From contig JADYZW010000035.1 of assembly GCA_020852955.1 (NCBI GenBank), positions 26,024-90,023 on the forward strand: 64,000 bases of DNA, read 5' to 3'. Under the pieces are notes generated by a model. It worked only from the letters and a program-made list of their open reading frames with translations. It made no database searches and was not told the origin of the DNA. The translations under genes and the position numbers were made by a program. The stretch comes from Deltaproteobacteria bacterium. Its GTDB lineage: Bacteria > Desulfobacterota > Binatia > UTPRO1. How positions within the stretch are numbered: position 1 is the first letter of the stretch; each line of letters starts with the position of its first letter. Positions 1 to 64,000 of this stretch are shown one piece after another.

Positions 1-25
1 AGGCCCGCGAGCCGGCCCGCTCGGC

Positions 26-1549
26 TCAGTGCGGCCCGAGGTTCGTCCAGACCGTCTTGATCTGGGTGTAGAGCTCGAGGGCGGCCTTGCCCATCTCGCG
101 GCCGAACCCGCTCTGCTTGTAGCCGCCGAACGGCGCGGCCGCGTCGAAGACGTTGTAGCAGTTGATCCACACCGTGCCGGCCTTGAGCGTCTGCGCGAGG
201 CGGTTCGCCTTCGCGATGTCCTTGGTCCACACGGCGGCGGCGAGGCCGTAGGTGGTGTCGTTGCCGGCCTTCGCGACCTCGTCCACGTTCTTGAACGGGA
301 TCGTGCAGACGACCGGCCCGAAGATCTCCTCCCGCAGGATCTTCGCGTCGGCCTTCACGTCGGTGAAGACCGTCGGCTCGACGAAGTAGCCTTTGGCGAG
401 GCTCTTCGGCCGCCCGCCGCCCGACGCGGCCTTGCCGCCGCCCTTCTTTCCGGAGTCCAGGAAGCCGGTGACGCGCTGGTACTGCTCCGACGAGACGAGC
501 GGACCCATCTCGGTCGCGAGGTCCATGCCCGGGCCGAGCTTGATCTTCTCGGAGTACTCGACGAGCTTCGGCATGACCGTGTCGTAGGCCTTCGCCTCGA
601 TGTAGAGCCGCGACCCGGCGCAGCAGCACTGGCCGTGATTGAAGAAGATCGCGTTCGCCGCGCCGATCGCGGCGCTGTCGAGGTCGGCATCGGCGAAGAT
701 GATGTTCGGCGACTTGCCGCCGAGCTCGAGAGAGACCCGCTTCAGGTTCCCCGACGCCGCCCGCATGATGATCTTGCCGACCTCGGTCGAGCCGGTGAAC
801 GCGATCTTGTCGACGTCGGGGTGCTCGGCGAGCGCGGCGCCGGCGGTCTCGCCGTAGCCGGTCACGATGTTGACGACTCCGGGCGGGATGCCGGCTTCGT
901 CGAGCAGCTCGCCGAGGCGGAGCGCCGAGAGCGGCGTCTGTTCGGCCGGCTTCAGGACTACCGTGTTGCCGCACGCGAGCGCGACGCCGAGCTTCCACGC
1001 GGCCATCAGGAGCGGGAAGTTCCAGGGGATGATCTGGCCGACGACGCCGACCGGCTCGCGCAGCGTGTACGTCAGCATCTGCTGCCCGGGGATCGAGACG
1101 GGAATCGTTTCGCCTTCGACCTTGGTCGCCCAACCGGCGTAGTAGCGGAAGTGGTCGACGACGAGGGGCACGTCGGCGGCGCGCGAAACCGCAAGCGGCT
1201 TCCCGTTGTCGAGGGTCTCGAGCTGCGCGAACTCCTCGCCGTGCCTCTCGACCAGGTCGGCGAGCTTCCAGATGGCGCGGCCGCGCTCGGACGCGGTCAT
1301 CCGTCGCCAGGGGCCGGTCTCGAAGGCCTTGCGCGCCGCCTTCACGGCGCGGTCGATGTCCTCTTTCTCCCCCGCCGGCACCTCGGCGAGCGGCTCCTCG
1401 GTCGCCGGGTCGTAGCTGGTGAGCGTCTTGCCCGACGCCGCCTCGACCCACTTCCCGTCGATCAACATCTTGCGCGTCCGCCCGCCGATGAAGTCCCGGA
1501 CGCCCGGGGCGACGGCGGGATACTCAGACTGTACTCTCGGTTGTGCCAT
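26..1549 (-). CDS. NAD(P)-dependent aldehyde dehydrogenase family protein
   Basis: Full 507-aa ORF. It has the ALDH-family hallmarks: [24 protein letters not shown] (catalytic Cys) and the [12 protein letters not shown]-terminal motif. Confidence 0.9.
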
Positions 1550-1672
1550 TTCGTTCGCTCCTTTTCGTGCCGCGTTCGTGCTGCGCGGATAGGGAGATCG
1601 CGGGCGAATCTTAGTCGAGCCGCGCGCACACTTGCCACCGAAAAACGTCCGGCGCGGTGCCGGCCGGCCGCC

Positions 1673-2023
1673 TCAGCGTCCGGCGCGGGCGACCGAGAAC
1701 GCCGGCACGCAGATGGCCCAGTACTCGCACTCCCCCTCGAACGGATTCGCGTACGTGACCGTGGCGCCGCGCGGCACCGTGAGGCTGTCGCCGGGCGCGA
1801 GCTCGGTGCGGCCTCCGCCGTGCTCGACGACGAGGCGTCCGCGCACCATCACCGTCACCTCGTCGAACTGCGGCGTCTGCGGCGGTTCGGACCAGCCGGC
1901 GGGCGCGATCATGCGCGCCACGCTGAAGGCGTCGCGCGCGTCGGAGGCGAGCCCGCAGTGCTCGGCGATGATCTTGCCGCCCGGGACGGGGATTCGCACG
2001 GGCGTATTCTTTGCGATCGTCAT
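1673..2023 (-). CDS. cupin domain protein
   Basis: 116-aa C-terminal segment of the minus ORF 1673..4162. A two-His/Glu cupin-like core (GKIIAEHCG...VVEHGGGRTELAPGDSLTVPRG) sits directly upstream of and co-oriented with the ALDH gene. Start is ATG (MTIAKN). Confidence 0.65.
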   Translation of the reverse strand: MTIAKNTPVRIPVPGGKIIAEHCGLASDARDAFSVARMIAPAGWSEPPQTPQFDEVTVMVRGRLVVEHGGGRTELAPGDSLTVPRGATVTYANPFEGECEYWAICVPAFSVARAGR

Positions 2024-2134
2024 GCCCCCGGCGTAGCCCGGCCCGCGCCTAGCATGCAATGCGGCCGCCCGCGCCGGCCGCCGCCCCCTCTCCGACGCTC
2101 GACCCCGGCGGCGCGCTCGCGCTACAGAGGCGCC

Positions 2135-2992
2135 ATGCTCTCCCGCATCGATCGCGTGCAGGTCGCGGTCGCGGACCGGCGCACCGCGGCCCTCCCCTTC
2201 GTCCGCCTCCTCGACGCCGCCGTCGCCGGCGAGGACGCCGTGGCGCCCCTCGCCGCCCGCCGCACGACGCTCGCCGCCGGCCGCGCCGTGGTCGAGCTGC
2301 TCGAGCCCGACGGCGCGGGCCCCGTCGCCGACCATCTCGCGACCGCCGGCCCGGGCCTCTTCGCGGCGGGCGTCGCGACCCACGACCTCGACGCGCTCCG
2401 CCACCGCTTCATCGACCGGCGCGTCGACTTCGCGGACACCGACCGCCAGGTCTTCCTCGCGCCCGCCGCGACCGGCATCGCGGGGCTGCGCTGCGTGGTG
2501 TCGGCGCTGCGCGACGCGCCGGCCGCGCCGGGCCTCGTCTCGCACCTCTACGAGGCCACGCTCCTGGTCGCCGAGTGGGAGGCCGCCGCCTGCCGCGTGG
2601 CCGAGCTCTTCGCTCTTGCGCCGGAGCGCTTCTGTCCGATCACTAGCGAAGAGTACGGCTATCGCGGCACGCTCACCATGTTCGACCCGCGCGATCGCCT
2701 CGATCGGATCGAGGTGATCACGCCCTACGACCGCGGCAAGACGATGGGCCGCTTCATGACCAAGCGCGGCCCGAGCCTCTACATGTGCTTCGCCGAGGCG
2801 CCCGATCTCGCGCTCGTCCGGGCGCGCCTGCGGGAACACGCGCCGCGGGACTGGACCGGCTCGGCCGACGCCCCGGCTCCCGACACGCTCTTCATCCACC
2901 CGAAGGCGCTCGGCGGCCTCATGATGGGAGTGAGCCGGACCAGTGTCGGCTGGACCTGGTCGGGCCACCCCGAGCGGGTCGTCCCGGGCTGA
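2135..2992 (+). CDS. VOC/glyoxalase-family protein (methylmalonyl-CoA epimerase-like)
   Basis: 285-aa C-terminal part of the long +ORF 29..2992. It starts at the MLSRIDRV ATG. It has two beta-alpha-beta-beta-beta-like halves (RVQVAV..., RIEVITPYDRGK...FIHPKALGG), as in the vicinal-oxygen-chelate fold. It is divergent from the cupin gene. Confidence 0.55.
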   Translation: MLSRIDRVQVAVADRRTAALPFVRLLDAAVAGEDAVAPLAARRTTLAAGRAVVELLEPDGAGPVADHLATAGPGLFAAGVATHDLDALRHRFIDRRVDFADTDRQVFLAPAATGIAGLRCVVSALRDAPAAPGLVSHLYEATLLVAEWEAAACRVAELFALAPERFCPITSEEYGYRGTLTMFDPRDRLDRIEVITPYDRGKTMGRFMTKRGPSLYMCFAEAPDLALVRARLREHAPRDWTGSADAPAPDTLFIHPKALGGLMMGVSRTSVGWTWSGHPERVVPG

Positions 2993-3127
2993 CACGACGA
3001 GGCGCCCGGTGTGCCGTCGTGGCACGACGGCCGTGCCACCGGCGCGCACCGGGTCGGACGCGGCACGCGCAAGCGCCCGCGGGGCCGAGCGAACGCGCTG
3101 GCCCCCGCCTTGCTCTCCTCGCCCACG

Positions 3128-4180
3128 ATGCCCGGAGGTCGCGCCATGCCGAACGCCCACGCCCATCCCGCCCCCGACACCGCCGCCCGGCTGTCGGCCG
3201 CCGCCTTCCTCGCGGCGGCCGTCGCCGCGACCGCGCTCACGGCGCTGGTGGCCGTCGGTGCGCGGAGCTGGATCGACCGGCCCTTCGCCGGCTTCTTCCT
3301 GCGCGCCGACCGGACGATCGCGGCGGTCGGGCGGAGCGCCTGGGGTGGCGTCGCCGCCCGCGACCTCTACGACCGGACGCTCCTCGCGATCGACGGCTTC
3401 CGGATCGACGACGCCGACGCGCTCCACCGCCGCGTCGGCGCCAAGCCGATCGGCAGCCCGCTCACCTATACCGTGACCGACGGCATCACGGTCGAGACCG
3501 TGACCGTCCGCTCGCGCCGCTTCTCGACGACCGACTACTGGGCGGTCTTCGGCGCCTACGCCGCCGGCGGTCTCTGCTGGACGCTCCTCGCCATCGCCGC
3601 CGCCTGGGCGCTCCCGCGCGGGCGCATCGGGCGGGCCCTCGTCGTGCTCGGCGGGATCGGCGGCATCTCCATGCTGACGGCGGCCGACCTCTATCCGCCG
3701 GCCGGATCGCTCCGCCTGCACGTGCTCGCGGCGGCGCTCCTTCCCGCGGCGCTTCTCCAGTTCGCGCTCGTGGTCGGCGACGCGCGCGGCCGCTTCGCCG
3801 CCGTCGCGCTGCCGGTCGTGTGGACCGCCGCGCTCGCATCCGCCGCGTCGATGCAGCTCGCGATCGGCGATCCGGCCGCGACCCGCATGACGCACGCGAC
3901 CTGCGATGCCGCCCTCGGGCTCGCGCTCGCCTCCGCGACGATCGCCCTCGCGGCCCGCGTCCGCCCCGCGCCCGGCATGTCGCTCCGCGCCGGCACCGCG
4001 CTCCTCGGCCTCGGCGCGCCCGCGGCCGTCTTCCTGCTCGCGGGCATCGGCGGCGGCGTGCCGCACAACGCCAGCGCCACGCTCGCGTTCCTCTTTCCCC
4101 TCGGCATGAGCGTCGCGCTCGGCCGCGGCGCGCCGATTTTCGCGGCGGAGTTCGTTGCGCACGATCCTCGATCACTCTAG
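3128..4180 (+). CDS. polytopic membrane protein with periplasmic PDZ-like domain
   Basis: An N-terminal TM helix is followed by a PDZ-like segment (IDGFRIDDADALHRRVGAKPIGSPLTYTVTDGITVETVTV) and then six or more hydrophobic helices. It ends 11 nt before glgP. The start is ambiguous: ATG candidates lie at 3128 and 3146. Confidence 0.45.
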   Translation: MPGGRAMPNAHAHPAPDTAARLSAAAFLAAAVAATALTALVAVGARSWIDRPFAGFFLRADRTIAAVGRSAWGGVAARDLYDRTLLAIDGFRIDDADALHRRVGAKPIGSPLTYTVTDGITVETVTVRSRRFSTTDYWAVFGAYAAGGLCWTLLAIAAAWALPRGRIGRALVVLGGIGGISMLTAADLYPPAGSLRLHVLAAALLPAALLQFALVVGDARGRFAAVALPVVWTAALASAASMQLAIGDPAATRMTHATCDAALGLALASATIALAARVRPAPGMSLRAGTALLGLGAPAAVFLLAGIGGGVPHNASATLAFLFPLGMSVALGRGAPIFAAEFVAHDPRSL

Positions 4181-4191
4181 GGTCCGACGCC

Positions 4192-6309
4192 ATGTCCGCT
4201 ATCGTCCCTCCGCTCTTCCGCGAGCTCCGCGGCCTCGCCGACAACTACTGGTGGAGCTGGCAGCTCGACGGACCCGAGGTCTTCCGCGACATCTCGCGCA
4301 GCCTGTGGGAGACCTGCGGACACAATCCGAAGAAGCTGCTCGCCGAGACCCTCGCGACCCGCCGCACCGAGCTCGACATCGACCCGCACTACCGCGCCCG
4401 AGCGCAGGATCTGATCGCGCGCTTCCGCGCCGCCATGCAGCCGCCGCCCGCGCCGCCCCCCGGGATCGACCCGCGCGTGAGCGCCGCGCACCCGATCGCC
4501 TACTTTTCGGCGGAGTTCGCGATCCACGAGTCGCTGCCGATCTACGCGGGCGGCCTCGGGGTGCTCGCGGGCGACCACCTGAAATCGGCCTCCGACGTCG
4601 GCCTCCCGCTCGTCGGCGTCGGCCTCCTGTACCGCCAGGGCTATTTCCTCCAGGACATGGACCGCTCCAACTGGCAGAGCGAGCGATACGTCGACCTCGA
4701 CGTCCCGTCCATGCCGATCGAGCGCGTCATGTCTCCGGACGGACGCCCGCTCTCGGTCACGGTGATCATCCATCGCCGTCCGGTGCACGTCAGCATCTGG
4801 CGCGTGTGGGTCGGCCGGGTCCCGCTCTACCTGCTCGACACCAACCGGGAGGACAACGAGGAGCGCGATCGCTGGATCACCGGCCATCTCTATGGCGGCA
4901 ACCAGGACACGCGGCTCGTGCAGGAGATGACGCTCGGCTTCGGCGGCGTCCGGGCGCTGCGCGCGATCGGCCTCACGCCGAGCGTGTTTCACATGAACGA
5001 GGGCCACTCGGCGTTCCTCACGCTCGAGCTGCTGCGCGAGGGGCTCGCGCAGGGCGCCCCGCTCGAGGAGGCCACGAAGGCCGTGAAGGCGCAGTGCGTG
5101 TTCACGACCCACACGCCGGTCACCGCCGGGCACGACGTCTTCGGCGTCGAGTTCATGGACACCCATCTCGCCGCGTACTGGAACGAGCTCGGCCTCACCC
5201 GCGACCAGTTCTTCGCCTTCGGACGGCGCCGGCCGGACGACCACTGGGAGCCGTTCGGCATGACGCCGCTCGCGATGCGCTTCGCGCGCTCGGTAAACGG
5301 CGTGAGCCGCAGGCACGGCGAGGTGTGCCGCGAGATGTTCCGCGACTTCTCGCCCGAACGCGAGCCCGCCGCGGTGCCGATCCGCCACGTGACCAACGGC
5401 ATCCACGTTCCGACCTGGGCCGCGCCCGTCGCGCGCTCCCTGCTCGCGCACTATCTCGGCGCGGGGTGGGAGGCCCGGCTCGGCGACCCCGGCACCATCG
5501 CGCGCATCGACGACGTCCCCGACGCCGAGCTCTGGGAGATGCGCAACCAGCTGCGCCGCTATCTCGTCGCCGCGGTCCGGGCGCGCGCCCACGAAAGCCG
5601 CACCCGCAACGGCGAAGACCCGGACTTCATCGCCGCCGCCGACCACCTGCTCGACCCCGACGTCCTGACGATCGGCTTCGCGCGCCGCATGGCGACGTAC
5701 AAGCGCATGAGCCTCATCATCCACGACCAGGAGCGCACCGCGCGCCTCCTCACCGATGACGAGCGCCCCGTCCAGTTCGTGCTCGCCGGCAAGGCGCATC
5801 CGTTCGACAACGAGGCCAAGCGCAACTTCCAGGAGCTCGCGCGCTGGAAGCGGCCGATCGAGCACCTCGGCCGCATCGTCTACCTCGAAAACTACGACGT
5901 CTCGCTCGCGCGCTTCCTCGTCCAGGGCTGCGACGTGTGGCTGAACCTCCCGCGCCGGCCGCTCGAGGCGAGCGGGACGAGCGGCCAGAAGGTGATCGCC
6001 AACGGCGGCCTGAATTGCAGCATCCTCGACGGCTGGTGGTGCGAAGGCTTCGCGGACGGCAACGGCTGGGCGATCGGCGCCGAGCTCGACGACGGCAACG
6101 CCGACGCGCAGGACGACGCCGATGCCGAGGCGCTCTATCGGGTGCTCGAGAACGAGGTCGTCCCGCTCTTCTACGAGCGCGACGAGCGCGGCATCCCCGC
6201 CGGCTGGCTCGCGCGCGTGCGCGCGTCGATGCGATCGCTGCTGCCGACCTTCAACACCGACCGCATGGTGCTCCAGTACGCCCGCGAGGTGTACGGCCCG
6301 CCGGCCTGA
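4192..6309 (+). CDS. glgP: alpha-glucan (glycogen/maltodextrin) phosphorylase, GlgP family
   Basis: 705-aa product with family-typical motifs (YFSAEFAIHESLPIYAGGLGVLAGDHLKSASD, FTTHTPVTAGHD, RRMATYKR PLP-lysine region, LNLPRRPLEASGTSGQK). Confidence 0.9.
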   Translation: MSAIVPPLFRELRGLADNYWWSWQLDGPEVFRDISRSLWETCGHNPKKLLAETLATRRTELDIDPHYRARAQDLIARFRAAMQPPPAPPPGIDPRVSAAHPIAYFSAEFAIHESLPIYAGGLGVLAGDHLKSASDVGLPLVGVGLLYRQGYFLQDMDRSNWQSERYVDLDVPSMPIERVMSPDGRPLSVTVIIHRRPVHVSIWRVWVGRVPLYLLDTNREDNEERDRWITGHLYGGNQDTRLVQEMTLGFGGVRALRAIGLTPSVFHMNEGHSAFLTLELLREGLAQGAPLEEATKAVKAQCVFTTHTPVTAGHDVFGVEFMDTHLAAYWNELGLTRDQFFAFGRRRPDDHWEPFGMTPLAMRFARSVNGVSRRHGEVCREMFRDFSPEREPAAVPIRHVTNGIHVPTWAAPVARSLLAHYLGAGWEARLGDPGTIARIDDVPDAELWEMRNQLRRYLVAAVRARAHESRTRNGEDPDFIAAADHLLDPDVLTIGFARRMATYKRMSLIIHDQERTARLLTDDERPVQFVLAGKAHPFDNEAKRNFQELARWKRPIEHLGRIVYLENYDVSLARFLVQGCDVWLNLPRRPLEASGTSGQKVIANGGLNCSILDGWWCEGFADGNGWAIGAELDDGNADAQDDADAEALYRVLENEVVPLFYERDERGIPAGWLARVRASMRSLLPTFNTDRMVLQYAREVYGPPA

Positions 6310-6423
6310 GCGCCGGCGCGTTGCATGCCAGGGCGCACGCGTTCTGCCGTCGGATCTCCGTCGGCGGAAAGACGTTGTGCCGCACCCCTCCAACCGATAG
6401 ATCTTTCGGCCGGAGGATCGTTC

Positions 6424-8262
6424 ATGCACTGCCGTCTGCGCTCCCTCGCCCTAGGCATCGCCGCGCTCGCCGCGTCCACCGTCATCGCCGCCGATCATCC
6501 CGTCGGCGGCGACTACCTCTTGATGAAGGACCCCGCGGGGAAGCCCAGCAAGCGCTCGGTGAGCTTCAAGGCGCTGAAGGACCTCGCCATCGACCCGAGC
6601 CAGGCGGGCGACCCACGCACGCTCGGCGCGACGATCCAGTTCACCGGCGGCGGCGGCGGCGACGGCGCCACCGGCCCGATCGCGCTGGCGCCCGGCCTCT
6701 GGAAGGGTCTCGGCAATCCTCCCGGCAGCAAGGGCTACAAGTACTTCGACAAGACGCGCGCGACGGGCGTGAAGCAGGTGCTCTTCAAGCCCGGCAGCAA
6801 GGGCGGGCAGCTGCAAGTGACCGGCGGCGGGGTCGGCTGGCCCTACGCGATCACGCAACCGCAGACCGCGGTCGCGGTGCGGTTCCAGCTCGGCGGCGAA
6901 ACCTATTGCGGCAACTTCACCTCCTTCACCAAGAACGAGGCCGGGCGCGTGCAGGCGAAGAACGCCGTCGCGCCCGCGAACTGCACGCCACCCGTCTGCG
7001 GCGACGGCATCGCGACGGGCACCGAGGAGTGTGACGACGGCGGCACGACCAGCGGCGACGGCTGCTCGGCGAGCTGCCAGCTCGAGAACACCTCGGCGCT
7101 CTGCGCCGGCGTGCCTGCCACGGGCGGCACCGACATCCACTCCGTGCGCGTCGCTTCGGGGCTGCAGGCGCCGGTCTTCGTGACCGCGCCGCCGCTCGAT
7201 CCGAATCGCATCTTCGTGATCGAGCAGGCCGGACGCATCCGCATCGTCAAGAACGGCGTCCTCCTCCCGACCCCGTTCCTCGACGTCGACGGAATCGCCA
7301 ACGGGGGCCCGGGCAGCGAGCAAGGCCTCCTCGGTCTGGCCTTCCACCCGGACTACGAACAGAACGGTCGCTTCTTCGTCAGCTACACGCGCAGCGGCGG
7401 CGGCCCCGCCGGCCACAGCGAGATCGCCGAGTACACGGTGAGCGGCAACCCCGACGTCGCGAACCCGACGGGCACGGTCATCCTGACCGGCGCCGACGAT
7501 CCGTACGGCAACCACAACGGCGGCATGATCGCCTTCGGTCCCGACGGTTTCCTCTACTACGGGATGGGCGACAGCGGCAGTGGCGACGACCCGGGCGACG
7601 ATGCACAGGACGACGCCAGCTTCTTCGGCAAGATGTACCGCATCGACGTCGACAACCCGCCGGCGAACCCGCTCGACGACGTGTTCGCCAAGGGCCTCCG
7701 CAACCCGTGGCGCTTCAGCTTCGACCGCTCGACCGGCGACCTCTACATCGGCGACGTCGGGCAGAACGCGTTCGAGGAGATCGACGTCCAGGAAGCCCCG
7801 CTCGCGGCGGGCGTGAACTGGGGCTGGGATTTCTTCGAGGGGCGCCATTGTCACGTCGAGTCCGGCGATCCCGCCTGCCCGCCCGGCGCTGCCGGCACCA
7901 CGATGCCCGCGCTCGAGTACTGCCACGGGCTCGGCAACGACCCGTCCACGTGCGGCGCGCACGCCTTCGGCAACTCGGTGACCGGCGGCTACGTCTACCG
8001 CGGCTGCGCCATGTCCGGCATGCAGGGCGTCTACTTCTACGGCGACTTCGGCTCGGCCTTCATCAACACCTTCCAGGGCGTGAGCGGCGGCGACGCGCAG
8101 AACGTCCAGAACCGCACGGGCGACCTCGATCCGTCCACGGGCGGCTTCTCGATCGGCGGCATCTCGTCCTTCGGCGAGGACGCCCGCGGCGAGATCTACA
8201 TCGCCGACTACGGCTCGGGCGGGTTCGACGGGGAGATCTTCAAGATCGTCCCGGGCCCGTAG
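6424..8262 (+). CDS. secreted PQQ-dependent sugar dehydrogenase-like beta-propeller protein with Myxococcus cysteine-rich repeat
   Basis: A signal peptide (MHCRLRSLALGIAALAAS) and a Cys-rich module (PPVCGDGIATGTEECDDGGTTSGDGCSASCQ) precede a GSDH-type propeller (GLLGLAFHPDY, GNHNGGMIAFGPDGFLYYGMGD, GLRNPWRFSFD, GDVGQNAFEEID). It is paralogous to the propeller inside 58048..61548. Confidence 0.8.
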   Translation: MHCRLRSLALGIAALAASTVIAADHPVGGDYLLMKDPAGKPSKRSVSFKALKDLAIDPSQAGDPRTLGATIQFTGGGGGDGATGPIALAPGLWKGLGNPPGSKGYKYFDKTRATGVKQVLFKPGSKGGQLQVTGGGVGWPYAITQPQTAVAVRFQLGGETYCGNFTSFTKNEAGRVQAKNAVAPANCTPPVCGDGIATGTEECDDGGTTSGDGCSASCQLENTSALCAGVPATGGTDIHSVRVASGLQAPVFVTAPPLDPNRIFVIEQAGRIRIVKNGVLLPTPFLDVDGIANGGPGSEQGLLGLAFHPDYEQNGRFFVSYTRSGGGPAGHSEIAEYTVSGNPDVANPTGTVILTGADDPYGNHNGGMIAFGPDGFLYYGMGDSGSGDDPGDDAQDDASFFGKMYRIDVDNPPANPLDDVFAKGLRNPWRFSFDRSTGDLYIGDVGQNAFEEIDVQEAPLAAGVNWGWDFFEGRHCHVESGDPACPPGAAGTTMPALEYCHGLGNDPSTCGAHAFGNSVTGGYVYRGCAMSGMQGVYFYGDFGSAFINTFQGVSGGDAQNVQNRTGDLDPSTGGFSIGGISSFGEDARGEIYIADYGSGGFDGEIFKIVPGP

Positions 8263-10225
8263 CGTCGGTTCGACTTCCGCTCGGACCGGGCGCGGCGCCG
8301 ACCTGCGTCGACGCGTCGCGCGTCGCGTCGGCGAGCGCCGCGGCGAGCTCCTCGCCGTCGAGCGTTTCCTTCTCGCGCAGGCGCACCGCCAGGCGCTCGA
8401 GGCCGTCGCGGTGGCTCCGCAGGAGGTCACCGGCGCGCTCATGGGCGCGACGGACGAACGCGGTCACCTCGCCGTCGAGGAGCTCCGCCGTCGCCTCGCT
8501 CACGGGGATGCCGCGGCCGCCGAAGGCGTCGTTCGGCATGAGGTAGCGGCCGCCGCCGGGCGCGAGGTAGCTCACCGGACCGAGGCGCTCGCTCATGCCG
8601 AGCTCGTAGGCCATGTGGCGCGCGATCTGCGACGCGCGCTCGATGTCGTTGTGCGCGCCGGTCGTGACCTGCCCGAACACCAGCTCCTCGGCGGCGCGGC
8701 CTCCCAGCAGTACCGCCAGGCGGTCCTCGAGCTCGGGCTTGCTCTGCAGAACCTTGTCCTCGAGCGGCAGCTGCATCGTGAAGCCGAGCGCGCCCATGGA
8801 GCGCGGGATGATCGTGATCTTGTGGACCGGATCGGCGTGCGCCACGAGCGCGGCGACGAGGGCGTGGCCGGCCTCGTGGTGCGCGACGACGTTCTTCTCC
8901 TGCGGCGAGAGCACGCGGCTTCGCCGTTCGATCCCCGCCGTCAGCCGATCGGCGGCCTCCTCGAAATCCGCCATCTCGACCTGCGCATGGTCGTGGCGCG
9001 CCGCCAGCAGCGCCGCCTCGTTGACGAGGTTCGCGAGATCGGCGCCGGAAAAGCCGGGCGTGCGCGCGGCGACGCGCTGCACGTCGAGGCCGGGCGCGTA
9101 GCGGATCTTCTTCAGGTGCACCTCCAGGATCTTCACCCGCCCGCGCACGTCGGGGAGCTCGACGACGATGCGCCGGTCGAAGCGCCCCGCGCGCAGGAGC
9201 GCCGGATCGAGCACCTCGGGACGGTTGGTGGCGGCGAGCAGCACCACGCCCTTCGAGGTGTCGAAGCCATCCATCTCGACCAGCAGCTGGTTCAGCGTCT
9301 GCTCCTGCTCGTCGTGGCGGCCGAAGCCCGCGGGACCGCCGCTCCGCGACTTCCCGACGGCGTCGAGCTCGTCGATGAAGATGATGCACGGCGCCTTGGT
9401 CTTGGCCTGCTCGAAGAGATCGCGCACGCGCGCAGCGCCGACGCCCACGAACATCTCGACGAACTCCGAGCCGCTGATCGAGAAGAACGGCACGCCCGCC
9501 TCGCCCGCGATCGCGCGCGCGAGCAGCGTCTTGCCGGTGCCCGGTGGACCGACCAGCAGCACGCCCTTCGGGATCTGCCCGCCGAGCCGCTGATAGCGCT
9601 CGGGCGTTTTCAGGAACCGCACCACCTCGAGGAGCTCGCTCTTGGCCTCCTCGATGCCCGCGACGTCGTCGAACCGGACCTTGATGTCCTGCTCGCTGTA
9701 GATGCGGGCGCGGTTCTTCCCGATCGTGAGCGCCTGGCCGATCCCACCCTGCATCATGCGCCGCGACACGAATCCCCAGATCAGCATCATGACGCCGATC
9801 GGCAGGATCCACCCGAGCAGCACGTCGCGCCAGAACGTGCTCTCGATGCGGCCCGCGAACACCACGTCCTTGCGGATCAGCTCCTCGAGGAGCGTCTTGT
9901 CGTCGACGCCGGGGATGCGCGTCACCTCGAAGAGGCGCTCGGGCTCCGCACCCGCCCAGCGCGCCGCGAGCGGCTGATTCTGCTTGATCGCCTTCTGCTC
10001 GTCCTCCTTGAGCGCAGCGCCGGGCTTCACGAGGAGCTGGATGCGATCGGCCCCGATCAACGCCTCCGCGATCTGCCCCTGGTCCAGGAGCTCGTGGAAG
10101 CGGTTGTAGGTCTGGGCGACCGGCCGCGGCCGCAACAGGAGCCCCTGCAGGATGAACAGCACCGCGACCGCCATCGCGACGTAGGTGAACGAGAACTGCA
10201 CCTGCTTCTTCGGGACGCGCGGCAT
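8240..10225 (-). CDS. ftsH: ATP-dependent zinc metalloprotease FtsH
   Basis: It has an N-terminal TM region, Walker A ([23 protein letters not shown]), the second region of homology, and the HEAGHALVA zinc site. Full 661-aa ORF. Confidence 0.95.
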
Positions 10226-10295
10226 GTGGGGTCGAGTGTGCGCACGACGCCCGCCGGGCGCAAGGGGGCGCGACGCGCGGATCCTCGGCGATGCC

Positions 10296-11132
10296 TCAGG
10301 CGTCGAGGAGCTTCAACACGTCCCCGGTGAGATCGAAGAGCTGCGCGCACCCGAGCTCGCCGCCGAGCAACCCCGCGCTGCGCTTGCGCAGCAACGCGTC
10401 CACCTTCTCCCCGACCATCGAGCGCACCCGCGCCTGGGGCTCGTCGCAGAGGCCGAGGTACGGCAGGCGCGACGTCGTCGAGTCGGCGGCGACGATCGTG
10501 TCGGTCGCGAGGTCGATCTCGTAGTGCAGGTCGAATCCGTGCACGTCGTCGTGCATCGACGAAAAGAGGTGCAGCCGCTCCCCCGTCCGCACGAGGCGCG
10601 CGAGCTTGCGCCGCACGAAGACGCGCGCGGCGCCGGCGGCGGGGCTGTAGAAGCTCGGCGGCAGGATGGGCACGACCCGGCGGCCGGCGAGCAGCTTCCC
10701 GCCCTCCTCGCTGTACGTGAAGCACGAGCCCGGAAGGTCCGCCCAGCCGCCCATGTCGAGCCGCCGGCACGCCGCCGCGTCGTCGGGCGCGATCGCCGCG
10801 GTGACGGCCGCCGGCACCTTCGCGACCTGGCGCGCGAGCCGCGCGACCTCGAAGACCGCGTCGGCGACGAGCGCGGCGCCCGCGTCCTCCCCCAGGACTT
10901 CGCCGAGCCGCCGTCCGAGGCCCGCGATCATGCGGACGCCCGCGAGTCGCGGCGCCGCCTCACGCACCGCGGGCGCGATCGCGCCGGCGAGCACCCGCAC
11001 CTCGGCGCCGCCGATCTCGTAGCCGGGCGCGAGGCTGCACGTGGCGCGCAGCTCGATCCCGCGCGCGTCGTCCTCCAGCCGCACCGTGTGCGCGAAGCCG
11101 CCCTCCGCGGCGTCGTCCGACCACCCGACCAT
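10296..11132 (-). CDS. hypothetical protein (possibly DUF2889-like)
   Basis: 278-aa C-terminal segment of the minus ORF 10296..12578, starting at the MVGWSDD ATG. It is co-oriented with and downstream of the flavoenzyme/cytochrome c pair. No confident family assignment was possible. Confidence 0.45.
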   Translation of the reverse strand: MVGWSDDAAEGGFAHTVRLEDDARGIELRATCSLAPGYEIGGAEVRVLAGAIAPAVREAAPRLAGVRMIAGLGRRLGEVLGEDAGAALVADAVFEVARLARQVAKVPAAVTAAIAPDDAAACRRLDMGGWADLPGSCFTYSEEGGKLLAGRRVVPILPPSFYSPAAGAARVFVRRKLARLVRTGERLHLFSSMHDDVHGFDLHYEIDLATDTIVAADSTTSRLPYLGLCDEPQARVRSMVGEKVDALLRKRSAGLLGGELGCAQLFDLTGDVLKLLDA

Positions 11133-11176
11133 GCGGCGCTCGTAGCGCCCGCGCGCGTCGAGGACCGCCGGCGGCT

Positions 11177-12568
11177 TCACGCGCCGAAGACCTCGCGGAG
11201 ATACGCGTTCAGCATGCGCCCGGCCGGATCGACGCTTGCCCGCACGCGGCGGGCGTCCTCGAACTTCGGATAGAGCGCCGCGAGGTCGGCGGCCTTCAGC
11301 GAGTGCATCTTCCCCCAGTGGGGCCGCCCGTCGTAGCGGCGGAAGATCGGCTCCACGAGGTCGAACAGGACCCGGAACTCGTCCTTGTAGTACGCGTGCA
11401 CCGCGATCGATCCCGAGAGCCGGCCGTAGAAGGGCGAGAGCCAGGCGTCGTCGGCCGCGATGACCCGTGCCTCGACCGGAAAGAACACATCCGGGCAGTG
11501 CGCCTCGATCGCGGCCACGACCGCGCGCAGCGCCGGCACCTGCGCCTCGAACGGCACGTGGTACTCCATCTCGTTGAAGCGGATCGGCCGCTCGTTCGAG
11601 AGCAGCTTCCAGCCCTCGTCCACCGCCTCGGTCGGCTCGAAATTCGGCGCAAGCACCTTTTCGGCGATCCAGCGCCGGACGAACGGCATCCGCGAGGTCC
11701 AATCGCGCAGGCGCTTCAGCTCCATGAGGGTCCCGGCGTCCTCGTCGGGACCCCGCGGCCGCACCGCCTCGGTCACCTCGTCGAGCGTGATGGTCGCGCC
11801 GATGCCGGTGAACGGAATCGCGAAGAACTCGACGTTGCGGTGGGCGGCGGCGAGCGCGGGCCAGGCGTCGAGGATGTCGGCGAGCGGTCGCGGCTCGACG
11901 CGCTTCTTGACGCGCGCGAGCGCCGCATTCTGGAGCGTCACCTGCGTCAGCACGCCGAAGGCGCCGAGGCCGACCCGTGCGGCCTGGAAGAGCTCGGGGT
12001 TGCGGGTCGCGTCGCAGTCGACGAGCCCGCCCGCCGGGGTCGCGATGCGGAACGCGAGCACGTCGCCGTGCAGCGCCTTGAACGCGCGCCCCGTACCGTG
12101 GGTCGCGGTCGAGAGCGCGCCCGCGAGCGACTGCTTGTTGACGTCGGGAAGGTTCGGCATCTCCTGCCCGATCGCCGCGAGCGCCGGACCGAGATCGCCG
12201 AGACGGGTGCCGGCGCGCACCGTCGCCCGCAAGCCTCGCGCGTCGTGCGCGATCACCCCCGTGAGCCCGTCGAGCGTGACCAGCGTCCCGTCGGTCGGCA
12301 CGAGCGCGCTGAACGAGTGTCCCGCGCCGACCGGACGGATCGGCGCCGGCGCCTTGCGGAGGAGATCCGCGACCGCCTCCTCGCTCGCCGGCGCGACTCG
12401 CTCGGCGGGGTACGAGTGCAGCTGCCCAGACCAGTTGCGCCAGACGAGGTGCCCGGCCGCGTCCTGCACGGGCGGGCTCGGCGGCTCGGCGTCGCCGGCG
12501 CACCCCTGCGCCGCGAGACCCGCGCCCACCGCGACGGCGCCCTTCAGAACGGTGCGGCGCGCGATCAT
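11177..12568 (-). CDS. FAD-linked sugar-1,4-lactone oxidase/dehydrogenase (ALO/GULO family), Tat-signal
   Basis: Twin-arginine leader (MIARRTVLKGAVAVGAGLAAQG). An FAD-binding PCMH domain (PVGAGHSFS) and the C-terminal ALO-domain HWGK motif (GRPHWGKMHSL) identify the family. Confidence 0.8.
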   Translation of the reverse strand: MIARRTVLKGAVAVGAGLAAQGCAGDAEPPSPPVQDAAGHLVWRNWSGQLHSYPAERVAPASEEAVADLLRKAPAPIRPVGAGHSFSALVPTDGTLVTLDGLTGVIAHDARGLRATVRAGTRLGDLGPALAAIGQEMPNLPDVNKQSLAGALSTATHGTGRAFKALHGDVLAFRIATPAGGLVDCDATRNPELFQAARVGLGAFGVLTQVTLQNAALARVKKRVEPRPLADILDAWPALAAAHRNVEFFAIPFTGIGATITLDEVTEAVRPRGPDEDAGTLMELKRLRDWTSRMPFVRRWIAEKVLAPNFEPTEAVDEGWKLLSNERPIRFNEMEYHVPFEAQVPALRAVVAAIEAHCPDVFFPVEARVIAADDAWLSPFYGRLSGSIAVHAYYKDEFRVLFDLVEPIFRRYDGRPHWGKMHSLKAADLAALYPKFEDARRVRASVDPAGRMLNAYLREVFGA

Positions 12569-12939
12569 GCCGGGTCACGGCCGGCCAAGAACCGGATGAG
12601 CGCCTCGTAGTCCGCGGGCGTGCACGCGAAGCACTGCCCCCCCGCCGGCATGCCGTTCAAGCCGCCGACCGTGCTCTGCACGAGCGCGGGCAGCCCCTTC
12701 GCAAAGCGCGCTTCCCAGGCCGCGCGGTCGCCCGCGAGCGGCGCACCGGTGTCCGCCACCGTGTGACACGCCTTGCACGACTGCGCGTAGAGGCTCGCGA
12801 GCCGCGCGTCCTTCGGCGTCAGCACCTGGGCCCGGGCGAGCGCGTCGCCGCTCAGATCGACCGGCGCGCCCCCCGACTGGCATCCCGCCACGACGACGCC
12901 CAGGAGCGCCGCCGCCAGCATCGTTCGCCCTTCACGCAC
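12565..12939 (-). CDS. c-type cytochrome (cytochrome c5-like) lipoprotein
   Basis: Lipoprotein-type leader (LLGVVVAGCQS) and a single CxxCH haem site (CKACH). Its stop overlaps the start of the flavoenzyme by 4 nt, suggesting translational coupling. Confidence 0.7.
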   Translation of the reverse strand: MREGRTMLAAALLGVVVAGCQSGGAPVDLSGDALARAQVLTPKDARLASLYAQSCKACHTVADTGAPLAGDRAAWEARFAKGLPALVQSTVGGLNGMPAGGQCFACTPADYEALIRFLAGRDPA

Positions 12940-15900
12940 CGGCGGCCTCCTCCCGCGCGCGCACCGCGCGCTCCAGGTCCTCCGCGTCCTGCTCGGTCAG
13001 GCTGAAATAGCGCGCCTCCGGGTGGTGGAACACGAGCGCGGACACCGAGCCCTCGGGCTCCATCATGAAGCCGTCGGTGAGGCGCACGCCGATCGACCGC
13101 TCGACGTCGAGCAGGCGGAAGAGCCGCGCCTGGTCCTCCAGCCGCGGACACGCCGGATAGCCGAACGAGACGCGCACGCCCCGGTAGCGCGCCTGGAAGA
13201 TCTCCTGTTTCGTGATCCCGGCGGAATCGGCGAATCCCCACATCTCGCGGATCTTCTGGTGCAGCAGCTCGGCGAACGCCTCGGCGCCCTCGAGCGCGAG
13301 CACCTGAAGGATGTGCGACTTCAGGTACTCGCCGGCGGCCTTCCACTCCTCGGCGAGCGCGCGCACCCCGGGACCGATGGTCGTCGCGAGCATGGCGACG
13401 TAGTCGACGCGGCCGGAGTCGCGCGCCGCCGTGAAGTCGGTGAGGCAGAGCCCGCCGTCCTTCGCCTGCCGGCCGAACGCGAAGCGCTCCTTCACGTGGT
13501 CGCCGTCGGGGCACGTGACGACGAGCGCGTCCCCGTCGGCGTGGGCGCGGAAGAACGCGTACACGGCGCTCGCGCGGACGTCGTCGCGCCGGAGCATCTC
13601 GTCCTCGACCCGCTCCACCTGGACCCTGAGCTCGCGCGCCTTCGGATCGCCCGCCGCGAGCGCGTCGGCGAACTTGCCCTTGAACCCGAGGTGGCGGGTG
13701 TAGAGCATCACCGGGTTGATGTACGCGAAGATGGCGTCGAGGTCGTAGTCCGCGAGCACGTGCCGCTTCAGGTCCGGCGGCTGCGGGATCGGAAAGTCGT
13801 GCCGGAGCGCCGCCTTCGTGAAGACGCGGCCGGACTCGCGCGCCGCCGCGGGGCCGCCGCTCCCGACGAACTGCGCCGCTTCCTTCGCGAGGCGCGCCGC
13901 GAGGTCGGCGCGCTTCCCGTCGTCCCGCAGCTGGTTCGCGAGATCGAGGCCGCTCATCGCGTCCTTGGCGTAGACGACGAGCCCGTCGTACTCGGGCGCG
14001 ATGCGCGTGCGGGTGAACTTGTTGGTGAGCGCCGCGCCGCCGACCAGGATCGGGCAGGCGATACCGGCCGCCTTCAGATCCTGCGCGGTCGCCACCATCA
14101 TCTGCGCCGACTTGACCAGCAGGCCCGAGAGCCCGAGCGCATCCGGCGCGTGCTCCCGGCACGCCCGGACCAGCTCCTCGGGCGGCACCTTGATGCCGAG
14201 GTTCACGACCCGGTAGCCGTTGTTCCCGAGGATGATCTCGACGAGATTCTTTCCGATGTCGTGGACGTCGCCCTTCACGGTCGCCAGCACGATCGTGCCC
14301 TTCGTCGACGACTCGCTCTTCTCCAGGTGGGGCTCGAGGTGCGCGACGGCGGCCTTCATGGCTTCGGCCGACTGCAGCACCTCGGCGACGATGAGCTCGT
14401 TGCGGTTGAAGAGCCGGCCGACCTCGTCCATCCCCGCCATGAGCGGGCCGTTGATGATCTCGAGGGGCTTCCGGTCGCGGAGTGCCAGATCGAGGTCCGC
14501 GGCGAGGCCCTCCTTCGATCCGACCAGGATGTAGCGCGCCAGGCGCTCGTCGAGCGGCAGCGCCTTCCAGTCCTCGACGGTCTGCTTGGCCTTGCGGTCG
14601 CGGAAGTGCGCCGCGAAGGCGGCGATCGGGTCCTCGCCGCGCGCCCAGATGAGGTCCTCGGCGAGCCGCCGCTCCTCCTCGGGGATCTCGGCATAGCGCT
14701 CGAGCTTCTCCGAGTTGACGATCGCCATGTCGAGGCCGGCCTGGACGCAGTGATAGAGGAAGACCGAGTTCAGCACCTCGCGGCCCGCGGCCGGGAGCCC
14801 GAACGACACGTTGGAGACCCCGAGGATCGTCTTGCAGCGCGGCAGCGCCCGCTTGATGAGGCGGATGCCCTCGATCGTCTCGACACCCGCGCCGACGTAG
14901 TTCCGGTCGCCGGTGCCGACCGGGAAGACGAGCGCGTCGAACACGATGTCCTCGGGCTCGACGCCGTATTGCGTCGTCAGGATGTCGTGGGAGCGCTCGG
15001 CGATCGCGAGCTTGCGAGCGCGGGTGATGGCCTGCGCCTGCGCCTTGTCCTCGTCGATGCAGCCGACGACGAGCGCCGCGCCGAAGGCCTTCGCGAGGGG
15101 CACGACCTTCCGGAAGCGCTCCTCGCCGTCCTCGAGGTTGATCGAGTTGATGAGCGACTTCCCCTGCGTGCGCTTCAACGACTCGTGGAGCACGTTGGCG
15201 TCGGTCGAGTCGAGCATGATGGGAACCTTGACCTTCTTCACCACCATCTCGAGGAACCGCGTCATGTCCTCGACCTCGGGTCGGTCGGGATCCTGGAGGC
15301 AGACGTCGAGCACGTGAGCGCCGCGCCGCACCTGGGCGCGGCCGATCTCGCTCGCCTCCTCGATCTTGCCCGCCGCAATCAGCTCCTTGAACTTCCGGCT
15401 GCCGAGCACGTTCGTACGCTCGCCGACGATCACCGGCCGCGTGTCGTCGTCGATGACCAGCGTCTCGATGCCCGAGACCGCCGAGCGCCGGACGTCGGAC
15501 AGCGCGCGCGTGGCCTGCCCCGCGGCGCCCCTCGCGAGGCGCTCGATGTGCTCGGGGGTCGTGCCGCAGCAGCCGCCGACGAGGTTCACCCACCCCTGCG
15601 CGACGAAGCGGCCGACCTTCTCGGCCATCATCGCGGGCGTCTCGTTGTAGCGGCCGTTCTCGTCGGGAAGCCCCGCGTTCGGCACGCACGCGACCGGAAA
15701 GCGCGAGAGCGCGGCGAGCGTGCGCAGGTGGTCGGTCATGAAGTCGGGCCCGGTGGCGCAGTTGAGCCCGATCCAGAGGAGGTCGCGGTGCGCGAGCGAG
15801 ACGTAGAACGCCTCGATGTCCTGGCCCGCGAGCAGCGTGCCCATGACCTCGATGCTGCACGACACCGCGATCGGCAGCTCCGTGCGGAGCTCGCCCTGGG

Positions 15901-16456
15901 CGCGGTCGATGCCGATCAGGCCCGCCTTCAGATTGAGCGTATCCTGGGTCGTCTCGAGGAGCAGGCAGTCGACGCCGCCCGCGATCAGGCCGAGCGCCTG
16001 CCGTCGGTAGTGCTCGGCGAGCTCGTCCCACCCGACCCCGCCGGTCACCGAGATGGTCTTGGTGGTCGGGCCCATCGAGCCCGCCACGAAGCGCGGCTTC
16101 TCGGGGGTCGAGAACCGATCCGCCGCCGCGCGCGCGATCGTCGCGGCCGCAACGTTGATCTCGTGGGTCTGGTCCTGGAGGCCGTACTCGGCGAGGACGA
16201 GCGGGGTCGCGCCGAAGGTGTCGGTCTCGAGGATGTCGGCACCGCCGGCGAGGAAGCGCTCGTGGACGCCCTGGATCACGCCGGGGCGCGTCAGCACCAG
16301 GTTCTCGTTGCAGCCTTCGAGGTCGGGGCCGCCGAAGTCCTCGGGGCCGAGGTCCAGCGCCTGGATGGACGTCCCCATCGCCCCGTCGAGCACGAGGATC
16401 CGCTCGGCGAGCAGGCGCTTCAAACGTGCTGTGCGGGTCGACCCGTCGTCGCTCAT
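12932..16456 (-). CDS. metH: cobalamin-dependent methionine synthase MetH
   Basis: It has a homocysteine-binding (Hcy) domain, a pterin domain, a B12-binding domain (DIGKNLV motif) and an AdoMet activation domain. The start was set at the MSDDGSTRTARLKRL ATG, 16 codons inside the track ORF. Confidence 0.95.
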   Translation of the reverse strand: MSDDGSTRTARLKRLLAERILVLDGAMGTSIQALDLGPEDFGGPDLEGCNENLVLTRPGVIQGVHERFLAGGADILETDTFGATPLVLAEYGLQDQTHEINVAAATIARAAADRFSTPEKPRFVAGSMGPTTKTISVTGGVGWDELAEHYRRQALGLIAGGVDCLLLETTQDTLNLKAGLIGIDRAQGELRTELPIAVSCSIEVMGTLLAGQDIEAFYVSLAHRDLLWIGLNCATGPDFMTDHLRTLAALSRFPVACVPNAGLPDENGRYNETPAMMAEKVGRFVAQGWVNLVGGCCGTTPEHIERLARGAAGQATRALSDVRRSAVSGIETLVIDDDTRPVIVGERTNVLGSRKFKELIAAGKIEEASEIGRAQVRRGAHVLDVCLQDPDRPEVEDMTRFLEMVVKKVKVPIMLDSTDANVLHESLKRTQGKSLINSINLEDGEERFRKVVPLAKAFGAALVVGCIDEDKAQAQAITRARKLAIAERSHDILTTQYGVEPEDIVFDALVFPVGTGDRNYVGAGVETIEGIRLIKRALPRCKTILGVSNVSFGLPAAGREVLNSVFLYHCVQAGLDMAIVNSEKLERYAEIPEEERRLAEDLIWARGEDPIAAFAAHFRDRKAKQTVEDWKALPLDERLARYILVGSKEGLAADLDLALRDRKPLEIINGPLMAGMDEVGRLFNRNELIVAEVLQSAEAMKAAVAHLEPHLEKSESSTKGTIVLATVKGDVHDIGKNLVEIILGNNGYRVVNLGIKVPPEELVRACREHAPDALGLSGLLVKSAQMMVATAQDLKAAGIACPILVGGAALTNKFTRTRIAPEYDGLVVYAKDAMSGLDLANQLRDDGKRADLAARLAKEAAQFVGSGGPAAARESGRVFTKAALRHDFPIPQPPDLKRHVLADYDLDAIFAYINPVMLYTRHLGFKGKFADALAAGDPKARELRVQVERVEDEMLRRDDVRASAVYAFFRAHADGDALVVTCPDGDHVKERFAFGRQAKDGGLCLTDFTAARDSGRVDYVAMLATTIGPGVRALAEEWKAAGEYLKSHILQVLALEGAEAFAELLHQKIREMWGFADSAGITKQEIFQARYRGVRVSFGYPACPRLEDQARLFRLLDVERSIGVRLTDGFMMEPEGSVSALVFHHPEARYFSLTEQDAEDLERAVRAREEAAGA

Positions 16457-16654
16457 GCGCGTGGCTGCCTCATGGTGGACCCTACCTTTTAAGGGGCGCC
16501 CCACGGCGGTTCAACCGGGCCTCCCGGCCATCAGGCGCCAGTTTTCGTTTGACGCTGCCCGCACGGCGACGATAGCGTTTCCCGTCGGGGGTGGTGAGCG
16601 GTGGCGGTGGCGCTGAGGAAGAGCGGTCCGATACGGGACCCGTGCGAGCCCGTG

Positions 16655-18877
16655 ATGCGTCCGCACGGCGGCGGCTGGGCGTTGGCGCTCGGCGCGACGG
16701 CCCTCGGACTCCTGCTCGCGGGGCTCGTGTTCGCGGGCCCGGGCGATCTCGACCGGGGCTTCGGCGACGGCGGCGTGGCCACGACGGCGGTCGGCGGGGT
16801 GCCGAACACCGCCTACGCGCTGGTCGTTCGCCCCGACGGCACGATCCTGGTGGCCGGCACGACCGGCGCCGACATCGACCCGAACGACCTCGACGTGGCC
16901 CTCGTGCGCTACACGAGCGCCGGCGTCCTCGATCCGAGCTTCGGCACGGGCGGCATCGTCCGCACCTTCGGCCCGTTCGAGGACACGGCCCACGCGCTCG
17001 CCCTCGCTCCCGACGGAACGCTCGTCGCCGTCGGCGCGACGACCGACGGCACGACCGCCGACCAGCAGTTCGCGCTGTACCGCTATCGCGCCGACGGCGC
17101 GCTCGATGCGGCCTTCGGGACCGGCGGCCGCGTCGCCACGACCGTGAGCCCGGGCGACGACCACGCCGAGGCGGTGGCGGTCCAGCCCGACGGCCGCATC
17201 GTCGTGGCCGGCGCCACGGAGGGGCGCGGCGATTTCGCGGTCGCCCGCTACGAGGCCGACGGCGACCTCGACCCGACCTTCGGACGCGGCGGTACCGTCG
17301 CGACCGACGTCGCCGGCGGGAGCGACGTGGCGTACGCGGTCCTCGTCGAGCCCGACGGCGCGATCCTCGTCGCCGGCACGGCGCAGCTCGGAAGCGGCGG
17401 CGCGAACGCGTTCGCGCTCGTCCGCTACTACGCCGACGGCGAGCTCGACGCGGGTTTCGGCGACGGCGGCATCGTGGTTACGAGCTTCGGTCCGTTCGAC
17501 GAGGCGCGGGCACTCCTGCGCGACCCCGACGGCAGGCTCGTCGTCGCGGGATCCTCCTTCACCGGCGAGTCCTTCGAGTTCGCGCTCGCGCGCTACACGC
17601 CCGACGGCGCGCTCGACCCGGGCTTCGGCGACGGTGGACGCGTAACGACGCCGGTCGGCGCGGGGCGGTCGCTCGCGCGGCAGGCCAACGGCGCCTACGT
17701 CGTCGCCGGCGAGGGAGCGCGCGACGGCCTCCCGGCGGTCGTGCTCGCCCGCTACGCCGCGGACGGCGCGCTCGACCTCGGCTTCGGCGACGGCGGCGTG
17801 GTCGCCACCACCGGAGGACGCGCCGCCGCCGTCGCGGTCCAGCCCGATGACGATCTCCTCGTCGCCGGCACCACCGTGCTCGACGACTTCGTCGTCGCCC
17901 GCTACGAGGTCGGCGCCGTCCGGCGCTGCGCCGATGCCAATCGCGACGGCGCGATCAGTGTCACCGACGGCGTCCTCGTGCTGCGCGCCGCGGCCGCGCT
18001 GCCGAGCGAGTGCGCGGCGCTCGTCTGCGACCTCGACGGCAGCGGCGCCATGTCGGTGACCGACGGCGTCAACACGCTCCGGGCCGCCGCGGAGCTCGCC
18101 GCCACGATCGCGTGTCCGGTGCCCGCCGTCGACCTCGTCCGCGGCGTCGTCGGTCCGGACGGCGTCGCCGCCGCGCTCGCCGTCGAGCAACCGCCCGCTC
18201 CCGCCAGCGGCGCCGCGAGCGTCGTCACCAACCTCGCGGGCAACACCACCGCCGACACCGGCGCGACGGCGAGCGTCACCGCGTTCTTCGAGACCGACAC
18301 CGCCGCAGCCGCGGCCGCCGGCGACGCGGCGCTCGTGATCGCGACCCGGGTCGGCGGCGACCGCTGGACCGGGTACTGGCAGATGCCCCTCGCCGCCGAC
18401 GCGACCGAAGCGACCGTCCGGCTCCAGTATCCCTCGAGCTTCGCCGCCGAGACCTTCGACCTGCTCTTCGCCGTCCGCCGCGGCGGCGTGCTGAGCGCGT
18501 ACGCGAGCCTGACGCAGCGCACGCGCGTGGTCGGCACGCCGACGCGCACCGCGACCCCGCGTCCGACCGCGACGCCGAGCGCGAGCGCCACCCCGCAACC
18601 GCCGACGCCGACCAGCACCGGCTCGCCGGTGCGGACCGCGACGCCGACGCGCACCGCGACCGAGACCCCGACCCGCACGCCGACCCCGACGCGCACCCGC
18701 ACCGTCACGCCGACCCGCACGCCCACCGCGACCCGGACCGCGACCGCGACGCCGACCCGGACCGCCACGCCTTCCCGGACCCGCACGCCGACCCCGACCC
18801 GCACCCCGACCGCCACCCCGACCCGCACGCCGACCCCGACGCGCACCCGCACGCCGACTCCGACGCCGACCGTCTAG
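16655..18877 (+). CDS. secreted delta-60-repeat protein with tandem dockerin-like module and Pro/Thr-rich tail
   Basis: Signal peptide, then about eight repeats of the GxLDxxFGxGGxV pattern (delta-60 repeat). Next comes a tandem Ca-binding dockerin-like pair ([25 protein letters not shown] / [24 protein letters not shown]). The C-terminus is a 110-aa TPTRT low-complexity tail. Confidence 0.75.
18538..18874 (+). repeat. coding low-complexity repeat ([11 protein letters not shown] units)
   Basis: Degenerate 15-18 nt units (acccgcacgccgaccccgacgcgc...) encode the PT-rich C-terminal tail. The same unit recurs near 31935 and 60235 on the other strand. Confidence 0.8.
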
Positions 18878-19003
18878 GGAAGCCACACGGATCGCGTCCG
18901 AGCGAACAGGCCGAGCCGCCGCGAGCGCAAGGCGCGGGGCGCGGCCGCGAAGCGCCGCGGCCGTGGGCCCTGGTCCGGCACCTCACGGGCGATCGCGGGA
19001 ACC

Positions 19004-20830
19004 TCAGCCGCGGACGAGGCGCACGAGCCGGCGCTCACCGGCGGCGAGGTCGCGGAACACCAGGCGCAGGCCGCCGTCGGCGCCGCCCACCGCCACCACC
19101 GCCGGGGCCGCGCCTCGCACCGCTTCCACGGACCAGCCCGCGCTCGAATCCGCGAGGTAGACCACGACCCCGAGCTCGGGGGTCGCGGCGCCGCTCGCGA
19201 GCTCCACCGTCACCGCGCCGTCGCCCGCCCGGGCGACGCGCGTCGCCGCCCGCGACCGCGTCCGCCACCACGCCGCCACCTCGCCGACGGTCGCGAGCCA
19301 CACGCCGGGCAGGTTGCGGAGGCCCGTCAGGTGCCGGACCCCGGTGCGGATCGCCGGCGCGTTCCAGAACTGCGTATGGAAGTCGAAGAAGTAGAACCCT
19401 CCGACGCGTCGCACCTGCTCGAGGTCGCTCCGCATGGCGGCCCAGGACGCGCCGACATCCCTCCCGTCGCGTCGCACCACGTACTCGAAGTCGTCGTGCG
19501 GAACGCGCGGGAGCACCACGATCGCCTTGCCGCCGCTCTCGAGCACCCACGGCTCCGCACGGTCCTTGTCGCGCCAGCCGATGATCCAGTGGTAGCCGGT
19601 CGCAGCGAGCGCCGCGAGGGTATCGCCGTTCGTCCGCTCCTCCGGCGGCCGGAGACCGATCACGGTGCGGCCGGTGAGCGCCGCCAGGATCGCCCGGCTC
19701 TCGACGAGCTGGGCGCGCTGCTCGTCCTCGCTCTGCTCGTCGAGCGGCCGGTGGTCGTGGGTGTGCGACGCGATCTCGCTCGCCGCGGCGAGCGCGCGCA
19801 GCGTCTCGGGATGGTCGCCGGCGACCGTGGTGAGCACGAAGCTCGTGAAGGGCACGTTCGACGCGGCGAAGCGCGCGGCGATCGGCCCGCCGGCCGCGAA
19901 CTCGTGCTCGGCGTCGAGCCCGATGGCCGCGGCGGCGCGCGCCCCCCGCGGCCACGTCTCCAGGTCGCCGAGCGGACGCCCGCCGGCCCAGGCGAGCGCG
20001 TTCGCGACCAAGCGATCGACGCGCGCCGCCGCAGCGCCGCCGCCGACCACCGCTCCCGGCTCGAAGTTCAGCCACACCACTCGCCCGCGCCCGTGCACGG
20101 CGCGCGCCACGGCGGTCTGTGGCGCCGGCGCGGCCGGGTCGCGGGCGAGCATCGACCAGTCCACGAACTCGCCGACGGCCGCGTCGGTCGTGAGCGGCAG
20201 CGGCCGGTCGTAGGGCTGGATCTCGATCCGCGCGCCGGCCGGGATGCCGGCGGTGACGCTCGTCCGGCCGTGCAGAGCGACGTAGCGCGGCGCTTCGGCG
20301 GCGTCGGCCCCGGCGAGCGCGCGCACGCCGACGAGGGCGGCGAGCGGGGCATAGCCGCGCCACGCCCCGTCAGCGCCGTACAGGCCGTACGTCCAGGTCG
20401 CAACGAGGCCCGCGCCGCCCTCGACCGCCGCGGCGAGCCGCGCCACGGTGTCCTCGTGCAGCGCCGCGGCCGACGGCGCGACGACGACGGTCCCGGCCCC
20501 GAGCGCGCTCGCGAGCGCGGTTTCGTCGACCACGCTCGCCCGTCCGCCCGCGGCGTCGATCCGGCGGCGCCAGGCCTCGATGCGGCGATCGTACGCATCC
20601 GGATCGGCCCCCGGCACGTCCGCGAAGTGGCGCGCCGTCGCCTCGGCGCGCAGCAGCAGCACGGTCGGTCTCCCGCCGCCGTCCTCGGCGGTCGAGAGCG
20701 CGGGCGGCGGCAGCGCCGCGACGCCGTTCTCCTCCCCGCGTCCGCGCGTGATCAGGACGAACACCAGCACCGCCGAGGCCGCGACGGCGACCGTGAGCGC
20801 GACGGCGAAGAGCGCGCGCAAGCCCCGCAT
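19004..20830 (-). CDS. polysaccharide deacetylase (NodB-type) with N-terminal uncharacterised domain, membrane-anchored
   Basis: MRGLRALFAVALTVAVAAS anchor. A NodB domain lies in the C-terminal half (GLDAEHEF, HTHDHRP, RPPEERTNG). It is the last gene of the EPS operon. Confidence 0.75.
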   Translation of the reverse strand: MRGLRALFAVALTVAVAASAVLVFVLITRGRGEENGVAALPPPALSTAEDGGGRPTVLLLRAEATARHFADVPGADPDAYDRRIEAWRRRIDAAGGRASVVDETALASALGAGTVVVAPSAAALHEDTVARLAAAVEGGAGLVATWTYGLYGADGAWRGYAPLAALVGVRALAGADAAEAPRYVALHGRTSVTAGIPAGARIEIQPYDRPLPLTTDAAVGEFVDWSMLARDPAAPAPQTAVARAVHGRGRVVWLNFEPGAVVGGGAAAARVDRLVANALAWAGGRPLGDLETWPRGARAAAAIGLDAEHEFAAGGPIAARFAASNVPFTSFVLTTVAGDHPETLRALAAASEIASHTHDHRPLDEQSEDEQRAQLVESRAILAALTGRTVIGLRPPEERTNGDTLAALAATGYHWIIGWRDKDRAEPWVLESGGKAIVVLPRVPHDDFEYVVRRDGRDVGASWAAMRSDLEQVRRVGGFYFFDFHTQFWNAPAIRTGVRHLTGLRNLPGVWLATVGEVAAWWRTRSRAATRVARAGDGAVTVELASGAATPELGVVVYLADSSAGWSVEAVRGAAPAVVAVGGADGGLRLVFRDLAAGERRLVRLVRG

Positions 20831-20838
20831 CCGCCGCC

Positions 20839-21039
20839 TCAGCTCCGGGGAGCGAGCGATGCGCCCGGCGCGTCGGGGAGGCCGAGGCGCACGAAGAATA
20901 CCTTGCGCGCCGGGTCCTGCGCCGCGCGCGGCTGCCGCTTCTCCCGCACCCGGAACGCCAGATACGACAGCACGCCGAGCACGAGCGTCGACAGCGTCGC
21001 GATCAGCACGATGGTTGCGAGAATCGGTACGAGGTCCAT
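20839..21039 (-). CDS. small single-TM membrane protein (IcaD/PgaD-position analogue)
   Basis: 66-aa ORF with one hydrophobic helix (LVPILATIVLIATLSTLVLGVLSYLAF) and a basic tail. It is wedged between the GT2 and deacetylase genes with 8- and 33-nt gaps. Confidence 0.4.
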   Translation of the reverse strand: MDLVPILATIVLIATLSTLVLGVLSYLAFRVREKRQPRAAQDPARKVFFVRLGLPDAPGASLAPRS

Positions 21040-21072
21040 GCGTCCTTCTCTCCCGGCGAACGGTGCCCCCGG

Positions 21073-22401
21073 CTAGCCCGACAGGCGTCCGAGGCGCTCG
21101 AGCTTTCCCCATCCCATGCGCACGCCGGCGATCTCCTCGAAGGTGGCGAGCACTTTGCAGATGTCGATCAGGAGGATGTAGCTCATGCGGTAGACGATCG
21201 AGTACGGCACGAGCCGCAGATCCTCCTTCTCCGCGGCGGCGCTGAAGAGCGCGCCGATCGCGTCGAGCAGCGTCAGCTGCAACCACCAGAGCGCCAGCAG
21301 CCGCGTCGTCCCGTAGCGCACCGCGACCAGCAGGAAGAACGCGTTCGCGAAGACGTTCATCGCCGGCCACAGGACCGCCTCGAACATCATGTAGGCGATC
21401 GTCACGCGCGTCCCGAGGCGCGGCCCGGAGGCGACGAGGAGGCCGACGTGCCGGCGCAGCGCCTGCAGGATGCCGCGCGTCCAGCGGTAGCGCTGCTTGA
21501 GGAGCGCCGGCAGCCGCTCGGGCGCTTCGGTGTACGCGATCGCGCGCGGCTCGTACTTGATCTTCCAGCCTTCTCCCAGGAGCTGGAGCGTCAGGTCGCA
21601 GTCCTCCGCGAAGGTGGCGGTCGAGTATCCCCCGGCCGCCAGCACGGCGTCCCGGCGGAAGATCCCGAGCGGTCCGGGCACGATATTGACGGTGCGGAAG
21701 AACGCCTGCGCGCTCCGCATCAGGTTCAGGCCCTCGACGTACTCGAGCGCCTGCAGCCAGGTGAGCAGATTGCGGCGGTTCACCACTTTCACGTTGCCCG
21801 CGACCGCGACGACGTGGGGATCGGCGAAGTGCCGCATCCCGGCGCGCAGGCTCATCGGCGCCACGTGGGAGTCCCCGTCCACGCACATCACGAACGCGCC
21901 GCGCGCCTCGCGGAGGCCTCGGTTCAACGCCGCCGCCTTGCCGCCGTTCGACTGCGAGACGACCCGCACCTCGACGCCGCGCGTCCGTTGCGCCTCGTCG
22001 CAGGCGCGCCCGTAGGTGTCGTCGGTCGAGCCGTCGTCCACGACGACGATCTCGAGGTTCGGGTAGTCGAGCGCGGCGAGCGAACGGATCGAGCTCTCGA
22101 TGCAGACGGACTCGTTGAACGCCGGCACCAGCACCGAGACCAGCGGCGCCGCGGGATCGACCTCGGGATCGCCCAGACTCTCGAGGTGCCCGAGGAACGC
22201 GAACCACAGCATGACGAAGTAGCGAACGATCAGGAGCACGAGGAAGCAGAGCAGGGCCGACACCGAGAGGCTGACGATCGCGTTGTCGATCGCGTAGTCC
22301 TCGCGCAGCACGGAGACGTAGAGCGCGATCGCGCCGATCACCACGCCGACGCACGCCGTCACGAAGAGCAGCGGGAACATCCCGGGACGCTGCCGGCTCA
22401 T
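21073..22401 (-). CDS. processive family-2 glycosyltransferase (PgaC/IcaA-like poly-beta-1,6-GlcNAc synthase type)
   Basis: 442 aa. It has N-terminal TMs, the DDGS(TDDT) and DGD motifs and QRYRW (QxxRW). Its start overlaps the stop of the upstream TPR/porin gene by 4 nt. Confidence 0.85.
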   Translation of the reverse strand: MSRQRPGMFPLLFVTACVGVVIGAIALYVSVLREDYAIDNAIVSLSVSALLCFLVLLIVRYFVMLWFAFLGHLESLGDPEVDPAAPLVSVLVPAFNESVCIESSIRSLAALDYPNLEIVVVDDGSTDDTYGRACDEAQRTRGVEVRVVSQSNGGKAAALNRGLREARGAFVMCVDGDSHVAPMSLRAGMRHFADPHVVAVAGNVKVVNRRNLLTWLQALEYVEGLNLMRSAQAFFRTVNIVPGPLGIFRRDAVLAAGGYSTATFAEDCDLTLQLLGEGWKIKYEPRAIAYTEAPERLPALLKQRYRWTRGILQALRRHVGLLVASGPRLGTRVTIAYMMFEAVLWPAMNVFANAFFLLVAVRYGTTRLLALWWLQLTLLDAIGALFSAAAEKEDLRLVPYSIVYRMSYILLIDICKVLATFEEIAGVRMGWGKLERLGRLSG

Positions 22402-24563
22402 GAGGCCCCGAAGCGGTACCGGACCGCGATCGTCCCGCTGTGGGCGACGTAGCCGCCGCCGTTCCCGCCGCCGACGCTGCCGACGCGGCCGGTCTCTCCG
22501 TACCGGTACCCGAGCTCGGCGGTGAGACCGGCGACCTCGGCGAGCGCGAGGCCGACGCCGACGCTGCGCTCGAGCGAGCCCTGCCCCTCCTCCTGCCCGT
22601 ACCCCACGCGCGCGTCGAGCTGGAGCGTCACGCTGGGCGCGATCTCCTGCCGGACGATCGCGCTCAGCCCCTGCGTCAGATAGCGCGCCGGGTCCCAGTA
22701 GAGATCGCTGCGCTCCGCGTAGTCGAGATAGCCGGCATCGGCCTTCACGGTGACGCCCGGCTTCCGCAGCACCCGGCGTGCGAGCGACGCCTGCAGCGCG
22801 ACGAGGCGATTGCCGTCGCTGTACCCGGAGACGCTGCCGGCGCCGGCGAGCTCGAGACGTCCCGGCAGCACGTGCCGCCCCTGCGCGCGGAGGCGATGGC
22901 CGCTCAGCACGCGCCGATCGGCCGACGCGACCGTGAGCACCTCGTCGATCAGGTCGTAGTGGTCGTAGGCGACGCCGACCTGGCTCTCCGGCCCCAGCAC
23001 GCGCGTCAGCTCGACGGTCGCGCCGTGGGTCGTCCGGTCCTCGTCGTAGACCGTCGGCGCCCAGACCGCGCCGAGCCGCCAGCGATCGTCGAGGTCGCGC
23101 AGCAGGCTGAAGCGCCCGCGGTCGGCGCGGAGCTTCACGCCGTGCTGCGCGTAGTCGGTATGGACGATCGCGGCCCCGACCTCGGTGGCGAGCCCGTGGC
23201 GCTGCCGTGCCTCGACCGTCACGCGCCGCTGCCGGAAGCCGTCGGAGTCCTGCACCGCGCCGAAGGTCGGCAGGCCCTCGGCGACGCCGCTCTCCGCGGC
23301 GAGGGCCTGCGCCGCCGCTCGCGCGTCCTCGTCGTCGCCGCCGAGCCGCACCGCCGCCCGATAGTGGCGACCCGCCGCCGCGCGCGCGCCGCCCCAGCGA
23401 TAGACGTCGCCGAGCATGCGCTCGGCGCGGCCCGGCGCGGCGCCGCGCGCCGCCGCGATCTCGCGGGCGCTCTCGGCGAGCTGCCCGTCCCAGGCGAGCA
23501 CGCTCGCGCGCTCGAGCCGGAGCTCGAGATCGGACGGCGCGGCGCCGACCAGCTCCTCGTAGACGCCGAGCGCGCGTCCGTAGCGTCCGGCCCAGGAGAG
23601 CGTGCGGGCGAGCTGTCGCCGCGTCGTCGCGTCGTCGGGGCGGCGGCGGAGCTGTGCGTCATAGAGCGTGATCGCCGCGTCGAAGTCGCCCTGCTCCGCG
23701 AGCGCCGCGGCGAGCGCCGTCCGCGCCTCGCCGTCCTCCGGGCGGGCCGCGAGCGCCGCACGCGCGGCGGCGACGCGCGCGGCGTTGCGTGCCGCGCGTT
23801 CCGCGCGCAGCGTCGCTGCGCGGCCCCGGAAGCGGCGGTCGCCCGGCCAGCGCCGGCGGGCATCCGCGAGCAGCGTGTCGGCGAGGGCGAACTGCTCGGC
23901 GGCCGCCGCCGCGTCGACGGCGACGGCCCAGCGCCCGGCGTCCTCGGGATGCGCCCGCCGCTCGGCGTCGGCCGCGAGCGCGCGGTGCGCGGGCGAAGCG
24001 AGGAGCGCGGCGAGCGCCTGCCGGGCGTCGGAACGCTGAGGATCGGCCGCGAGCGCGGCCCGCAGGGCGCGCTCCGCATCGCCGAGCCGCCCGCTCCATT
24101 GCAGGGCGAGTCCGAGCCCGAGGAACGCGCCGGCGTCGCCGGCGTCGGCGGCGACGAGCGCCTCGTACTCCGCGATCGCGGGCACGAGCGCGCCGCGCCA
24201 GGCCCGGACGTCGGCGCGCGCCTTGTGGAGGGCCCGGCGATCAGTGCCGGTGCCGCCGCCCGCGAGCAGCCGATCGTACTCGGCCTCCGCGCCGGCCAGA
24301 TCGCCGGCCTCACTCAACAAGCGGGCGAGCTCGACGCGGACGGCGCGGTCGCCGGCATGCGGCGCGAGCCACGCGCGATAGAGGGCGACCGCATCCGGCA
24401 GCCGCCGCGCCAGGTAGCAGGCGCTCGCGCGCGCCAGGGTGGTCGCGCGGTCGCGGAGCGGCGGCCGCGGATCGCAGGGCTCGCCCGCGAGCGCGGGGGA
24501 ACGCCAGGAGAGGAGCGCCAGGACGACCGCCGTCCCGACGCGCCGTCGGATCGAAGCGCGCAT
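22398..24563 (-). CDS. TPR-repeat outer-membrane polysaccharide export protein (PgaA/BcsC/PelB-like)
   Basis: Signal peptide, then about 400 aa of TPR-like Ala/Leu/Arg-rich repeats. The roughly 290-aa C-terminal region alternates amphipathic beta-strand patterns consistent with a porin barrel. Confidence 0.6.
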   Translation of the reverse strand: MRASIRRRVGTAVVLALLSWRSPALAGEPCDPRPPLRDRATTLARASACYLARRLPDAVALYRAWLAPHAGDRAVRVELARLLSEAGDLAGAEAEYDRLLAGGGTGTDRRALHKARADVRAWRGALVPAIAEYEALVAADAGDAGAFLGLGLALQWSGRLGDAERALRAALAADPQRSDARQALAALLASPAHRALAADAERRAHPEDAGRWAVAVDAAAAAEQFALADTLLADARRRWPGDRRFRGRAATLRAERAARNAARVAAARAALAARPEDGEARTALAAALAEQGDFDAAITLYDAQLRRRPDDATTRRQLARTLSWAGRYGRALGVYEELVGAAPSDLELRLERASVLAWDGQLAESAREIAAARGAAPGRAERMLGDVYRWGGARAAAGRHYRAAVRLGGDDEDARAAAQALAAESGVAEGLPTFGAVQDSDGFRQRRVTVEARQRHGLATEVGAAIVHTDYAQHGVKLRADRGRFSLLRDLDDRWRLGAVWAPTVYDEDRTTHGATVELTRVLGPESQVGVAYDHYDLIDEVLTVASADRRVLSGHRLRAQGRHVLPGRLELAGAGSVSGYSDGNRLVALQASLARRVLRKPGVTVKADAGYLDYAERSDLYWDPARYLTQGLSAIVRQEIAPSVTLQLDARVGYGQEEGQGSLERSVGVGLALAEVAGLTAELGYRYGETGRVGSVGGGNGGGYVAHSGTIAVRYRFGAS

Positions 24564-24572
24564 CTCCCGATC

Positions 24573-26243
24573 TCAGGCGACGACCTGCTTCGCCGCCCCC
24601 TCCTCCCGCCCGAGCGCGCGCGCCAGGTTCTCCAGCAGCTCGTCGATCGTGGCCCCGTCGGTCGAATAAGCGGCGGTCGCGGCGCGGAAGCCTACGAGCG
24701 TCCGTCCGACGCCCCGGCCGCGCCCCGCGAGCCAGTCCTGCAGGCGGGCCGCGAGCGCCGCGACGTCGTCCGCGCTCGCGCCGAGCGCCACGACCGCGAT
24801 CTCGGTCGCGTGCAGCCAGCAGAGGATCTCCTGTCCGGCGAGGACCTCCGGGAAGTCCTGCGGCGTGAGGGCGACCGGACCGGCCGCGATCACCTCGCCA
24901 TTCGCCTCGAACCCGAAGCGGGCGACGAGGAGCGCGCAGCGTTCGGTCGCCTTCAATGCGGCGGCGACGCAGTCCCGCAGGAACAGCGCGAACGGATCCC
25001 GCAGGCGGAGCGCTCCGCCGGCCGTGGCCACGAGCCCGGTGACCTCGTCCTCGGCGCTCGCCATCTCGACCGCGATGTGGCGGCGCAGCTCCTCGAGCTC
25101 ATCGTATACGTGCGGCGCCGCCTCGGGGTCGACGGTCACGAGCCCGGTGCCGAACGCGATGCGAAACGGTCGGCCTTCCGTCGGCGCCGTCACGCCGTGC
25201 ATGCGCTCGAGCTTGAGCGTGCCCGTCTGCCGGCCGTTCGTCTCCGAGCCGAGGATGAGCGTCCCGAACGACGCGCGCTTGAGGTAGGCGTTGGCGAGCT
25301 CCTCCTGCGGCGTCACGGGGTCGTCGGAGAGGACGAGCGTGGTCGCGCCGGTGCGCTCGAGCCCGTCGACGAGATCCGTCATGAGGGGCGCCGACAGCAC
25401 CAGCCGCGGCGCCGAGCAGAGGATGGTCAGGACCGAGTTGATGACGATGCGCGTCGCCCGGCACTCGGCAGCGTAGCTCGCGATCTCGGCGGCGAGCGCG
25501 ACGACGTCGTTGCGCGTCTCGAGCGCGTACTCGAAGCGCTCGGCGAGCCCCACGACCACGAGCTTCCCCGACCGTATGTGCGGCCGGAGATCGAGACCGA
25601 CGCTGCTGCCGACGTAGAGCACCGTGTCGACCCGCTCGGTCGTCACGAGCACCGCGCCGTCGCCGCGCTCGAGCGCGCGGTGCAGGAACTGGACGGCGAA
25701 GACCCCCTTCGCCCCGCCGCCCGCGCCCTGCCCGAGATAGACGCGGCCGCGGCAGAGACCGCCGACCTGCTCGTCGAGCGGCGCGATGCCGGTCGGCTCG
25801 AAGTCGAGCGGTCGCGGACCCTCGGCGGTCGGCGCCGCCCGCGGCGTGACGGCCCGGACGCGACGGAGCTCGGCATAGCGGCGCAGGGTGCCGCTCACGG
25901 TCGCGAGGAGCTGCTTCGCCGTGAACGGCTTCACGAGATAGTGCTCGACGCCGAGCCGATTGCCGCGCTCGAGGCTGGTCGCATCGCCGAGCGCCGACAG
26001 GAAGATGACCGGCACCGCGAGGAGCCGCGGATCCTCGCGCATGCGCTCCAGCAGGCGGTAGCCGTCGACCTCGGGCATCATGATGTCCGACACGACGAGG
26101 TCCGGGACGACGCTCTGCAGCTCCGCGAGCGCGCTGACGCCGGAATCGGCGGCGCTCACCTGGTAGCCCTCGCGCTCGAGAATGCGCGAGGCGAGGAGCC
26201 TCACCTCATCGGAATCGTCGACGACCAGGATGTGGGGACGCAT
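24573..26243 (-). CDS. response regulator with KaiC/RecA-like (pseudo)ATPase domain and GGDEF-like C-terminal domain
   Basis: REC domain (ILVVDDSDEV...VVSDIMMPEVDG...LVKPF). A KaiC-like domain follows whose Walker A is GQGAGGGAKG, lacking the Ser/Thr after Lys. The C-terminal region contains a degenerate RFGFEANGE, compared with the canonical RYGGEEF. It lies 9 nt upstream of the exporter gene. Confidence 0.75.
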   Translation of the reverse strand: MRPHILVVDDSDEVRLLASRILEREGYQVSAADSGVSALAELQSVVPDLVVSDIMMPEVDGYRLLERMREDPRLLAVPVIFLSALGDATSLERGNRLGVEHYLVKPFTAKQLLATVSGTLRRYAELRRVRAVTPRAAPTAEGPRPLDFEPTGIAPLDEQVGGLCRGRVYLGQGAGGGAKGVFAVQFLHRALERGDGAVLVTTERVDTVLYVGSSVGLDLRPHIRSGKLVVVGLAERFEYALETRNDVVALAAEIASYAAECRATRIVINSVLTILCSAPRLVLSAPLMTDLVDGLERTGATTLVLSDDPVTPQEELANAYLKRASFGTLILGSETNGRQTGTLKLERMHGVTAPTEGRPFRIAFGTGLVTVDPEAAPHVYDELEELRRHIAVEMASAEDEVTGLVATAGGALRLRDPFALFLRDCVAAALKATERCALLVARFGFEANGEVIAAGPVALTPQDFPEVLAGQEILCWLHATEIAVVALGASADDVAALAARLQDWLAGRGRGVGRTLVGFRAATAAYSTDGATIDELLENLARALGREEGAAKQVVA

Positions 26244-26389
26244 GCACGCTCCTCTCCGCCGGCTGTATCGACACTCGCCGTCCCATCCTTGAGAAACCCG
26301 CGATCCGCCGTCGCGCACGCGCCACCCGGCATGCGACCTCGCACGCGATCGCTTGACAGGCGCCGGGCGGCAGGCGCGAATGCGCGCCC

Positions 26390-26947
26390 ATGGTCGTCGT
26401 CGTCTACGGGTACGAGGGATCCGGCGAGGGGCACTGGCAGCGCTGGGCGGCCGCGATGCTCGCGGCGCGCGGCGTCCGCGTCGCCTTTCCGGAGCTCTCG
26501 TCGCCCGCCGCGCCCCGCAAGGCCGTCTGGGTCGCGGAACTCGCCGCCGTGCTCGACGACGCGCGCCGGCGCCGCGACCCCGTGACGTTCCTCTGCCATT
26601 CGCTCGGGTGCTGGGCGGTCGACCACCTCCTGACCGAGCACGGCAGCGCGGGCGTCCACGCGGCCCTCCTCGTCGCCCCGCCCTCGCCGTTCCTCGTCTT
26701 CGAGCCCGTCGACAGCTTCCTGCCGCCGCCGCGCCGCGCCGACGTGTGGGCGCCGATCGCCGCGCGGACGCTGCTCGTCGGCAGCGACGACGACGACTAC
26801 GCCGGCCCGGACGAGTTCGCGGAGGTCGCTCGCGAGCTCGGCGTCGCGTCTCGCATCATCCCCGGCGCCGGCCACATCAACATCGCCGCCGGGTACGGTC
26901 CGTGGCCGTTCGTGCTCGAGTGGGCCGCCGAGGCCGGCGCGCGCTGA
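26390..26947 (+). CDS. alpha/beta hydrolase, RBBP9/YdeN-like serine hydrolase
   Basis: 185 aa with the nucleophile elbow CHSLGC and a His near the C-terminus (GAGHINIA). It is divergent from the EPS operon. Confidence 0.7.
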   Translation: MVVVVYGYEGSGEGHWQRWAAAMLAARGVRVAFPELSSPAAPRKAVWVAELAAVLDDARRRRDPVTFLCHSLGCWAVDHLLTEHGSAGVHAALLVAPPSPFLVFEPVDSFLPPPRRADVWAPIAARTLLVGSDDDDYAGPDEFAEVARELGVASRIIPGAGHINIAAGYGPWPFVLEWAAEAGAR

Positions 26948-26968
26948 TGCCGCCGAGGCGCCGCGGCC

Positions 26969-28015
26969 TCACCCCCTGCCGCGGGGGGTCGGGACCGGAT
27001 GCGAGGCGCGCGACGGCGGCTCGGAGCCGCATGCCGGCGTCCCGGGCTGCAACCCCGGGATCCGCTCCCGGTCGATCACCGCGAACAGCTCGTTCGGCCG
27101 CGCGAACGAGCGGAATAGCCCGTCCATGACGGCCGCCTGCGTGCGATGAGTCGCGAGCGCGGCGAGCTTCGTGCGCACCTGGGACGGGTCGAGGGGTAGC
27201 GAGAACCACCGCCCCGGCGCGAAGAGCGCCGCCGGCTCCGGCAACGGCCCCGGGGCCTCGGGCGGCGGAGGCCAGCCCCGCGCCGTGTGCACCAGGTACG
27301 TCAGCAGGCGATCGGGCATCCTGCCGGCGCCGCCCGGCTCGACGGCGAGCGACTTCAGCGCCGCGAGCACGAAGGTGAAGGTCGCGCAGTGGTCGGGGTG
27401 GTGGTCGAGCGGCGTCGGCAGCACGATCCAGTCCGGATCGGCGAGCGCCACCACGCGCGCGATCAGGTGGACCAGGTCGCGGCTCAGGTAGCGCGCCCCC
27501 GCCTCCCACGCGTGCGGATACGGCGGAGTGTCCTCGCGGGTGTAGGGCGACTCGTAGGGGGGGACGTGGGGCCCGCGCCGCCAGATCTCGGCGAGGCCGC
27601 CGTCGGGAAAGCCGAGGAACGTGACCGACAGGGGCAGCACGCGGTAGTGCTCGAGCGCGACGAGCGCCTCCGCGCGCCGCAGCTCGCCGACGCCGCGATA
27701 GTCGCTCGCCGACGGCTCGCGATGCCCCGTCGCCGCCTCGACGGCCTCCGGGTAGCCGTCGCCGTTCGTCACGAAGAGCACGTGGACGCGCCCGCCGGCG
27801 GCGACCACCTGCTGCATCAGCCCCCCGGCCCCGAGCGACTCGTCGTCGGGATGCGGCGCCACCACCAGCACGCGGACGCGCGGCGGGACGACGAGCGTCT
27901 CGGCCGCGCGCGCCGCGGGAACGGCGAACCGCGCGAGCACGGCCGCGAGCGCGGCGGCCGCCGCGCGGCGACGGAAGGCGGGAGGCAGTCCGAGCACGAC
28001 CGACCCTCGTAGCAC
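26969..28015 (-). CDS. PIG-L/LmbE family N-acetylglucosaminyl deacetylase, secreted
   Basis: HPDDES and HHPDH motifs. A predicted signal peptide (RRRAAAAALAAVLARFAVPAARAAE) is present. The upstream ATG at 28111 would overlap the divergent oxidoreductase start by 2 nt, so a GTG start near 28015 or 27997 is preferred. This start is not certain. Confidence 0.65.
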   Translation of the reverse strand: MLRGSVVLGLPPAFRRRAAAAALAAVLARFAVPAARAAETLVVPPRVRVLVVAPHPDDESLGAGGLMQQVVAAGGRVHVLFVTNGDGYPEAVEAATGHREPSASDYRGVGELRRAEALVALEHYRVLPLSVTFLGFPDGGLAEIWRRGPHVPPYESPYTREDTPPYPHAWEAGARYLSRDLVHLIARVVALADPDWIVLPTPLDHHPDHCATFTFVLAALKSLAVEPGGAGRMPDRLLTYLVHTARGWPPPPEAPGPLPEPAALFAPGRWFSLPLDPSQVRTKLAALATHRTQAAVMDGLFRSFARPNELFAVIDRERIPGLQPGTPACGSEPPSRASHPVPTPRGRG

Positions 28016-28109
28016 CGCGCCGCCGACCCGGCCACCATCGCGGCGCGCGGCGCGCCTTCCCGCCCCGGGCGTCGCCGTGCTAGGCCGCCGGGAAGAAAGG
28101 GGAGTCGCC

Positions 28110-30350
28110 ATGCCGACCACGACGAGCCTCCTCACCTGCCCGCTCTGCGAAGCGACCTGCGGCCTCAGCGTCACGACGAACGGCCGGACGGTCGAGGACA
28201 TCCGCGGCGATCGCGCCGACGTCTTCAGCGCCGGCTATCTCTGTCCGAAGGCCTACGCGATGAAGGAGCTCGAAGCCGATCCGGACCGCCTGCGGACGCC
28301 GCTCGTCCGCCGCGCCGGCCGCCTCGTCCCCGCGACCTGGGACGAGGCCTGGGAGGAGGTCGAGCGCGGCCTCGGCGCGGTGCTGCGCGACCACGGACGC
28401 GACGCCGTCGCGGTCTACCTCGGCAACCCGAACGCCCACCACCTCTCCGGGCTCTACGCGCCCGCGCTCATCAAGGCGATCGGCACGCGCAACGTCTACT
28501 CCGCGAGCACCCTCGACCAGATGCCGAAGCAGGTGTCCGCTGGCCTCATGTTCGGCGGCGCGCTTTCGATCCCGGTTCCCGACCTGGACCGCACCGACCA
28601 CCTCCTGGTCCTCGGCGCCAACCCCCTCGCCTCGAACGGCAGCTTGATGACCGCGCCCGACGTGAAGGGGCGCCTGCGGGCCCTGCGCGCGCGCGGCGGC
28701 ACGCTGGTCGTGGTCGATCCCCGCCGGAGCCTGACCGCGCTCGACGCGGACGCGCACCATTGCATCCGTCCGGGGACCGACGCCCACCTGCTCTTCGCGC
28801 TCGTTCATGTGCTCGTCGCCGAGGGCCGCGTCGCGCTCGGCCGCCTCGCCGAGCACGCGGCCGGACTCGCCGAGGTCGAGCGCCTCGCCCGTCCGTTCAC
28901 GCCCGAGGCGGTCGCGAACGTCACCGGCCTCGACGCCGCCGCCATCCGCGGCCTCGCGCGCGATCTCGCGCGGGCGCGCCGGGCCGCCGTCTACGGCCGC
29001 ATCGGCACCTGCACCCAGGAGTTCGGTACGCTCGCGAGCTGGCTCGTCGACGTCCTGAACGTCCTCACGGGCAACCTCGACCGCGAGGGCGGCGCCATGT
29101 TCCCGAAGGCGGCCGCCGGCGCCAAGAACACGACCGGCGCCCCGGGCGTCGGCCGCGGCGTCCGCTTCGGGCGCTTCGCGAGCCGCGTGCGCGGGCTGCC
29201 GGAGGTGTACGGCGAGCTCCCGACGTCGGTGCTCGCCGAGGAGATCGACACCCCCGGCGACGGCCGGATTCGCGGGCTCGTCACGGTCGCCGGCAATCCC
29301 GTCCTGAGCGCGCCGAACGCGGGCCGCCTGCGCGCCGCGCTCGCCACGCTCGACTTCATGGTGAGCGTCGACATCTACCTGAACGAGACCACCCGCCACG
29401 CCCACGTCGTCCTCCCGGCCCCGTCCGCGTTCGAGCGCTCGCACTACGACGTCGCGCTCTACCAGCTGGCCGTGCGGAACGTCGCCCACTACTCGGCGCC
29501 CGTGTTCCCGGTCTCCGACGGCATGCGCGACGAATGGCAGATCCTGCTCACGCTCGGCGCCATCGCGAGCGGCCTGGGCCGCGGCGCCGACGTCGCCGCG
29601 CTCGACGATTTCCTCGTGCACCAGGTGGTCGCACGCGAGGTGGAGACCCCGGGCTCGCCCGTCGAAGGCCGCGACCCCGCCGAGCTGATCGCGGCGCTCG
29701 GCGCGCGCCGGGGGCCGGATCGCGTGCTCGACTTCCTGCTGCGCAGCGGCCCGTACGGCGACGCCTTCGGCCGTCGCGAAGGCGGCGTGAGCCTCGATCT
29801 GCTGGAGCGCCATCCGCATGGCGTCGATCTCGGCCCCCTCCGGCCGCGCATCCCGGAGGTCCTCCGTACTCCGAGCGGCAAGATCGAGCTCGCGCCGCCC
29901 CCGCTGGTCGCCGACGTCGCGCGCCTCGCGGCCACGCTCGACCGCGCGCCCGCGCCGCTCGTGCTCGTCGGCCGGCGCACGCTCCGCTCCAACAACTCGT
30001 GGATGCACAACCTCGACGTCCTCGTGAAGGGCCGCCCGGCGTGCACCCTGCACGTGCATCCCGACGACGCCCGCCGCCTCGGCCTCGCCGACGGCGGCGC
30101 GGCGCGCGTGCGCTCGCGCGTCGGCGCGCTCGAGCTCCCGGTCGAGGTGACCGACGGCATCATGCGGGGCGTGGTGAGCATTCCGCACGGCTGGGGCCAC
30201 GACGACCCCGCGAGCGCCCTCCGCGTGGCCGCGGCGCACGCCGGCGCCAACGCGAATCTGCTGGCGGACGACGCGGCGATCGATCCGCTCTCGGGTAACG
30301 CCGTCCTGAGCGGCATTCCGGTCGCGGTGGAACCGGTGCCGCCCGCATAG
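28110..30350 (+). CDS. molybdopterin-dependent oxidoreductase (BisC/NasA/FdhF-like, monomeric)
   Basis: N-terminal 4Fe-4S motif CPLCEATCG...C. Several MopB molybdopterin-binding domains span about 746 aa. The MPTTTSLLTCPLCEATCG start is typical of this family. Confidence 0.85.
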   Translation: MPTTTSLLTCPLCEATCGLSVTTNGRTVEDIRGDRADVFSAGYLCPKAYAMKELEADPDRLRTPLVRRAGRLVPATWDEAWEEVERGLGAVLRDHGRDAVAVYLGNPNAHHLSGLYAPALIKAIGTRNVYSASTLDQMPKQVSAGLMFGGALSIPVPDLDRTDHLLVLGANPLASNGSLMTAPDVKGRLRALRARGGTLVVVDPRRSLTALDADAHHCIRPGTDAHLLFALVHVLVAEGRVALGRLAEHAAGLAEVERLARPFTPEAVANVTGLDAAAIRGLARDLARARRAAVYGRIGTCTQEFGTLASWLVDVLNVLTGNLDREGGAMFPKAAAGAKNTTGAPGVGRGVRFGRFASRVRGLPEVYGELPTSVLAEEIDTPGDGRIRGLVTVAGNPVLSAPNAGRLRAALATLDFMVSVDIYLNETTRHAHVVLPAPSAFERSHYDVALYQLAVRNVAHYSAPVFPVSDGMRDEWQILLTLGAIASGLGRGADVAALDDFLVHQVVAREVETPGSPVEGRDPAELIAALGARRGPDRVLDFLLRSGPYGDAFGRREGGVSLDLLERHPHGVDLGPLRPRIPEVLRTPSGKIELAPPPLVADVARLAATLDRAPAPLVLVGRRTLRSNNSWMHNLDVLVKGRPACTLHVHPDDARRLGLADGGAARVRSRVGALELPVEVTDGIMRGVVSIPHGWGHDDPASALRVAAAHAGANANLLADDAAIDPLSGNAVLSGIPVAVEPVPPA

Positions 30351-30382
30351 GCGGGCGCCCGGCTTCGCCGCGCGCCCGCGAC

Positions 30383-33300
30383 CTACTTGCAGGCCAGCTT
30401 CGAGGCCCCGGCCGTACACGACGGCACCGACGGCGGGACGAGGAAGCGCACCTCGCCGCACTGATCGGTCCCCGGCATGGCCCCCGGCGGATTGCCGGTA
30501 TCGTTGAGCTCGATGGCCACCGTGATCGGCGACTCGCCCGGCGCGAGCGGATAGCTGCCCCGATCGCCGGTGATCGCGAACGTGACGAGGCCCGGCACCT
30601 TCGCCGACTTGTCCGTCACCACCACCTTCTTGATACCGTTCTGGGACGGCGGCGTCGAAGCCTTGTCCTGGTAGGTGAACTTGCTCGGCGGCGAGCCGGA
30701 TACCTTCCAGCCGACGGGATCCGCCGCGCTATAGATCCCGGCGGGCACGTGTTGGTCAACGACCACGGCTCCGGTCGGCCCGAGCACGCGCAGGTGGATG
30801 CCGCGCGCCTGCGGCGCGATCGGCGAGCCCCCGTTCGGGACGGTGATGGCGCCCGAGATCTTCAGCTTCTGGACCCCCGGCGCCTCGCCGAGCTTGGCGA
30901 ACACCACCTTCGGCTTGATCCAGTCGCCGGCCGTGCCGGGACGCGAGCACGGGTCGCCGGTGCCGATCGCGGGCGGGCGCGCGACCGCGCCGATGCAGTA
31001 GCCGTCGTCGTCGCTGTCGTTGTCGACGTCGGCGGGGCACCGATCCTGCGCCGTGCAAACCCCGTCGCCGTCGGGATCGACGAGCCGGCAGAGCGTCGTG
31101 CAGCACTCGTCGGCCCCGTTGGCGGCGCCGTTGTCGCACTCCTCCCCGCTGTTCTGGACGCCGTTGCCGCAGGCCTCGAGCCGGCAGAGCTGGTCGCAGC
31201 CGTCGCCCGGAACGGTGCCGCCGTCGTCGCACTGCTCGCCCGGATCACGGAAGCCGTCGCCGCAGGTCGCCGGAGCCTCGCGCGTCGAGGGCACGCACAG
31301 CAGCGTCGCCTTCTGCGCCTGCAGGGTCTCGTCCGCGAACTCGTTCGACGCCTGCAACAGGCGCTTCACGAAGGGCCCCTGCCCCGACGCCTGCCGGATC
31401 TTGTAGCAGTGGATCTGCGCGGCGGGGCTGATCGCCGGCACCCCGTCGACGTCGGTCGTGTTGCAGACGCTCTCGGGCTCCAGCACCGTCGCGAGCTTCT
31501 CCTCGAAGACGTCCTGCAGGTGCGCGCTCACCGCGGCGAACTTCGGCGCGCCGGAGGGCGTCTTCGCCGTGTAGCACTTGAAGCGGTCGAGGTTGGGCGC
31601 CGCGGGCGCGCCGGCGTTCCCGGCCGGCACGCAGAGGCGCTTCGCCTTCTTCAGGGTGAGATCCTGACCGCTGCCGAACTCGTTGTCGATCGTCTCGGTG
31701 CTCGACGCGAAGCGCGCCTGCCCGGGAGCGTCCTTGATCTGGTAGCACTGGAGGTGGGCGTTCGGGTCCTGGATGCCCTGCCCGTCCTTGTCGACCGCGT
31801 TACAGAACTCGCTCGTCTTGATGACCCGCGTGCTCTTGGTCTCGACGCCGTCGGCGAGCGTGACGCTGCGTTCGACGAAGGCGGTCGAGCCGGAGGCCTT
31901 CGCGGCCTTGTAGCACTTGTAGTGATCCACGACCGCCGCGGCGGGCGTAGACGTCGCGGTCGGCGTGACGGTCGCGGTCGCGGTGACCGTCGCGGTGCGG
32001 GTCGGCGTGGGCGTGCGGGTGGCGGTCGCGGTGGCGAGCGGCGTCGCCGTCGCCGCCGTGCTCGTCGGCAGGACGGGTGTCGCCGTCCGCGTGCCGAGCG
32101 GAGTCGCCGTGCGGCTCGGGGTCGGCGTCCGCGTCGCGGTCAGCGTCGGCGTCGCCGTGACCGTCGGACACAGGAACTGCGAGCAGGTGGCGTTGCAGCA
32201 CGCGCCGTCGGCGGCCGCGCCCTTGTCGCACATCTCCCCGACCTGGCGGACGCCGTCGCCGCAGACGGGGCAGTTCGGAAACGGACCGCTCGCGACGGGG
32301 TTGTCGATGCGCGCGGGATTGAAGACGACCCCGCCGCCGATCACCGGGTTCACGCCGGGGAGATGGCTGGTCGTGATCGTGCCGCCCGGCGGGGCGACGT
32401 ACTGCGAGCCGCCCCCGAGCTGCATGGCCCGGCGCGAGACGAGCTCCACGTCGGACCCGCCCGGCAGGTTCGTGATCGGGTTCACGCCGCCGGTGCCGTC
32501 GATCTTCACGTTCGACGCGACGCTCACGCCGCAGCCGATGAGCGAGATGCTCTGCCCGCTGCCATGGCCGGTCCCGCTGGTAGCGACGATGTTCTTCTGC
32601 AGCGACAGGATGCCGCTCCCGCCCTCGTCGCTCGCGAGGCCGGCCTCGAGGTCGACGAAGCCGCCTTCGCCGTCGGCGCTCGTGCCGCGCGTCGTGACCA
32701 CGCCGTTCACCGTCGCCGCGCGGCCCGCCGCCATGAGCACGTCGCCGCCGCTGTCCGTGCCGCTGTTGTCGAGCGCCCCCGTGAAGATCAGGTCGCGACC
32801 GGCGCTGAGGTCGAAGCTGCCGCCATCGCCCCCGATGGCGCCGCTGTTCATCGAGATCACGCCGCCGATCTCGAGGTCGCCGTCGAGCGCGCCGAGCACG
32901 TTCGGGTTGAGGTCGCCGCTGTCCATGGTGACCGCGCCGCCGGAGCCGTCGAAGTTGGTCGCCGCGTCGACCCGGACGACCATGCCGGCGCCGAAGAAGC
33001 GGATCCGACCGGCGGCGAGAACGTCGAGCTCCCCGCCGTCGCCGCCGAACGTGTCGGTCGCGCTGCCGCGCATCAGCAGCGACGCGCCGTTCACGTCGAT
33101 GCCACCGCCGAGGACGCTGCCGCCGAGGAAGTCCTCGCCGGCGTCGAGGGAGATGTAGCCGCCGAAGCCGCCGCCGACCGTACTGTCGGCGTAGATGCCC
33201 CCATTCACGATCGAGATGGCGTCGCCCACGGTGGCGCTGAACTCGCCGCCGTCGCCGCCGCCGCCGTTCACGTTGATCGGCCGGGTGATGGTCAGATTCC

Positions 33301-33982
33301 CGCCCGCCGTGAAGTCGCAGACGCCGCCGGTCCCGGCGTTCTGGCCGGAGAGGTTGATGTCGCCGCCGATCGTGATGCTCCCGTCCTGGGCGACGACGTC
33401 GAGCTCGCCGCCGTCGGTGAAGCGGTCCCCGAGATCCGCGAAGCTGCTCATGCCGGGCCCGTCGATCACCGCACCGGGCTGCAGCACGACGTCCTCGGCC
33501 GCCACCAGGCGGATGGTGCCGGCCGAGTCGCCGGCCACGTCGATGTTGCCGTCGATGTCGATGGTGCCGGTGCTGGCAAGCGACACGACGCCGCCGCCGA
33601 TGATGAATCCGTTCGGCTTCACGAAATCGCCCCGCGCCTTCAGCTTGCCGGTCGACGTGATCGTGATGTCGCCCGCGTTGATCACCCGGATGAAGCCGAG
33701 CCCCGTCATCTGGAAGGTCTTCTCGATGCTGAGGGCGCGCCCGCCGAGATCGAACTCGCACCCGCCAGCCGTGACCTCGATCGCCGTGGTCATGCGGACC
33801 AGCGTCGCGGAGCACACCCCCGTTCCGCAGAGCACGTTCGTCGTGTTGGCGAGGGCGTCGACCCCGCAGGTCCGGGCGACCGCGGACGCGCGGGTCGGCG
33901 CGGCGAGGATCGCGGCCGCGACGGCGGCGAGCAGCAACAGCGCGGGACGCCCGGACGACCGGGGCTCGTGGTTGGGATTCAC
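30383..33982 (-). CDS. giant secreted/cell-surface protein (Gly-rich beta-helix repeats, Myxococcus Cys-rich repeats, tandem KCY domains)
   Basis: Predicted signal peptide ([27 protein letters not shown]), with a GTG start chosen at VNPNHE. There are about 600 aa of GGxGGDGG-type repeats, a [18 protein letters not shown] Cys-rich repeat, a PT-rich linker, and two roughly 105-aa repeats (DHYKCYK..., DRFKCYT..., ...HCYKIRQ). Further CGDGF...EQCDDGG / CGNGV...EECDNG repeats and a C-terminal domain follow. Confidence 0.7.
31935..32170 (-). repeat. coding Pro/Thr-rich low-complexity repeat (TPT/TRT units)
   Basis: Encodes [22 protein letters not shown]...[26 protein letters not shown] on the minus strand. 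It is the same family as 18538..18874. Confidence 0.7.
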
Positions 33983-34145
33983 GACATGCGCTCCTTCCAG
34001 ATAACGCGAAGACTCCGATGCAGAGAGGCCGGAACGCGGATTATGCGGGCAGGGCAAATCCCCGGTCAAATGGAAATCTTCGGCGGCCGCGGCGGCTTGA
34101 GCGGCCGGGGCGCGGCGCGTATGAGCGGTAGCGCGAGGCGGCACC

Positions 34146-35150
34146 GTGGAGAGCGCACCGAAGCCAGACTTTCGCATCGTGTTCCGGGCTGCCAGCCTTC
34201 TGAACTCGTCCCTCGACCTCGACGTCGTCCTGCGCGAGCTCCTGGACGGCCTCGACCGCCTCCTGCGCCCGACCCATTGGTCGCTGCTGCTCCGCGACGA
34301 CGCGACGGGCGAGCTCGTGTTCACGCTCGTCCGTGGCGACGCCCACCCGCAGCTCCTCGCACGCCGCCTCGCACCGGAGGAGGGCATCGCGGGCTGGGTC
34401 GCGAGCCACGACGAAGCGCTCCTGATCCCCGACGTCGCCGCCGACCCGCGCTTCTCCGCCCGCATGGACACGCTCTCGGGCTTCCGCACCCGCTCCGTCG
34501 TGGCAGTGCCGCTCAGGGCGCGGGCCCGCTGCATCGGCGTCCTCGAGATCGTGAACGCCATGCACGAGCGGGTCTTCGACGCCACCGACCTCGAGATCCT
34601 GCAGAGCTACGCCGACTTCGCCGCCATCGCCATCCACAATGCCCGCACCCACGAGGCGATCGTGGAGCTCGCCAAGAACGATCCGCTGACGGGCCTGCGA
34701 AACTCCCAGTACTTCATTCGCGCCATCGAGGAAGCCATCGCGCGCGGCGGGCGCTTCGCGATCGTGTTCTTCGACATGGACCGCTTCAAGCGGCTCGTCG
34801 ACACGCACGGCCACGTGCGGGGCAGCGCCGCCCTCGCGGAGGTCGGCCGCTGGCTCGGCGCCGAGCTCGCGCCCGGCGAGGTCGGCTGCCGCTTCGGCGG
34901 TGACGAGTTCGCGCTCCTCTTCGCCGGTGCCGACCGCGCCGCGGCCGACACCCGCTGCCGGGATCTCGCGACCCGACTCCTCGCCCGCACGTTCCTCGAC
35001 GACGAAGGCATCCACGCGACGCTTGGCGCCTCCTTCGGCGCGGCGGCGTTCCCGGCCGACGGCGGCACGCCAGCTGCGCTCCTCCATCTCGCCGACGAGC
35101 GCATGTACGCGTCGAAGCGCGCGCGGCAGCTGGCGCGGCGCGCCGACTGA
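34146..35150 (+). CDS. GAF-domain diguanylate cyclase (GGDEF)
   Basis: N-terminal GAF domain, then a GGDEF domain with an intact RFGGDEF active-site motif and an upstream I-site-like RxxD. The track ORF begins with GTG, so the start is uncertain. Confidence 0.8.
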
Positions 35151-35213
35151 CCCGCCCGCGCGGCGCGCGCGCTCGTGCTGGCCCGCGCCCGACCCGTCGC
35201 GTAGGGTTCCCCC

Positions 35214-36572
35214 ATGCACCCGGATCGCAGGCCGCGCGCGTCCGCGGGGTCGTCCACGACGACGCCGGTCGTCCTCTCCGGCGGGCGGCGCCCGGCCGCG
35301 GCCCCGCGCCGCACCTACGTCGGCGCCGTGTCGCTGGGCGTCGCGGTGGCCGGCGCCGCCGCCGCGCGGGCGGCGCTCGCGTACGGCGCCGCCGACACGC
35401 TACCCTGGCTGCCGATCCTGGCCGCCGGCTTCGAGGCGGCGATGGTGGGCGGGATCGCCGACTGGTTCGCGGTGACGGCCCTCTTCCGCCATCCGCTCGG
35501 CCTCCCGATCCCGCACACGGCGCTCGTCGTCGAGCGCCGCGACAAGCTCGTCGACGGCATCGTCGCCACCGTCCAGGACGAGTGGCTGTCGCCGGAGGTG
35601 ATCGGCGCCAAGCTCACGGCGTTCGCGCCGAGCGCGGTCGTGATCGACTGGCTCCGCGATCCCGAGCACGTCGGCCGCCTCGGCGGCCCGGTGCGCGACG
35701 TGCTCCGCGGCGCGGCCCGCCTCCTCACCGAGCCCGAGGTCGCGGCGTTCGCGGAACGAACGATCCGCCGGGAGCTCGGCGCCCTGCCGGTCGACGCGGT
35801 CGGGCGCTTCCTCGCCGCCGCCGACGCGAGCGCCAGCGCGCAGGCCACCTTCACGAGCGCCGCGCTCTCGATCGCGAACCTCGCCGATCGCCCCCGCACG
35901 GCGGAGGACCTGCGCTTCTGGCTCGATCGCTCCGCCGCGACCCTGCGCGCCGGCGGCAAGCGCCTCGTCCCCATGCTGCTGCAACGGCGTCTCGTGCAGC
36001 GCAAGCTCGTCGAGGCGATCTGCAGCTACGCCGCCGCCGAGCTACGCGCCGCGGCGGCCGACCACGACCATCCCCTGCGCGAGGCGGTCTTCGGCGCGAT
36101 CCGCGGCTTCGGCGAGCGCATCGTCGCCCATGACGAGCGGGCGCTCGCGCAGGCGGACGGGATTCGTCGCGCGCTGCTGGAGTCGATGGACGCCGATCCG
36201 CTGGTCCAGAGCGCGCTCGCGCAGCTACGGCGACAGCTGGAGGAGGATCTCGTGAACGACGCGAGCGCCCTCTCCGACCTCGTCGATCGGCGCCTGCGGA
36301 CAACGATCGTCGCCTGGCTCGACGACCCCGAGCGGCGCGCCTGGTTCGACGACTGGGTGCGGACGATGAGCCGGGAGCTCCTGTGCCGGCACCATCATCA
36401 AATCGGCCGCACGGTACGCGACTATCTCGACAACCTGAACGACGCGGAGCTCGTCGAGCGCATCGAGGCGCGCGTCGGCGCCGACCTCCAGTACATCCGC
36501 CTGAACGGCGCCGTCATCGGCGGCCTGGTCGGCGTCCTGCTCGCCGTGCTGCACGCCGTGTTCGGCCGGTAG
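35214..36572 (+). CDS. DUF445-family membrane-associated protein
   Basis: The N-terminal GGIADWFAVTALFRHPLGLPIPHTALV and C-terminal YIRLNGAVIGGLVG segments are characteristic of the DUF445/YjiN-like family. Confidence 0.7.
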   Translation: MHPDRRPRASAGSSTTTPVVLSGGRRPAAAPRRTYVGAVSLGVAVAGAAAARAALAYGAADTLPWLPILAAGFEAAMVGGIADWFAVTALFRHPLGLPIPHTALVVERRDKLVDGIVATVQDEWLSPEVIGAKLTAFAPSAVVIDWLRDPEHVGRLGGPVRDVLRGAARLLTEPEVAAFAERTIRRELGALPVDAVGRFLAAADASASAQATFTSAALSIANLADRPRTAEDLRFWLDRSAATLRAGGKRLVPMLLQRRLVQRKLVEAICSYAAAELRAAAADHDHPLREAVFGAIRGFGERIVAHDERALAQADGIRRALLESMDADPLVQSALAQLRRQLEEDLVNDASALSDLVDRRLRTTIVAWLDDPERRAWFDDWVRTMSRELLCRHHHQIGRTVRDYLDNLNDAELVERIEARVGADLQYIRLNGAVIGGLVGVLLAVLHAVFGR

Positions 36573-36603
36573 CGCGGGCGGCGCCCGCACCGGCGGGCGA
36601 GCG
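36573..36603. terminator. candidate bidirectional intrinsic terminator hairpin
   Basis: GC-rich inverted repeat (gtagcgc...gcccgc-acc-ggcgggc...gcgctac) between convergent genes (DUF445 + / yfbR -). Confidence 0.3.
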
Positions 36604-37185
36604 CTACTGGTTCAGCTCGTCGAGCGTCATCGAGAAGCTCGGCGCAAACGTGTCCAGGAAGTAGCGCACCTCGGGCGCGGCGAGCGCACGGACGTCGCGC
36701 TCGACCACCTGCGCGGCCTTCCGGAAGTCGTCGTTCCCGGCCCGCAGCTCCTCCAGACATTTCAAATAGGCGGTGAGCTTGTCGGCCGCCTTCACGATCG
36801 CCCACTCCTCGGCGTCGGCCTCCTCCGGGAACAGCAGCGCGGTGAAGCTCGGCGCGAGCTCGGTCGGCAGCATGCCCGTCAGGCGCTCGTTGGCGATGTC
36901 CTCGATCACCCGGTGCGCCGCCCGGATCTCCGGATTGAAATGCTTGATGGGCGCGACGACGTCGCCGGTGATGACCTCGGCGGCGTCGTGATAGAGGGCG
37001 AGCGTCGCCGCCCGCTCGGGCCGGACGTTGCCGCCGAAGCGCGCGTTGCGGATCACCGCGAGCGCGTGCGCCAGCATCGCGACCTGGAGGCTGTGCTCCT
37101 GCAGGTTCTCGACGTGGGTGTTCCGCATGAGACCCCACCGCTTCACGAAGCGCATGCGGGCGAGATACGCGAAGAAGTGGCTCAT
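36604..37185 (-). CDS. yfbR: HD-domain 5'-deoxynucleotidase YfbR
   Basis: 193 aa. HD motif (LYHDAAEVITGDV) and overall YfbR-like sequence (MSHFFAYLARMRFVKRW...NTHVENLQEHSLQVA). Confidence 0.85.
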   Translation of the reverse strand: MSHFFAYLARMRFVKRWGLMRNTHVENLQEHSLQVAMLAHALAVIRNARFGGNVRPERAATLALYHDAAEVITGDVVAPIKHFNPEIRAAHRVIEDIANERLTGMLPTELAPSFTALLFPEEADAEEWAIVKAADKLTAYLKCLEELRAGNDDFRKAAQVVERDVRALAAPEVRYFLDTFAPSFSMTLDELNQ

Positions 37186-37361
37186 GCGGCGGTCCTCCTC
37201 GATCGGCCGAGCCTAACCACAGCGCCCCGCCGCGCGCCAGGCGTGGGACAACCGTTGCCGGTGCGGCGGCGCCCCCGCCGCTGGGCCCGGGCTCCCCGAC
37301 GTCCCGGCGCCGGCCGGGCGCGCCGCGCCGCGCGTCGCCACTCACGCCGCGCCGTGCGCCG

Positions 37362-38294
37362 CTACTCGCGCCGCGCGTGGGCGCGGAAGAACTCGAGGAT
37401 GCGCGCCGTCGCGTCGCTCGGCCAGGTGTGCCCCTGCGCGCCCGTACAGACGACCACGTCGGCCGCGCAGCCCGCCGCCGCGCGACACCCGGCGGCGGCC
37501 GGGCCCTCCGCGCCCTCGTCGCAGCCGTTCGCACGCCGCCACCAGGCGGCGGCGCCGGTCGTGAGCCGCGGCGGCACGACCCGGTCGGCCGCGCCGTGGA
37601 AGAAGAGCATCGGCACCGGCCCGGCGGGCGCGCACTCGTCGAGCGGCCGCGCCCCGGCGACCGGCGCCGCCGCGGCGATCCGCCCGCCGAGCGTGCAGGC
37701 CAGGAGGTTCGCGAAGAAGCCGCCGTTCGAGAAGCCGGTCGCGTAGACGCGCCGCCGATCCACGCAGCGCTCGGCGGCGAGCGCGTCGAGCAGCTCCGCC
37801 ACGAAGGCGGTGTCGCGCCTGTCGCCCGGCGCGACGTCCCAGCCGCGCCCGACGCCGCCGAGGAGGCGCACGTCGTCGCGGCCGTCGGCGTGCACCGCGA
37901 TGTAGTCGCCGTGCGCCGCCCCCGCGACGAAGCCCGCGCCGGCGCGGAGGCCGGCGGCCGAATGGCGGAAGCCGTGGAAGACGAGCACCACGGGACGCGG
38001 CTCATCGCCCGGCCCCTCCGCCGCGTCGACGAGATAGCGCCGCCTCTCGCCGCCGACCGTGACCTCGCGCGCAGCGCCGACGAGAGCGGGTGCGGTCCCG
38101 ACGCGACACCCCGCGGCGGCGCCCGGCGCGGCGGGCGTCGGCGACCCGGGACCGCCAGCCTCGGGCGCCGTCGACGGCCGACACGCCGCGACCACCGCCG
38201 CCGCCAGCGCCAGCGCGAGCGCCCGGCGGCCGGCCAGGCGGCGCGCCGTCCGGGCGCGGGCGCACCGGAAGGATCGCGCCCGGCCGCCGCTCAG
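37362..38294 (-). CDS. PHB-depolymerase-family esterase lipoprotein (LpqC-like)
   Basis: GFSNGG nucleophile elbow, conserved FHG and GC...C pattern, and a lipobox-like LALAAAVVAAC. There is no ATG/GTG/TTG near the expected start. The 5' end therefore butts against or overlaps the rhodanese gene, and the start is unresolved (a CTG lies at about 38294). Confidence 0.55.
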   Translation of the reverse strand: MSGGRARSFRCARARTARRLAGRRALALALAAAVVAACRPSTAPEAGGPGSPTPAAPGAAAGCRVGTAPALVGAAREVTVGGERRRYLVDAAEGPGDEPRPVVLVFHGFRHSAAGLRAGAGFVAGAAHGDYIAVHADGRDDVRLLGGVGRGWDVAPGDRRDTAFVAELLDALAAERCVDRRRVYATGFSNGGFFANLLACTLGGRIAAAAPVAGARPLDECAPAGPVPMLFFHGAADRVVPPRLTTGAAAWWRRANGCDEGAEGPAAAGCRAAAGCAADVVVCTGAQGHTWPSDATARILEFFRAHARRE

Positions 38295-38680
38295 CCGCGC
38301 TCGAGGACGCCCCGCCACGCCGCGATCCCCTCGACGACGTTGTGGACGTCGCCACGGCCCCGCCACACGAGGTAGGCGGTCGCATCGAGGGAGCGGACGC
38401 CGTGCTCGCAGTGGACGACGAGCGGACCGGGGAGCGCGAGCACCTCGTCGATCCGCTCGACGAGCGCGTGGAGCGGCACGAGCCGCGCGCCCGGCAGACG
38501 GTGCGAGCGGAACTCGCCCTCGGTCCGCACGTCGACGATCGAGCACGCCCGGCCCGCGGCGAGCCAGGACGCGAGCTCGGCGCAGTGGAGCGGCCGCACC
38601 TCGGCGGCGCACGCCGCGAGCTCGCCCGCCGTCGGGCGGGCGTCCGGATCGCGCGCCGTCACGCGCCGATCCCATCCCAC
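38291..38680 (-). CDS. single-domain rhodanese-like sulfurtransferase
   Basis: 129 aa with a rhodanese fold and an active-site loop (CEHGVRS). Confidence 0.7.
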   Translation of the reverse strand: MGWDRRVTARDPDARPTAGELAACAAEVRPLHCAELASWLAAGRACSIVDVRTEGEFRSHRLPGARLVPLHALVERIDEVLALPGPLVVHCEHGVRSLDATAYLVWRGRGDVHNVVEGIAAWRGVLERG

Positions 38681-38735
38681 GAGGTCGCGTCCCGCCTCGA
38701 TCGCGCCCTCGCGCGCGGATCATCCACTCGCGCGA

Positions 38736-39914
38736 TCACCCCAGGCTCCGGAAGACGCCAAACGCGCTCGTGTAGCCGTGCAGGAACGTCCGCCCGTGCA
38801 CCGGTCCGATCTCGCCGTTGCAGAAGAACCCGCCGAGCGGCACCCGACCGAGATGGCGCTGGAAGGTCCGCGTATCGTGGTCCGGAGTTCCGTAGAGCTG
38901 CTCGCCCCGACCGAGGCACGAGAAGATCAGCGAGCCCGCCGGCCGCTCGTGCGGATCCTCTCCGTAGCGGGACAACACCGCGTCGAGGTCCTGTGCCGAG
39001 GTCGCGGCGTCGCGCAGGTGGAACTGGACGACCATGCCCGTCCGCAGTGCCGCGCCGACCGCGATCGCCCCCGACTTCCCGTCGATGCCGAGGAGGTTGC
39101 GGATCAGGAAGTCGCCTTGCCGGTACGCCTCCTGCTCCTGCATGACGACCCCGAGGAAGAGCGAGCTCGCGAAGAGCTGGCGGTCGCGCGCGTCCGCCTC
39201 GGCGACGAGCTGCTGCAGCACCGCGAGCGCCGGCTTGCCGTCGAGCGCGTGAAGCACGTTCTGGTCGGCGCGCGTCACGAACATCGGCTCGCCGATCGGG
39301 CGGCAGCCCTGCGCGACCACCGTGTCGAGCTCGAGGTTGCCCGCGAGCGCGATGCCCACGGCGCCCGACCGATGGACCGCGTCGCCGAGATAGAGCGCGT
39401 TCGCGCCCGGCTCCCGGCCGCCGCTCGCGAGCCCCCCGATCTTGGGGCTCGCGGGATAGGCGGCGTCGAGCCCCGCCACCAGCGTCTCCGCGTCGAACGT
39501 GAAGGGATCCGGCAGCAGGACGAAGGCGGGACGACGCGCCGCCGCGACACCGGTGGCGCGCTCCCAGGCGTCGGCCGCCGCCGCCCGCGACGGTTGCGCG
39601 TCGCTCTCGAGGTGAAAGGGCCGCACGTCCACGCCCGGGAGCACCGCGGCGGTGAGCGACACGCCGGCCTGCCGCTCGAGCTCGCGCCCGCCGCCGATCA
39701 CGCCTCCCGCCGAGCATCCGAGCGCGAACCGCGGCGCCAAGGCCGCGCGCACGAGCGCGGGCAGCCGCTCGTACTCGCGCTGATGGTGCTCGGACACGAA
39801 GGCGGCCACGAGGTCGGGGGTGGCGCCGTCGAGGCCGGCCGCGACCGCGTCCGCGGCTTCGCGCACCGCGGCCTCGAGCGGCGTCGCCGTCGAGACCGCG
39901 GAGATCCAGCGCAT
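38736..39914 (-). CDS. FIST-domain signal-transduction protein
   Basis: FIST-N and FIST-C type sequence (GCSAGGVIGGG...FVLLPDPFTFD...FFCNGEIGP). Start at the MRWISAVSTA ATG. Confidence 0.75.
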   Translation of the reverse strand: MRWISAVSTATPLEAAVREAADAVAAGLDGATPDLVAAFVSEHHQREYERLPALVRAALAPRFALGCSAGGVIGGGRELERQAGVSLTAAVLPGVDVRPFHLESDAQPSRAAAADAWERATGVAAARRPAFVLLPDPFTFDAETLVAGLDAAYPASPKIGGLASGGREPGANALYLGDAVHRSGAVGIALAGNLELDTVVAQGCRPIGEPMFVTRADQNVLHALDGKPALAVLQQLVAEADARDRQLFASSLFLGVVMQEQEAYRQGDFLIRNLLGIDGKSGAIAVGAALRTGMVVQFHLRDAATSAQDLDAVLSRYGEDPHERPAGSLIFSCLGRGEQLYGTPDHDTRTFQRHLGRVPLGGFFCNGEIGPVHGRTFLHGYTSAFGVFRSLG

Positions 39915-39996
39915 GCGAGGATCCCTAGGCAGAATATGCACGGGCCGCAAGCGTCGGCGCCTTGAGAGTCGCCCGCCAACGGCGTATGCGCCCACG

Positions 39997-40890
39997 ATGC
40001 GAAGCGACGTCTCGTTCACGAGCGACGGCACAATCTGCCGCGGCTGGCTCACCCTCCCCGACGACCGCGCCCCGGGCGCGCGCGCGCCGGCGATCGTCAT
40101 GGCCCACGGCTTCGCGGCCGTGAAGGAGATGCGGCTCGACCGCTTCGCCGAGGCGTTCGCGGCGGCGGGGCTCGCGAGCCTCGTCTTCGACTACCGCGGG
40201 CTCGGCGCGAGCGACGGCGAGCCGCGCCAGGATCTCGACCCGTACGCGCAGGTGCGGGACTACCGGAACGCCATCAGCTGCGCGCGCGCCCGGCCGGAGA
40301 TCGACCCGGAACGCATCGGCGTCTGGGGCTCGAGCTACAGCGGCGGACACGCCCTCACCGTGGGCGCCTGGGACCGGCGCGTGCGCGCGGTCGTCGCCCA
40401 GGTGCCCCTCATCGACGCGTGGGAGTTCGTGACGCGGGGGCTCGGTCCCGCGCTGCGAGACGCGCTCGTCGCGCAGCAGATCGCGGAGCGCGAGCGCCTC
40501 TTCGCGGGCGGCGCGCCCGCGATGATCCCGGTCGTCGGCGCGCCCGACGCCGCGCTCGGAACGCCCGACGCCGCCGCGTGGGTCGAGCGGGCCGCCGCCG
40601 CGGCGCCGTCGTTCCGGAACGAGGTCACGCTGCGCTCGTGGGAACGCCTCCTCGAGTACTCGCCGCTGCGTTGGATCGACCGCGTCGCGCCGACGCCGGT
40701 CGCGATCGTCGCCGCCGAGCACGACCTCCTCTGCCCGATCGAGCTCGCACGCGAGGCGTTCGCGCGCGCCGGCGAGCCGAAGCGCCTCGTCGTGCTGCCC
40801 GTTGGCCACTTCGATCCCTACGAGCCTCCGGGCTTCGCCGACGCCGCCGGCGCCGCGATCGACTGGTTCACGACGCACCTCGGTCACTGA
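39997..40890 (+). CDS. alpha/beta-fold hydrolase
   Basis: GxSxG nucleophile (GVWGSSYSGGHA) and a C-terminal His (VLPVGHFDP). About 298 aa. It is divergent from the FIST gene. Confidence 0.75.
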   Translation: MRSDVSFTSDGTICRGWLTLPDDRAPGARAPAIVMAHGFAAVKEMRLDRFAEAFAAAGLASLVFDYRGLGASDGEPRQDLDPYAQVRDYRNAISCARARPEIDPERIGVWGSSYSGGHALTVGAWDRRVRAVVAQVPLIDAWEFVTRGLGPALRDALVAQQIAERERLFAGGAPAMIPVVGAPDAALGTPDAAAWVERAAAAAPSFRNEVTLRSWERLLEYSPLRWIDRVAPTPVAIVAAEHDLLCPIELAREAFARAGEPKRLVVLPVGHFDPYEPPGFADAAGAAIDWFTTHLGH

Positions 40891-40892
40891 GG

Positions 40893-41918
40893 ATGGCGCA
40901 CACGCGCTCGCGGCTCCCCACCTACGGCGCGGCCGGCCGCCTCGCCCGGATCGTGCTCGGGCTGATGTCGCGGCCGCACGGCTGGCCGCTCGCCGCGATC
41001 ACCGCCGAGCTCGGCATCTCCGAGCGGACGCTGCTGCGCTACCTCGCGGTCTGCCGGAACGAGCTCCTCGACGCGCAGGGCCGCCCGATGATCGAAGTCG
41101 TCGGCCAAGGCGGCGCGCGCGCGCTGAAGCTCGTGGACCACGGCCTCGCCCCCGACGCCGGCGTGTTCGAAGCCGTCTTCTTCTACTTCACGCAGACCGT
41201 GCTCACCTTCCTCGAAGGCACCGTGCTCAAGGACGGCGTCGCCGGCCTCTGGGAGCGCCTCCACCGCGGCCTCCCCGCGAGCCAGCGCACGCGCCTCGTG
41301 AACCTCGGCAAGAAGTTCTACGCGGTGCCGTTCGCGGCCAAGGACTACCGCGGCCACGACGAGCAGCTCGACCTCGCCGTGCGATGCCTGATCGACCAGC
41401 ACCGCATGCGGGTCGACTACCAGGGCCTCGTCGGCGAGGGGAAGGTGCACGACTTCGACCCCTACACGCTCGTGCACTACCGGGGCGGCCTGTACCTCAT
41501 CGGCTACAGCCACCGCTACCGCAAGAACATCTGGCTCGCGGTCGAGCGCATCCGGAGCGTGACGAAGCTCCCCTACCGCTTTGACTACCCGGCGGGCTAC
41601 AGCCCCGAGAAGTACACCGAGGGCATGTTCGGGATCATCGAAGGCCCCGAAACGACGGTCGAGCTCCTGCTGCGCGGCAAGGAGACCGCGGCGTTCCTCG
41701 CTTCGCGCCGCCTGCACCCGACCCAGCGCTTCATCCCCCGCGCCGACGGCACGACGCTCCTCACCATGAAGGTGCGCGGCACGACCGAGCTGTCGAGCTG
41801 GATCCTCTCCCAGGCGCCGTGGGTCGAGGTGGTGAAGCCGGCGGCGCTCCGCGACGAGGTCGCGCGGCGGCTGCGCGAGGGCGCCGCGCTCTACGGCCGC
41901 AGCGCGCGTGAGCGCTGA
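40893..41918 (+). CDS. WYL-domain transcriptional regulator (HTH + WYL)
   Basis: N-terminal HTH (RLARIVLGLMSRPHGWPLAAITAELGISERTLLRYL). The central WYL domain carries the eponymous W-Y-L triad (YLIGYSHRYRKNIWLAVERI). A WCTD-like C-terminal region follows. The gene starts 2 nt after the hydrolase stop. Confidence 0.75.
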   Translation: MAHTRSRLPTYGAAGRLARIVLGLMSRPHGWPLAAITAELGISERTLLRYLAVCRNELLDAQGRPMIEVVGQGGARALKLVDHGLAPDAGVFEAVFFYFTQTVLTFLEGTVLKDGVAGLWERLHRGLPASQRTRLVNLGKKFYAVPFAAKDYRGHDEQLDLAVRCLIDQHRMRVDYQGLVGEGKVHDFDPYTLVHYRGGLYLIGYSHRYRKNIWLAVERIRSVTKLPYRFDYPAGYSPEKYTEGMFGIIEGPETTVELLLRGKETAAFLASRRLHPTQRFIPRADGTTLLTMKVRGTTELSSWILSQAPWVEVVKPAALRDEVARRLREGAALYGRSARER

Positions 41919-42110
41919 ACGCGCGCGCCGCGACCGTTCCGGTCGATCGAGCGCGCAGACGCCCCGGGTGCCGCCGAGCTCGGAGTTGCGGCCCCCGTCG
42001 CCGTCGCGTCCGGGAGTTGCCCCTTGAGCCCGCAGATGCCGTCACGGGCCGACGCGACACTTCTCGCGTCGGCGCGAAATCGCGCGGCGGGTGTGGCACA
42101 TCCCCCATCG
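41891..42110 (-). pseudogene. possible remnant of a histidine-kinase ATPase C-terminus
   Basis: The minus-strand frame encodes ...ERHGGTITVASELGRGACFTVELPTDGG, matching the terminal G2/G3 box of the HATPase_c domain. It has no upstream kinase core. It lies in a 590-bp gap upstream of fbaB and overlaps the 3' end of the WYL gene. Confidence 0.25.
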
Positions 42111-42510
42111 GTCGGGAGCTCGACCGTGAAGCACGCGCCGCGGCCGAGCTCGCTCGCGACCGTGATCGTCCCGCCGTGGCGCTCTGGCGCGTTTTCCCTC
42201 GCGAAACTTCGGTCGGTCCAGGGCCTCGCGTTCACCACCACCTCGCGGCGCGCTCCGGACGGCCTGGGCGGCCGCCGACCCAAATCGGGGTTCCGGGCTA
42301 GCGGGCGAGCTCCGACAGTGCTAGAGCACGAGGGCGTGACCGGTGTCGTGCCGTACGCTCAGCGCGTACGACGTGACGCCGCCGCCCCGGGCGTTGCGTG
42401 GTGTAGCCCCCACCGCCGCGGTGAGAACGACTGTAGGGAACGAGCCTGGCCGCAGGCACGCGGTACGCCGCCGGACGGGCCGACACCTCGAACGACGGAG
42501 GAGAAACGGA

Positions 42511-43563
42511 ATGCTCGGGAAGATCCAGGAATTGCTCGGTAGCCATGCCGATTCCCTGCTGCGCCACAGCTGCAAGACCATCTCCAGAGATCTGCTGCAC
42601 GCGCCCGGTCCCGATTTTCTGGAGCGCGTCTGGATCGACTCCGATCGCAAGCCCGCGGTGCTCCGGAACCTCCAGACCATGTTCGGCCACGGCCGCCTCG
42701 CCCACTCGGGCTACCTCTCGATCCTCCCCGTCGATCAGGGCATCGAGCACTCCGGCGGCGCGAGCTTCGCGCCGAACCCGATCTACTTCGACCCGAAGAG
42801 CATCGTCGAGCTCGCGATCGAGGGCGGTTGCAACGCGGTCGCGAGCACGCTCGGCGTGCTCGGCGCGGTCGCGAAGCGCTACGCGCACCGCATCCCGTTC
42901 ATCCTCAAGTTCAACCACAGCGAGCTCATCACGTACCCGAACAAGTTCGACCAGATCCTCTTCGCGAGCATGCAGCAGGCGTTCGACATGGGCTGCGTCG
43001 GGGTCGGCGCGACGATCTACTTCGGGTCGGACGGCGGCAGCCGCCAGCTCCAGGAGGTCGCGCGGGCGTTCGAGAAGGCCCACGAGCTCGGCATGTTCAC
43101 GGTGCTGTGGTGCTACCTCCGCAACAACGCCTTCAAGACGAAGGAGGCCGACTACCACGAGTCGGCCGACCTCACCGGGCAGGCCAACCACATCGGCACG
43201 ACGATCCAGGCCGACATCATCAAGCAGAAGCTCCCGACCAACAACGGCGGCTACACCGCGCTGAACTTCGGGAAGACCCACGACAAGGTCTACTCGCAGC
43301 TCACGAGCGACCATCCGATCGACCTCTGCCGCTATCAGGTCGCGAACTGCTACATGGGGCGGAGCGGCCTCATCAACTCCGGCGGCGCGTCGGGCAAGAA
43401 CGACCTCGCCGACGCCGCCTTCACCGCCGTCGTCAACAAGCGCGCCGGCGGGACCGGGCTCATCTCCGGCCGCAAGGCCTTCCAGAAGCCCATGAAGCAG
43501 GGCGTGGAGATCCTGAACACGATTCAGGACGTCTACCTCTGCAAGGAGATCGGCCTCGCCTAG
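42511..43563 (+). CDS. fbaB: class I fructose-bisphosphate aldolase (FbaB/DhnA type)
   Basis: 350-aa product that can be aligned along its whole length with enterobacterial FbaB (LRHSCKTI..., [56 protein letters not shown]). A GGAGGA RBS sits 8 nt upstream. Confidence 0.9.
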
Positions 43564-43666
43564 ATACCGACGACGAACCGGACGGCGGCCGGGCGATCCC
43601 GAAGGGACGCCGAGCGCCGGAACGTCCGACGCCGGGCCCGAGGTCGGCATCGAGAGCGCTGCGGTC

Positions 43667-45676
<2,010 letters not shown>

Positions 45677-45743
45677 CGCGGCGGCGGGCGCCGCTCCGGC
45701 GGAGGTGGCGGCGGCGCGGCGCCCGCCCGCGTCCCTTGGCCGG

Positions 45744-46283
45744 CTACAACCGCACGAAGCGATACGCCCGCTGCGCGCGGGTGACGAGGCCGAGGCCGAG
45801 GACGTCGCCGATGAGCTCCACGGCAACGATGACGTCCGGGTCCTCGAACGTCACGGCCGGAGCGTGGCCGCGGGCTTCGAGGGCGGCCGCGAGCGCACCG
45901 CCGAGGCGGCGCTCGAGGTCGTCCGAGCGGAGGACGCGGCGGTGGCCGCGACGCTCGACGCGAACGTGGAACGAGCGCCCGACGAGCGCATCGACGAAGG
46001 ACGCGCTCTCGGCGACGAGCTGCGCGCCGACGTCGGCCGCGAGCGCACGCGTCCGCTCGACCGGCACCACGCGGGCGAGCACCTCGGTCGCGAGAACCGG
46101 ATCCGCCTCGAGCCGCTCGGCGAGCGCCGCGAGGCACGCGTCGACGTCGCCGCTGCGGCCGACCAGCACTTCGGAATAGCCGGCGCGCCGCAGCTGCACG
46201 ATCGGACGCACCGCCCGCACGAGATCGTGGCGCCGGCCGCCGTGCGCGGTGACGACCAGGTTCCAATCGAGGCGCGCGAACAC
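45744..46283 (-). CDS. hypothetical protein (possible THUMP-like RNA-binding fold)
   Basis: The C-terminal about 179 aa of the minus ORF 45744..46613 (VFARLDWNLVVTAHGG...FEDPDVIVAVELIGDVLGLGLV) resembles a THUMP-type beta-sandwich. The start, a GTG, is uncertain. It is divergent from mprF. Confidence 0.3.
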   Translation of the reverse strand: MFARLDWNLVVTAHGGRRHDLVRAVRPIVQLRRAGYSEVLVGRSGDVDACLAALAERLEADPVLATEVLARVVPVERTRALAADVGAQLVAESASFVDALVGRSFHVRVERRGHRRVLRSDDLERRLGGALAAALEARGHAPAVTFEDPDVIVAVELIGDVLGLGLVTRAQRAYRFVRL

Positions 46284-46390
46284 ACCGCCCCATACCCGAT
46301 GCGGATCGGGAATGCTCGCGCACCGCGCCGGATGAGCGGGCCGCCGGCGCGCCGCTTGACGACCTCCAAGCGAGCGGACATGGAGCGGAC

Positions 46391-49018
46391 ATGACGTCCT
46401 CCGGGGGCGACGCCGCGCCGCCGCCCACCTCGCGGCCGCGGCGGCGCGCCCGGCTCGAGGCCCATCGTCAGGAGCTCGCCTCGGCCTTCGGGGTCGCGCT
46501 CTTCGGGGCGGCGCTCTGGATCCTCCATCGCGAGCTCCGCGCCTACTCGTACCCGGAGGTGATGGCCGCGCTGCGCGCCCTGCCGCGCGCGCGCCTCGCC
46601 CTCGGACTCGCATGCACGGCCGCGAGTTATGGCCTCCTCACCGGCTACGACGCGCTCGCGTGCCGCTACCTCGCGCTCGCGCTCCGCTACCGCCAGATCG
46701 CGCTCGCGTCGTTCGTCGGCTACGCCTTCAGCCACAACGTCGGCGCGTCGTTCCTCGGCGGCGGCGCGATCCGCTACCGGCTGTACTCGAGCTGGGGACT
46801 CCAGGCCGGCGAGATCGCGACGATCGTCGCCTTCAACGGCGTCACGTTCTGGCTCGGGTTCCTCCTGCTGACCGGCGGCGCGCTCCTCTTCGAGCCGGCG
46901 GCGGCCCTCTCGGCGCGCACGCTTCCGGCCGGGACCGAGCCCGCCGTCGGCGTCGTCTGCCTCGGCGTCGTCGCGACCTACCTCGGATGGGCCGCGGTGC
47001 GCCGGACGCCGCTCCGCATCCGCGCCTTCGAGCTCCGCATCCCGCCGCTCGGTCTCACCCTCGTGCAGCTCGCGCTCTCGACCCTCGACTGGGCGCTCGC
47101 CGCGAGCGTGCTGTACGTGCTGCTGCCACCGTCTCCGACGCTCGGCTTCGCGGCCTTCCTCACCGCGTTCCTCCTCGCCCAGCTGGCGGGGCTCGCGAGC
47201 CATCTCCCGGCGGGGCTCGGCGTCTTCGAGACCGTCATCCTGGTCGCACTCGCGCCGCACCTCCCGGGCGCGGCGCTGCTGGGGTCGCTCGTCGCGTACC
47301 GCGTCCTCTACTACCTCGCGCCGCTGCTCGCCGCGGGCGCGCTGCTCGGCGCGCACGAGCTCCGGCAGCGGACCGTGGTTCGGCGCGTCGGTGGCCTCTT
47401 CGGCCGCGTCGTCCCCGAGATCGTGCCGCAGGCGCTCGCCGTGACGACCTTCCTCGGCGGTGTCATCCTCCTCGCCTCGGGCGCGACGCCGGCGATCCAC
47501 GGCCGCCTCGGCTGGCTGCAGACCTTCCTGCCGCTACCCGTCCTCGAGACCTCCCACTTCTTCGGCAGCCTGACCGGCGTCGGCCTCCTCCTGCTCGCGC
47601 GCGGCCTGCAGCACCGGCTCGACGCCGCCTACCTCGGCACGGTCGGGCTGCTGTCGGCCGGCGTCGTGTTCTCGCTGCTCAAGGGCCTCGACTACGAAGA
47701 GGCCCTCATTCTCGCCGTGATGCTCGCGGCGCTCCTCCCCTGCCGCAAGCACTTCTACCGGCGCGCCTCGCTCCTCGACGAGTCCTTCACCGCGGGGTGG
47801 AGCCTCGCGATCGCGCTCGTCGTCCTGGGCTCGCTCTGGTTGCTGATGCTCTCGCATCGGCACGTCGACTACTCCAATCAGCTCTGGTGGCAGTTCGAGT
47901 TCGGCAGCAACACGCCGCGCGCGCTGCGCGCGACGACGGCCGCCTCGGTAGTGCTGATCGCGATCGGCCTGGCGCGCCTCCTCCGCCCCGCGCCGCCGCG
48001 GCCGCCGACGCCGACCGCCGCCGACCTCGATCGCGCCGCGGTCGTGATCGCGGCCGCGCCCCGCACCTACGCGCACCTCGCGCTCCTCGGCGACAAGACC
48101 CTCCTCTTCCGCACCGACGCCGGCGCCGTCCCGCGCGCCTTCATCATGTACGGCGTCGAAGGACGCAGCTGGGTGGCGTTCGGCGATCCCGTGGGACCGC
48201 CCGAGGACGGCCGCGAGCTCGCGTGGCGCTTCCGGGAGCTCAGCGACGCGCACGCCGGCTGGACGGTCTTCTACGAGGTCGGCCCGGAGAACCTGCCGCT
48301 CTACCTCGACCTCGGCCTGAGCCTCTTGAAGCTCGGCGAGGAGGCGCGCGTGCCCCTCGCGACGTTCGGCCTCGACGGCAGCGCGCGCAAGAGCCTCCGT
48401 CAGACCCATCGCCGCGTCGCAAAGGAGGGCGTGAGCTTCGCGCTCGTGCCGACCGAGCAGGTGCCGGCGCTGCTCCCCGACCTGCAGCGCGTCTCGGACG
48501 CGTGGCTCGGCGAGAAGCGGACGCGCGAGAAGGGCTTCTCGCTCGGCTTCTTCTCGCCGGACTACCTCCGGCGCGCGCCGGTCGCCGTCGTGCGCCGCGA
48601 GGAGCGGATCGTGGCCTTCGCCAACGTCCTGCCCGGCGGCGGGCGCGAGGAGCTCTCGGTCGACCTCATGCGCTACGAGCCCGCGGCGGCGCCGCCGGGC
48701 GTGATGGACTACCTCTTCCTCGAGCTCATGCTGTGGGGTCGGAACGCCGGCTACCGCTGGTTCAGCCTCGGGATGGCTCCCTTCTCGGGCTTCGACGTGC
48801 GCACGCTCGCCCCGCTCTGGAGCCGCGCCGGCGCCTTCCTCTTCCGGCAGGGCGAGCACTTCTACAACTTCCGGGGCGTCCGCCAGTACAAGGACAAGTT
48901 CGATCCGGTGTGGGAGCCGCGCTACCTCGCCTCGCCCGGCGGGCTCGCGCTGCCGCGCATCCTGACGAACGTCGCCGCCCTCGTCTCGGGCGGCCTCGCC
49001 GGCGTGGTGCGCAAGTGA
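46391..49018 (+). CDS. mprF: bifunctional lysylphosphatidylglycerol flippase/synthetase MprF
   Basis: 875 aa. About 14 N-terminal TM helices (flippase) and a C-terminal LPG-synthase domain (YEVGPENLPLYLDLG, FKDKFDPVWEPRYLA). Confidence 0.9.
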   Translation: MTSSGGDAAPPPTSRPRRRARLEAHRQELASAFGVALFGAALWILHRELRAYSYPEVMAALRALPRARLALGLACTAASYGLLTGYDALACRYLALALRYRQIALASFVGYAFSHNVGASFLGGGAIRYRLYSSWGLQAGEIATIVAFNGVTFWLGFLLLTGGALLFEPAAALSARTLPAGTEPAVGVVCLGVVATYLGWAAVRRTPLRIRAFELRIPPLGLTLVQLALSTLDWALAASVLYVLLPPSPTLGFAAFLTAFLLAQLAGLASHLPAGLGVFETVILVALAPHLPGAALLGSLVAYRVLYYLAPLLAAGALLGAHELRQRTVVRRVGGLFGRVVPEIVPQALAVTTFLGGVILLASGATPAIHGRLGWLQTFLPLPVLETSHFFGSLTGVGLLLLARGLQHRLDAAYLGTVGLLSAGVVFSLLKGLDYEEALILAVMLAALLPCRKHFYRRASLLDESFTAGWSLAIALVVLGSLWLLMLSHRHVDYSNQLWWQFEFGSNTPRALRATTAASVVLIAIGLARLLRPAPPRPPTPTAADLDRAAVVIAAAPRTYAHLALLGDKTLLFRTDAGAVPRAFIMYGVEGRSWVAFGDPVGPPEDGRELAWRFRELSDAHAGWTVFYEVGPENLPLYLDLGLSLLKLGEEARVPLATFGLDGSARKSLRQTHRRVAKEGVSFALVPTEQVPALLPDLQRVSDAWLGEKRTREKGFSLGFFSPDYLRRAPVAVVRREERIVAFANVLPGGGREELSVDLMRYEPAAAPPGVMDYLFLELMLWGRNAGYRWFSLGMAPFSGFDVRTLAPLWSRAGAFLFRQGEHFYNFRGVRQYKDKFDPVWEPRYLASPGGLALPRILTNVAALVSGGLAGVVRK

Positions 49019-49109
49019 GGCCGCGCCGGCGTCACCCCCGGAGCGTCGGCCCGCGGGCGTCGACGACCAGGCGCGCGCCGCCCCCTACCGGATGTCTCCG
49101 CGGCGAGAG

Positions 49110-50813
49110 TTACGCGGCGCTCGCCGACCGGAGCGGCGCCGGGCAGACGAGCCGGACGCGCGTGCCCGCGCCCGGTGCCGATCGCACCTCCAGGCGACCG
49201 CCGAGCGCGAGGGCCCGCTCCTCCATGCCCACGAGGCCGAGCGCCTCGCTCACCCGCGCCGCCTCGGGCTCGAAGCCGCGGCCGTCGTCCGCGATCTCGA
49301 TCTCGAGTCCGTCGGGACCGACCGTGAGCGCGATCCCGATCGTCCGCGCGTCCGCGTGGCGGATCGCGTTCGCCAACGCCTCCTGCGCGATGCGGTAGAC
49401 GGCGATCTCGGTCTCCTCGTGGAGACGGGGGATCGGAGCGCGTACGTCGGTCGTGACGGTCGTCCCGGCCGTGCTCATGCCCTCGGCGAGGGACCGCAGG
49501 CTCTCCTCGAGCCCGAGCTCGCGGAGCGGCATCGGCCGGAGCTCGCGCGCGAGCTGCCGCAGGTGCTCGCCGACCTCGCCGACGTAGCGTCCGACGCGCG
49601 CGAGGTCGCCGGTCAATCCGGGCGCTTCCCCGGCGGCGCGCCGGCGCAGCGACTCGATCAGGATGCCGATGCCCACGAGCTCCTGGCAGACGTCGTCGTG
49701 CAGGTCGAAGCCGAGGCGCTTGCGCTCGTCCTCGCGGATGCTCGCCTGGTGGCGCGCGAGGCCGCGGAGCCGCTCCTCGCTCCGCCGGAGATCCTCGAGC
49801 GAGGCGCGGAGCGCGTCCTCCGCCGCGCGCCGCTCGGTGACGTCGCGTACGATCCCGCGCGCGCCGACGACGCGGCCGTCGGCGTCGTGGATCGGGGTGG
49901 CGACGCACTCGAGCCATCGCCGCCCTCCCGGGCCGGGGACCCAGTAGACCAGCGGCGGGAGCTCCTCGCCCGCCGCCATGCGGGCGCGGAGCGCGCGCGC
50001 ATCGGGATTCTCGGCGTCGCGGGGCACCAGCGTGCCGGCGTCCCGGCCGATCAACGACGCCGGCGTCGCGCCGCAGGCGCGGGCGAACGCCTCGTTCGCG
50101 TAGGTGATGCGGCCGTCGAGATCGTGCGCGTAGATCATGTCGCGCGCATGCTCGGCGAGGTCGCGGTAGGCCTCGTAGGCGGCCGCGAGCTGCCGGCGCG
50201 CGACGCGCCCGGCCGCGGCCTGCGCGAACGCCCGCGCCGTGCTCCGGGCGAGCGCCTCCGCGACGACGAGCGCCACGCCCGCGCCGAGTGCGGCCTCGAG
50301 CAGGATGACCGTCGAGTCGCTGAAGCGCTGGATCGTCGGCATCGCGACCGCGACCGGCAGCACGATCGCGCCGCTCGCCGCCAGGAGCGCCGCCGCCGCC
50401 CGCCACCCCCAGGCGAACGCCCAGGACGACCCCATGCAGATGAGCAGCACCGCGAACAGCATGACCTCGACCGAACCGCCGCCGATCGCGAAGAAGCCCG
50501 TCGCCAGCGCCACCATCGTCACGCAGGTGGCGAACGCGATCCGCTCCACGCGCGGCGCGCGCGCCTCGGCGCGGCACCAGGCGATGGCCAGGGCGAGGAC
50601 GAGCGCCTGGAGCCCGAGCGACGTCGCCGCCAGTCCGAACACGAGCCCGCCGTGCAGCACGCGGCCGGTCCGGAAGACGAGCCCGAGGCCGAGCCAGGCC
50701 GCCGCCGCCCACGGCAGGCTCTCGACGATGCGCTCGCGCCGCGCCTGCGCGAGCGTCGTGGCGCTCGCCTCGTCCGCGGCGACTGCCGCGAGAGCGCTGT
50801 CCGGTGCCGTCAT
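49110..50813 (-). CDS. membrane PAS-sensor histidine kinase (HisKA_3/NarX-LiaS type)
   Basis: About six TM helices and a PAS domain (ARDMIYAHDLDGRITYANEAF). A HisKA_3 H-box (ERKRLGFDLHDDVCQEL) and HATPase_c (IAQEALANAIRHA...DDGRGF...GLVGMEERA) follow. The start was taken at the MTAPDS ATG and is approximate to within 3 nt. Confidence 0.8.
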   Translation of the reverse strand: MTAPDSALAAVAADEASATTLAQARRERIVESLPWAAAAWLGLGLVFRTGRVLHGGLVFGLAATSLGLQALVLALAIAWCRAEARAPRVERIAFATCVTMVALATGFFAIGGGSVEVMLFAVLLICMGSSWAFAWGWRAAAALLAASGAIVLPVAVAMPTIQRFSDSTVILLEAALGAGVALVVAEALARSTARAFAQAAAGRVARRQLAAAYEAYRDLAEHARDMIYAHDLDGRITYANEAFARACGATPASLIGRDAGTLVPRDAENPDARALRARMAAGEELPPLVYWVPGPGGRRWLECVATPIHDADGRVVGARGIVRDVTERRAAEDALRASLEDLRRSEERLRGLARHQASIREDERKRLGFDLHDDVCQELVGIGILIESLRRRAAGEAPGLTGDLARVGRYVGEVGEHLRQLARELRPMPLRELGLEESLRSLAEGMSTAGTTVTTDVRAPIPRLHEETEIAVYRIAQEALANAIRHADARTIGIALTVGPDGLEIEIADDGRGFEPEAARVSEALGLVGMEERALALGGRLEVRSAPGAGTRVRLVCPAPLRSASAA

Positions 50814-50836
50814 GACGACCGCGCGGCGGCCGCGTC

Positions 50837-51319
50837 CTACAGGTGCGCGAGCACCGCCTCGGCGCTCGAGACGCTCAAGCCCGGTCCCGCCTCGACGAGC
50901 AGCTTCTCGACCCGCCCGTCGCGCAGGATCATCGCGTACCGCTGCGAGCGCTGCCCCATCCCGAAGCCCGAGGCGTCGAGTCCGAGGCCGACCGCGCGCG
51001 TGAAGTCGCCGTTGCCGTCGGCGAGCATGCGCACCTTGCCACCCGCGTTGCCGCTCCGGCCCCAGGCGTCCATCACGAAGGCGTCGTTGACCGCCAGACA
51101 CACGATCTCGTCGATCCCCTTCGCCCGCAACGCCTTCTCCTGCTCCACGAAGCCCGGCAGGTGCTTCATCGAGCAGGTGGGCGTGAACGCTCCGGGCACC
51201 GCGAACACCACGACGCGCTTGCCGCGCGCGAGTTCCGCCAACGACACCTGCGACGGTTTGCCGTCCGCCATCTCGGTGAGCTTCACATCGGGAACCGCAT
51301 CGCCTTCTTTGATCGCCAT
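50837..51319 (-). CDS. Prx5-type peroxiredoxin
   Basis: 160 aa. Peroxidatic Cys motif in PGAFTPTC. It is co-oriented with and about 25 nt upstream of the histidine kinase. Confidence 0.85.
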   Translation of the reverse strand: MAIKEGDAVPDVKLTEMADGKPSQVSLAELARGKRVVVFAVPGAFTPTCSMKHLPGFVEQEKALRAKGIDEIVCLAVNDAFVMDAWGRSGNAGGKVRMLADGNGDFTRAVGLGLDASGFGMGQRSQRYAMILRDGRVEKLLVEAGPGLSVSSAEAVLAHL

Positions 51320-51613
51320 GGCCGTCCTCCCTGGTCGTGTCGGGGGGACGCACCGCGCCCGATCCGACACCTCCCCCATGCCAAAGCGCCCCCGCGGCCG
51401 CAACCGCGGCGCGCCCCGGGGCCGCCGAGCCGTCCCGTCCGCGCCCGGGCGGGCGCAAGGCGCCGGCCGACGGCCGCGCCGCGCACGACACGAGCCCCGC
51501 ATGGCGGTTGACGCTGCCGGGTCTCGCCACCTACAAGGCTCCGTCGCCGGCCCGACCGGCGACCCGAGGCGCCGCCTTCGCGTCCCGGGACCGAAGAAGG
51601 AGCCGACCCCCCA

Positions 51614-52150
51614 ATGTCGTTGCTGAAGCTCCTCGGATGGGCGGATGCCGAGCCACCCGCGGAGCGCCTCGCCGCCACCATCCAGACCCGGCTGACCGAC
51701 CTCCCGCCGGCGCGCGCGGAGTTCGTCGCGGCGTTCGCCGGGCTGCTCGTGCGGGTCGCGTACGTCGACCGCAGCATCTCGGAAGCCGAGCGCGCCGTCC
51801 TGACGCCGCTCCTCGCCGCCAACGCCGGACTGCCGGCGGCCGAGGCGGAGGCCGTCATGGAGATCGTCACCCACCGCGCGACGACGCTCGAAGGCATCAG
51901 CTACGCCTCGCTGACGCGCGCCTTCAACGCCATCGCCACTCCGGACGAGAAGGAACGGCTGATCGACTGCCTCTTCGCGGTCGCGACCGCCGGGGGCTCG
52001 ATCTCCCTGGTCGAGGACGAGGAGGTCCGCGCGGTCGCGCGGGCCCTGCTGCTGTCCCATCAACAGCTGATCGCCGTCCGGAGCCGCTACAAGGATCAGC
52101 TCGAGGTGATCCAGGCGGCGCGCCGGGCGCGCGGCGGCCGAGAGCCATGA
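51614..52150 (+). CDS. TerB-family (tellurite-resistance-like) protein
   Basis: 178 aa of TerB-like helical repeats (SISEAERAVLTPLL...ATPDEKERLIDCLFAVATAGGS...EEVRAVARAL). Confidence 0.65.
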   Translation: MSLLKLLGWADAEPPAERLAATIQTRLTDLPPARAEFVAAFAGLLVRVAYVDRSISEAERAVLTPLLAANAGLPAAEAEAVMEIVTHRATTLEGISYASLTRAFNAIATPDEKERLIDCLFAVATAGGSISLVEDEEVRAVARALLLSHQQLIAVRSRYKDQLEVIQAARRARGGREP

Positions 52151-53235
52151 GCCGTCCGTTCGCCTTCTACGCCGCCGAAATCTCCTACTTCTCGGCGAAG
52201 GTCCGACCGGCCCTGCGGTACAAGGACGTCCACTACCGGGAGCTCCTTCCCGACTACCACGGCGTGATCCTGCCGCGGACGGGCCTCGCCTTCATCCCCA
52301 TCGTCGTCACGCCCGAGGACGACACCTGGCAGGACACGAGCGCGATCCTCGACAACCTGGAAGCGCGGATCCCCGCGCCGCCGCTCTACCCGTCGACGCC
52401 GGTACAGCGCGTGACCGCCTACCTCGTCGAGCTCTACGCCGACGAGTTCATGCTCCTTCCGGCCATGCACTACCGCTGGAGCTTCCCCGAGAGCATCGCG
52501 AAGGCGCGCGCCGACTTCGCCTCCAATGCGCCCGATGCGGCGACGGCAGAGCGCTTCGCGACCCGCATGCAGGGCTCGCTCCCCTTCCTCGGCGTGACCC
52601 CCGCGACGGCGCCGGCGATCGAGGCCCACCTCCGCGACCTCCTCGACGCGCTCTCGGCGCACCTCAGCGTCCATCCGTACCTCCTCGGCGAGCGCATGTC
52701 GCTCGCCGACTGCGCGCTCATGGGCCCGCTCTACGCCCACCTCTACCTCGACGCCGTGCCGGGGCGGCTCCTGCGCGAGACGGCGCCCGAGGTCTGCCGC
52801 TGGATCGAGCGCATGAACCATCCCGATCCCGACGCGGCGGGCACATGGCTCGCCGACGACGCGCTCGCGCCGACGCTCCGGCCGATCCTCTCGCTGATCG
52901 GCGCCGACGCCGTGCCGATGCTCCTCGACGGCCTCGGCGCCTTCGAGGCCTGGGCGGACGCACGGCCGCCGGACATGCTCGAACCGCCGCGCGGCGTCGG
53001 GGGCCACGCGTCCGGGCTCCGCGGCGTCGCCATGCAGCGCTTCACGAGCGCCTACACTCCCTGGATGGCGCAGCGCCCACTCGATCAGTACCGCGCGCTC
53101 GGCGCCGCCGGACGCGCCGCGGTCGACCGCGCCTTCACCGGCACCGGGTGCGACGCGCTCCTCCGTCACACGCCGCGCCACCGGGTCGGCAAGCGCCGCT
53201 TCACGTTGGTGCTCGAGGGCGGAGGCACGGGATGA
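52147..53235 (+). CDS. glutathione S-transferase family protein
   Basis: 362 aa. GST N-terminal thioredoxin-like fold (FYAAEISYFSAKVRPALRYK) and a helical C-domain. It overlaps the TerB stop by 4 nt (ATGA). Confidence 0.7.
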   Translation: MSRPFAFYAAEISYFSAKVRPALRYKDVHYRELLPDYHGVILPRTGLAFIPIVVTPEDDTWQDTSAILDNLEARIPAPPLYPSTPVQRVTAYLVELYADEFMLLPAMHYRWSFPESIAKARADFASNAPDAATAERFATRMQGSLPFLGVTPATAPAIEAHLRDLLDALSAHLSVHPYLLGERMSLADCALMGPLYAHLYLDAVPGRLLRETAPEVCRWIERMNHPDPDAAGTWLADDALAPTLRPILSLIGADAVPMLLDGLGAFEAWADARPPDMLEPPRGVGGHASGLRGVAMQRFTSAYTPWMAQRPLDQYRALGAAGRAAVDRAFTGTGCDALLRHTPRHRVGKRRFTLVLEGGGTG

Positions 53236-53678
53236 GCGACGTCGAGCTCGGTGCGTTCGACCAGGCGATCGCCGACGCGATGGTGCAGGCGCACGGCGCT
53301 CCGGGCGGCCTGCCGGGCTACCTCGGCATCCGCTTCGAGTCGCTCACGGCGGGACGCCTCGTCGCCACCATGGAGGCGCGCCGGGAGCTCCTGACGCCGC
53401 TCGGCGCGCTGCACGGCGGCGTCATGGCGGGCTTCGTCGATCACACGCTCGGCTGCGTGCTCTATCCGCTCATGAAGCGCGGGCAGTGGGCCGCGACGAC
53501 CGAGTTCAAGCTGAACTACCTGCGCGCCGTGCAGGGCGGCGCGCTGCGTGCCGAAGCGCGCGTCCTCGCGATGGGGCGACGCTCCGCCGTCGTGCGCGTC
53601 GAGGTGACCCACGAGGGCGCGCTCGTCTGCGCCGCGCAGGGCACCCTCCTCGTCTCCGATCCGCCGAGCTCGGGCTAG
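53232..53678 (+). CDS. PaaI-family hotdog thioesterase
   Basis: 148 aa with the GALHGGVMAGFVDHTLG signature. It overlaps the GST stop by 4 nt. Confidence 0.8.
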   Translation: MSDVELGAFDQAIADAMVQAHGAPGGLPGYLGIRFESLTAGRLVATMEARRELLTPLGALHGGVMAGFVDHTLGCVLYPLMKRGQWAATTEFKLNYLRAVQGGALRAEARVLAMGRRSAVVRVEVTHEGALVCAAQGTLLVSDPPSSG

Positions 53679-53685
53679 CGGCGCG

Positions 53686-54702
53686 TCAGGGGATCAGCAG
53701 CACCTTGCCGACGTTGGCGCGCGCTTGCAGGTACGCATGCGCGGCGGCGGCGTCCGCCAGGGGAAAGGTCTTCGCGATGGTCGGGCGCACCCGGCCGTCG
53801 CGAGCGTAGTCGAGCACCTTCTCCAGATAGGCGCGCAGCCGCTCCATCTCGCCCCACAGGTGGCCGAGATTGAAGCCGAGGACGCCGCGGTTCTCGTTCA
53901 TGAGGCGGACCAGGCCGAAGCGCGGCATGCGCGCGAGCTGCCAGAGCGCGGGGAGGATGCGGCGCGACGTCGCCGGCGCGAGCGACGACACGCCGTACCC
54001 GACCAGCCGACCGAGCGGGGCGAGCGCCCGGTAGCTGCGGCGGAGGTGCGCGCCGCCGATCGGATCGAGGACCACGTCCGCCCCCTTCCCGCCCGTCACG
54101 CGCTTCGTCTCGGCGACGAAGTCCTGGGCGCCGTAGTCGATCACGTGGGCGACGCCCGCCGCGCGGAGCGCCGCGTGCTTCGCCGCCGACGCGGTGCCGA
54201 TCACCTCGGCGCCGTAGATGCGGCAGAGCTGCACCGCCGCGAGCCCGACGCCGCCCCCCGCGCCGTGGATCAGCACGCGGTCCCCGCCGCGCACGTTGCC
54301 GAGCACCTCGAGCATGAGGATCGCCGTGAGGTAGTTCACGGGAATCGCCGCCCCCTCCTCGAACGAGAGGCCCGGCGGCAACGCGGCCACCTGCACCGCC
54401 GGCACGACGACCAGCTCCGCGTACCCCTCGAAGCGCGTCGGCGCGAGCACCCGCGCGCCGGCCGCGATGCCGGTCACGCCGGCGCCGACTTCGTCGACCG
54501 TGCCCGCGACCTCGTAGCCGACGACGCACGGCGGCTTCGGCGCATCGGGGTAGAGGCCCATGCGCGCCATCACGTCGGCGAAGTTCACGCCGGAGGCGGC
54601 GACCCGGATACGCACCTCGCCCGGGCCGGCGTGCGGATCGGGAACCTCGCGCACCTCGAGCACGTCGGGCGCGCCGACGCGCGGGATCCAGACCGAACGC
54701 AT
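53686..54702 (-). CDS. NADPH:quinone oxidoreductase / zeta-crystallin-like MDR
   Basis: 338 aa. It has an MDR fold with a Rossmann GxGxxG (IHGAGGGVGLAAVQL) and lacks catalytic zinc ligands. Confidence 0.85.
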   Translation of the reverse strand: MRSVWIPRVGAPDVLEVREVPDPHAGPGEVRIRVAASGVNFADVMARMGLYPDAPKPPCVVGYEVAGTVDEVGAGVTGIAAGARVLAPTRFEGYAELVVVPAVQVAALPPGLSFEEGAAIPVNYLTAILMLEVLGNVRGGDRVLIHGAGGGVGLAAVQLCRIYGAEVIGTASAAKHAALRAAGVAHVIDYGAQDFVAETKRVTGGKGADVVLDPIGGAHLRRSYRALAPLGRLVGYGVSSLAPATSRRILPALWQLARMPRFGLVRLMNENRGVLGFNLGHLWGEMERLRAYLEKVLDYARDGRVRPTIAKTFPLADAAAAHAYLQARANVGKVLLIP

Positions 54703-54704
54703 GC

Positions 54705-55595
54705 TCACCTCCCCACGGATACCGGCGGCAGCCGGAGCAGCGCGGCCGCCTCGGCCCGCGTCGCCACCCGCCGCCCCGCGCGCTCCGCCATCGCCGCGAC
54801 GGCGCGCACCAGCTCCGCGTTCCGCGGTGCGCCCGCCCCCCCATGGTCCTCGAGCCCGACCCGCACGTGGCCGCCGCGCGCGATCGCGAGGGGCGCGAGC
54901 GTCGCGAGCACGTCGCCGCCGATCACCCCGACCATCCACGGCAGGTCCGTACCCGCCAGCATCGCGAGGTAGGCGTCGAGGCCCGCCGCCGTCGGCGGCA
55001 ACCCGAAGGGCAGCGCGTCGCCCCCGAAATAGAGCTGGATCTTCCCGGGCGGAAGCCGGCCGCGCGCGTGGTAGGCGAGGGCCACGCGAAGGAATCCCGG
55101 CTCGAAGATCGACACGTGGGCCGCGAGCCCGCGCGCCGCGCACGCGTCGAACATGTAGCGCGCGTCGGCGAAGGTGTTCTGGTAGACGAGGTCCATCGCC
55201 ATCGGCAGGCCGTCGGCGTCGAGCGGCCCGAGGCTCACCGATCCCGGGTCCACGAGGGCGAGCCGCAAGAGGCCGAGGTCGGCGAGCTCCTCGACGTGGG
55301 CGTAGCGCTCGCGCGCGTCCGTATGCGGGCCGCCGCCGCCCATCGTCGGATAGAGGATCGCGTCCGGGACCCGGGCGTAGATCGCGCGCCAGGCGTCGCG
55401 ATAGGGGGCGGTCGCGTGCCGGCCGACGAGGAGCCCGTCGTCGGTGTGGTGGTGGACGATCGCCGCGCCGGCCTCGAAGCACGCGACCGCGTCGGCGACG
55501 ATCTCCTCCACCGTCCGCGGCACGTGCGGCTGCGCGTCCGGCATCGTGGCCCCGTTCAGGGCGGCCTCGATCACGAGCGGAGCGGCGCCGGACAT
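54705..55595 (-). CDS. 3-keto-5-aminohexanoate cleavage enzyme family (BKACE/DUF849) protein
   Basis: 296 aa. TIM-barrel BKACE signatures (LVIEAALNG...IVHHHTDDG...GGGPHTDARERYAHVEEL...VRVGLEDH). It lies directly upstream of the quinone oxidoreductase gene. Confidence 0.8.
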   Translation of the reverse strand: MSGAAPLVIEAALNGATMPDAQPHVPRTVEEIVADAVACFEAGAAIVHHHTDDGLLVGRHATAPYRDAWRAIYARVPDAILYPTMGGGGPHTDARERYAHVEELADLGLLRLALVDPGSVSLGPLDADGLPMAMDLVYQNTFADARYMFDACAARGLAAHVSIFEPGFLRVALAYHARGRLPPGKIQLYFGGDALPFGLPPTAAGLDAYLAMLAGTDLPWMVGVIGGDVLATLAPLAIARGGHVRVGLEDHGGAGAPRNAELVRAVAAMAERAGRRVATRAEAAALLRLPPVSVGR

Positions 55596-55682
55596 GGCGC
55601 ACTCCTACGCGATGCGCAGGGGATTTCAAACGATCGACTCTCCGCCTTGACTACGCGCGCGACCCTGGGGGATCTTCACCCG

Positions 55683-56615
55683 ATGACACCCACCGCCCCG
55701 CGTCCCTCGACGGCCTCGGTCCGGATCCGGCTCGCGATCCTGGCCCTCGCCCTGGCATGGATTCCGGCCATCGCCGCCGCCCAGGTCTTCAAGGTCTGCG
55801 GCGACGTCGACGACAACGACGTGGTCTCCGTCACCGACGGCGTCCAGGTGCTGCGGGCGGCGGCGGGGCTCTCGACCGACTGCACCGACGCCATCTGCGA
55901 CGTCGACGTGAGCGGCGCGATCACCGTCACCGACGGCGTGGTGGTCCTGCGCAAGGCCGCGGGCCTCTCGATCACCGAGAACTGCATTCCGGACGACGGC
56001 CGCATCAACCAGCAGCTCTCCTACCTGATCCAGTTCACCCAGCCGCTGATCTCGAACGTGCTGCCGACGATCGTGGCGCATCGCGAGGAGAGCATCGACA
56101 ACGCGTTCACCTGCGACAACGGCGAGGACGGCCTCTACGAGATCTTCGTCACCGACGGCCAGCAGGACAACAGCTTCAGCGATTGCTACTTCGACAACGC
56201 CATCGTGAACGGCGATGTCGAGAACGCCAACGACGATCCGATCCTCTCGATCGAGATCGCCGAGGCCCGCAACGACGATACGATCACCTTCGACGGCACC
56301 GACGGCACGGCGCTGCTCGGCGTCAACGTCGAGGGGGGCGTGAAGTACAGCGGGCGGCTCGACGCGTCGCCGTCGTTCGAGCGCTTCGACACGAGCGACT
56401 TCCTGCTGGTGGTGGGCAACCTGCAGGTGCCCGGTGTCGGCTTCCCGCTCGGCGGGTCGATCACCTTCGAGTTCACCGAAGACTCGAACGTCCCCGACGT
56501 GCGCCGGGTGCGGATCTTCTACGACGGCTCCAACCTCGCCCGCGTCGAGGTCACGTTCAGCGACGGCGCGTTCAAGTACTACAAGTTCGAGTTGGCGTTC
56601 CTGAACTTCATCTAG
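55683..56615 (+). CDS. secreted protein with tandem dockerin-like module and acidic C-terminal domain
   Basis: Signal peptide, two dockerin-like repeats (CGDVDDNDVVSVTDGVQVLRAAAGLS / CDVDVSGAITVTDGVVVLRKAAGLS), and an Asp/Asn-rich domain of unknown function. It is the same module as in 16655..18877. Confidence 0.65.
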   Translation: MTPTAPRPSTASVRIRLAILALALAWIPAIAAAQVFKVCGDVDDNDVVSVTDGVQVLRAAAGLSTDCTDAICDVDVSGAITVTDGVVVLRKAAGLSITENCIPDDGRINQQLSYLIQFTQPLISNVLPTIVAHREESIDNAFTCDNGEDGLYEIFVTDGQQDNSFSDCYFDNAIVNGDVENANDDPILSIEIAEARNDDTITFDGTDGTALLGVNVEGGVKYSGRLDASPSFERFDTSDFLLVVGNLQVPGVGFPLGGSITFEFTEDSNVPDVRRVRIFYDGSNLARVEVTFSDGAFKYYKFELAFLNFI

Positions 56616-56626
56616 AAGAGGCGACC

Positions 56627-57580
56627 ATGCCCGACGCCATGACCATCGAGACCGTCCGGGCGCTCGCGCGCAAGCACCGCAACTGGGGCCGCTGGGGCGC
56701 GACCGACGAACTCGGCACCGTGAACTTCATCACCCCGGCGAAGATCGCCGCGGCGGCCCGCCTCGTCCGGCAGGGCAAGGTGCTCTCGCTCGCGATCCCG
56801 TTCGACGCCAACGGGCCGCAGACGGGATTCGGAGGGCGCGTGAATCCCCTGCACCAGATGTTGCAGGACGGCGGCGACATCGCGACGGGCGCCCAGGATT
56901 TCATCCCGGGCCTGCGCTACTGCGACGACGTCGTCACCATGCCGCTCCAGTGCGCGACGCAGTGGGACGCGCTCTCGCACATCTATTTCGACGGGAAGAT
57001 GTACAACGACCGGGGCCCGGAGATGGTGACGTCGAGCGGCGCCCGCGCCAACGCGATCACCGCGCTCCGGGACAAGATCGTGAGCCGCGGCGTCCTCCTC
57101 GACATTCCGCGCCTCCGGGGAACGCCCTGGCTCGAGCCCGGAGACGCCATCTACCCGGCCGATCTCGACGCCGCGGCCGCCTTGGGCGCGGTGCGGATCG
57201 AGAGCGGCGACATCGTTCTCATTCGCACGGGGCAGATGCGTCAGGTACGCGAGCGCGGCAGCTGGGGCGACTACGCCGGCGGCCCGGCGCCGGGTCTGAG
57301 CCTCACCTGCGCCGACTGGCTCGCGGCCCACGAGATCGCGGGCTACGCGACCGACACCTGGGGCACCGAGGTCATCCCGAACGAGACCCCCGACGTCTTC
57401 CAGCCGCTCCATTGCGTCGCGATCGTCAACATGGGGATGCTGGTCGGCGAGATCTTCACCCTGGAGGCGCTCGCCGAGGACTGCGCCGCGGACGGGGTCT
57501 ACGAGTGCCTCTTCGTCGCGCCCCCGTTGCCGATCACCGGCGCCGTCGGCTCGCCGATCAACCCGCTGGCGATCAAGTAG
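56627..57580 (+). CDS. cyclase-family protein (kynurenine formamidase-like)
   Basis: 317 aa. It belongs to the putative cyclase family (HRNWGRWGATDELGTVNF...QWDALSHIYFDG...GYATDTWGTE). Confidence 0.8.
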   Translation: MPDAMTIETVRALARKHRNWGRWGATDELGTVNFITPAKIAAAARLVRQGKVLSLAIPFDANGPQTGFGGRVNPLHQMLQDGGDIATGAQDFIPGLRYCDDVVTMPLQCATQWDALSHIYFDGKMYNDRGPEMVTSSGARANAITALRDKIVSRGVLLDIPRLRGTPWLEPGDAIYPADLDAAAALGAVRIESGDIVLIRTGQMRQVRERGSWGDYAGGPAPGLSLTCADWLAAHEIAGYATDTWGTEVIPNETPDVFQPLHCVAIVNMGMLVGEIFTLEALAEDCAADGVYECLFVAPPLPITGAVGSPINPLAIK

Positions 57581-57639
57581 CCGACCCGGCCGCGCGCGCC
57601 TGGCGCGCGCGCGGCCGACGTGCGACACATCCGGTCGCC

Positions 57640-58029
57640 ATGTTCTCGTCGCACGCCGTCACCCGCGGCATCGAGGTCTTCGTCCGGTCGAGCTATGTGC
57701 CCGAGCAGTCCGAGCCCGACGAGCAGCAGTGGTTCTTCGCGTACCGCGTCCGCATCACCAACGGCGGCGACGCGCCCGTGCAGCTCCTCAGCCGCCATTG
57801 GGTGATCACCGACGCCAACGGCAAGGTCGAGGAGGTGCGCGGCGCGGGCGTCGTCGGCAAGCAACCGATCCTCGAGCCCGGGCGATCCTTCGAGTACACC
57901 TCCGCCTGCCCGCTCGGCACCGCGTTCGGCACGATGCGCGGCGCCTATCGGATGCAGATCAGCGGCGGCGATGCGTTCGACGCGGAGATCGCGCCGTTCA
58001 CGCTGGCCGCTCCGAACGCCGTGCACTGA
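57640..58029 (+). CDS. apaG: ApaG (DUF525) protein
   Basis: 129 aa with the near-invariant ApaG core (FFAYRVRITNGGDAPVQLLSRHWVITDANGKVEEVRGAGVVGKQPIL...FEYTS). Confidence 0.85.
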   Translation: MFSSHAVTRGIEVFVRSSYVPEQSEPDEQQWFFAYRVRITNGGDAPVQLLSRHWVITDANGKVEEVRGAGVVGKQPILEPGRSFEYTSACPLGTAFGTMRGAYRMQISGGDAFDAEIAPFTLAAPNAVH

Positions 58030-58047
58030 CCGTAGCGCCCGCGGGCG

Positions 58048-61000
58048 CTACGGACAGCCGCCGAGGCTCGTGATCCAGTCCGCGAGGAGCGCGCTCCCCT
58101 CCGCATCCTCGATCAGGGTCGCGAGCGGCGGCATCTGCTGCTGGCCCCGCAGCGCCGCGCGCAGCCAGAGCACCGATTGCTCGGGGTGGCCCGGGCTCAC
58201 GATGCGCGCCCCGGGGACGCCGAGGTCGCCCGCCTGCGGCAGCGCGCCGCAGATGAACGTCGACGCGAGGGCGGTCTCCGCGAGGAGATTGATCTGCACC
58301 GGGGCGCCGCCCTGGGGGCGGTGGCAGTGACCGCAGTTGGCGTGCAGGTAGCTCCGCGCCCGCGCGTCGAGCGACGCGGTCGCGTCGCTCGGGTCGGCGA
58401 GGCGCGGCAGGCTCGCCGGACGCGCCGGGAGACAGCCGCCGAAGAGCCCCGCGAACTCGAACGCCCGCAGCTGGTTGTCGCTCACCCCGCCGTAGTCGTG
58501 GACGCGGTTCATCTGCGCGGTCTGGAGGCCGATGGCGCCGGCCGGGCTGTTGTGGCAGCGCACGCAGTCCCCCCGGCTCGGGAAGGAGTGCGTGTGGGCG
58601 ATCGGCGATCCGGGCTGCGCCGGATCCGTCACCTGGAACGTCGCGGTGGTCGCGCTGTCGAGGAGATAGGCCTCGGTCTGCGCGTCGTTCCACTGGTAGG
58701 TGTAGCCCTCCCAGCCGCCCGCGCGCCGCACCAGGAAGCGCGTCTCGAGCGCGCGCCTCGACGCCGGATTGCCGCGCTCGAGCTCGAGGTCGAACTCCTT
58801 CACGAGGATCGTTCCGACCGGCAGGCTCCAGCCGCCCGTCGCGGTGTACCCGATCGTGCCGTTCTCGGGCAGCGCCAGGAACCGGCGCTTGCCCGCGCCG
58901 TCCGACCAGAGGGGCGACTGTACGTCGTACGGGATCAGCTCCGGCGCGGGGCGGCGGGTCGCGAGATCGTCGAAGCAGCCGGTCGCGCTGAGCGTGAGCG
59001 GGAAGACGCCGTCCGGCGGCGCTCCGCCCGGCCGCCGCAGCCGCATGATCTGCCCGGAGCTCACGTTCGTCAGGTAGATCTCGCCGTCGCGATCTTCGCC
59101 GAAGCTCGAGAGGCCGAAGGCGTGGGTCGCGAGCGGCTGCACCGCGGGCGCGCCGCCGTCCCACCGCAGCGCCGAGATCTTCCCATTGCAGTAGTCGCCG
59201 AAGACGTAGGCGCCGTAGAGCTCGGGGAGCGCCGTCCCCCGGTAGACGACCCCGCCGATGACGGCGCACGCCCCGTTGCCGTGCCCGTAGGCCGCGAGCG
59301 GAGCCGTGAAGCCGGGCGACACGCAGCTCGACAGCGGATTGTAGCAGGCCGCGCCCTCCATCTTGCGCCACCCGTAGTTCGCGCCGCGCTCGATGACGTC
59401 GATCTCCTCCCAGGCATCCTGCCCGACGTCACCCACCCAGAGCGTGTGCGCCAGGCGATCGAAGGTCATGCGCCAGGGATTCCGCAGCCCGAGCGCCCAG
59501 ATCTCCCCGCGGGCGCCGGCGACGCCCACGAACGGATTGTCGGGCGGGATCGCGTAGGCGAGCCCGGGGTCGGCGTGATCGACGTCGAGGCGGAGGATCT
59601 TGCCGCGGAGATCGTTCGGGTTCTGCGCGTAGTCGTACGGATCGCCCCCGCTGCCGCCGTCGCCGAGCGGCACGTAGAGCATGCCGTCGGGCCCGAACCC
59701 GAGGTGACCGCCTTTGTGGTTCTCGAAGGGCTGCCCTACGGTGAGCACGACCTGGCCGCTCGCCGCAACGGCCACGTCGGGATCGGCGCTCACCTGGTAG
59801 CGCGCCACCACCGAGCGGCGCGGGTTCGATGCCGAATAGAAGACGTAGAAATAGCCGTTGGCCGCGTACGCGGGATGGAAGGCGAGGCCGAGGAGCCCTT
59901 CCTCGCCATTGGCGTACGTGAGGGCGGGGCTGAGGTCGAGGAAGGTTCCGGCCGAGGCGACGCCGTCGTCGTTCGCGAAGACCTTGATGCGGCCGGTCTG
60001 CTCGACCACGAAGAGGCGATCGCTGCCGTCGGGAGCGTAGGTGATCTGCACCGGGGCGTTGAAGGTGAGACCGGCGAACGCGCGCGCCACCTCGAGCGTC
60101 GGGAACTGCTCCGGCGAGCCGTCGAGCCGGCACGTCCCTCCCACCGGCCGTCCGGCGAGCCCGTGCGGCGCCGGATCCGCGTCGCACGCCCCGTTCGGCG
60201 TGAATGTCGGCGCCGGCGTCGACGTGCCCCCGTTGCCGGGTGTCGCCGTCCGCGTCGCCGTGCGGGTCGGCGTCGGCGTGCGGGTGGCCGTCGACGTCGG
60301 CGTCGGCGTCACGCTCGGAGTCGCCGTGCGGGTTGGGGTCGGCGTGCGGGTCGGGGTGACCGTTCGCGTCGCGGTCGCCGTCGGGGTGCGGGTGGCGGTC
60401 GGCGTCGGCGTCCGCGTCGGCACCGGGACGAATCCGGGGCAGAACGCGGGCACGCGCGAGCGCCCGATGCGCGCGAGCAACGCGTCGGCGCGCGGGTACA
60501 CGAAGGTCGTCGCCGCCGCGACCTCGCAACCGGCCGTGCGCGCGAGGCAGGCGCGCCACTCCCCGGCGTCGTCGAGGAACGCGATCCCGACGGTCGCGCA
60601 GAGGGCGCCGAGCGCGCCGGCATTGGCGCCGTCGGGGCTCGCCAGCAGCGCGAACGGCACTCTGGCCTCGCCGCACGCGCCGGCGACGGCGACCGCAGCC
60701 GGATCCACGACGGGAGCCTTCCGGAAGGCCGCGTCGCAGGTCGTCGCCGCCCGCCCCCAGCACGCATCGTCGCCGCCGGACGGGTCGCCGCAGGCGAAGA
60801 GCGCGCCGAGGCACCTGTCGTACGCGCCGCGCCACGCGTCCTGGTCGCGCGCGCCGTCCTTCAGCATCGCGGCCGTGCACGGCGCCGCCTGCCGGCCGAT
60901 CTCGCCGGCGGCGCCCGCTCGCGGCGCCGTCCAGTCGGGGAGGCAGCTCGACCCGACCGGCAGCGACGAGAGCGCCCCCGACGCGGCCAGCAGCCCGACC

Positions 61001-61548
61001 GTCCGGGGCACGGACGCGGCGATGGTCCACGCCCCCGAGCAGATCTGCGCGTCGGCGAGGCACGCGATCGCGTCGTCGACGTCGTCGACGAGGGGGCTCG
61101 GCGCCACCGCGCACCGGTCGACGACTCCCGCGAACCCTACGCCTTCGGCGGGGAGGAGGCTCGCGGCGTCGCAGCGTTTGCGGACGTTCGCGCGCAGCGC
61201 CGCCAGGAGCGTCGCCTGCTTCTCGTAGGACTGCCCGCAGGCCGCCGAGGCGCGGAAGACGCAGCCGGCATCGTCGGGCCGCCCCATGAGGCAGCGCACC
61301 AGCCCGCCCACGCACTTGCCCGCGTCGCGGTCGCGCGCCGCCGCGTAGCGGTCGGCGGCCGACGCGAGCGCCTTCTGGCACCGGAGCGCGGCCGCCAGCC
61401 GGGGGGCGACGGCGTACCCGGCCTCGCTCGGCGCGTCGGACGCCACCGACACCAGTAGGGCGACGACGACGCACGCGACGCGGCGTCGACGACGCCGCCC
61501 GGTCGGATGGAAGGGGAGATCGGGAGCCACGAGCATCGGTACCGGCAA
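58048..61548 (-). CDS. secreted multidomain PQQ-type sugar dehydrogenase with Cys-rich N-domain and C-terminal di-haem (2x CxxCH) domain
   Basis: A signal peptide precedes a roughly 330-aa domain with about 26 Cys, then a TPTRT linker. A GSDH-like propeller follows (GLLGLAFHP, ENHKGGHLGFGPDG, GLRNPWRMTFD, GDVGQDAWEEID), then a roughly 330-aa C-terminal domain containing CVRCH and CGHCH. Confidence 0.8.
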   Translation of the reverse strand: MPVPMLVAPDLPFHPTGRRRRRRVACVVVALLVSVASDAPSEAGYAVAPRLAAALRCQKALASAADRYAAARDRDAGKCVGGLVRCLMGRPDDAGCVFRASAACGQSYEKQATLLAALRANVRKRCDAASLLPAEGVGFAGVVDRCAVAPSPLVDDVDDAIACLADAQICSGAWTIAASVPRTVGLLAASGALSSLPVGSSCLPDWTAPRAGAAGEIGRQAAPCTAAMLKDGARDQDAWRGAYDRCLGALFACGDPSGGDDACWGRAATTCDAAFRKAPVVDPAAVAVAGACGEARVPFALLASPDGANAGALGALCATVGIAFLDDAGEWRACLARTAGCEVAAATTFVYPRADALLARIGRSRVPAFCPGFVPVPTRTPTPTATRTPTATATRTVTPTRTPTPTRTATPSVTPTPTSTATRTPTPTRTATRTATPGNGGTSTPAPTFTPNGACDADPAPHGLAGRPVGGTCRLDGSPEQFPTLEVARAFAGLTFNAPVQITYAPDGSDRLFVVEQTGRIKVFANDDGVASAGTFLDLSPALTYANGEEGLLGLAFHPAYAANGYFYVFYSASNPRRSVVARYQVSADPDVAVAASGQVVLTVGQPFENHKGGHLGFGPDGMLYVPLGDGGSGGDPYDYAQNPNDLRGKILRLDVDHADPGLAYAIPPDNPFVGVAGARGEIWALGLRNPWRMTFDRLAHTLWVGDVGQDAWEEIDVIERGANYGWRKMEGAACYNPLSSCVSPGFTAPLAAYGHGNGACAVIGGVVYRGTALPELYGAYVFGDYCNGKISALRWDGGAPAVQPLATHAFGLSSFGEDRDGEIYLTNVSSGQIMRLRRPGGAPPDGVFPLTLSATGCFDDLATRRPAPELIPYDVQSPLWSDGAGKRRFLALPENGTIGYTATGGWSLPVGTILVKEFDLELERGNPASRRALETRFLVRRAGGWEGYTYQWNDAQTEAYLLDSATTATFQVTDPAQPGSPIAHTHSFPSRGDCVRCHNSPAGAIGLQTAQMNRVHDYGGVSDNQLRAFEFAGLFGGCLPARPASLPRLADPSDATASLDARARSYLHANCGHCHRPQGGAPVQINLLAETALASTFICGALPQAGDLGVPGARIVSPGHPEQSVLWLRAALRGQQQMPPLATLIEDAEGSALLADWITSLGGCP
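60235..60440 (-). repeat. coding Pro/Thr-rich low-complexity repeat (TPTRT units)
   Basis: Encodes [63 protein letters not shown]. The nucleotide units resemble those at 18538 and 31935. Confidence 0.7.
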
Positions 61549-61681
61549 CGGCGGCGGATCGCGGCGGGGGGTCGCCGACGCGCGACGGTGGTATCGGGAA
61601 ATCCGCCGGGAAGCAATTCACCGGCGCCATACGGTCTGCGCGGGTCGGGCGTGCCGCGGCACGCCCGACCCGCGCCCCGTC

Positions 61682-64000
61682 TCAGGGGTTGCAGGCGATC
61701 TTCAGCGAATCGACGTCCGCCTTGCCGGCGCTGTCCTCGGTCCGGAGGCGGATCACCTTGCGCGTGAGGCGCCCGTTGCGGATCGGGATCCGCAGATACG
61801 CGGTCACGCAGTGGTCCTGGGTCGTGAGCGCGGTATGGTACTGGATCGTGTTGACGTGGTTCCCGAGCACGAGGTTCGAGCCGAGCGAGCGGAACAGCGT
61901 GCTCAGGTCGCGGCCGATCTTCGCGTCGTCCGGCTTCTTGCTGTCGGGCTTCGGGCTCTTGATCGTCAGCGCCTTCACGTCGGACGGGAAGCAGGCGCTT
62001 CCCTGCAGACGCGGGTCGTTGTTGTTGAGGCAGATCATGACGTGCGCCACGCAGCTGCCGTTGGTCGCGCCGTCGAAGTCCGTGCCGCCGCCGTCGTTGA
62101 TGACGAAGCTGTTCTGCTTGAGGGTCTTCTCGGTCAGCGGCGCATCCACGAAGAACTCGGTCGCGCAGTCGGTGGTGGGGCTCCCGCCGCCCGGCGCGCA
62201 GCGGCCGGGGGCGGCCTCGGTGCAGCCCGCGAAGGACGGATAGGTCTCGCGTGACGCCGCGTTCGCCACCACGTCCGCCGTGTAGAGGTAGGTGTCGTGA
62301 TAGCCGTTGCCGAGCCAGAGGTTCACCTGGTCGCCGAAGTGCGGCCGACCGACCACGCCGTCCTCGCCGCCGGGAATGACGTTCTTCGCCACGATGGCGC
62401 CGCTCGCCATCTCGACGACGCTCCGGCGGTTGGCGCCGCTGCCGAACGCCAGGCTCGTGGCCGAGGTCGGGCGCAGCCCGTAGTTCGCCACGTCCACCGT
62501 GAAGCGCGCGCCGTCGGACGGCATGCCGGGCGGGAAGCCGCCGGCCGGCTGGGGCGGGATGCTGTACGCGCCGCCGCCGGTGATGAACGTGCCGTTCATG
62601 TCGCCGTCGATGAAGCTGTTGAAGACGACGTAGTGGACCTTGCCCCACAGGTAGTCGTCGACGTTGGTGGAGTTCGCGAACGCCGAGGTGAAGCCGGCGC
62701 CCGAGAGCAGGTTCAGCGCGTCCTGGAGGCTCTTCACGAGGAGGATGTCGCGCTCCTCCTCGGCCGAGAGCGTCACGCTCGTATCGTCGAAGAAATTGAT
62801 CCCGGACGCGCCGACGCCCGTGAACGGCACGCGCGTCAGCAAGCGGTTGAGCCCGCGCAGGCCCTCGATCACGCCCTGGCGGTAGCCGATGCCGGCCGCC
62901 GCGAGCCGCGTGTCGAACGTGCGATCCATGAGGCGCCCGACCGCCACGTTGTAGAGGGTCGTCGCGACGCTGTCGACGAGCTCTTGCGGCGTCGGCGTGC
63001 CGGGGTCGCCCGGCGTATCGAAGCCCGCCGGCGCGTTGTACGTCCAGCTGGCGAGCCGATTGCGCGCGTCGAGGATCTTCGCGTTCACCAGGCCCGCGAG
63101 CTCCGGCGGCGCGCCGCCGAGACCCGCATGGTCGACGGCGTCGACGAAGTACGGCGCGAGACGCTTGCCTTCCATCTGGTTCACGTCGGCCTGCATGCGC
63201 TCCATGTCGGCCATCGAGATCACGCCGTCGCCGGCCGGAGTGCCCGGCGGCGTCGAGATGAGGTTCAACTCGCTCTTGATGAGCTCGGTGATGCGGGCTG
63301 CCCGGAACTCGTCGTAGCCGGGGCTCAGGTACGGGCCGGTGCCGGCGAGCGCCTCGTTCAGCGCGTCGTTGTCGGCCGTGTTGCCGACCGGATCGTTGTT
63401 GGCGTTCACCCACCAGTGCGCGGGCGGATTCTCGATCTGCGGCACCTCCGCCGCGGGCACGACCTCGTAAGGCACGGCCTGGTCGGCCGGTTGCGGACCG
63501 CCGAGCGTCTTCCACTCGTTGCCGGTGGTGCCGTCGCGCACCAGGTACGGCGGATTGCCGTGCACCGTACCCGCATCGAGATCCTCGCGGATCGGGAACT
63601 CGCCGCTCGCGAAGTACGCGATGTTGCCGAGGACGTCGGCGTAGCCCCAGTTCTGGGAGCCGAAGTCGAAGAACTGGAGCCCCTGCTTGAAGGTCGCGAG
63701 ATCGGTCGCCGTGTTCCAGACGTAGAAGGTATCGAGCTCGCGCGTCGCGTAGGTGCCCGTGAACTTGACGGTGAGCGCGCTCCCGACCTGATTCGCCTGG
63801 AACGGATTTCCCGGCGCCGCGGTGTGCGGGATGGTGAGCGTCTGCGGGAAGATCGCCCCGTGGCGCGTGACCACCATGCGACGCGGCGGCACGAAGTTCG
63901 CCAGGAGCTTGGTGGCGTCGAACGTGCCCTTCACCGAGGCGAGGGGCACCGACGACGCGAACGCGATCACCTGCCGCTCGAGCCCGCCGACCGCCTCGTT
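61682..64000 (-). CDS. penicillin acylase (amidase) family Ntn-hydrolase, 5'-truncated by window edge
   Basis: Over 760 aa that can be aligned to the penicillin amidase family, including the beta-subunit region. The ORF remains open to the end of the window, so the N-terminal part of the gene lies beyond coordinate 64000. Confidence 0.7.
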   Translation of the reverse strand, partial: NEAVGGLERQVIAFASSVPLASVKGTFDATKLLANFVPPRRMVVTRHGAIFPQTLTIPHTAAPGNPFQANQVGSALTVKFTGTYATRELDTFYVWNTATDLATFKQGLQFFDFGSQNWGYADVLGNIAYFASGEFPIREDLDAGTVHGNPPYLVRDGTTGNEWKTLGGPQPADQAVPYEVVPAAEVPQIENPPAHWWVNANNDPVGNTADNDALNEALAGTGPYLSPGYDEFRAARITELIKSELNLISTPPGTPAGDGVISMADMERMQADVNQMEGKRLAPYFVDAVDHAGLGGAPPELAGLVNAKILDARNRLASWTYNAPAGFDTPGDPGTPTPQELVDSVATTLYNVAVGRLMDRTFDTRLAAAGIGYRQGVIEGLRGLNRLLTRVPFTGVGASGINFFDDTSVTLSAEEERDILLVKSLQDALNLLSGAGFTSAFANSTNVDDYLWGKVHYVVFNSFIDGDMNGTFITGGGAYSIPPQPAGGFPPGMPSDGARFTVDVANYGLRPTSATSLAFGSGANRRSVVEMASGAIVAKNVIPGGEDGVVGRPHFGDQVNLWLGNGYHDTYLYTADVVANAASRETYPSFAGCTEAAPGRCAPGGGSPTTDCATEFFVDAPLTEKTLKQNSFVINDGGGTDFDGATNGSCVAHVMICLNNNDPRLQGSACFPSDVKALTIKSPKPDSKKPDDAKIGRDLSTLFRSLGSNLVLGNHVNTIQYHTALTTQDHCVTAYLRIPIRNGRLTRKVIRLRTEDSAGKADVDSLKIACNP

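Follow-up and report, generated by a model that had tools for sequence, protein, structure and literature searches.

A conserved five-gene locus predicted to encode synthase-dependent secretion of a partly de-N-acetylated exopolysaccharide

Organization of the locus

The stretch of DNA analyzed here (the window) is 64,000 nt long, and all coordinates are given on its numbering. A run of five genes, all on the minus strand, extends from 26243 to 19004 and encodes in operon order a regulator, an outer-membrane export candidate, a family-2 glycosyltransferase (GT2), a small membrane peptide and a polysaccharide deacetylase (Table 1). The junctions between them are 9, -4, 33 and 8 nt, and the stop of the exporter gene overlaps the start of the GT2 gene by 4 nt. 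The original prediction had described five tightly spaced genes with gaps of 33 nt or less and this overlap, and all of them were present as described. SD-like purine-rich sequences were found upstream of the regulator, peptide and deacetylase genes, and the GC3 was 0.88-0.95 in every called frame of the locus. The Pfam scan that the prediction had proposed supported the TPR, GT2 and CE4 assignments, as well as REC and KaiC domains. Three other long ORFs, 19004..22354 (-), 22440..26585 (+) and 16511..18886 (-), were rejected as high-GC artefacts.

Table 1. Genes, domains and flanking features of the locus
Feature	Position	Strand	Remark
Ser_hydrolase gene	26390..26947	+	divergent flank of the operon
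Presumed operon promoter region	26244..26389	-	146-nt intergenic region between divergent genes
Regulator gene, 556 aa (REC, degenerate KaiC-like NTPase, degenerate GGDEF)	24573..26243	-	
REC domain, residues ~4-120	25884..26234	-	canonical phospho-acceptor residues
KaiC/RecA-like P-loop NTPase domain, residues ~150-370	25134..25796	-	degenerate Walker motifs
Degenerate GGDEF-like domain, residues ~400-545	24609..25046	-	profile, AF2 model
Outer-membrane export candidate, 721 aa	22398..24563	-	signal peptide, TPR region, C-terminal OMP-like domain
Putative beta-barrel, ~290 aa, residues 430-721	22401..23276	-	amphipathic segments, weak PgaA_barrel match
Processive GT2, PgaC/IcaA-like synthase, 442 aa	21073..22401	-	Pfam, NCBIfam, motifs
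Single-pass membrane peptide, 66 aa	20839..21039	-	GC3 0.88; GGGAGAGAAGGA upstream
Membrane-anchored periplasmic polysaccharide deacetylase, 608 aa	19004..20830	-	AF2 model, Pfam
ThuA/class-I-glutamine-amidotransferase-like (GH42 trimerisation-like) domain, residues ~56-290	19961..20665	-	
CE4 (NodB-type) catalytic domain, residues ~298-526	19253..19939	-	
C-terminal beta-sandwich domain of the deacetylase, residues ~528-608	19007..19249	-	
Delta-60-repeat protein gene	16601..18877	+	convergent flank of the operon

Conservation of the gene order

About 30 loci whose flanks are unrelated have the same five-gene order (L001, L002, L004, L007, L008, L009, L015, L016, L018 and others). They come from assemblies of Binatia-like bacteria, Terriglobia, Thermoanaerobaculia, Gemmatimonadota and Rhodothermaceae. 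The five genes could instead be chance neighbors or be transcribed independently, with the 66-aa ORF not being a real gene. Many spurious ORFs do arise from the high GC, and a search of the operon for promoter and terminator consensus sequences was negative. However, the order and tight spacing repeat across phyla while the flanks differ, and the peptide gene has a coding GC3, an SD-like sequence and homologs in 1171 clusters, which makes this reading extremely improbable. The arrangement of the five genes is not chance. Because no sigma-70-like match was found in the intergenic region upstream of the regulator gene, the operon promoter placed there is presumptive.

Judging from the sequenced assemblies, the operon is conserved over several phyla of mostly uncultured bacteria, and is widespread and uncharacterized. 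Among relatives that carry a label, the closest are MAGs under the names Binatia, Deltaproteobacteria, Polyangiaceae or Thermodesulfobacteriota. The suggested role in a fruiting-body matrix found no support.

The regulator has the domain set of BcsE

The N-terminal REC domain of the regulator (Pfam, 93.6 bits) has the features of a two-component receiver: all 14 relatives share D10, D53 and K105, with Ser or Thr at position ~83. In the second domain, Walker A reads GQGAGGGAKG, with the Lys changed to Q or A in two relatives, and in 14/14 relatives N, S, A, T, V or G takes the place of the Walker B Asp, so that these motifs do not match those of a functional KaiC/RecA-like ATPase (PF06745). No Pfam GGDEF match was found in the regulator. 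A profile of the C-terminal domain matched GGDEF structures (4yme, E = 1.9e-4; 4urq/4urg; 8wcn; LapD 3pjw), and the GGDEF motif aligned to 'pgela'. The order of secondary structure elements in the AF2 model also fits GGDEF, and the domain is GGDEF-like by fold. The motif itself is replaced by HATEI, which does not correspond to an active diguanylate cyclase, and the I-site position reads AGQE.

In sister clades the regulators are arranged as KaiC-REC-degenerate GGDEF with RxxD at the I-site position, their KaiC and REC domains score above the Pfam cut-offs, and a weak PelD_GGDEF match was observed. The regulators of L004, L021, L025 and L029 have the BcsE domain order with REYD or REGD at the I-site position, and the Walker motifs look intact in the sister-clade regulators of L004, L025 and L029.

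BcsE, the cellulose regulator, consists of degenerate RecA/KaiC-like NTPase, REC and GGDEF domains, the last with RxxD, and it is recruited via beta-strand complementation by BcsF, a single-pass peptide of 63 aa that docks with its cytosolic tail onto the BcsE NTPase sheet (PMC7439463, PMC11470070). The regulator of the window unites the three BcsE folds in one protein, and in the sister clades their order is identical, including RxxD. It is also co-encoded with a single-pass peptide (55-74 aa in its family) that has a conserved cytosolic tail and matches BcsF in size and topology. The likeness is architectural, since the regulator showed no sequence similarity to E. coli BcsE (hhalign probability 0.2%) and the peptide none of significance to BcsF by family HMM (0.8 bits, a score reached by 220 of 2000 shuffles). 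The two systems differ in that the REC domain of the window regulator is N-terminal, giving a permuted order, and looks phosphorylatable, whereas its I-site has been lost. It is partnered with a PgaC-like synthase and not with BcsA, and BcsR, BcsQ and BcsB are absent. The "unusual response regulator" of the original prediction thus does carry a receiver, but as part of a three-domain, architecturally BcsE-like protein.

The synthase is closest to PgaC and IcaA

The GT2 (Pfam Glyco_tranf_2_3, 114 bits) has the motifs DDGS122, DGD175, ED266 and QRYRW303 and five TM segments in a 2+3 arrangement (5-34, 36-73, 342-361, 368-386 and 409-427), as expected of a processive membrane GT2. Its best NCBIfam family was PgaC_IcaA with 193 bits, compared to 109 for NodC (E = 2.5e-31) and 80 for CelA, and Chitin_synth_2 and NodC were the next HexNAc-type matches. 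PgaC of E. coli shares 34% identity with the protein over 235 aa (E = 2e-40), and in a BLASTP comparison PgaC (3e-39) was far ahead of BcsA (2e-15) and NfrB (5e-4). These scores support the original expectation that the synthase would group with PgaC/IcaA and not with cellulose or hyaluronan synthases; it is much closer to PgaC/IcaA than to either of these or to NfrB. The PgaC_IcaA score (TIGR03937 equivalog, 193.3 bits, E = 6.5e-57) is nevertheless below the cut-off of 422.3 bits, and the GT2 of the sister-clade locus L034 scored 216 bits. By these profile scores, the GT2 is a synthase closest to PgaC/IcaA but outside the curated equivalog.

The export candidate, the peptide and the deacetylase

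The exporter gene is present in all complete loci. The N-terminus of the protein, MRASIRRRVGTAVVLALLSWRSPALAG, resembles a signal peptide, and several TPR families of Pfam match residues ~129-340. At least 10 alternating amphipathic segments were found in the C-terminal domain, and the relatives terminate in ...KVF. The sole Pfam family on this domain was PgaA_barrel, a weak match of 13.3 bits against a cut-off of 27, which was also seen weakly in 3/6 relatives (best E = 0.0014). The C-terminal domain had no match among PDB sequences and profiles and no significant hhalign similarity to the PgaA barrel, and the PgaA model TIGR03939 matched the TPR region only (22 bits, cut-off 367).

The peptide has one hydrophobic segment and a conserved cytosolic tail motif, SYLAFRxRExRxP ... 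FFxR. Its gene came after the GT2 gene in every locus examined, and immediately so in each of the six loci sampled via members of the peptide family. The peptides are ~40-55% identical across loci where the deacetylase is only ~26-30% identical. PgaD, the two-TM partner of PgaC, has ~137 aa, and IcaD has two TM segments and ~100 aa; the peptide gave no significant alignment with E. coli PgaD and does not belong to that family. Its own family, with 1171 clusters, is large, undescribed and unannotated, and has neither a Pfam entry nor a name.

The deacetylase was modeled with AF2 (pLDDT 87.7, pTM 0.88) as a TM anchor, a ThuA-like domain, the CE4 domain and a beta-sandwich. A profile search retrieved 524 representatives at E<=1e-30, mostly of 580-650 aa and matched over their full length. 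The CE4 domain (Pfam Polysacc_deac_1, 59 bits) retains the catalytic motifs of a metal-dependent de-N-acetylase, i.e., D-(x)-D/E, H-[ST]-x-x-H, R-P-P, D..[WFY] and the acid His; a lack of the catalytic Asp/His residues, which would have counted against the original prediction, was not found. The prediction had further called for a structural model of an unassigned N-terminal domain of ~300 aa; this domain is instead ~235 aa long and can be assigned as ThuA/GATase1/GH42M-like. As it had also proposed, the protein is unlike PgaB, with which it shares only the CE4 fold; no GH153 domain was found, placing the deacetylase outside the PgaB family. In the larger sister clade, the metal-binding His residues are missing from the CE4-like proteins, and therefore the conserved role of the protein may not be deacetylation.

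Nature of the polymer

On these family comparisons, the locus encodes a synthase-dependent exopolysaccharide system, and no component scored high enough for a curated pga family. The cut-offs were missed by the GT2 (193 of 422 bits) and by the exporter (22 of 367 bits). The polymer is probably a poly-HexNAc. The original prediction of a PNAG-like, partly deacetylated polymer holds as far as the synthase-dependent exopolysaccharide locus is concerned, whereas the beta-1,6 PNAG linkage is an assumption, and sister clades carry a GH18.

One possibility is a very divergent pgaABCD/icaADBC-type system making beta-1,6-PNAG, in which the first gene would encode just an ordinary regulator, while the peptide would correspond to PgaD/IcaD and the deacetylase to PgaB/IcaB. 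The synthase-dependent layout, a TPR and putative barrel outer-membrane protein, a CE4 deacetylase, a small inner-membrane partner and a GT2 with QxxRW and 2+3 TM segments are all shared with E. coli pgaABCD. PgaC is the nearest characterized synthase and PgaC_IcaA the top curated family, also for L034, and PgaA_barrel is the only OMP family to match the exporter C-domain. The order of synthase, small TM peptide and deacetylase parallels icaA-icaD-icaB, as originally noted, and divergent environmental pga layouts without detectable pgaB or pgaD have been described (PMC7112194). Against this, every curated pga cut-off was missed widely, and the gene order differs from that of pgaABCD. The deacetylase is TM-anchored, with a ThuA-like N-domain and a beta-sandwich, and has neither a GH153 hydrolase domain nor similarity to PgaB; the peptide, with its single TM segment, bears no sequence relation to PgaD. 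The operon also encodes a cytosolic regulator, and a c-di-GMP site of the PgaCD type cannot be asserted for this locus. The likeness to staphylococcal icaADBC is confined to the order and the PgaC_IcaA model: the cassette has no IcaC-type membrane protein by Pfam, and it includes a regulator as well as an outer-membrane exporter. Moreover, sister clades whose GT2s are ~50% identical to that of the window have a GH18 and not a PNAG hydrolase. We therefore consider a divergent pga system possible but rather improbable.

The GH18 and the dead CE4 paralogs of the sister clades are hints of beta-1,4 chemistry, and a chitin- or chitosan-like beta-1,4-GlcNAc/GlcN exopolysaccharide would make the GT2 an extended NodC/chitin synthase and the CE4 a NodB/chitin deacetylase. 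However, NodC scored 109 bits against 193 for PgaC_IcaA, and tblastn found no GH18 in the 64-kb window. YaaH/YdhD-like GH18s can be peptidoglycan hydrolases, and therefore the GH18 may aid passage through the cell wall rather than trim the polymer. This alternative is similarly doubtful.

The pairing of a GT2 HexNAc synthase with a NodB-fold CE4, together with the NodC match, is also shared with rhizobial NodC-NodB, and the products could be short Nod-factor-like chito-oligosaccharide signals or a lipid-linked glycan with no exported polymer. NodC makes short oligomers and NodB is small and cytosolic, whereas the CE4 here is predicted to be periplasmic, membrane-anchored and multidomain, and the cassette conserves a TPR and OMP-like exporter. 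The GT2 has the 2+3 TM topology of a channel-type synthase with QxxRW, and no acyltransferase or NodA-like gene was found by Pfam. Such a function is very unlikely. Pseudomonas Pel is different again, with a GT4 polymerase (PelF, with PelG/PelE) and not a GT2 synthase, a GH166 hydrolase domain in PelA and a membrane-bound PelD with a GAF domain.

Proposed mechanism

We favor, with a probability of roughly 0.7, a single operon for the synthase-dependent secretion of a partly de-N-acetylated poly-N-acetylhexosamine exopolysaccharide, most likely GlcNAc-based. It would join a PgaC-like synthase to unusual partners, namely a BcsE-like regulator, an undescribed peptide and a membrane-anchored deacetylase with an extra domain. 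A dedicated glycoside hydrolase, found in most synthase-dependent systems, is missing from the window clade, which speaks against this reading. By analogy with its family, the multi-TM GT2 would polymerize UDP-HexNAc and move the chain over the inner membrane. The peptide, which appears to co-evolve with the GT2, may be an obligate synthase partner with a function like that of PgaD/IcaD, and may in addition tether the regulator as BcsF does BcsE. The TM-anchored periplasmic deacetylase would strip some N-acetyl groups at its CE4 site, its ThuA-like and beta-sandwich domains possibly holding or guiding the chain, and the TPR and putative beta-barrel protein would conduct the polymer through the periplasm and outer membrane.

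The cytosolic regulator, architecturally equivalent to BcsE, may act as a post-translational on/off switch of the synthase. Since it has a canonical REC domain but has lost both its RxxD I-site and its Walker B Asp, its input in the window clade would most likely be phosphorylation of D53 by a histidine kinase unlinked to the operon. Near the operon, within the window, neither a histidine kinase nor a diguanylate cyclase gene was found. In the sister clades with the KaiC-REC-degenerate GGDEF order and RxxD, the input would more likely be c-di-GMP and/or ATP.

Gene layout of the cassette

The GC content of the window is about 70-77%, and mechanical ORF lists are therefore rich in artefacts. Genes in the window were picked by third-position GC (GC3), and five minus-strand genes were found, for a regulator, a TPR/outer-membrane-protein-like exporter, a GT2 synthase, a small peptide and a deacetylase. 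The four junctions measure 9, -4, 33 and 8 nt, and Shine-Dalgarno-like purine runs lie 5' of the regulator, peptide and deacetylase genes. The length of the deacetylase agrees with the public annotation of an identical protein (P0001). The block is bordered upstream by a divergent Ser_hydrolase gene and downstream by a convergent gene for a secreted delta-60-repeat protein with a Pro/Thr-rich tail. Hence, the GC3 gene calls, the tight junctions and the bordering genes confirmed the five-gene block of the original prediction. An ORF at 16511..18886(-) was considered as a sixth operon gene and rejected by GC3 as an antisense artefact of 16601..18877(+). A promoter and terminator consensus scan of 18700-26500 gave no match, a scan that is uninformative at 74% genome GC.

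Features of the cassette and its surroundings in the window
Feature	Coordinates	Strand	Length	Remarks
Regulator gene	26243..24573	-	556 aa	GC3
TPR/OMP-like protein gene	24563..22398	-	721 aa	GC3
GT2 gene	22401..21073	-	442 aa	GC3
Peptide gene	21039..20839	-	66 aa	GC3
Deacetylase gene	20830..19004	-	608 aa	GC3
Delta-60-repeat protein gene	16601-18877	+	758 aa	secreted; six delta-60 repeats (TIGR02608, 288 bits)
PIG-L family gene	26969-28201	-		GlcNAc-type de-N-acetylase family
Large repeat protein gene	30383-34606	-	1407 aa	DUF7450 repeats; myxobacterial-type cysteine-rich acidic repeat (TIGR02232)

Synthase and peptide

The GT2 carries the motifs DDGS, DGD, ED and QRYRW, with two hydrophobic segments at the N-terminus and three at the C-terminus, and by sequence this layout is of the processive membrane synthase type. 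The best curated family was PgaC_IcaA at 193 bits, far below the 422-bit equivalog cut-off, and the protein fell outside the PgaC/IcaA family; the MftF, NodC and cellulose synthase models scored lower still. Among E. coli proteins, PgaC (34% over 235 aa) was far nearer than BcsA or NfrB. Since PgaC_IcaA was the best family and PgaC the nearest protein, the GT2 would not group with the cellulose or hyaluronan synthases.

The peptide gene follows the GT2 gene in all loci examined, and peptide identity is about 40-55% where deacetylase identity is only 26-30%. The family consensus is M[DE]L[IV]P[IL]L.T..L.AT..T....SY.A[FY]RARE.R.P ... FF.R[YL]. No sequence relation between the peptide and PgaD was found by BLASTP. 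Our inference is that the synthase depends on the peptide as an obligate partner. In a Rhodothermaceae locus, L010, a long C-terminal tail, acidic and of low complexity, brings the peptide homologue (6845-7390) to about 181 aa; the GT2 of this locus has an extra N-terminal extension of about 100 aa, and two CE4-like paralogs stand in tandem.

Deacetylase and predicted polymer

The AlphaFold model of the deacetylase is confident (pLDDT 87.7, pTM 0.88) and has four parts, namely a predicted transmembrane helix at the N-terminus, a ThuA/GATase1-like domain, a CE4 domain and a predicted beta-sandwich at the C-terminus. The CE4 motifs (D-x-E, H-T-x-D-H, R-P-P, DD[FY]E and the acid His) are kept in the window protein and its clade, so that the catalytic Asp and His residues are present. 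The relatives include sister clades with a KaiC-REC-GGDEF* regulator (the asterisk marks a degenerate domain), and in the larger of these the His-x-x-x-His motif is lost in both CE4-like paralogs. Since this motif is lost there, the conserved role of the CE4-like protein may be to bind or guide the polymer, with deacetylation retained in the window clade.

Because the nearest families of the GT2 are all HexNAc synthases and the CE4 domain is of the active type, the predicted product of the cassette is a poly-HexNAc with part of its N-acetyl groups removed, in the simplest case one of GlcNAc. A beta-1,6 linkage, as in the PNAG-like polymer of the original prediction, would agree with PgaC/IcaA being the nearest family to the GT2. 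GH18 enzymes cut beta-1,4 bonds next to GlcNAc, and a beta-1,4 linkage would agree with a periplasmic GH18 encoded directly after the CE4-like gene in ten sister-clade loci. This GH18 keeps LDFE, and its nearest matches are a probable chitinase and YdhD/YaaH, although the YdhD/YaaH-type subfamily also holds peptidoglycan hydrolases and the window clade is without a GH18. The GH18 loci (L021-L025, L027-L029, L034 and L037; for example L034 10062-11165) belong to the larger sister clade, and the gene is flanked there by two convergent CE4-like paralogs without the metal-binding His motif (pseudo-deacetylases). For the polymer, a role in biofilm or matrix is plausible, whereas the fruiting-body role that had also been suggested found no support.

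Exporter

The exporter has a signal-peptide-like N-terminus, TPRs and a C-terminal domain of 290 aa with many alternating amphipathic segments. The only Pfam family touched by this domain, and weakly, was PgaA_barrel. The relatives end in ...KVF, a typical ending, and the motif Y[WFY][DSN]P is reminiscent of YYNP in PgaA. Sequence and profile searches of the exporter against the PDB returned TPR matches only, the C-terminal domain gave only one marginal match there (Opa60), and hhalign gave no match between this domain and the PgaA barrel of E. coli. The likeliest reading of the C-terminal domain is a candidate outer-membrane barrel. In locus L035, a 166-aa ORF upstream of the GT2 gene (6139-6639) resembles no more than the final stretch of the barrel in the exporters of other loci, with a terminal ...KVF; this locus is without the exporter TPR part and the regulator, and may be decayed or rearranged.

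Regulator

The window regulator is a three-domain protein (REC-KaiC*-GGDEF*). Its receiver is canonical, with D10, D53 and K105 invariant. The C-terminal domain is a degenerate GGDEF in which GGDEF has become HATEI, recognisable by profile and fold only; profile matches to GGDEF structures reached E 1.9e-4, and the top Foldseek match was PleD. The invariant RLRD413-416 was considered as a c-di-GMP I-site and rejected, as it falls where the GGDEF fold begins (DxLT-type), off the I-site position. In the sister clades a KaiC domain with intact Walker motifs comes first, followed by REC and GGDEF*, and the spacing of REYD or REGD from the GGDEF position is that of a canonical I-site.

The three folds are the same set as in BcsE, a regulator of cellulose synthesis with the architecture NTPase*-REC*-GGDEF* and a c-di-GMP-binding RxxD (PMC7439463, PMC11470070). 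BcsE is kept at the membrane by BcsF, a 63-aa single-pass peptide that extends the NTPase* sheet by a strand of its tail (PMC7439463, PMC11470070). Comparison of the regulators with E. coli BcsE by hhalign and BLASTP gave no sequence similarity, and the peptide-family HMM matched BcsF no better than shuffles. Since no similarity to BcsE or BcsF was detected, the relation would be one of architecture, and of function by analogy, and we claim no homology. The regulator would switch the synthase post-translationally. In the window clade, its ATPase and I-site features would have been lost and a phosphorylatable receiver gained at the N-terminus. The surroundings of the operon encode no kinase. 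The Gemmatimonadota have an additional stand-alone REC gene after the cassette. In two Terriglobia-type loci (L034 758-1828 and L029 ~19841-20737), a 356-aa membrane protein is encoded directly upstream of the KaiC-REC-GGDEF* regulator; the two proteins are 65% identical, have no Pfam or NCBIfam match, and by eye resemble class III nucleotidyl cyclases in the C-terminal half.

Distribution and relation to known systems

Relatives were gathered through the deacetylase, through scans of species-representative genomes and metagenomes, and through the peptide. The order of KaiC-like regulator, TPR protein, GT2, peptide and CE4-like protein of about 600 aa was repeated in most sufficiently long loci, with flanks unrelated between loci, and was broken in L037, L038 and L039. 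In the variant L039 (165-9265), the KaiC-like gene runs divergently, the cassette has insertions of LytR_cpsA_psr and NAGPA-family genes, and the place of the CE4-like protein after the peptide is taken by a 348-aa protein without a Pfam match. The labelled close relatives include MAGs named Binatia, Deltaproteobacteria, Polyangiaceae and Thermodesulfobacteriota; further sources are labelled Gemmatimonadota, Rhodothermaceae, Thermoanaerobaculia and Terriglobia, the last a dominant soil group. The deacetylase profile matched 524 representatives at E<=1e-30 among 1.84 billion searched, and the best 150 of the 524 were nearly all 580-650 aa and aligned end to end. There are at least 524 deacetylase-like clusters at 50% identity and 1171 peptide clusters (55-74 aa, none with a Pfam domain or a meaningful name); the cassette, as predicted from these profiles, is common in environmental bacteria, Terriglobia included.

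To our knowledge, few synthase-dependent polysaccharide secretion systems are understood, namely cellulose, alginate, PNAG, Pel and Nfr. The predicted proteins indicate that the locus works like these systems, with pga/ica the nearest by virtue of the synthase; to this extent the ica/pga-like identity originally predicted stands, but the GT2, deacetylase and peptide fell outside the pga families tested, and the exporter touched PgaA_barrel only weakly. When the exporter, deacetylase and peptide were compared by BLASTP with PgaA, PgaB, PgaD, BcsC, NfrA and YbcH, no significant match other than TPRs appeared. The core of the cassette is PgaC-like, whereas all accessory proteins are unlike those of known systems, and features that are separate in Pga, Pel and type II Bcs are combined here. 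Literature searches on KaiC with synthase-dependent EPS, on Binatia EPS and on BcsE-like and BcsF-like proteins turned up no account of the cassette; the nearest text comments in general terms on divergent pga layouts from the environment (PMC7112194).

We tentatively propose the following reading, at a probability of about one in four for the whole. The cassette would represent a new widespread family of synthase-dependent EPS systems in Acidobacteriota, Binatia-like bacteria, Gemmatimonadota and Rhodothermaceae. It would secrete a chitin/chitosan-like beta-1,4 polymer, not PNAG, with a synthase that needs a new micro-protein of 55-74 aa and with an ancestral BcsE-like KaiC-REC-GGDEF* gate, whose c-di-GMP/ATP input was swapped for phosphorylation in the window clade. 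If confirmed, the cassette would bring a new machine for matrix polymers to phyla that are poorly studied, would assign a function to the many unannotated micro-proteins of the peptide family, and would extend BcsE-type NTPase*-REC-GGDEF* regulators beyond enterobacterial cellulose systems. One synthase under c-di-GMP-type control in some clades and under phosphorylation-type control in another would also offer a natural comparison. It would then be possible to test directly whether a chitosan-like polymer is secreted by bacteria in this way. The cassette is widespread and well worth taking to experiment, and the mechanism set out here is a proposed one.

Neighbouring genes

The PIG-L family gene has the strand of the operon and stands two genes upstream of the cassette; it is syntenic in a close relative (L001) and absent from distant cassettes. 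Because its listed start overlaps the divergent gene of a molybdopterin oxidoreductase (28077..30350), translation probably begins further downstream (the L001 protein has 345 aa). The delta-60-repeat protein contains two dockerin-like 'DxNxDGxxSVTDGV' segments and a tail of about 130 aa of Pro/Thr-rich repeats (TPTRTPTP...). Large secreted repeat proteins such as this one and the 1407-aa protein are typical of 'delta-proteobacterial' lineages.

Follow-up and report, generated by a model that had tools for sequence, protein, structure and literature searches.

A response regulator with predicted pseudo-enzyme domains encoded in a PNAG-like exopolysaccharide operon of Binatia

Introduction

To our knowledge, c-di-GMP is almost always given as the licensing signal of the synthase-dependent exopolysaccharide systems for cellulose, Pel, alginate and PNAG. 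PelD, PssE and YdaK resemble the protein described here in having a degenerate GGDEF domain and in being encoded beside a polysaccharide machine. They differ in being anchored in the membrane, in having neither a REC nor a KaiC domain, and in requiring an intact RxxD I-site, which is missing here. The E. coli regulator BcsE is built from a RecA-like domain with a decayed Walker A motif, a degenerate REC domain and a degenerate GGDEF domain, and is accompanied by the small anchor BcsF (PMC7439463). In archaea, REC domains are fused to KaiC-like domains, inactivated (iKaiC) versions included (PMC5847659). The archaeal fusions share with our protein a single RecA-fold signalling module of the KaiC family joined to REC, but they have other domain orders or partners (KaiC-REC, HalOD1), and none is reported with a GGDEF-like domain or in an exopolysaccharide operon.

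Here we describe a response regulator encoded in a 64,000-nucleotide stretch of Binatia DNA (hereafter the window). A sequence-only reading had divided the protein into a receiver, a KaiC-like pseudo-ATPase and a degenerate GGDEF-like domain, a division on which Pfam, Foldseek and profile searches agree, and had regarded this architecture as not well described. Our literature searches found no account of a REC, KaiC-like, GGDEF-like protein and nothing relevant on exopolysaccharide regulation in Binatia; the claim of novelty is nevertheless tempered by the known REC-KaiC-like fusions (PMC5847659) and by BcsE, in which the same folds occur in another order (PMC7439463).

Results and discussion

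The regulator belongs to a conserved exopolysaccharide operon

The regulator gene opens a conserved operon of five co-oriented genes, in which it lies close against its neighbours; the other four encode, in this order, a TPR/putative outer-membrane protein, a PgaC-like processive GT2, a single-pass membrane protein of 66–70 aa and a CE4 deacetylase (Table 1). Gene 2 begins 9 nt past the regulator stop codon, as had been noted from the sequence, and in the most distant members the TPR gene overlaps that stop codon; genes 2 and 3 overlap in the sequence ATGA. The five genes recur in identical order around homologues of 36–53% identity, with unrelated flanks, and, with one exception, the regulator leads the operon wherever the locus extends far enough to tell. 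The deacetylase lies in the operon at L001, L084, L085 and L092 and, as an exception, was not called at L083. In one genome a truncated copy of the same clade sits apart from the operon. This conserved gene order supports a tie between the regulator and polysaccharide synthesis or export, and it does so more strongly than the window alone, from which the link was originally drawn, could have done.

Table 1. Positions within the window of the regulator, its domains and motifs, and the other genes of the operon.
Feature	Position	Strand	Basis or remark
Shine-Dalgarno-like GGAGAGGAG	26249-26257	-	5 nt before ATG at 26243; read from sequence
Response-regulator CDS, 556 aa	24576..26243	-	ORF list; stop codon 24573-24575
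REC, residues 5-116, predicted phospho-acceptor D53	25896..26231	-	PF00072
Linker, variable, predicted disordered, residues 129-148	25800..25859	-	
KaiC-CI-like RecA-fold domain, residues 150-366	25146..25796	-	PF06745; predicted catalytically dead
Decayed Walker A, G173-A-G-G-G-A-K-G180	25704..25727	-	alignment to KaiC GTPGTGKT
Walker B strand RIVINS, Asp to Asn269	25434..25451	-	KaiC has RVVIDS
Family-specific motif C276-S-x-P-R280-L-x-x-S284	25392..25418	-	invariant or nearly so
Stalk helix, residues 379-396, ahead of GGDEF-like domain	25056..25109	-	AF2 secondary structure
Degenerate GGDEF-like domain, residues 401-545	24609..25043	-	profile search, AF2, Foldseek
RFGFEANGE, residues 442-450, end of beta1 and start of variable loop	24894..24920	-	
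I-site position A469-G-Q-E472, RxxD expected	24828..24839	-	HMMER and MAFFT alignments
True GG[DE]EF position H478-A-T-E-I482, beta2-beta3 hairpin	24798..24812	-	HMMER to 4yme/8wcn; MAFFT
Gene 2, 721 aa, signal peptide and TPR	22398..24563	-	candidate outer-membrane export/scaffold protein; TPR Pfam
Gene 3, 442-aa processive GT2, PgaC/IcaA-like	21073..22401	-	TIGR03937; Pfam GT2 families
Gene 4, 66-aa single-pass membrane protein, conserved basic tail	20839..21039	-	translation
Gene 5, 608-aa polysaccharide deacetylase (CE4)	19004..20830	-	PF01522 E=5e-16

In content the operon recalls PgaABCD and IcaADBC: it combines a TPR-containing envelope protein with a GT2 of the PgaC/IcaA type, a CE4 deacetylase and a small membrane protein whose gene adjoins that of the synthase. 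There are also several differences. Gene 2 had been read as an exopolysaccharide exporter; its product is indeed a signal-peptide TPR protein with weak matches to the TPR regions of PgaA, BcsC and PrsT, but the PgaA_barrel match in its C-terminal 300 residues is insignificant (E = 0.047), leaving the barrel unconfirmed, and no PDB match was found outside the TPR region. The best match of gene 3, TIGR03937, scores 193 bits, below the PgaC_IcaA cutoff of 422, and the synthases related to it in the PDB make hyaluronan, cellulose and chitin. The product of gene 4 differs from its Pga counterpart in having 66 residues and one predicted membrane helix. It matches no Pfam family above threshold. It is 50–58% identical over five loci, with an invariant S-Y-x-A-F-x-x-R-E-x-R and a common FFVR tail in which F48 and R51 are invariant; the basic tail reads SYLAFRVRERRRP. 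PgaB carries a second glycoside-hydrolase domain, and no such domain is seen in the Binatia deacetylase. Lastly, Pga is not known to have a dedicated response regulator, whereas the Binatia operon encodes one.

Among the other genes, no histidine kinase occurs within the 64,000-nt window, in contrast to a distant paralogue clade in which a kinase gene adjoins the regulator, and no kai gene is named near the regulator in the surrounding gene calls and Pfam assignments. Pfam shows neither PilZ nor any other known c-di-GMP module in the operon proteins. A GAF-GGDEF cyclase is encoded 8 kb away in the window, outside the conserved operon.

The place of the regulator as gene 1 would also suit a protein that acts on expression of the operon, through the transcription or translation apparatus or by sequestering another regulator, and not on the activity of the machine. 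The present data do not discriminate between pre- and post-translational control, and there is a precedent in BcsE, whose RecA-like domain co-purifies with NusE/S10 and whose N-terminal domain has been proposed to serve antitermination or transcription with Nus factors (PMC7439463). Such control is in our judgement very unlikely: Pfam and NCBIfam scans of the regulator reveal no domain for binding DNA or RNA, a protein transcribed together with the targets it acts on is more readily seen as a stoichiometric partner than as a transcription factor, and the conserved small membrane protein suggests docking at the membrane.

An intact receiver precedes two divergent domains

The 556-aa product is identical to database protein P0001, named 'response regulator', and the ATG at 26243 agrees with the N-termini of 30 homologues. 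From the N-terminus it comprises REC, a KaiC-CI-like RecA-fold domain and a very divergent GGDEF-like domain. The best full-length structural match is PleD, colinear over ~580 alignment columns (Foldseek, E=2e-17). The inter-domain geometry of the full-length AF2 model is uncertain (pTM 0.50). Like PleD and WspR, the protein has an active-type N-terminal REC, and WspR also has a stalk helix before its GGDEF fold. In contrast, the middle module of PleD is a pseudo-receiver where the Binatia protein has a KaiC-like domain, and the cyclases PleD and WspR are active, with a GGEEF motif and an I-site that have both been lost here.

The receiver matches PF00072 with E=1e-26 (93.6 bits against a cutoff of 30.2) and its active-site set is complete, comprising D9/D10, D53, S83 and K105 together with the aromatic switch Y102, of which D10, D53, Y102 and K105 are invariant among 31 homologues. 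By sequence, then, the REC domain is intact and has every residue needed for phosphorylation, in keeping with the earlier reading. Column statistics here and below refer to an alignment of 31 family sequences, with conservation expressed as mean top-residue frequency. On this scale REC is the best-conserved part of the protein (0.80), and residues 97–127 reach 0.92–0.94; the linker itself (residues 129–148) scores 0.49, and its residues 132–144 have AF2 pLDDT values below 50.

The KaiC-like domain has decayed Walker motifs

The middle domain belongs to the RecA superfamily, as the PF06745 match confirms (E=3e-21, 76.3 bits against a cutoff of 26.6). A phmmer search matches it to KaiC 8zn5 (E=2e-20), and Foldseek superimposes it on KaiC CI with TM 0.81–0.83 and an rmsd of ~3 Å. 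Pfam identifies a single KaiC-like domain, without the tandem CI-CII of circadian KaiC. A word-index search with this domain alone returned only seven fragments, all of the same family, and did not reveal its nearest outside relatives.

The string GQGAGGGAKG occupies residues 171–180 and, in the alignment to KaiC, lacks the Walker A Ser/Thr just as had been read from the sequence: relative to GxxGxGK[ST], Ala stands in for the sixth-position Gly and Gly for the Thr. Across the family the six commonest residues in the Ser/Thr column are G15, S5, A3, T3, Q2 and N1, with S or T in 8 of 31, and the Gly column preceding the Lys reads G15/A13/V3. The loop also tolerates change in other ways, as four of the 31 sequences carry a 1-residue indel within it, the Lys gives way to Q, R or A in three, and in the homologue P0121 the P-loop is erased; its conservation (0.60) falls below the domain average (0.74). 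In Walker B the six commonest residues in the Asp column are N13, S6, T4, G4, A2 and D1, so that Asp is missing from 30 of 31. Finally, VTTER replaces KaiC VTFEE, turning the second catalytic Glu into R204, which is 100% conserved. A new motif has appeared alongside these losses: in CSxPRLxxS, R280, L281 and S284 are 100% conserved and C276, S277 and P279 94–97%. The domain has thus kept its fold while losing the Walker A Ser/Thr and Walker B Asp, and we predict it to be catalytically dead.

These same losses bear on a different reading, in which the domain is a working ATP/GTP switch that perhaps hydrolyses slowly or autophosphorylates like ArlH or KaiC, and its nucleotide state together with REC phosphorylation would drive hexamer assembly. 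In its favour, K179 survives in 28 of the 31 sequences, as do the glycines G173/G176 in 30, position 203 is still acidic where KaiC carries its catalytic glutamates, the fold is very close to that of KaiC CI, and the distant members P0033, P0040, P0127, P0132 and P0185 retain a canonical GxxGxGK[ST] P-loop. From the last point, nucleotide binding may matter in part of the family, and with K179 so widely kept, weak binding by the window protein is conceivable. However, the near-total absence of the Walker B Asp, the double substitution in the Walker A of the window clade, the permissive and poorly conserved P-loop and the invariant Arg in place of a catalytic Glu together make a working switch improbable.

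The C-terminal domain is a GGDEF homologue without canonical ligand sites

In the window protein Pfam (E<=0.1) gives no PF00990 match, and the C-terminal domains of 29 members yield only sub-threshold GGDEF or GGDEF_2 matches (PF00990 in 2 of 29, E>=0.069). The C-terminus is nonetheless a GGDEF homologue by four independent routes. A family profile searched against the PDB recovers the GGDEF chains 4yme (2e-3), 8wcn and LapD; PF00990 is present in 48 of the 56 matches scanned from an exhaustive profile search of a 1.84-billion-protein library; the domain can be aligned with cyclases; and the AF2 model (pLDDT 88, pTM 0.83) has the GGDEF fold, a beta-alpha-beta-beta-alpha-beta palm bearing an N-terminal hairpin, and all of the 50 Foldseek matches listed are GGDEF domains, with probabilities of 0.77–1.0 and TM values of 0.34–0.53. 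Among solved structures the top match is a leucine-zipper/WspR-GGDEF fusion; phytochrome cyclases, whose linkers are coiled coils, are likewise placed high.

Motif positions were taken from a MAFFT alignment with nine canonical cyclases, and here our analysis departs from the sequence-only reading, which had equated RFGFEANGE with RYGGEEF. The stretch instead aligns with canonical DLDRFKVLND (the DxDxFKxxND segment) in beta1 and is the least conserved in the domain (0.40), whereas the true motif position holds HATEI. Distant members show the remnants HGDEL, GGTDL and GDGDL at this position, and its fourth residue is E or D in 31 of 31. At the I-site, defined as RxxD five residues before the GGDEF position, the window protein has AGQE, and the Arg column reads A19, G5, S4, T2 and Q1 without a single Arg (0/31). 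The alignment further indicates that the A-site residues are replaced, namely the Asp that binds metal, the Asn/Asp that binds the base and the Lys/Arg that binds phosphate, with the canonical DxD, ND, GD and K/R positions replaced or deleted in the window protein. As judged from model and alignment, the domain has kept the GGDEF fold and lost GG[DE]EF, the residues aligned with metal- and GTP-binding positions, and the I-site.

Binding of c-di-GMP had been proposed for this domain, and with these substitutions the usual basis for that proposal is gone. The corresponding model, in which the domain would serve as a receptor for c-di-GMP, like its counterparts in PelD, BcsE, PssE and YdaK, and phosphorylation and c-di-GMP jointly license synthesis, draws on the fact that degenerate GGDEF domains of synthase-type exopolysaccharide operons typically are such receptors (established knowledge and PMC7439463). 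The GGDEF-like fold is compatible with it, the GAF-GGDEF cyclase 8 kb away indicates that the organism has domains for c-di-GMP synthesis, and the conserved arginines R413, R415, R423 and R500 could form a non-canonical ligand site. Against it, known receptors of this kind bind through the RxxD I-site, whose Arg is absent from all 31 aligned sequences, the residues aligned with A-site positions are replaced as well, the nearby cyclase lies outside the conserved operon, and the operon proteins lack a PilZ or other known c-di-GMP module. We regard a c-di-GMP receptor as unlikely.

The positions that have become invariant across the two divergent domains, R204, R280, L281, S284, R413 and W476, argue for a retained but different function. 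Most likely the protein is a response regulator that acts through contacts with other proteins and not through catalysis or DNA binding.

A candidate phosphorylation-controlled scaffold for the synthase

An intact receiver, two pseudo-enzyme outputs and the lack of a canonical c-di-GMP site, all at a PNAG-like operon, point to a different route of licensing and suggest direct two-component control of the polymer machine through a dead-enzyme scaffold. We propose that the regulator serves as a scaffold of pseudo-enzyme domains, switched by phosphorylation, and exerts post-translational gating on a PNAG-type synthase; we infer this mechanism and assign it a probability of roughly one half. A histidine kinase, unlinked in the window clade and adjoining in the paralogous clade, would phosphorylate D53, and the effect would be passed on by the alpha4-beta5-alpha5 face of REC, which is highly conserved. 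Phosphorylated REC could then alter the oligomeric state or the exposure of the KaiC-like scaffold with its newly invariant R204 and CSxPRLxxS, and could also shift the state of the stalk and GGDEF-like module. The resulting complex would dock onto the synthase from the cytoplasm, with the GT2 itself or the small membrane protein's basic tail as the contact site, and docking would act post-translationally as an on/off switch for making and exporting a polymer of the GlcNAc type, with phosphorylation as the input in place of c-di-GMP. The equivalent job is done by BcsE/BcsF for cellulose, by PelD for Pel, and by PgaD with c-di-GMP for PNAG. The sequence-only reading had envisaged a checkpoint that combines phosphorylation with a second messenger; the phosphorylation half of that idea survives as the best reading, but the second-messenger half is rather unlikely.

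The closest functional analogue is E. coli BcsE. Both are cytoplasmic regulators encoded in a synthase-dependent exopolysaccharide locus and built from the same three folds, and both have a short single-pass partner, BcsF (~63 aa) in one case and the 66–70-aa operon protein in the other. They also differ. BcsE has the order RecA-like, REC, GGDEF where the Binatia protein has REC, KaiC-like, GGDEF; its REC is degenerate where the Binatia REC is intact; and its GGDEF domain retains the RxxD I-site and binds c-di-GMP, in contrast to AGQE. The partners BcsQ and BcsR are absent from the Binatia operon, and the synthase is PgaC-like instead of BcsA. Homology between the two regulators is not demonstrable, as hhalign of the family profiles gives a probability of 0.1–0.3% and there is no PF10995 match. 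The Binatia protein is a second combination of degenerate RecA-like, REC and degenerate GGDEF domains that is unrelated to BcsE.

Binatia may have put the same three folds together independently as a BcsE-like regulator of a PNAG-type synthase, with an active receiver, no I-site and phosphorylation in place of c-di-GMP; the dead KaiC-like domain would then form a platform beneath the synthase, shaped as a ring or a filament and anchored through the conserved 66-aa protein. We hold this fuller picture tentatively and think it somewhat doubtful. If true, the scaffold triad would have been recruited repeatedly and would represent a recurrent way to gate synthase-dependent exopolysaccharide machines.

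Family extent and divergence

The family is small, with ~50 clusters at 90% identity. A profile of the KaiC-like domain plus C-terminus retrieved 49 proteins, all of the same family and none with another architecture; a 299-aa relative, P0129, is made up of REC and the GGDEF-like domain alone. A contig scan with the full-length alignment kept 80 loci that match little beyond the receiver domain and were set aside as ordinary receivers, including L016, whose seemingly longer match is a REC-LuxR regulator. Across the clades Walker A grades from canonical to erased and the GG[DE]EF position from HGDEL/GGTDL to HATEI, so that the family is, at the level of sequence, a clean natural series of pseudo-enzyme evolution. 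The taxon names given for its members are confined to Binatia or 'Deltaproteobacteria' MAGs, and the Binatia that carry it are uncultured bacteria.

An intact receiver joined to two degenerate output domains

The architecture proposed by the sequence-only reading for the 556-residue regulator, a receiver (REC), a KaiC-like domain and a degenerate GGDEF-like domain, was recovered by Pfam, AF2 and Foldseek and proved largely right. The open reading frame runs on the minus strand from 26318 to 24573, in a window with a G+C content of about 70-77% throughout. The ATG at 26243 chosen in that reading is, judged from its sequence context, the correct start, because GGAGAGGAG, read from the sequence, lies ahead of it at 26249-26257 and homologue N-termini match, most of the 30 aligned homologues using the corresponding start (MRPHILVVDD or a close variant). 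The 556-aa product is identical to the database protein "response regulator [Deltaproteobacteria bacterium]". Its family is small, with 49 clusters at 90% identity (near-full-length or fragmentary matches) and about a dozen representatives at 50%, the only named taxa being MAGs labelled "Candidatus Binatia" or "Deltaproteobacteria bacterium".

Over its full length, the AF2 model (mean pLDDT 83, pTM 0.50, linker residues 132-144 disordered) is matched best by PleD structures, colinearly over about 580 columns (E=2e-17). The protein can be read as a regulator of PleD/WspR type whose middle adaptor is a KaiC-like domain and whose cyclase is dead. One homologue, P0129 (299 aa; L090 1065-1964), joins REC to this degenerate GGDEF-like domain, lacks the KaiC insert and may be an ancestral or reduced form. 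On its 3-kb contig, P0129 does not adjoin a polysaccharide operon.

Features of the regulator (residues, or motif as aligned) and of the window (nucleotides)
Feature	Position or motif	Strand	Basis and remarks
Receiver domain (REC)	residues 5-116		Pfam E=1e-26
KaiC-family domain	residues 150-366		Pfam E=3e-21
P-loop	G173-A-G-G-G-A-K-G180		KaiC alignment; GTPGTGKT in KaiC
Walker B strand	RIVINS		KaiC alignment; RVVIDS in KaiC
Catalytic Glu pair	VTTER		KaiC alignment; VTFEE in KaiC
DxDxFKxxND...GHxxGD segment	ARFGFEANGE + variable loop with deletion		nine-cyclase alignment
I-site RxxD	A469-G-Q-E472		nine-cyclase alignment
GG[DE]EF	H478-A-T-E-I482		nine-cyclase alignment; family pattern W-x-x-x-x-[ED]-[LIV]
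LLxxADxALYxAK	LLENLARALGRE		nine-cyclase alignment
66-aa ORF	20839-21039	-	between GT2 and deacetylase; conserved gene, single membrane helix
Ser_hydrolase (PF06821)	26390-26947	+	upstream neighbour
PIG-L-family deacetylase	26969-28201	-	upstream neighbour
Molybdopterin oxidoreductase	28077-30350	+	upstream neighbour
Long ORF	30383-34585	-	1400 aa from longest ORF
GAF + canonical GGDEF protein	34125-35147	+	PF00990 E=5e-27; ~8 kb from regulator gene

The receiver active site is complete (D9/D10, D53, S83, Y102, K105), with D10, D53, Y102 and K105 invariant in 31 homologues, and by column counts REC is the most conserved portion of the protein, above all its beta5-alpha5 region (residues 97-127). 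A search of the full 64-kb window detected no histidine kinase, which makes the regulator of this clade an orphan; in a paralogue clade, 36% identical, the gene immediately upstream of the regulator encodes a HisKA-HATPase_c kinase (L092 8220-9572, L093 1055-2329).

The middle domain of the model superposes on KaiC CI (TM 0.81-0.83, rmsd ~3 A), with Walker motifs that have decayed relative to KaiC. Counts over the 31 homologues, given for the six commonest residues per column, support a catalytic loss predicted from sequence: the column of the Walker A Ser/Thr reads G15 S5 A3 T3 Q2 N1, the preceding glycine position G15 A13 V3, and the Walker B position N13 S6 T4 G4 A2 D1, while four homologues have a one-residue P-loop deletion and three replace its lysine with Q, R or A. 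A nucleotide switch that still functions might be argued from the canonical GxxGxGK[ST] retained in the more distant members P0033, P0040, P0127, P0132 and P0185; we regard it as unlikely. The Walker B Asp is absent in all distant members examined (P0127, P0128, P0132, P0185, P0186), and the P-loop is entirely gone in P0121. These losses, with the variable Walker columns, indicate that the catalytic motifs drift, and the earlier "pseudo-ATPase" call is well supported at the sequence level. R204 is invariant across the homologues, and a family-specific motif just past the Walker B strand, C276-S-x-P-R280-L-x-x-S284, is invariant or nearly so.

The C-terminal domain is a divergent GGDEF domain

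Pfam returned nothing significant for the last 185 residues, yet four independent lines show that they form a very divergent GGDEF domain. A 29-sequence profile searched against PDB sequences found GGDEF proteins as its best biological matches (4yme, E=0.002; ImcA 8wcn; LapD 3pjw). AF2 modelled residues 372-556 with confidence (pLDDT 88, pTM 0.83) as a long helix and a hairpin followed by alpha-beta-alpha-beta-beta-alpha-beta-alpha, and the model's Foldseek matches listed from the PDB were GGDEF domains in 50 of 50 cases, headed by a zipper-WspR fusion, ImcA, FimX and phytochrome cyclases. Finally, an exhaustive search of 1.84 billion representative proteins with the same profile retrieved 65 at E<=0.001, those outside the regulator family being ordinary cyclases (PF00990 in 48 of the 56 scanned).

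Residue equivalences were fixed by explicit alignment with nine canonical cyclases. Because this places GG[DE]EF at H478-I482, RFGFEANGE (residues 442-450), previously taken for that motif, was wrongly assigned; it is strand beta1 and the domain's least conserved stretch in 31 homologues. Remnants of the ancestral motif in distant members (HGDEL in P0186, GGTDL in P0127, GDGDL in P0049) support descent from a real cyclase. The I-site arginine occurs in none of the 31 aligned sequences (A19 G5 S4 T2 Q1), and canonical c-di-GMP binding, as first proposed, is therefore unsupported and the idea weakened. A c-di-GMP receptor could still use other conserved arginines of the domain (R413, R415, R423, R500), and the nearby GAF-GGDEF gene indicates that the organism encodes the domains that c-di-GMP synthesis requires; that gene lies outside the conserved operon in other loci, and we consider a receptor role doubtful.

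The regulator is linked to a polysaccharide synthase operon

Gene calls on the source contigs place a conserved operon downstream of the regulator, encoding a 710-730-aa TPR protein, a ~440-aa PgaC-like GT2, a 66-70-aa protein and a ~607-aa CE4 deacetylase. In the window the regulator stop (TGA, 24573-24575) is followed after 9 nt by the next ATG, and the remaining junctions are an ATGA overlap, a 33-nt gap and an 8-nt gap. The identical five-gene order occurs at P0044 and P0047 (47-52% identity to the regulator) amid unrelated flanking genes, and with P0186, a 36%-identical paralogue. At P0040 (51-53%) the order is kept through the 66-aa gene, the second gene having no Pfam match and no deacetylase being called; at the most distant P0127 and P0132, on short contigs, the next gene encodes a TPR protein and overlaps the regulator stop codon. 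Conservation at 36-53% identity strengthens the previously suggested link to polysaccharide export.

The GT2 is, by sequence, of the processive synthase type: its best NCBIfam match, under cutoff, is PgaC_IcaA, and in the PDB it is related to hyaluronan, cellulose and chitin synthases. The TPR protein carries a signal peptide; Pfam and PDB comparison did not confirm a C-terminal barrel. The small protein, 50-58% identical across five loci, matched no family and combines its helix with an invariant basic tail motif (SYxAFxxRExR...F..R); by analogy, it may resemble BcsF or PgaD in role.

Proposed mechanism and comparison with BcsE

Judged by analogy, the closest functional analogue of the regulator is BcsE. 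In BcsE, a RecA-like domain modelled on KaiC, its Walker A decayed, is combined with a receiver and a GGDEF that are both degenerate; the RecA-like domain mediates oligomerisation, and recruitment to the membrane depends largely on a small protein, BcsF (PMC7439463). The fold triad and small-membrane-protein partner are shared, but the domain order differs, the BcsE receiver is degenerate whereas that of the regulator appears active by its residues, the I-site is missing in the regulator, and the synthase is of another type. Given these differences, and since hhalign of family profiles against E. coli BcsE detected no sequence similarity, the regulator lies outside the BcsE family, although it may work like BcsE. 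Archaeal fusions of REC to KaiC-like and inactivated KaiC-like domains are already known (PMC5847659); our literature search turned up neither the REC, KaiC-like, GGDEF-like architecture nor the operon.

The receiver is phosphorylatable by its residues, and both output domains keep their folds without catalytic or canonical ligand motifs and with new invariant residues. We infer, with a probability of about 0.5, that phosphorylation of D53 would alter how the KaiC-like scaffold and stalked GGDEF-like module assemble or are exposed, and that these would then dock on the synthase complex, possibly at the GT2 or the small protein's tail, and switch polymer synthesis and export post-translationally. 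In the loci compared, linkage to the PNAG-like synthase operon is near-invariable; a regulator so placed might instead control the operon's expression, not its activity, which we hold to be quite improbable. Overall, we view the protein as a response regulator of the pseudo-enzyme kind that probably serves one synthase-type EPS machine specifically.

Neighbouring genes and related loci

Synteny of the Ser_hydrolase, PIG-L and molybdopterin genes is confined to close relatives (L001, L002, L094); they are absent beside distant homologues and probably unrelated to the operon. The true start of the long ORF is probably internal, and from sequence its product appears to be secreted, with Gly/Asp-rich repeats of beta-helix-like type, linkers of Thr/Pro/Ala and C-terminal cysteine-rich repeats.

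Both paralogues occur in one genome on a single 140-kb ENA contig, contig_53947 (L092 12984-14179, L094 10001-11125). The distant paralogue has the full operon, with its TPR gene split by an IS110-family transposase. The other copy, which belongs to the window's clade, is cut short at 374 aa with no operon downstream, which may reflect decay or assembly error, and its locus is syntenic with the window (PIG-L and Ser_hydrolase upstream). Glycan-metabolism genes also lie upstream of P0127-type distant regulators (L087 297-7885, L088 729-4294), encoding a GT2-methyltransferase fusion, an F5/8-type-C lectin-like protein and a PMT_2/GT87-like membrane glycosyltransferase.

Follow-up and report, generated by a model that had tools for sequence, protein, structure and literature searches.

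The minus strand of the window, the whole 64-kb stretch of DNA analysed, hosts at 30383..33982 a complete CDS, stop codon included, which is translated into a mosaic, putatively secreted protein of 1199 aa. The gene is real. An untranslated frame is ruled out by the GC content at the three codon positions (0.64/0.55/0.95, GC3 95%), by the SD-like GGAAGGAG which precedes the GTG start codon by 8 nt, by the existence of a full-length ortholog, P0023, which shares 54% identity with the protein, and by the Pfam match described below. The exact match to the protein at NCBI is MCC6848868.1, 'hypothetical protein [Deltaproteobacteria bacterium]', and the precomputed Pfam field of the protein is empty in the sequence collection searched. 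All the features reported in the following lie on the minus strand.

The N-terminus (aa 1-34; 33881..33982) resembles a signal peptide, with a basic n-region, a core of 15 residues and the sequence ASA before VARTCG; it was read by eye, according to the -3/-1 rule as generally known. This putative signal, and the signal-like N-termini found in 137 of the 170 family members that could be tested, support the original prediction of a secreted protein. The signal is followed by a large region rich in Gly (aa 35-570; 32273..33880), which could be assigned to no family, since neither Pfam nor NCBIfam models match it at E<=10. The region has 54 homologs, 31 to 74% identical, and 52 of them lack a precomputed Pfam domain. 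It had been described as made of Gly-rich, beta-helix-like repeats. The richness in Gly is genuine (21%), but the periodicity is weak and no family match sustains the likeness to a beta-helix. A Cys-rich repeat (aa 571-605; 32168..32272), recognised by eye for a pattern found also in the downstream repeats of the TIGR02232/DUF4215 type, and a low-complexity linker rich in Thr, Pro and Ala (aa 606-683; 31934..32167), in which GC at the second codon position reaches 0.80, come next.

On the opposite side of the KCY repeat, which spans aa 684-904, the protein carries two Cys-rich repeats of acidic character (about aa 905-966; 31085..31270), of the TIGR02232 (myxo_disulf_rpt) type and akin to DUF4215. 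TIGR02232 matches the 1199-aa protein in two stretches, the best at aa 906-936, and reaches 48.3 bits (cut-off 20.8), in agreement with the Myxococcus Cys-rich repeats noticed earlier; DUF4215 scores 23.6-25.7 bits, slightly under its cut-off of 27. Next comes an Asp-rich stretch (about aa 967-996; 30995..31084) which by eye looks like thrombospondin type-3 repeats, with no TSP_3 match in the 1199-aa protein at E<=10. The last 200 aa or so of the protein (aa 997-1199; 30386..30994) have no family assignment; they had no match in a Pfam scan and are conserved in P0023.

Repeat anatomy and membership in DUF7450

The KCY repeat (31271..31933) corresponds to one tandem pair of DUF7450 units, as indicated by the match to PF24247, the family HMM and the AF2 model. 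The two units, aa 684-792 and 797-904, measure about 108 aa each, are adjacent, being separated by a gap of 4 aa, and can be aligned along 103 aa, 37% of them identical, with a significance well beyond chance (BLASTP E 2e-21). Two units of roughly 105 aa had been predicted, and both are real; all the motifs quoted to define them, IHCYKIR, NEF and LCVP among these, are present. What had been taken for a partial third copy, IHCYKIRQ at aa 857-864, belongs in contrast to the B-half of unit 2, and the Cys-rich repeats start directly after aa 904. Family HMMs recognise exactly two units, or four half-repeats, and none in the remainder of the protein or of the 64-kb window.

The basic period is shorter than the 105 aa originally proposed. 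It measures about 52-56 aa, and the pair is resolved into four half-repeats, each holding one Cys pair with the two residues 37-38 positions apart. Half-repeat A1 (aa 685-739; 31766..31930) scores 65.9 bits with the half-repeat HMM and would be closed by a C690-C727 disulfide; the corresponding figures are 53.6 bits and a putative C746-C784 bridge for B1 (aa 740-791; 31610..31765), 50.9 bits and C803-C840, likewise putative, for A2 (aa 797-848; 31439..31594), 46.7 bits and a probable C859-C896 bridge for B2 (aa 853-901; 31280..31426), which contains IHCYKIRQ. The A and B halves prove homologous when their profiles are compared (hhalign probability 99.2%, E 1.3e-19), and the consensus of the motif reads h-x-C-Y-x-h ... 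V-x-L-x-D-Q-F ... V-x-x-P-x-x-L-C-x-P-x-x-K.

PF24247, the Pfam model of DUF7450 ('Repeat of unknown function'), has a curated gathering threshold of 27 bits. It scores 37.6 bits (E 2.4e-9) with the whole 1199-aa protein and 42.8 bits (E 6e-11) with the repeat region alone (aa 684-906), and its best stretch, aa 743-898, spans positions 1-151 of the 151 of the profile. Scores rise to 76.2 bits for the ortholog P0023 and to 116 bits for the family consensus. The relationship is reciprocal, as 79 of 79 relatives collected by a profile built from the window repeat are matched by PF24247 (best E 1.1e-76), and the same domain is precomputed on nearly all of the 120 listed matches of a second profile search. 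Of the 37 columns best conserved in the family, the window units agree with 28 and 24, the average for family members being 30 (sd 3.7); both the cysteines and the h-x-C-Y, D-Q-F/N-Q-F-G and L-C-V-P motifs are in register with DUF7450. Scanned alone, the repeat region matches no NCBIfam model and, in Pfam, only DUF7450. On sequence grounds, the KCY repeat is a known Pfam family and not a new domain, and it is almost certainly a DUF7450 member with the anatomy given here. The copy in the window is a divergent one: it is internal and not terminal, most of the polar triads clasping the units are changed, and unit 2 carries the rare R-V-E form.

A family profile was built from the window units together with seven relatives, and finds 5694 cluster representatives (50% identity) at E<=1e-3, 977 of which at E<=1e-30. 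DUF7450 occurs in MAGs labelled Binatia, the commonest label, Myxococcales, Gemmatimonadetes, Rokubacteria, Acidobacteriota and others, and a genome scan with the HMM consensus sequence as query found DUF7450 loci only in MAGs. The source of the window is itself a MAG, labelled Deltaproteobacteria; the closest relatives of the N-terminal domain of the protein are from Candidatus Binatia, and the attribution to myxobacteria is not supported, the family being carried by several phyla.

The repeat had been tentatively read as an unrecognised four-Cys family specific to myxobacterial surface proteins. In favour of such a reading one may cite the lack of an NCBIfam model (the window protein, the ortholog and the consensus were scanned), the name hypothetical at NCBI, the empty Pfam field and a literature search in which no paper was found on 'DUF7450' or 'PF24247'. 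Against it stand the above-threshold match to PF24247, the occurrence in several phyla, always in MAGs, and the 60 of 408 units which have no Cys at all. The reading is refuted by the Pfam match, the very outcome named at first as one that would overturn it, and with the family already present in Pfam the claim of a new domain carries no weight.

The tandem pair, its cysteines and its polar triads

Among 249 proteins, 232 have an even number of units: 2 in 172, 4 in 49, 6 in nine, 8 and 10 in one each. Odd numbers are few, with 1 unit in four proteins, 3 in 11 and 5 in two. Insertions longer than 100 aa fall between pairs only. When units are compared across proteins, units of the same position are nearest to each other, in 145 of 163 cases for unit 1 and in 144 of 163 for unit 2. 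The evolutionary module is the tandem pair, and the pair is the likely structural module as well, given that it was modelled by AF2 with a pLDDT of 96.5 and a pTM of 0.92. The module, predicted in its structural part, thus comprises four half-repeats, whereas the 151 positions of the Pfam model encompass three (B+A+B). The construct boundary suggested by the analysis is accordingly the pair, about 215 aa long, and not the Pfam model or a single 105-aa unit.

The model of the pair was compared by Foldseek to the PDB, and 0 of 312 matches were significant at E<=0.001, the best having E 0.12 and TM 0.17; no significant match was found in BFVD. PDB sequence searches with the protein and two profiles gave at the lowest one chance match, with E 1.6.

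Cys residues are kept or lost pairwise inside each half-repeat throughout the family. In 408 units the pattern is CCCC in 277, no Cys in 60, CC-- in 33, --CC in 20, and other in 18. Odds ratios for co-retention are 853 for C1-C2 and 1082 for C3-C4, and about 20 for the cross pairs; C1-C2 and C3-C4 are also the top two DCA couplings. The notion of a disulfide-stabilised unit, as formulated at first, agrees with this pairwise behavior, from which the formation of the bridges may be predicted, and a putative disulfide map of DUF7450 is thereby supplied. The 60 units devoid of Cys indicate that disulfides are dispensable for the fold.

Polar residues behave in a comparably concerted way. Of 631 units, 548 have the complete triad H4/K47/Q81, and the three residues are all lost in 37 units, while 0.5 would be expected under independence. 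The commonest replacements of H, K and Q are R, V and E, the exact set found in unit 2 of the window protein, where the R of this minority form of the inter-half triad is carried by half-repeat A2. The most conserved polar residues behave as internal structural clasps, with compensatory changes from H-K-Q to R-V-E, and do not outline an obvious ligand site. The loop D-K-N-G-E-G was also considered as an EF-hand-like Ca2+ loop, which is unlikely since its Lys couples to the His and the Gln as a structural triad.

The organisation, in which each unit is made of two related motifs and each module of two units, along with the extracellular location, is reminiscent by analogy of beta-gamma-crystallins such as Myxococcus Protein S. 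Crystallin motifs measure roughly 40 aa. Those of DUF7450 are about 52 aa long and would hold one disulfide each, and DUF7450 is not a member of the crystallin family: the Crystall model of Pfam gave no match at E<=1, nor at E<=10 for the family consensus. One might nonetheless imagine a self-assembling or metal-binding module of a matrix or coat, similar to Protein S and binding Ca2+ via the D-K-N-G-E-G loops. Beside the analogy, drawn from general knowledge, many family members are small stand-alone secreted proteins, the loops rich in Asp, Asn and Gly are conserved (NPVDKNGEGI), and an Asp-rich stretch lies near the module in the window. By contrast, no crystallin or other Ca-binding fold is found among the best 50 of the 312 Foldseek matches, none of the 312 being significant, and Pfam reports only DUF7450 and, outside the units, the near-threshold DUF4215. 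The Lys of the DKNG loop is engaged with His and Gln in the structural triad, and the window protein has degenerate versions of the loops (DKDGQG, DVDGVP). A Ca2+-dependent coat module seems improbable.

Possible role of the module

In Pfam no function is assigned to DUF7450. In the account that we propose, window 31271-31933 on the minus strand encodes one DUF7450 module set inside a mosaic protein, probably Sec-exported. Each unit of about 108 aa derives from the ancient internal duplication of a beta motif of about 52 aa, hence the series A1, B1, A2, B2. One disulfide per motif would pin the first strand to the end of the long last strand, and two pseudo-symmetric polar triads, His/Lys/Gln, or Arg/Val/Glu in unit 2 of the window protein, would clasp the motifs of each unit to one another. 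According to prediction, all four motifs fold jointly into one compact all-beta body, with a putative strand topology. The most likely role of the module would be that of a stable extracellular part for binding or anchoring, which ties its passengers to a component of the envelope, the matrix or the substrate; such passengers, in the case of the window protein, would be the Gly-rich domain at the N-terminus and the domain at the C-terminus. Membership, anatomy and role taken together, this account has about even chances of being correct.

The role is suggested by the domain architectures. In 203 of 249 proteins no more than 40 aa lie between the end of the last unit and the C-terminus; the module is N-terminal in 32 and internal in 14, including the window protein, in which 295 aa follow it. 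In 95 of 249 proteins the array of repeats takes up almost the entire length, preceded by a leader of 70 aa at most and followed by a tail not exceeding 40 aa. Partner domains include esterase, Peptidase_S8, lactonase, VWA, Big_1, DUF11, Laminin_G_3 and DUF4215, that is, extracellular enzymes and domains of the adhesin type. The module itself bears no catalytic signature. That DUF7450 is a non-catalytic binding or anchoring module is a plausible reading, to which we assign somewhat less than even chances.

The gene neighborhoods offer no guidance. All-against-all comparison of the neighboring ORFs in 43 loci revealed no neighbor family present in more than five loci, and no functional clue was obtained from the surroundings of the window gene and of three stand-alone family genes.

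DUF7450 may alternatively serve as a passive spacer or stalk, a rigid disulfide-braced bead devoid of a ligand of its own, used as Ig, FN3 and PKD domains are in bacterial surface proteins, to hold functional domains at a distance from the cell. Tandem arrays reaching 6-10 units, the position of the module in the window between a Thr/Pro-rich linker and Cys-rich repeats, the structural look of the conserved polar residues, and the lack of a conserved genomic partner in the 43 loci all fit in such a picture. Ig-like spacer arrays, on the other hand, have variable copy numbers, unlike the mostly even ones (232/249) of DUF7450, and in most multidomain members the pair resides at the extreme C-terminus, where a spacer joins nothing. 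A pure spacer is moreover disfavored because in 95 of the 249 proteins the array makes up nearly the whole protein. We regard this alternative as rather unlikely.

The frequent proximity to the C-terminus (203/249), combined with very diverse passengers, also evokes a secretion or sorting domain recognised by export or attachment machinery, as is the C-terminal domain of T9SS substrates; a subfamily in which the last unit is followed by a conserved tail of about 16 aa, ASPSGAFL[DE]...LLD, could be seen in the same light. Several data disagree. Thirty-two proteins have the module at the N-terminus and 14, the window protein among them, have it internally, and up to 10 units occur per protein; no machinery gene co-occurs in the 43 neighborhoods, the phyla which carry the family have no known dedicated sorting system in common, and NCBIfam models of sorting signals (T9SS CTD, PEP-CTERM, MYXO-CTERM type) match neither the window protein, nor the ortholog, nor the consensus. 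A sorting domain looks decidedly improbable. An outer-membrane beta-barrel, or autotransporter-like C-terminal domain, was discarded on account of the hydrophilic character of the repeat, its conserved disulfides, and its internal, N-terminal and multi-copy positions.

A binding or anchoring module would have its closest analogues in CBMs and ricin-B-type lectin repeats. Like these, DUF7450 is terminal on diverse secreted enzymes and adhesin-like proteins, is internally repeated and predicted as all-beta, with putative disulfides, and exists in stand-alone forms. Significant matches to CBM or lectin families were found neither by Pfam, which reports only DUF7450, nor by Foldseek in PDB and BFVD, nor by PDB profiles.

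We tentatively suggest, as a proposal that is doubtful as a whole, that the DUF7450 pair has a fold absent from solved structures, a four-motif, pseudo-symmetric, disulfide-pinned beta arrangement, and represents a novel class of extracellular modules for binding or anchoring, by which enzymes and adhesins are placed; the window protein would be an adhesin with an unusual internal copy, set beside a second uncatalogued domain, the Gly-rich one. The bacteria named for this class of modules are uncultured soil and sediment Binatota, Myxococcota-like bacteria, Gemmatimonadota, Methylomirabilota and Acidobacteriota.

Several observations speak against the account of a binding or anchoring module. 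Similarity to any known binding module was not detected by Foldseek in the PDB or by PDB profile search, and the internal placement seen in the window protein is a minority arrangement (14/249). The clasp-like behavior of the conserved polar residues, the units devoid of Cys and the uninformative neighborhoods weigh on the same side.

DUF7450 is a large family, mounted on many secreted enzymes and adhesin-like proteins, for which the searches found no paper, solved structure or Foldseek neighbor, yet AF2 gives a very confident model. Knowledge of its structure and ligand would make it possible to annotate hypothetical proteins by the thousand in phyla that are poorly known.

The TIGR02232/DUF4215 repeats deserve a last comment. 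They reside in the same protein, are the commonest recognised partners of DUF7450, and are similarly Cys-containing extracellular repeats of unassigned function; a literature search on them retrieved nothing related. They differ in being separate, acidic and much shorter (about 38-47 aa) repeats, and their best stretches fall at aa 906-936, outside the KCY units (aa 684-904). Several sources name DUF7450-bearing proteins 'cysteine-rich repeat protein'.

The KCY repeat and its family

The minus-strand ORF at 30383-33982 translates into a 1199-aa protein, in which family HMMs delimit two repeat units at aa 684-792 and 797-904 (31271-31933), 37% identical over 103 residues (E 2e-21). All the KCY...CYKI motifs quoted in the original prediction are present. 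The family had been taken there as unrecognised, unless the unit matched an existing Pfam family. Such a match exists: the Pfam-A entry PF24247 (DUF7450, 'Repeat of unknown function') holds the KCY repeat family, and hits the whole protein with 37.6 bits and the repeat region alone with 42.8 bits (E 6e-11; cut-off 27). Scores are 76.2 bits for the ortholog P0023 and 115.7 bits for the family consensus. The novelty claim therefore fails, because the repeat is a divergent member of a family already catalogued. Judged by the 37 best-conserved columns, of which they match 28 and 24 (family mean 30), the two units are moderately divergent members.

An exhaustive profile search, seeded with the two units and seven units of first-round relatives, retrieved 5694 cluster representatives at E<=1e-3, of which 3973 reach E<=1e-10 and 977 reach E<=1e-30; all 79 representatives scanned match PF24247. 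In a second search, nearly all among the 120 matches listed carry a precomputed PF24247 domain, and the only names they bear are 'hypothetical protein' and 'cysteine-rich repeat protein'. NCBIfam has no model for the repeat, and no paper naming the DUF7450 family was found in the literature. DUF7450 is thus a catalogued, uncharacterised family. The precomputed Pfam field of the 1199-aa protein is empty, yet a direct hmmscan finds DUF7450 above threshold; hence, divergent members are under-annotated.

The frame is coding, as codon-position GC (0.64/0.55/0.95) is uniform over the length of the gene, and P0023 is a full-length ortholog (54% identity) of the same architecture. The mechanical ORF extends upstream as far as 34585. 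Translation start at the GTG at 33982 is supported by the GGAAGGAG site 8 nt upstream, the divergent GAF-GGDEF gene beginning at 34146, the alignment with P0023, which starts at residue 7, and a deposited identical 1199-aa protein (MCC6848868.1, 'MAG: hypothetical protein IT294_10240 [Deltaproteobacteria bacterium]'). By eye, the N-terminus reads as a putative Sec signal peptide followed by VARTCG. The gene is monocistronic, divergent from the GAF-GGDEF gene and convergent with a 757-aa ORF, which by its N-terminal Cys motif looks, again by eye, like a molybdopterin oxidoreductase.

Half-repeats, pairs and predicted fold

Each unit is an internal duplication of a half-repeat of ~52 aa. The protein contains four of them: A1 (aa 685-739, Cys 690/727), B1 (aa 740-791, Cys 746/784), A2 (aa 797-848, Cys 803/840) and B2 (aa 853-901, Cys 859/896). 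Cysteines within a pair are spaced by 37-38 residues, and hhalign shows the family profiles of the A and B halves to be homologous (99.2%, E 1.3e-19). The partial third copy originally described is absent, since IHCYKIRQ (aa 857-864) is part of unit 2, and immediately past aa 904 the Cys-rich repeats begin; that reading arose because every unit is itself duplicated. The repeat is real, and more regular than first described.

The module is the tandem pair of units. Family proteins carry 2 (172 proteins), 4 (49), 6 (9), 8 (1) or 10 (1) units, and odd numbers have been counted in few cases (1 unit in 4, 3 in 11, 5 in 2 proteins). Insertions >100 aa within multi-pair proteins fall only between pairs (gaps of 7/360/7, 8/199/4 or 5/123/6/122/6, for example), and the nearest unit in other proteins is a unit 1 for unit 1 in 145/163 cases, and a unit 2 for unit 2 in 144/163, showing that the pair is inherited as such. 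AlphaFold2 modelled one unit (9 sequences) with pLDDT 80.9 and pTM 0.67, and the pair (56 sequences) as an all-beta structure with pLDDT 96.5 and pTM 0.92. The 151 positions of PF24247 cover three half-repeats (B+A+B), matching aa 743-898; a single unit in the family esterase P0006 corresponds to positions 50-151. The inherited module, predicted to fold together, consists in contrast of four half-repeats, and the Pfam boundaries therefore do not coincide with those of the structural unit.

Foldseek comparison of the pair model with 350,542 PDB chains yielded nothing significant (top match E 0.12, TM 0.17). Neither the single-unit model nor a BFVD search did better, and sequence profile searches of PDB gave one chance-level match (E 1.6). 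By Foldseek and HMMER, the modelled pair has no solved structural neighbour.

Among 408 units, the four Cys columns are occupied as CCCC in 277, CC-- in 33, --CC in 20, none in 60, other in 18. Odds ratios of co-retention are 853 for C1-C2, 1082 for C3-C4, and ~20 for cross pairs. When 627 distinct units (Neff 525) are analysed by mean-field DCA, the same two pairs give the strongest couplings (8.9 and 8.6). Both results support a disulfide inside each half-repeat, in keeping with the disulfide-stabilised unit originally envisaged; the patterns also show that disulfides are dispensable. Couplings ranking next link His4/Lys47/Gln81 and, pseudo-symmetrically, His58/Lys101/Gln27. The first triad is intact in 548/631 units and wholly lost in 37 (0.5 expected if independent); the commonest substitutes, R, V and E, are the residues of unit 2 of our protein. 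We read the triads as probable structural contacts joining the two halves, with compensatory change, and not as a ligand site. Taken together, the DCA list and the DSSP string of the model suggest that within each half the first short strand may run antiparallel to the end of the last strand, which is long and Pro-kinked, and that the disulfide would lie there, that each half has a beta2/beta3 hairpin, and that the end of the A-half long strand adjoins the first strand of the B-half.

Architectures and possible role

A signal-like N-terminus is found in 137/170 testable family proteins. The last unit ends <=40 aa from the C-terminus in 203/249, and in 95 of these the array is almost the whole protein (leader <=70 aa, tail <=40 aa); the module is only near the N-terminus in 32/249 and internal in 14/249, including the protein described here. 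The partners that were recognised are extracellular, namely DUF4215 and Dicty_CTDC Cys-rich repeats, DUF11, Big_1, VWA, disintegrin, lactonase, Laminin_G_3, BNR, Peptidase_S8, SRCR, MopE, PQQ propellers and esterase. DUF7450 is thus shown to be a module of secreted proteins, with four motifs and coupled Cys pairs, placed terminally on diverse passengers or standing alone. A ~16-aa tail, ASPSGAFL[DE]xxxxxLLD, is conserved directly after the last unit in 27/249 proteins (e.g. P0124, P0151, P0067), and another group ends with an acidic tail (LGP...EEDDEE); either could be a sorting or processing signal.

We tentatively infer that the pair is a non-catalytic, putative binding or anchoring module; nothing in the results points to a ligand. 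That it is an inert spacer is rather unlikely, as a pure spacer fits neither the proteins that consist of the module alone nor its position at the C-terminus. It is improbable that the pair is a coat module that binds Ca or self-assembles. A sorting domain is more improbable still, given that the module also occurs N-terminally, internally and in several copies, and that no co-occurring machinery was seen. Clustering of neighbour ORFs at 43 loci revealed no recurrent partner gene (maximum 5 loci), and the neighbours of three stand-alone genes are unrelated. What remains of interest is the whole family, large, so far seen only in metagenomes and MAGs, unstudied, and with a confident model without structural neighbour.

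Uncatalogued regions and distribution

Not the KCY repeat but two other parts of the protein are uncatalogued, a Gly-rich N-terminal stretch of 536 aa and ~200 aa at the C-terminus. Neither Pfam nor NCBIfam matches the former (aa 35-570; 32273-33880, minus strand), even with the limit relaxed to E<=10. This stretch was described as Gly-rich and beta-helix-like: the glycine content (21%) bears out the first term, the weak periodicity does not bear out the second. The region has 54 homologs (31-74% identity, often full-length), 52 without a precomputed Pfam domain; many are ~550-620 aa long and reach little past it, and wherever an organism is named, the source is a MAG labelled Deltaproteobacteria or Candidatus Binatia. 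The C-terminal region (aa 997-1199; 30386-30994, minus strand) matches no family, is kept in P0023, and ends with a Cys-containing tail.

A scan with the family consensus, covering a single genome for each GTDB species, identified 39 loci, a sample and not a census because exact consensus peptides are required. All 39 are in MAGs, whose labels include Candidatus Binatia as the most frequent, Deltaproteobacteria, Myxococcales/Polyangiaceae, Gemmatimonadetes, Rokubacteria, Bryobacterales/Acidobacteriota, Thermodesulfobacteriota, Gammaproteobacteria, Actinomycetota and, in one case, a Thermoplasmata archaeon. Given this spread, and the origin of the organism-named relatives of the N-terminal domain (Deltaproteobacteria-labelled and Binatia MAGs, 60-62% identity), the term myxobacterial is too narrow. 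The archaeal pair (locus L039, 5001-5687, on a 64-kb contig) could reflect mis-binning or transfer into an archaeon. Two DUF7450 genes (243 and 372 aa) lie side by side at locus L047 (5539-9959), directly downstream of a gene for a MopE-type putative copper-binding protein. In the scan, several loci came from a single MAG, as in Glo_18, where they are found on four contigs.
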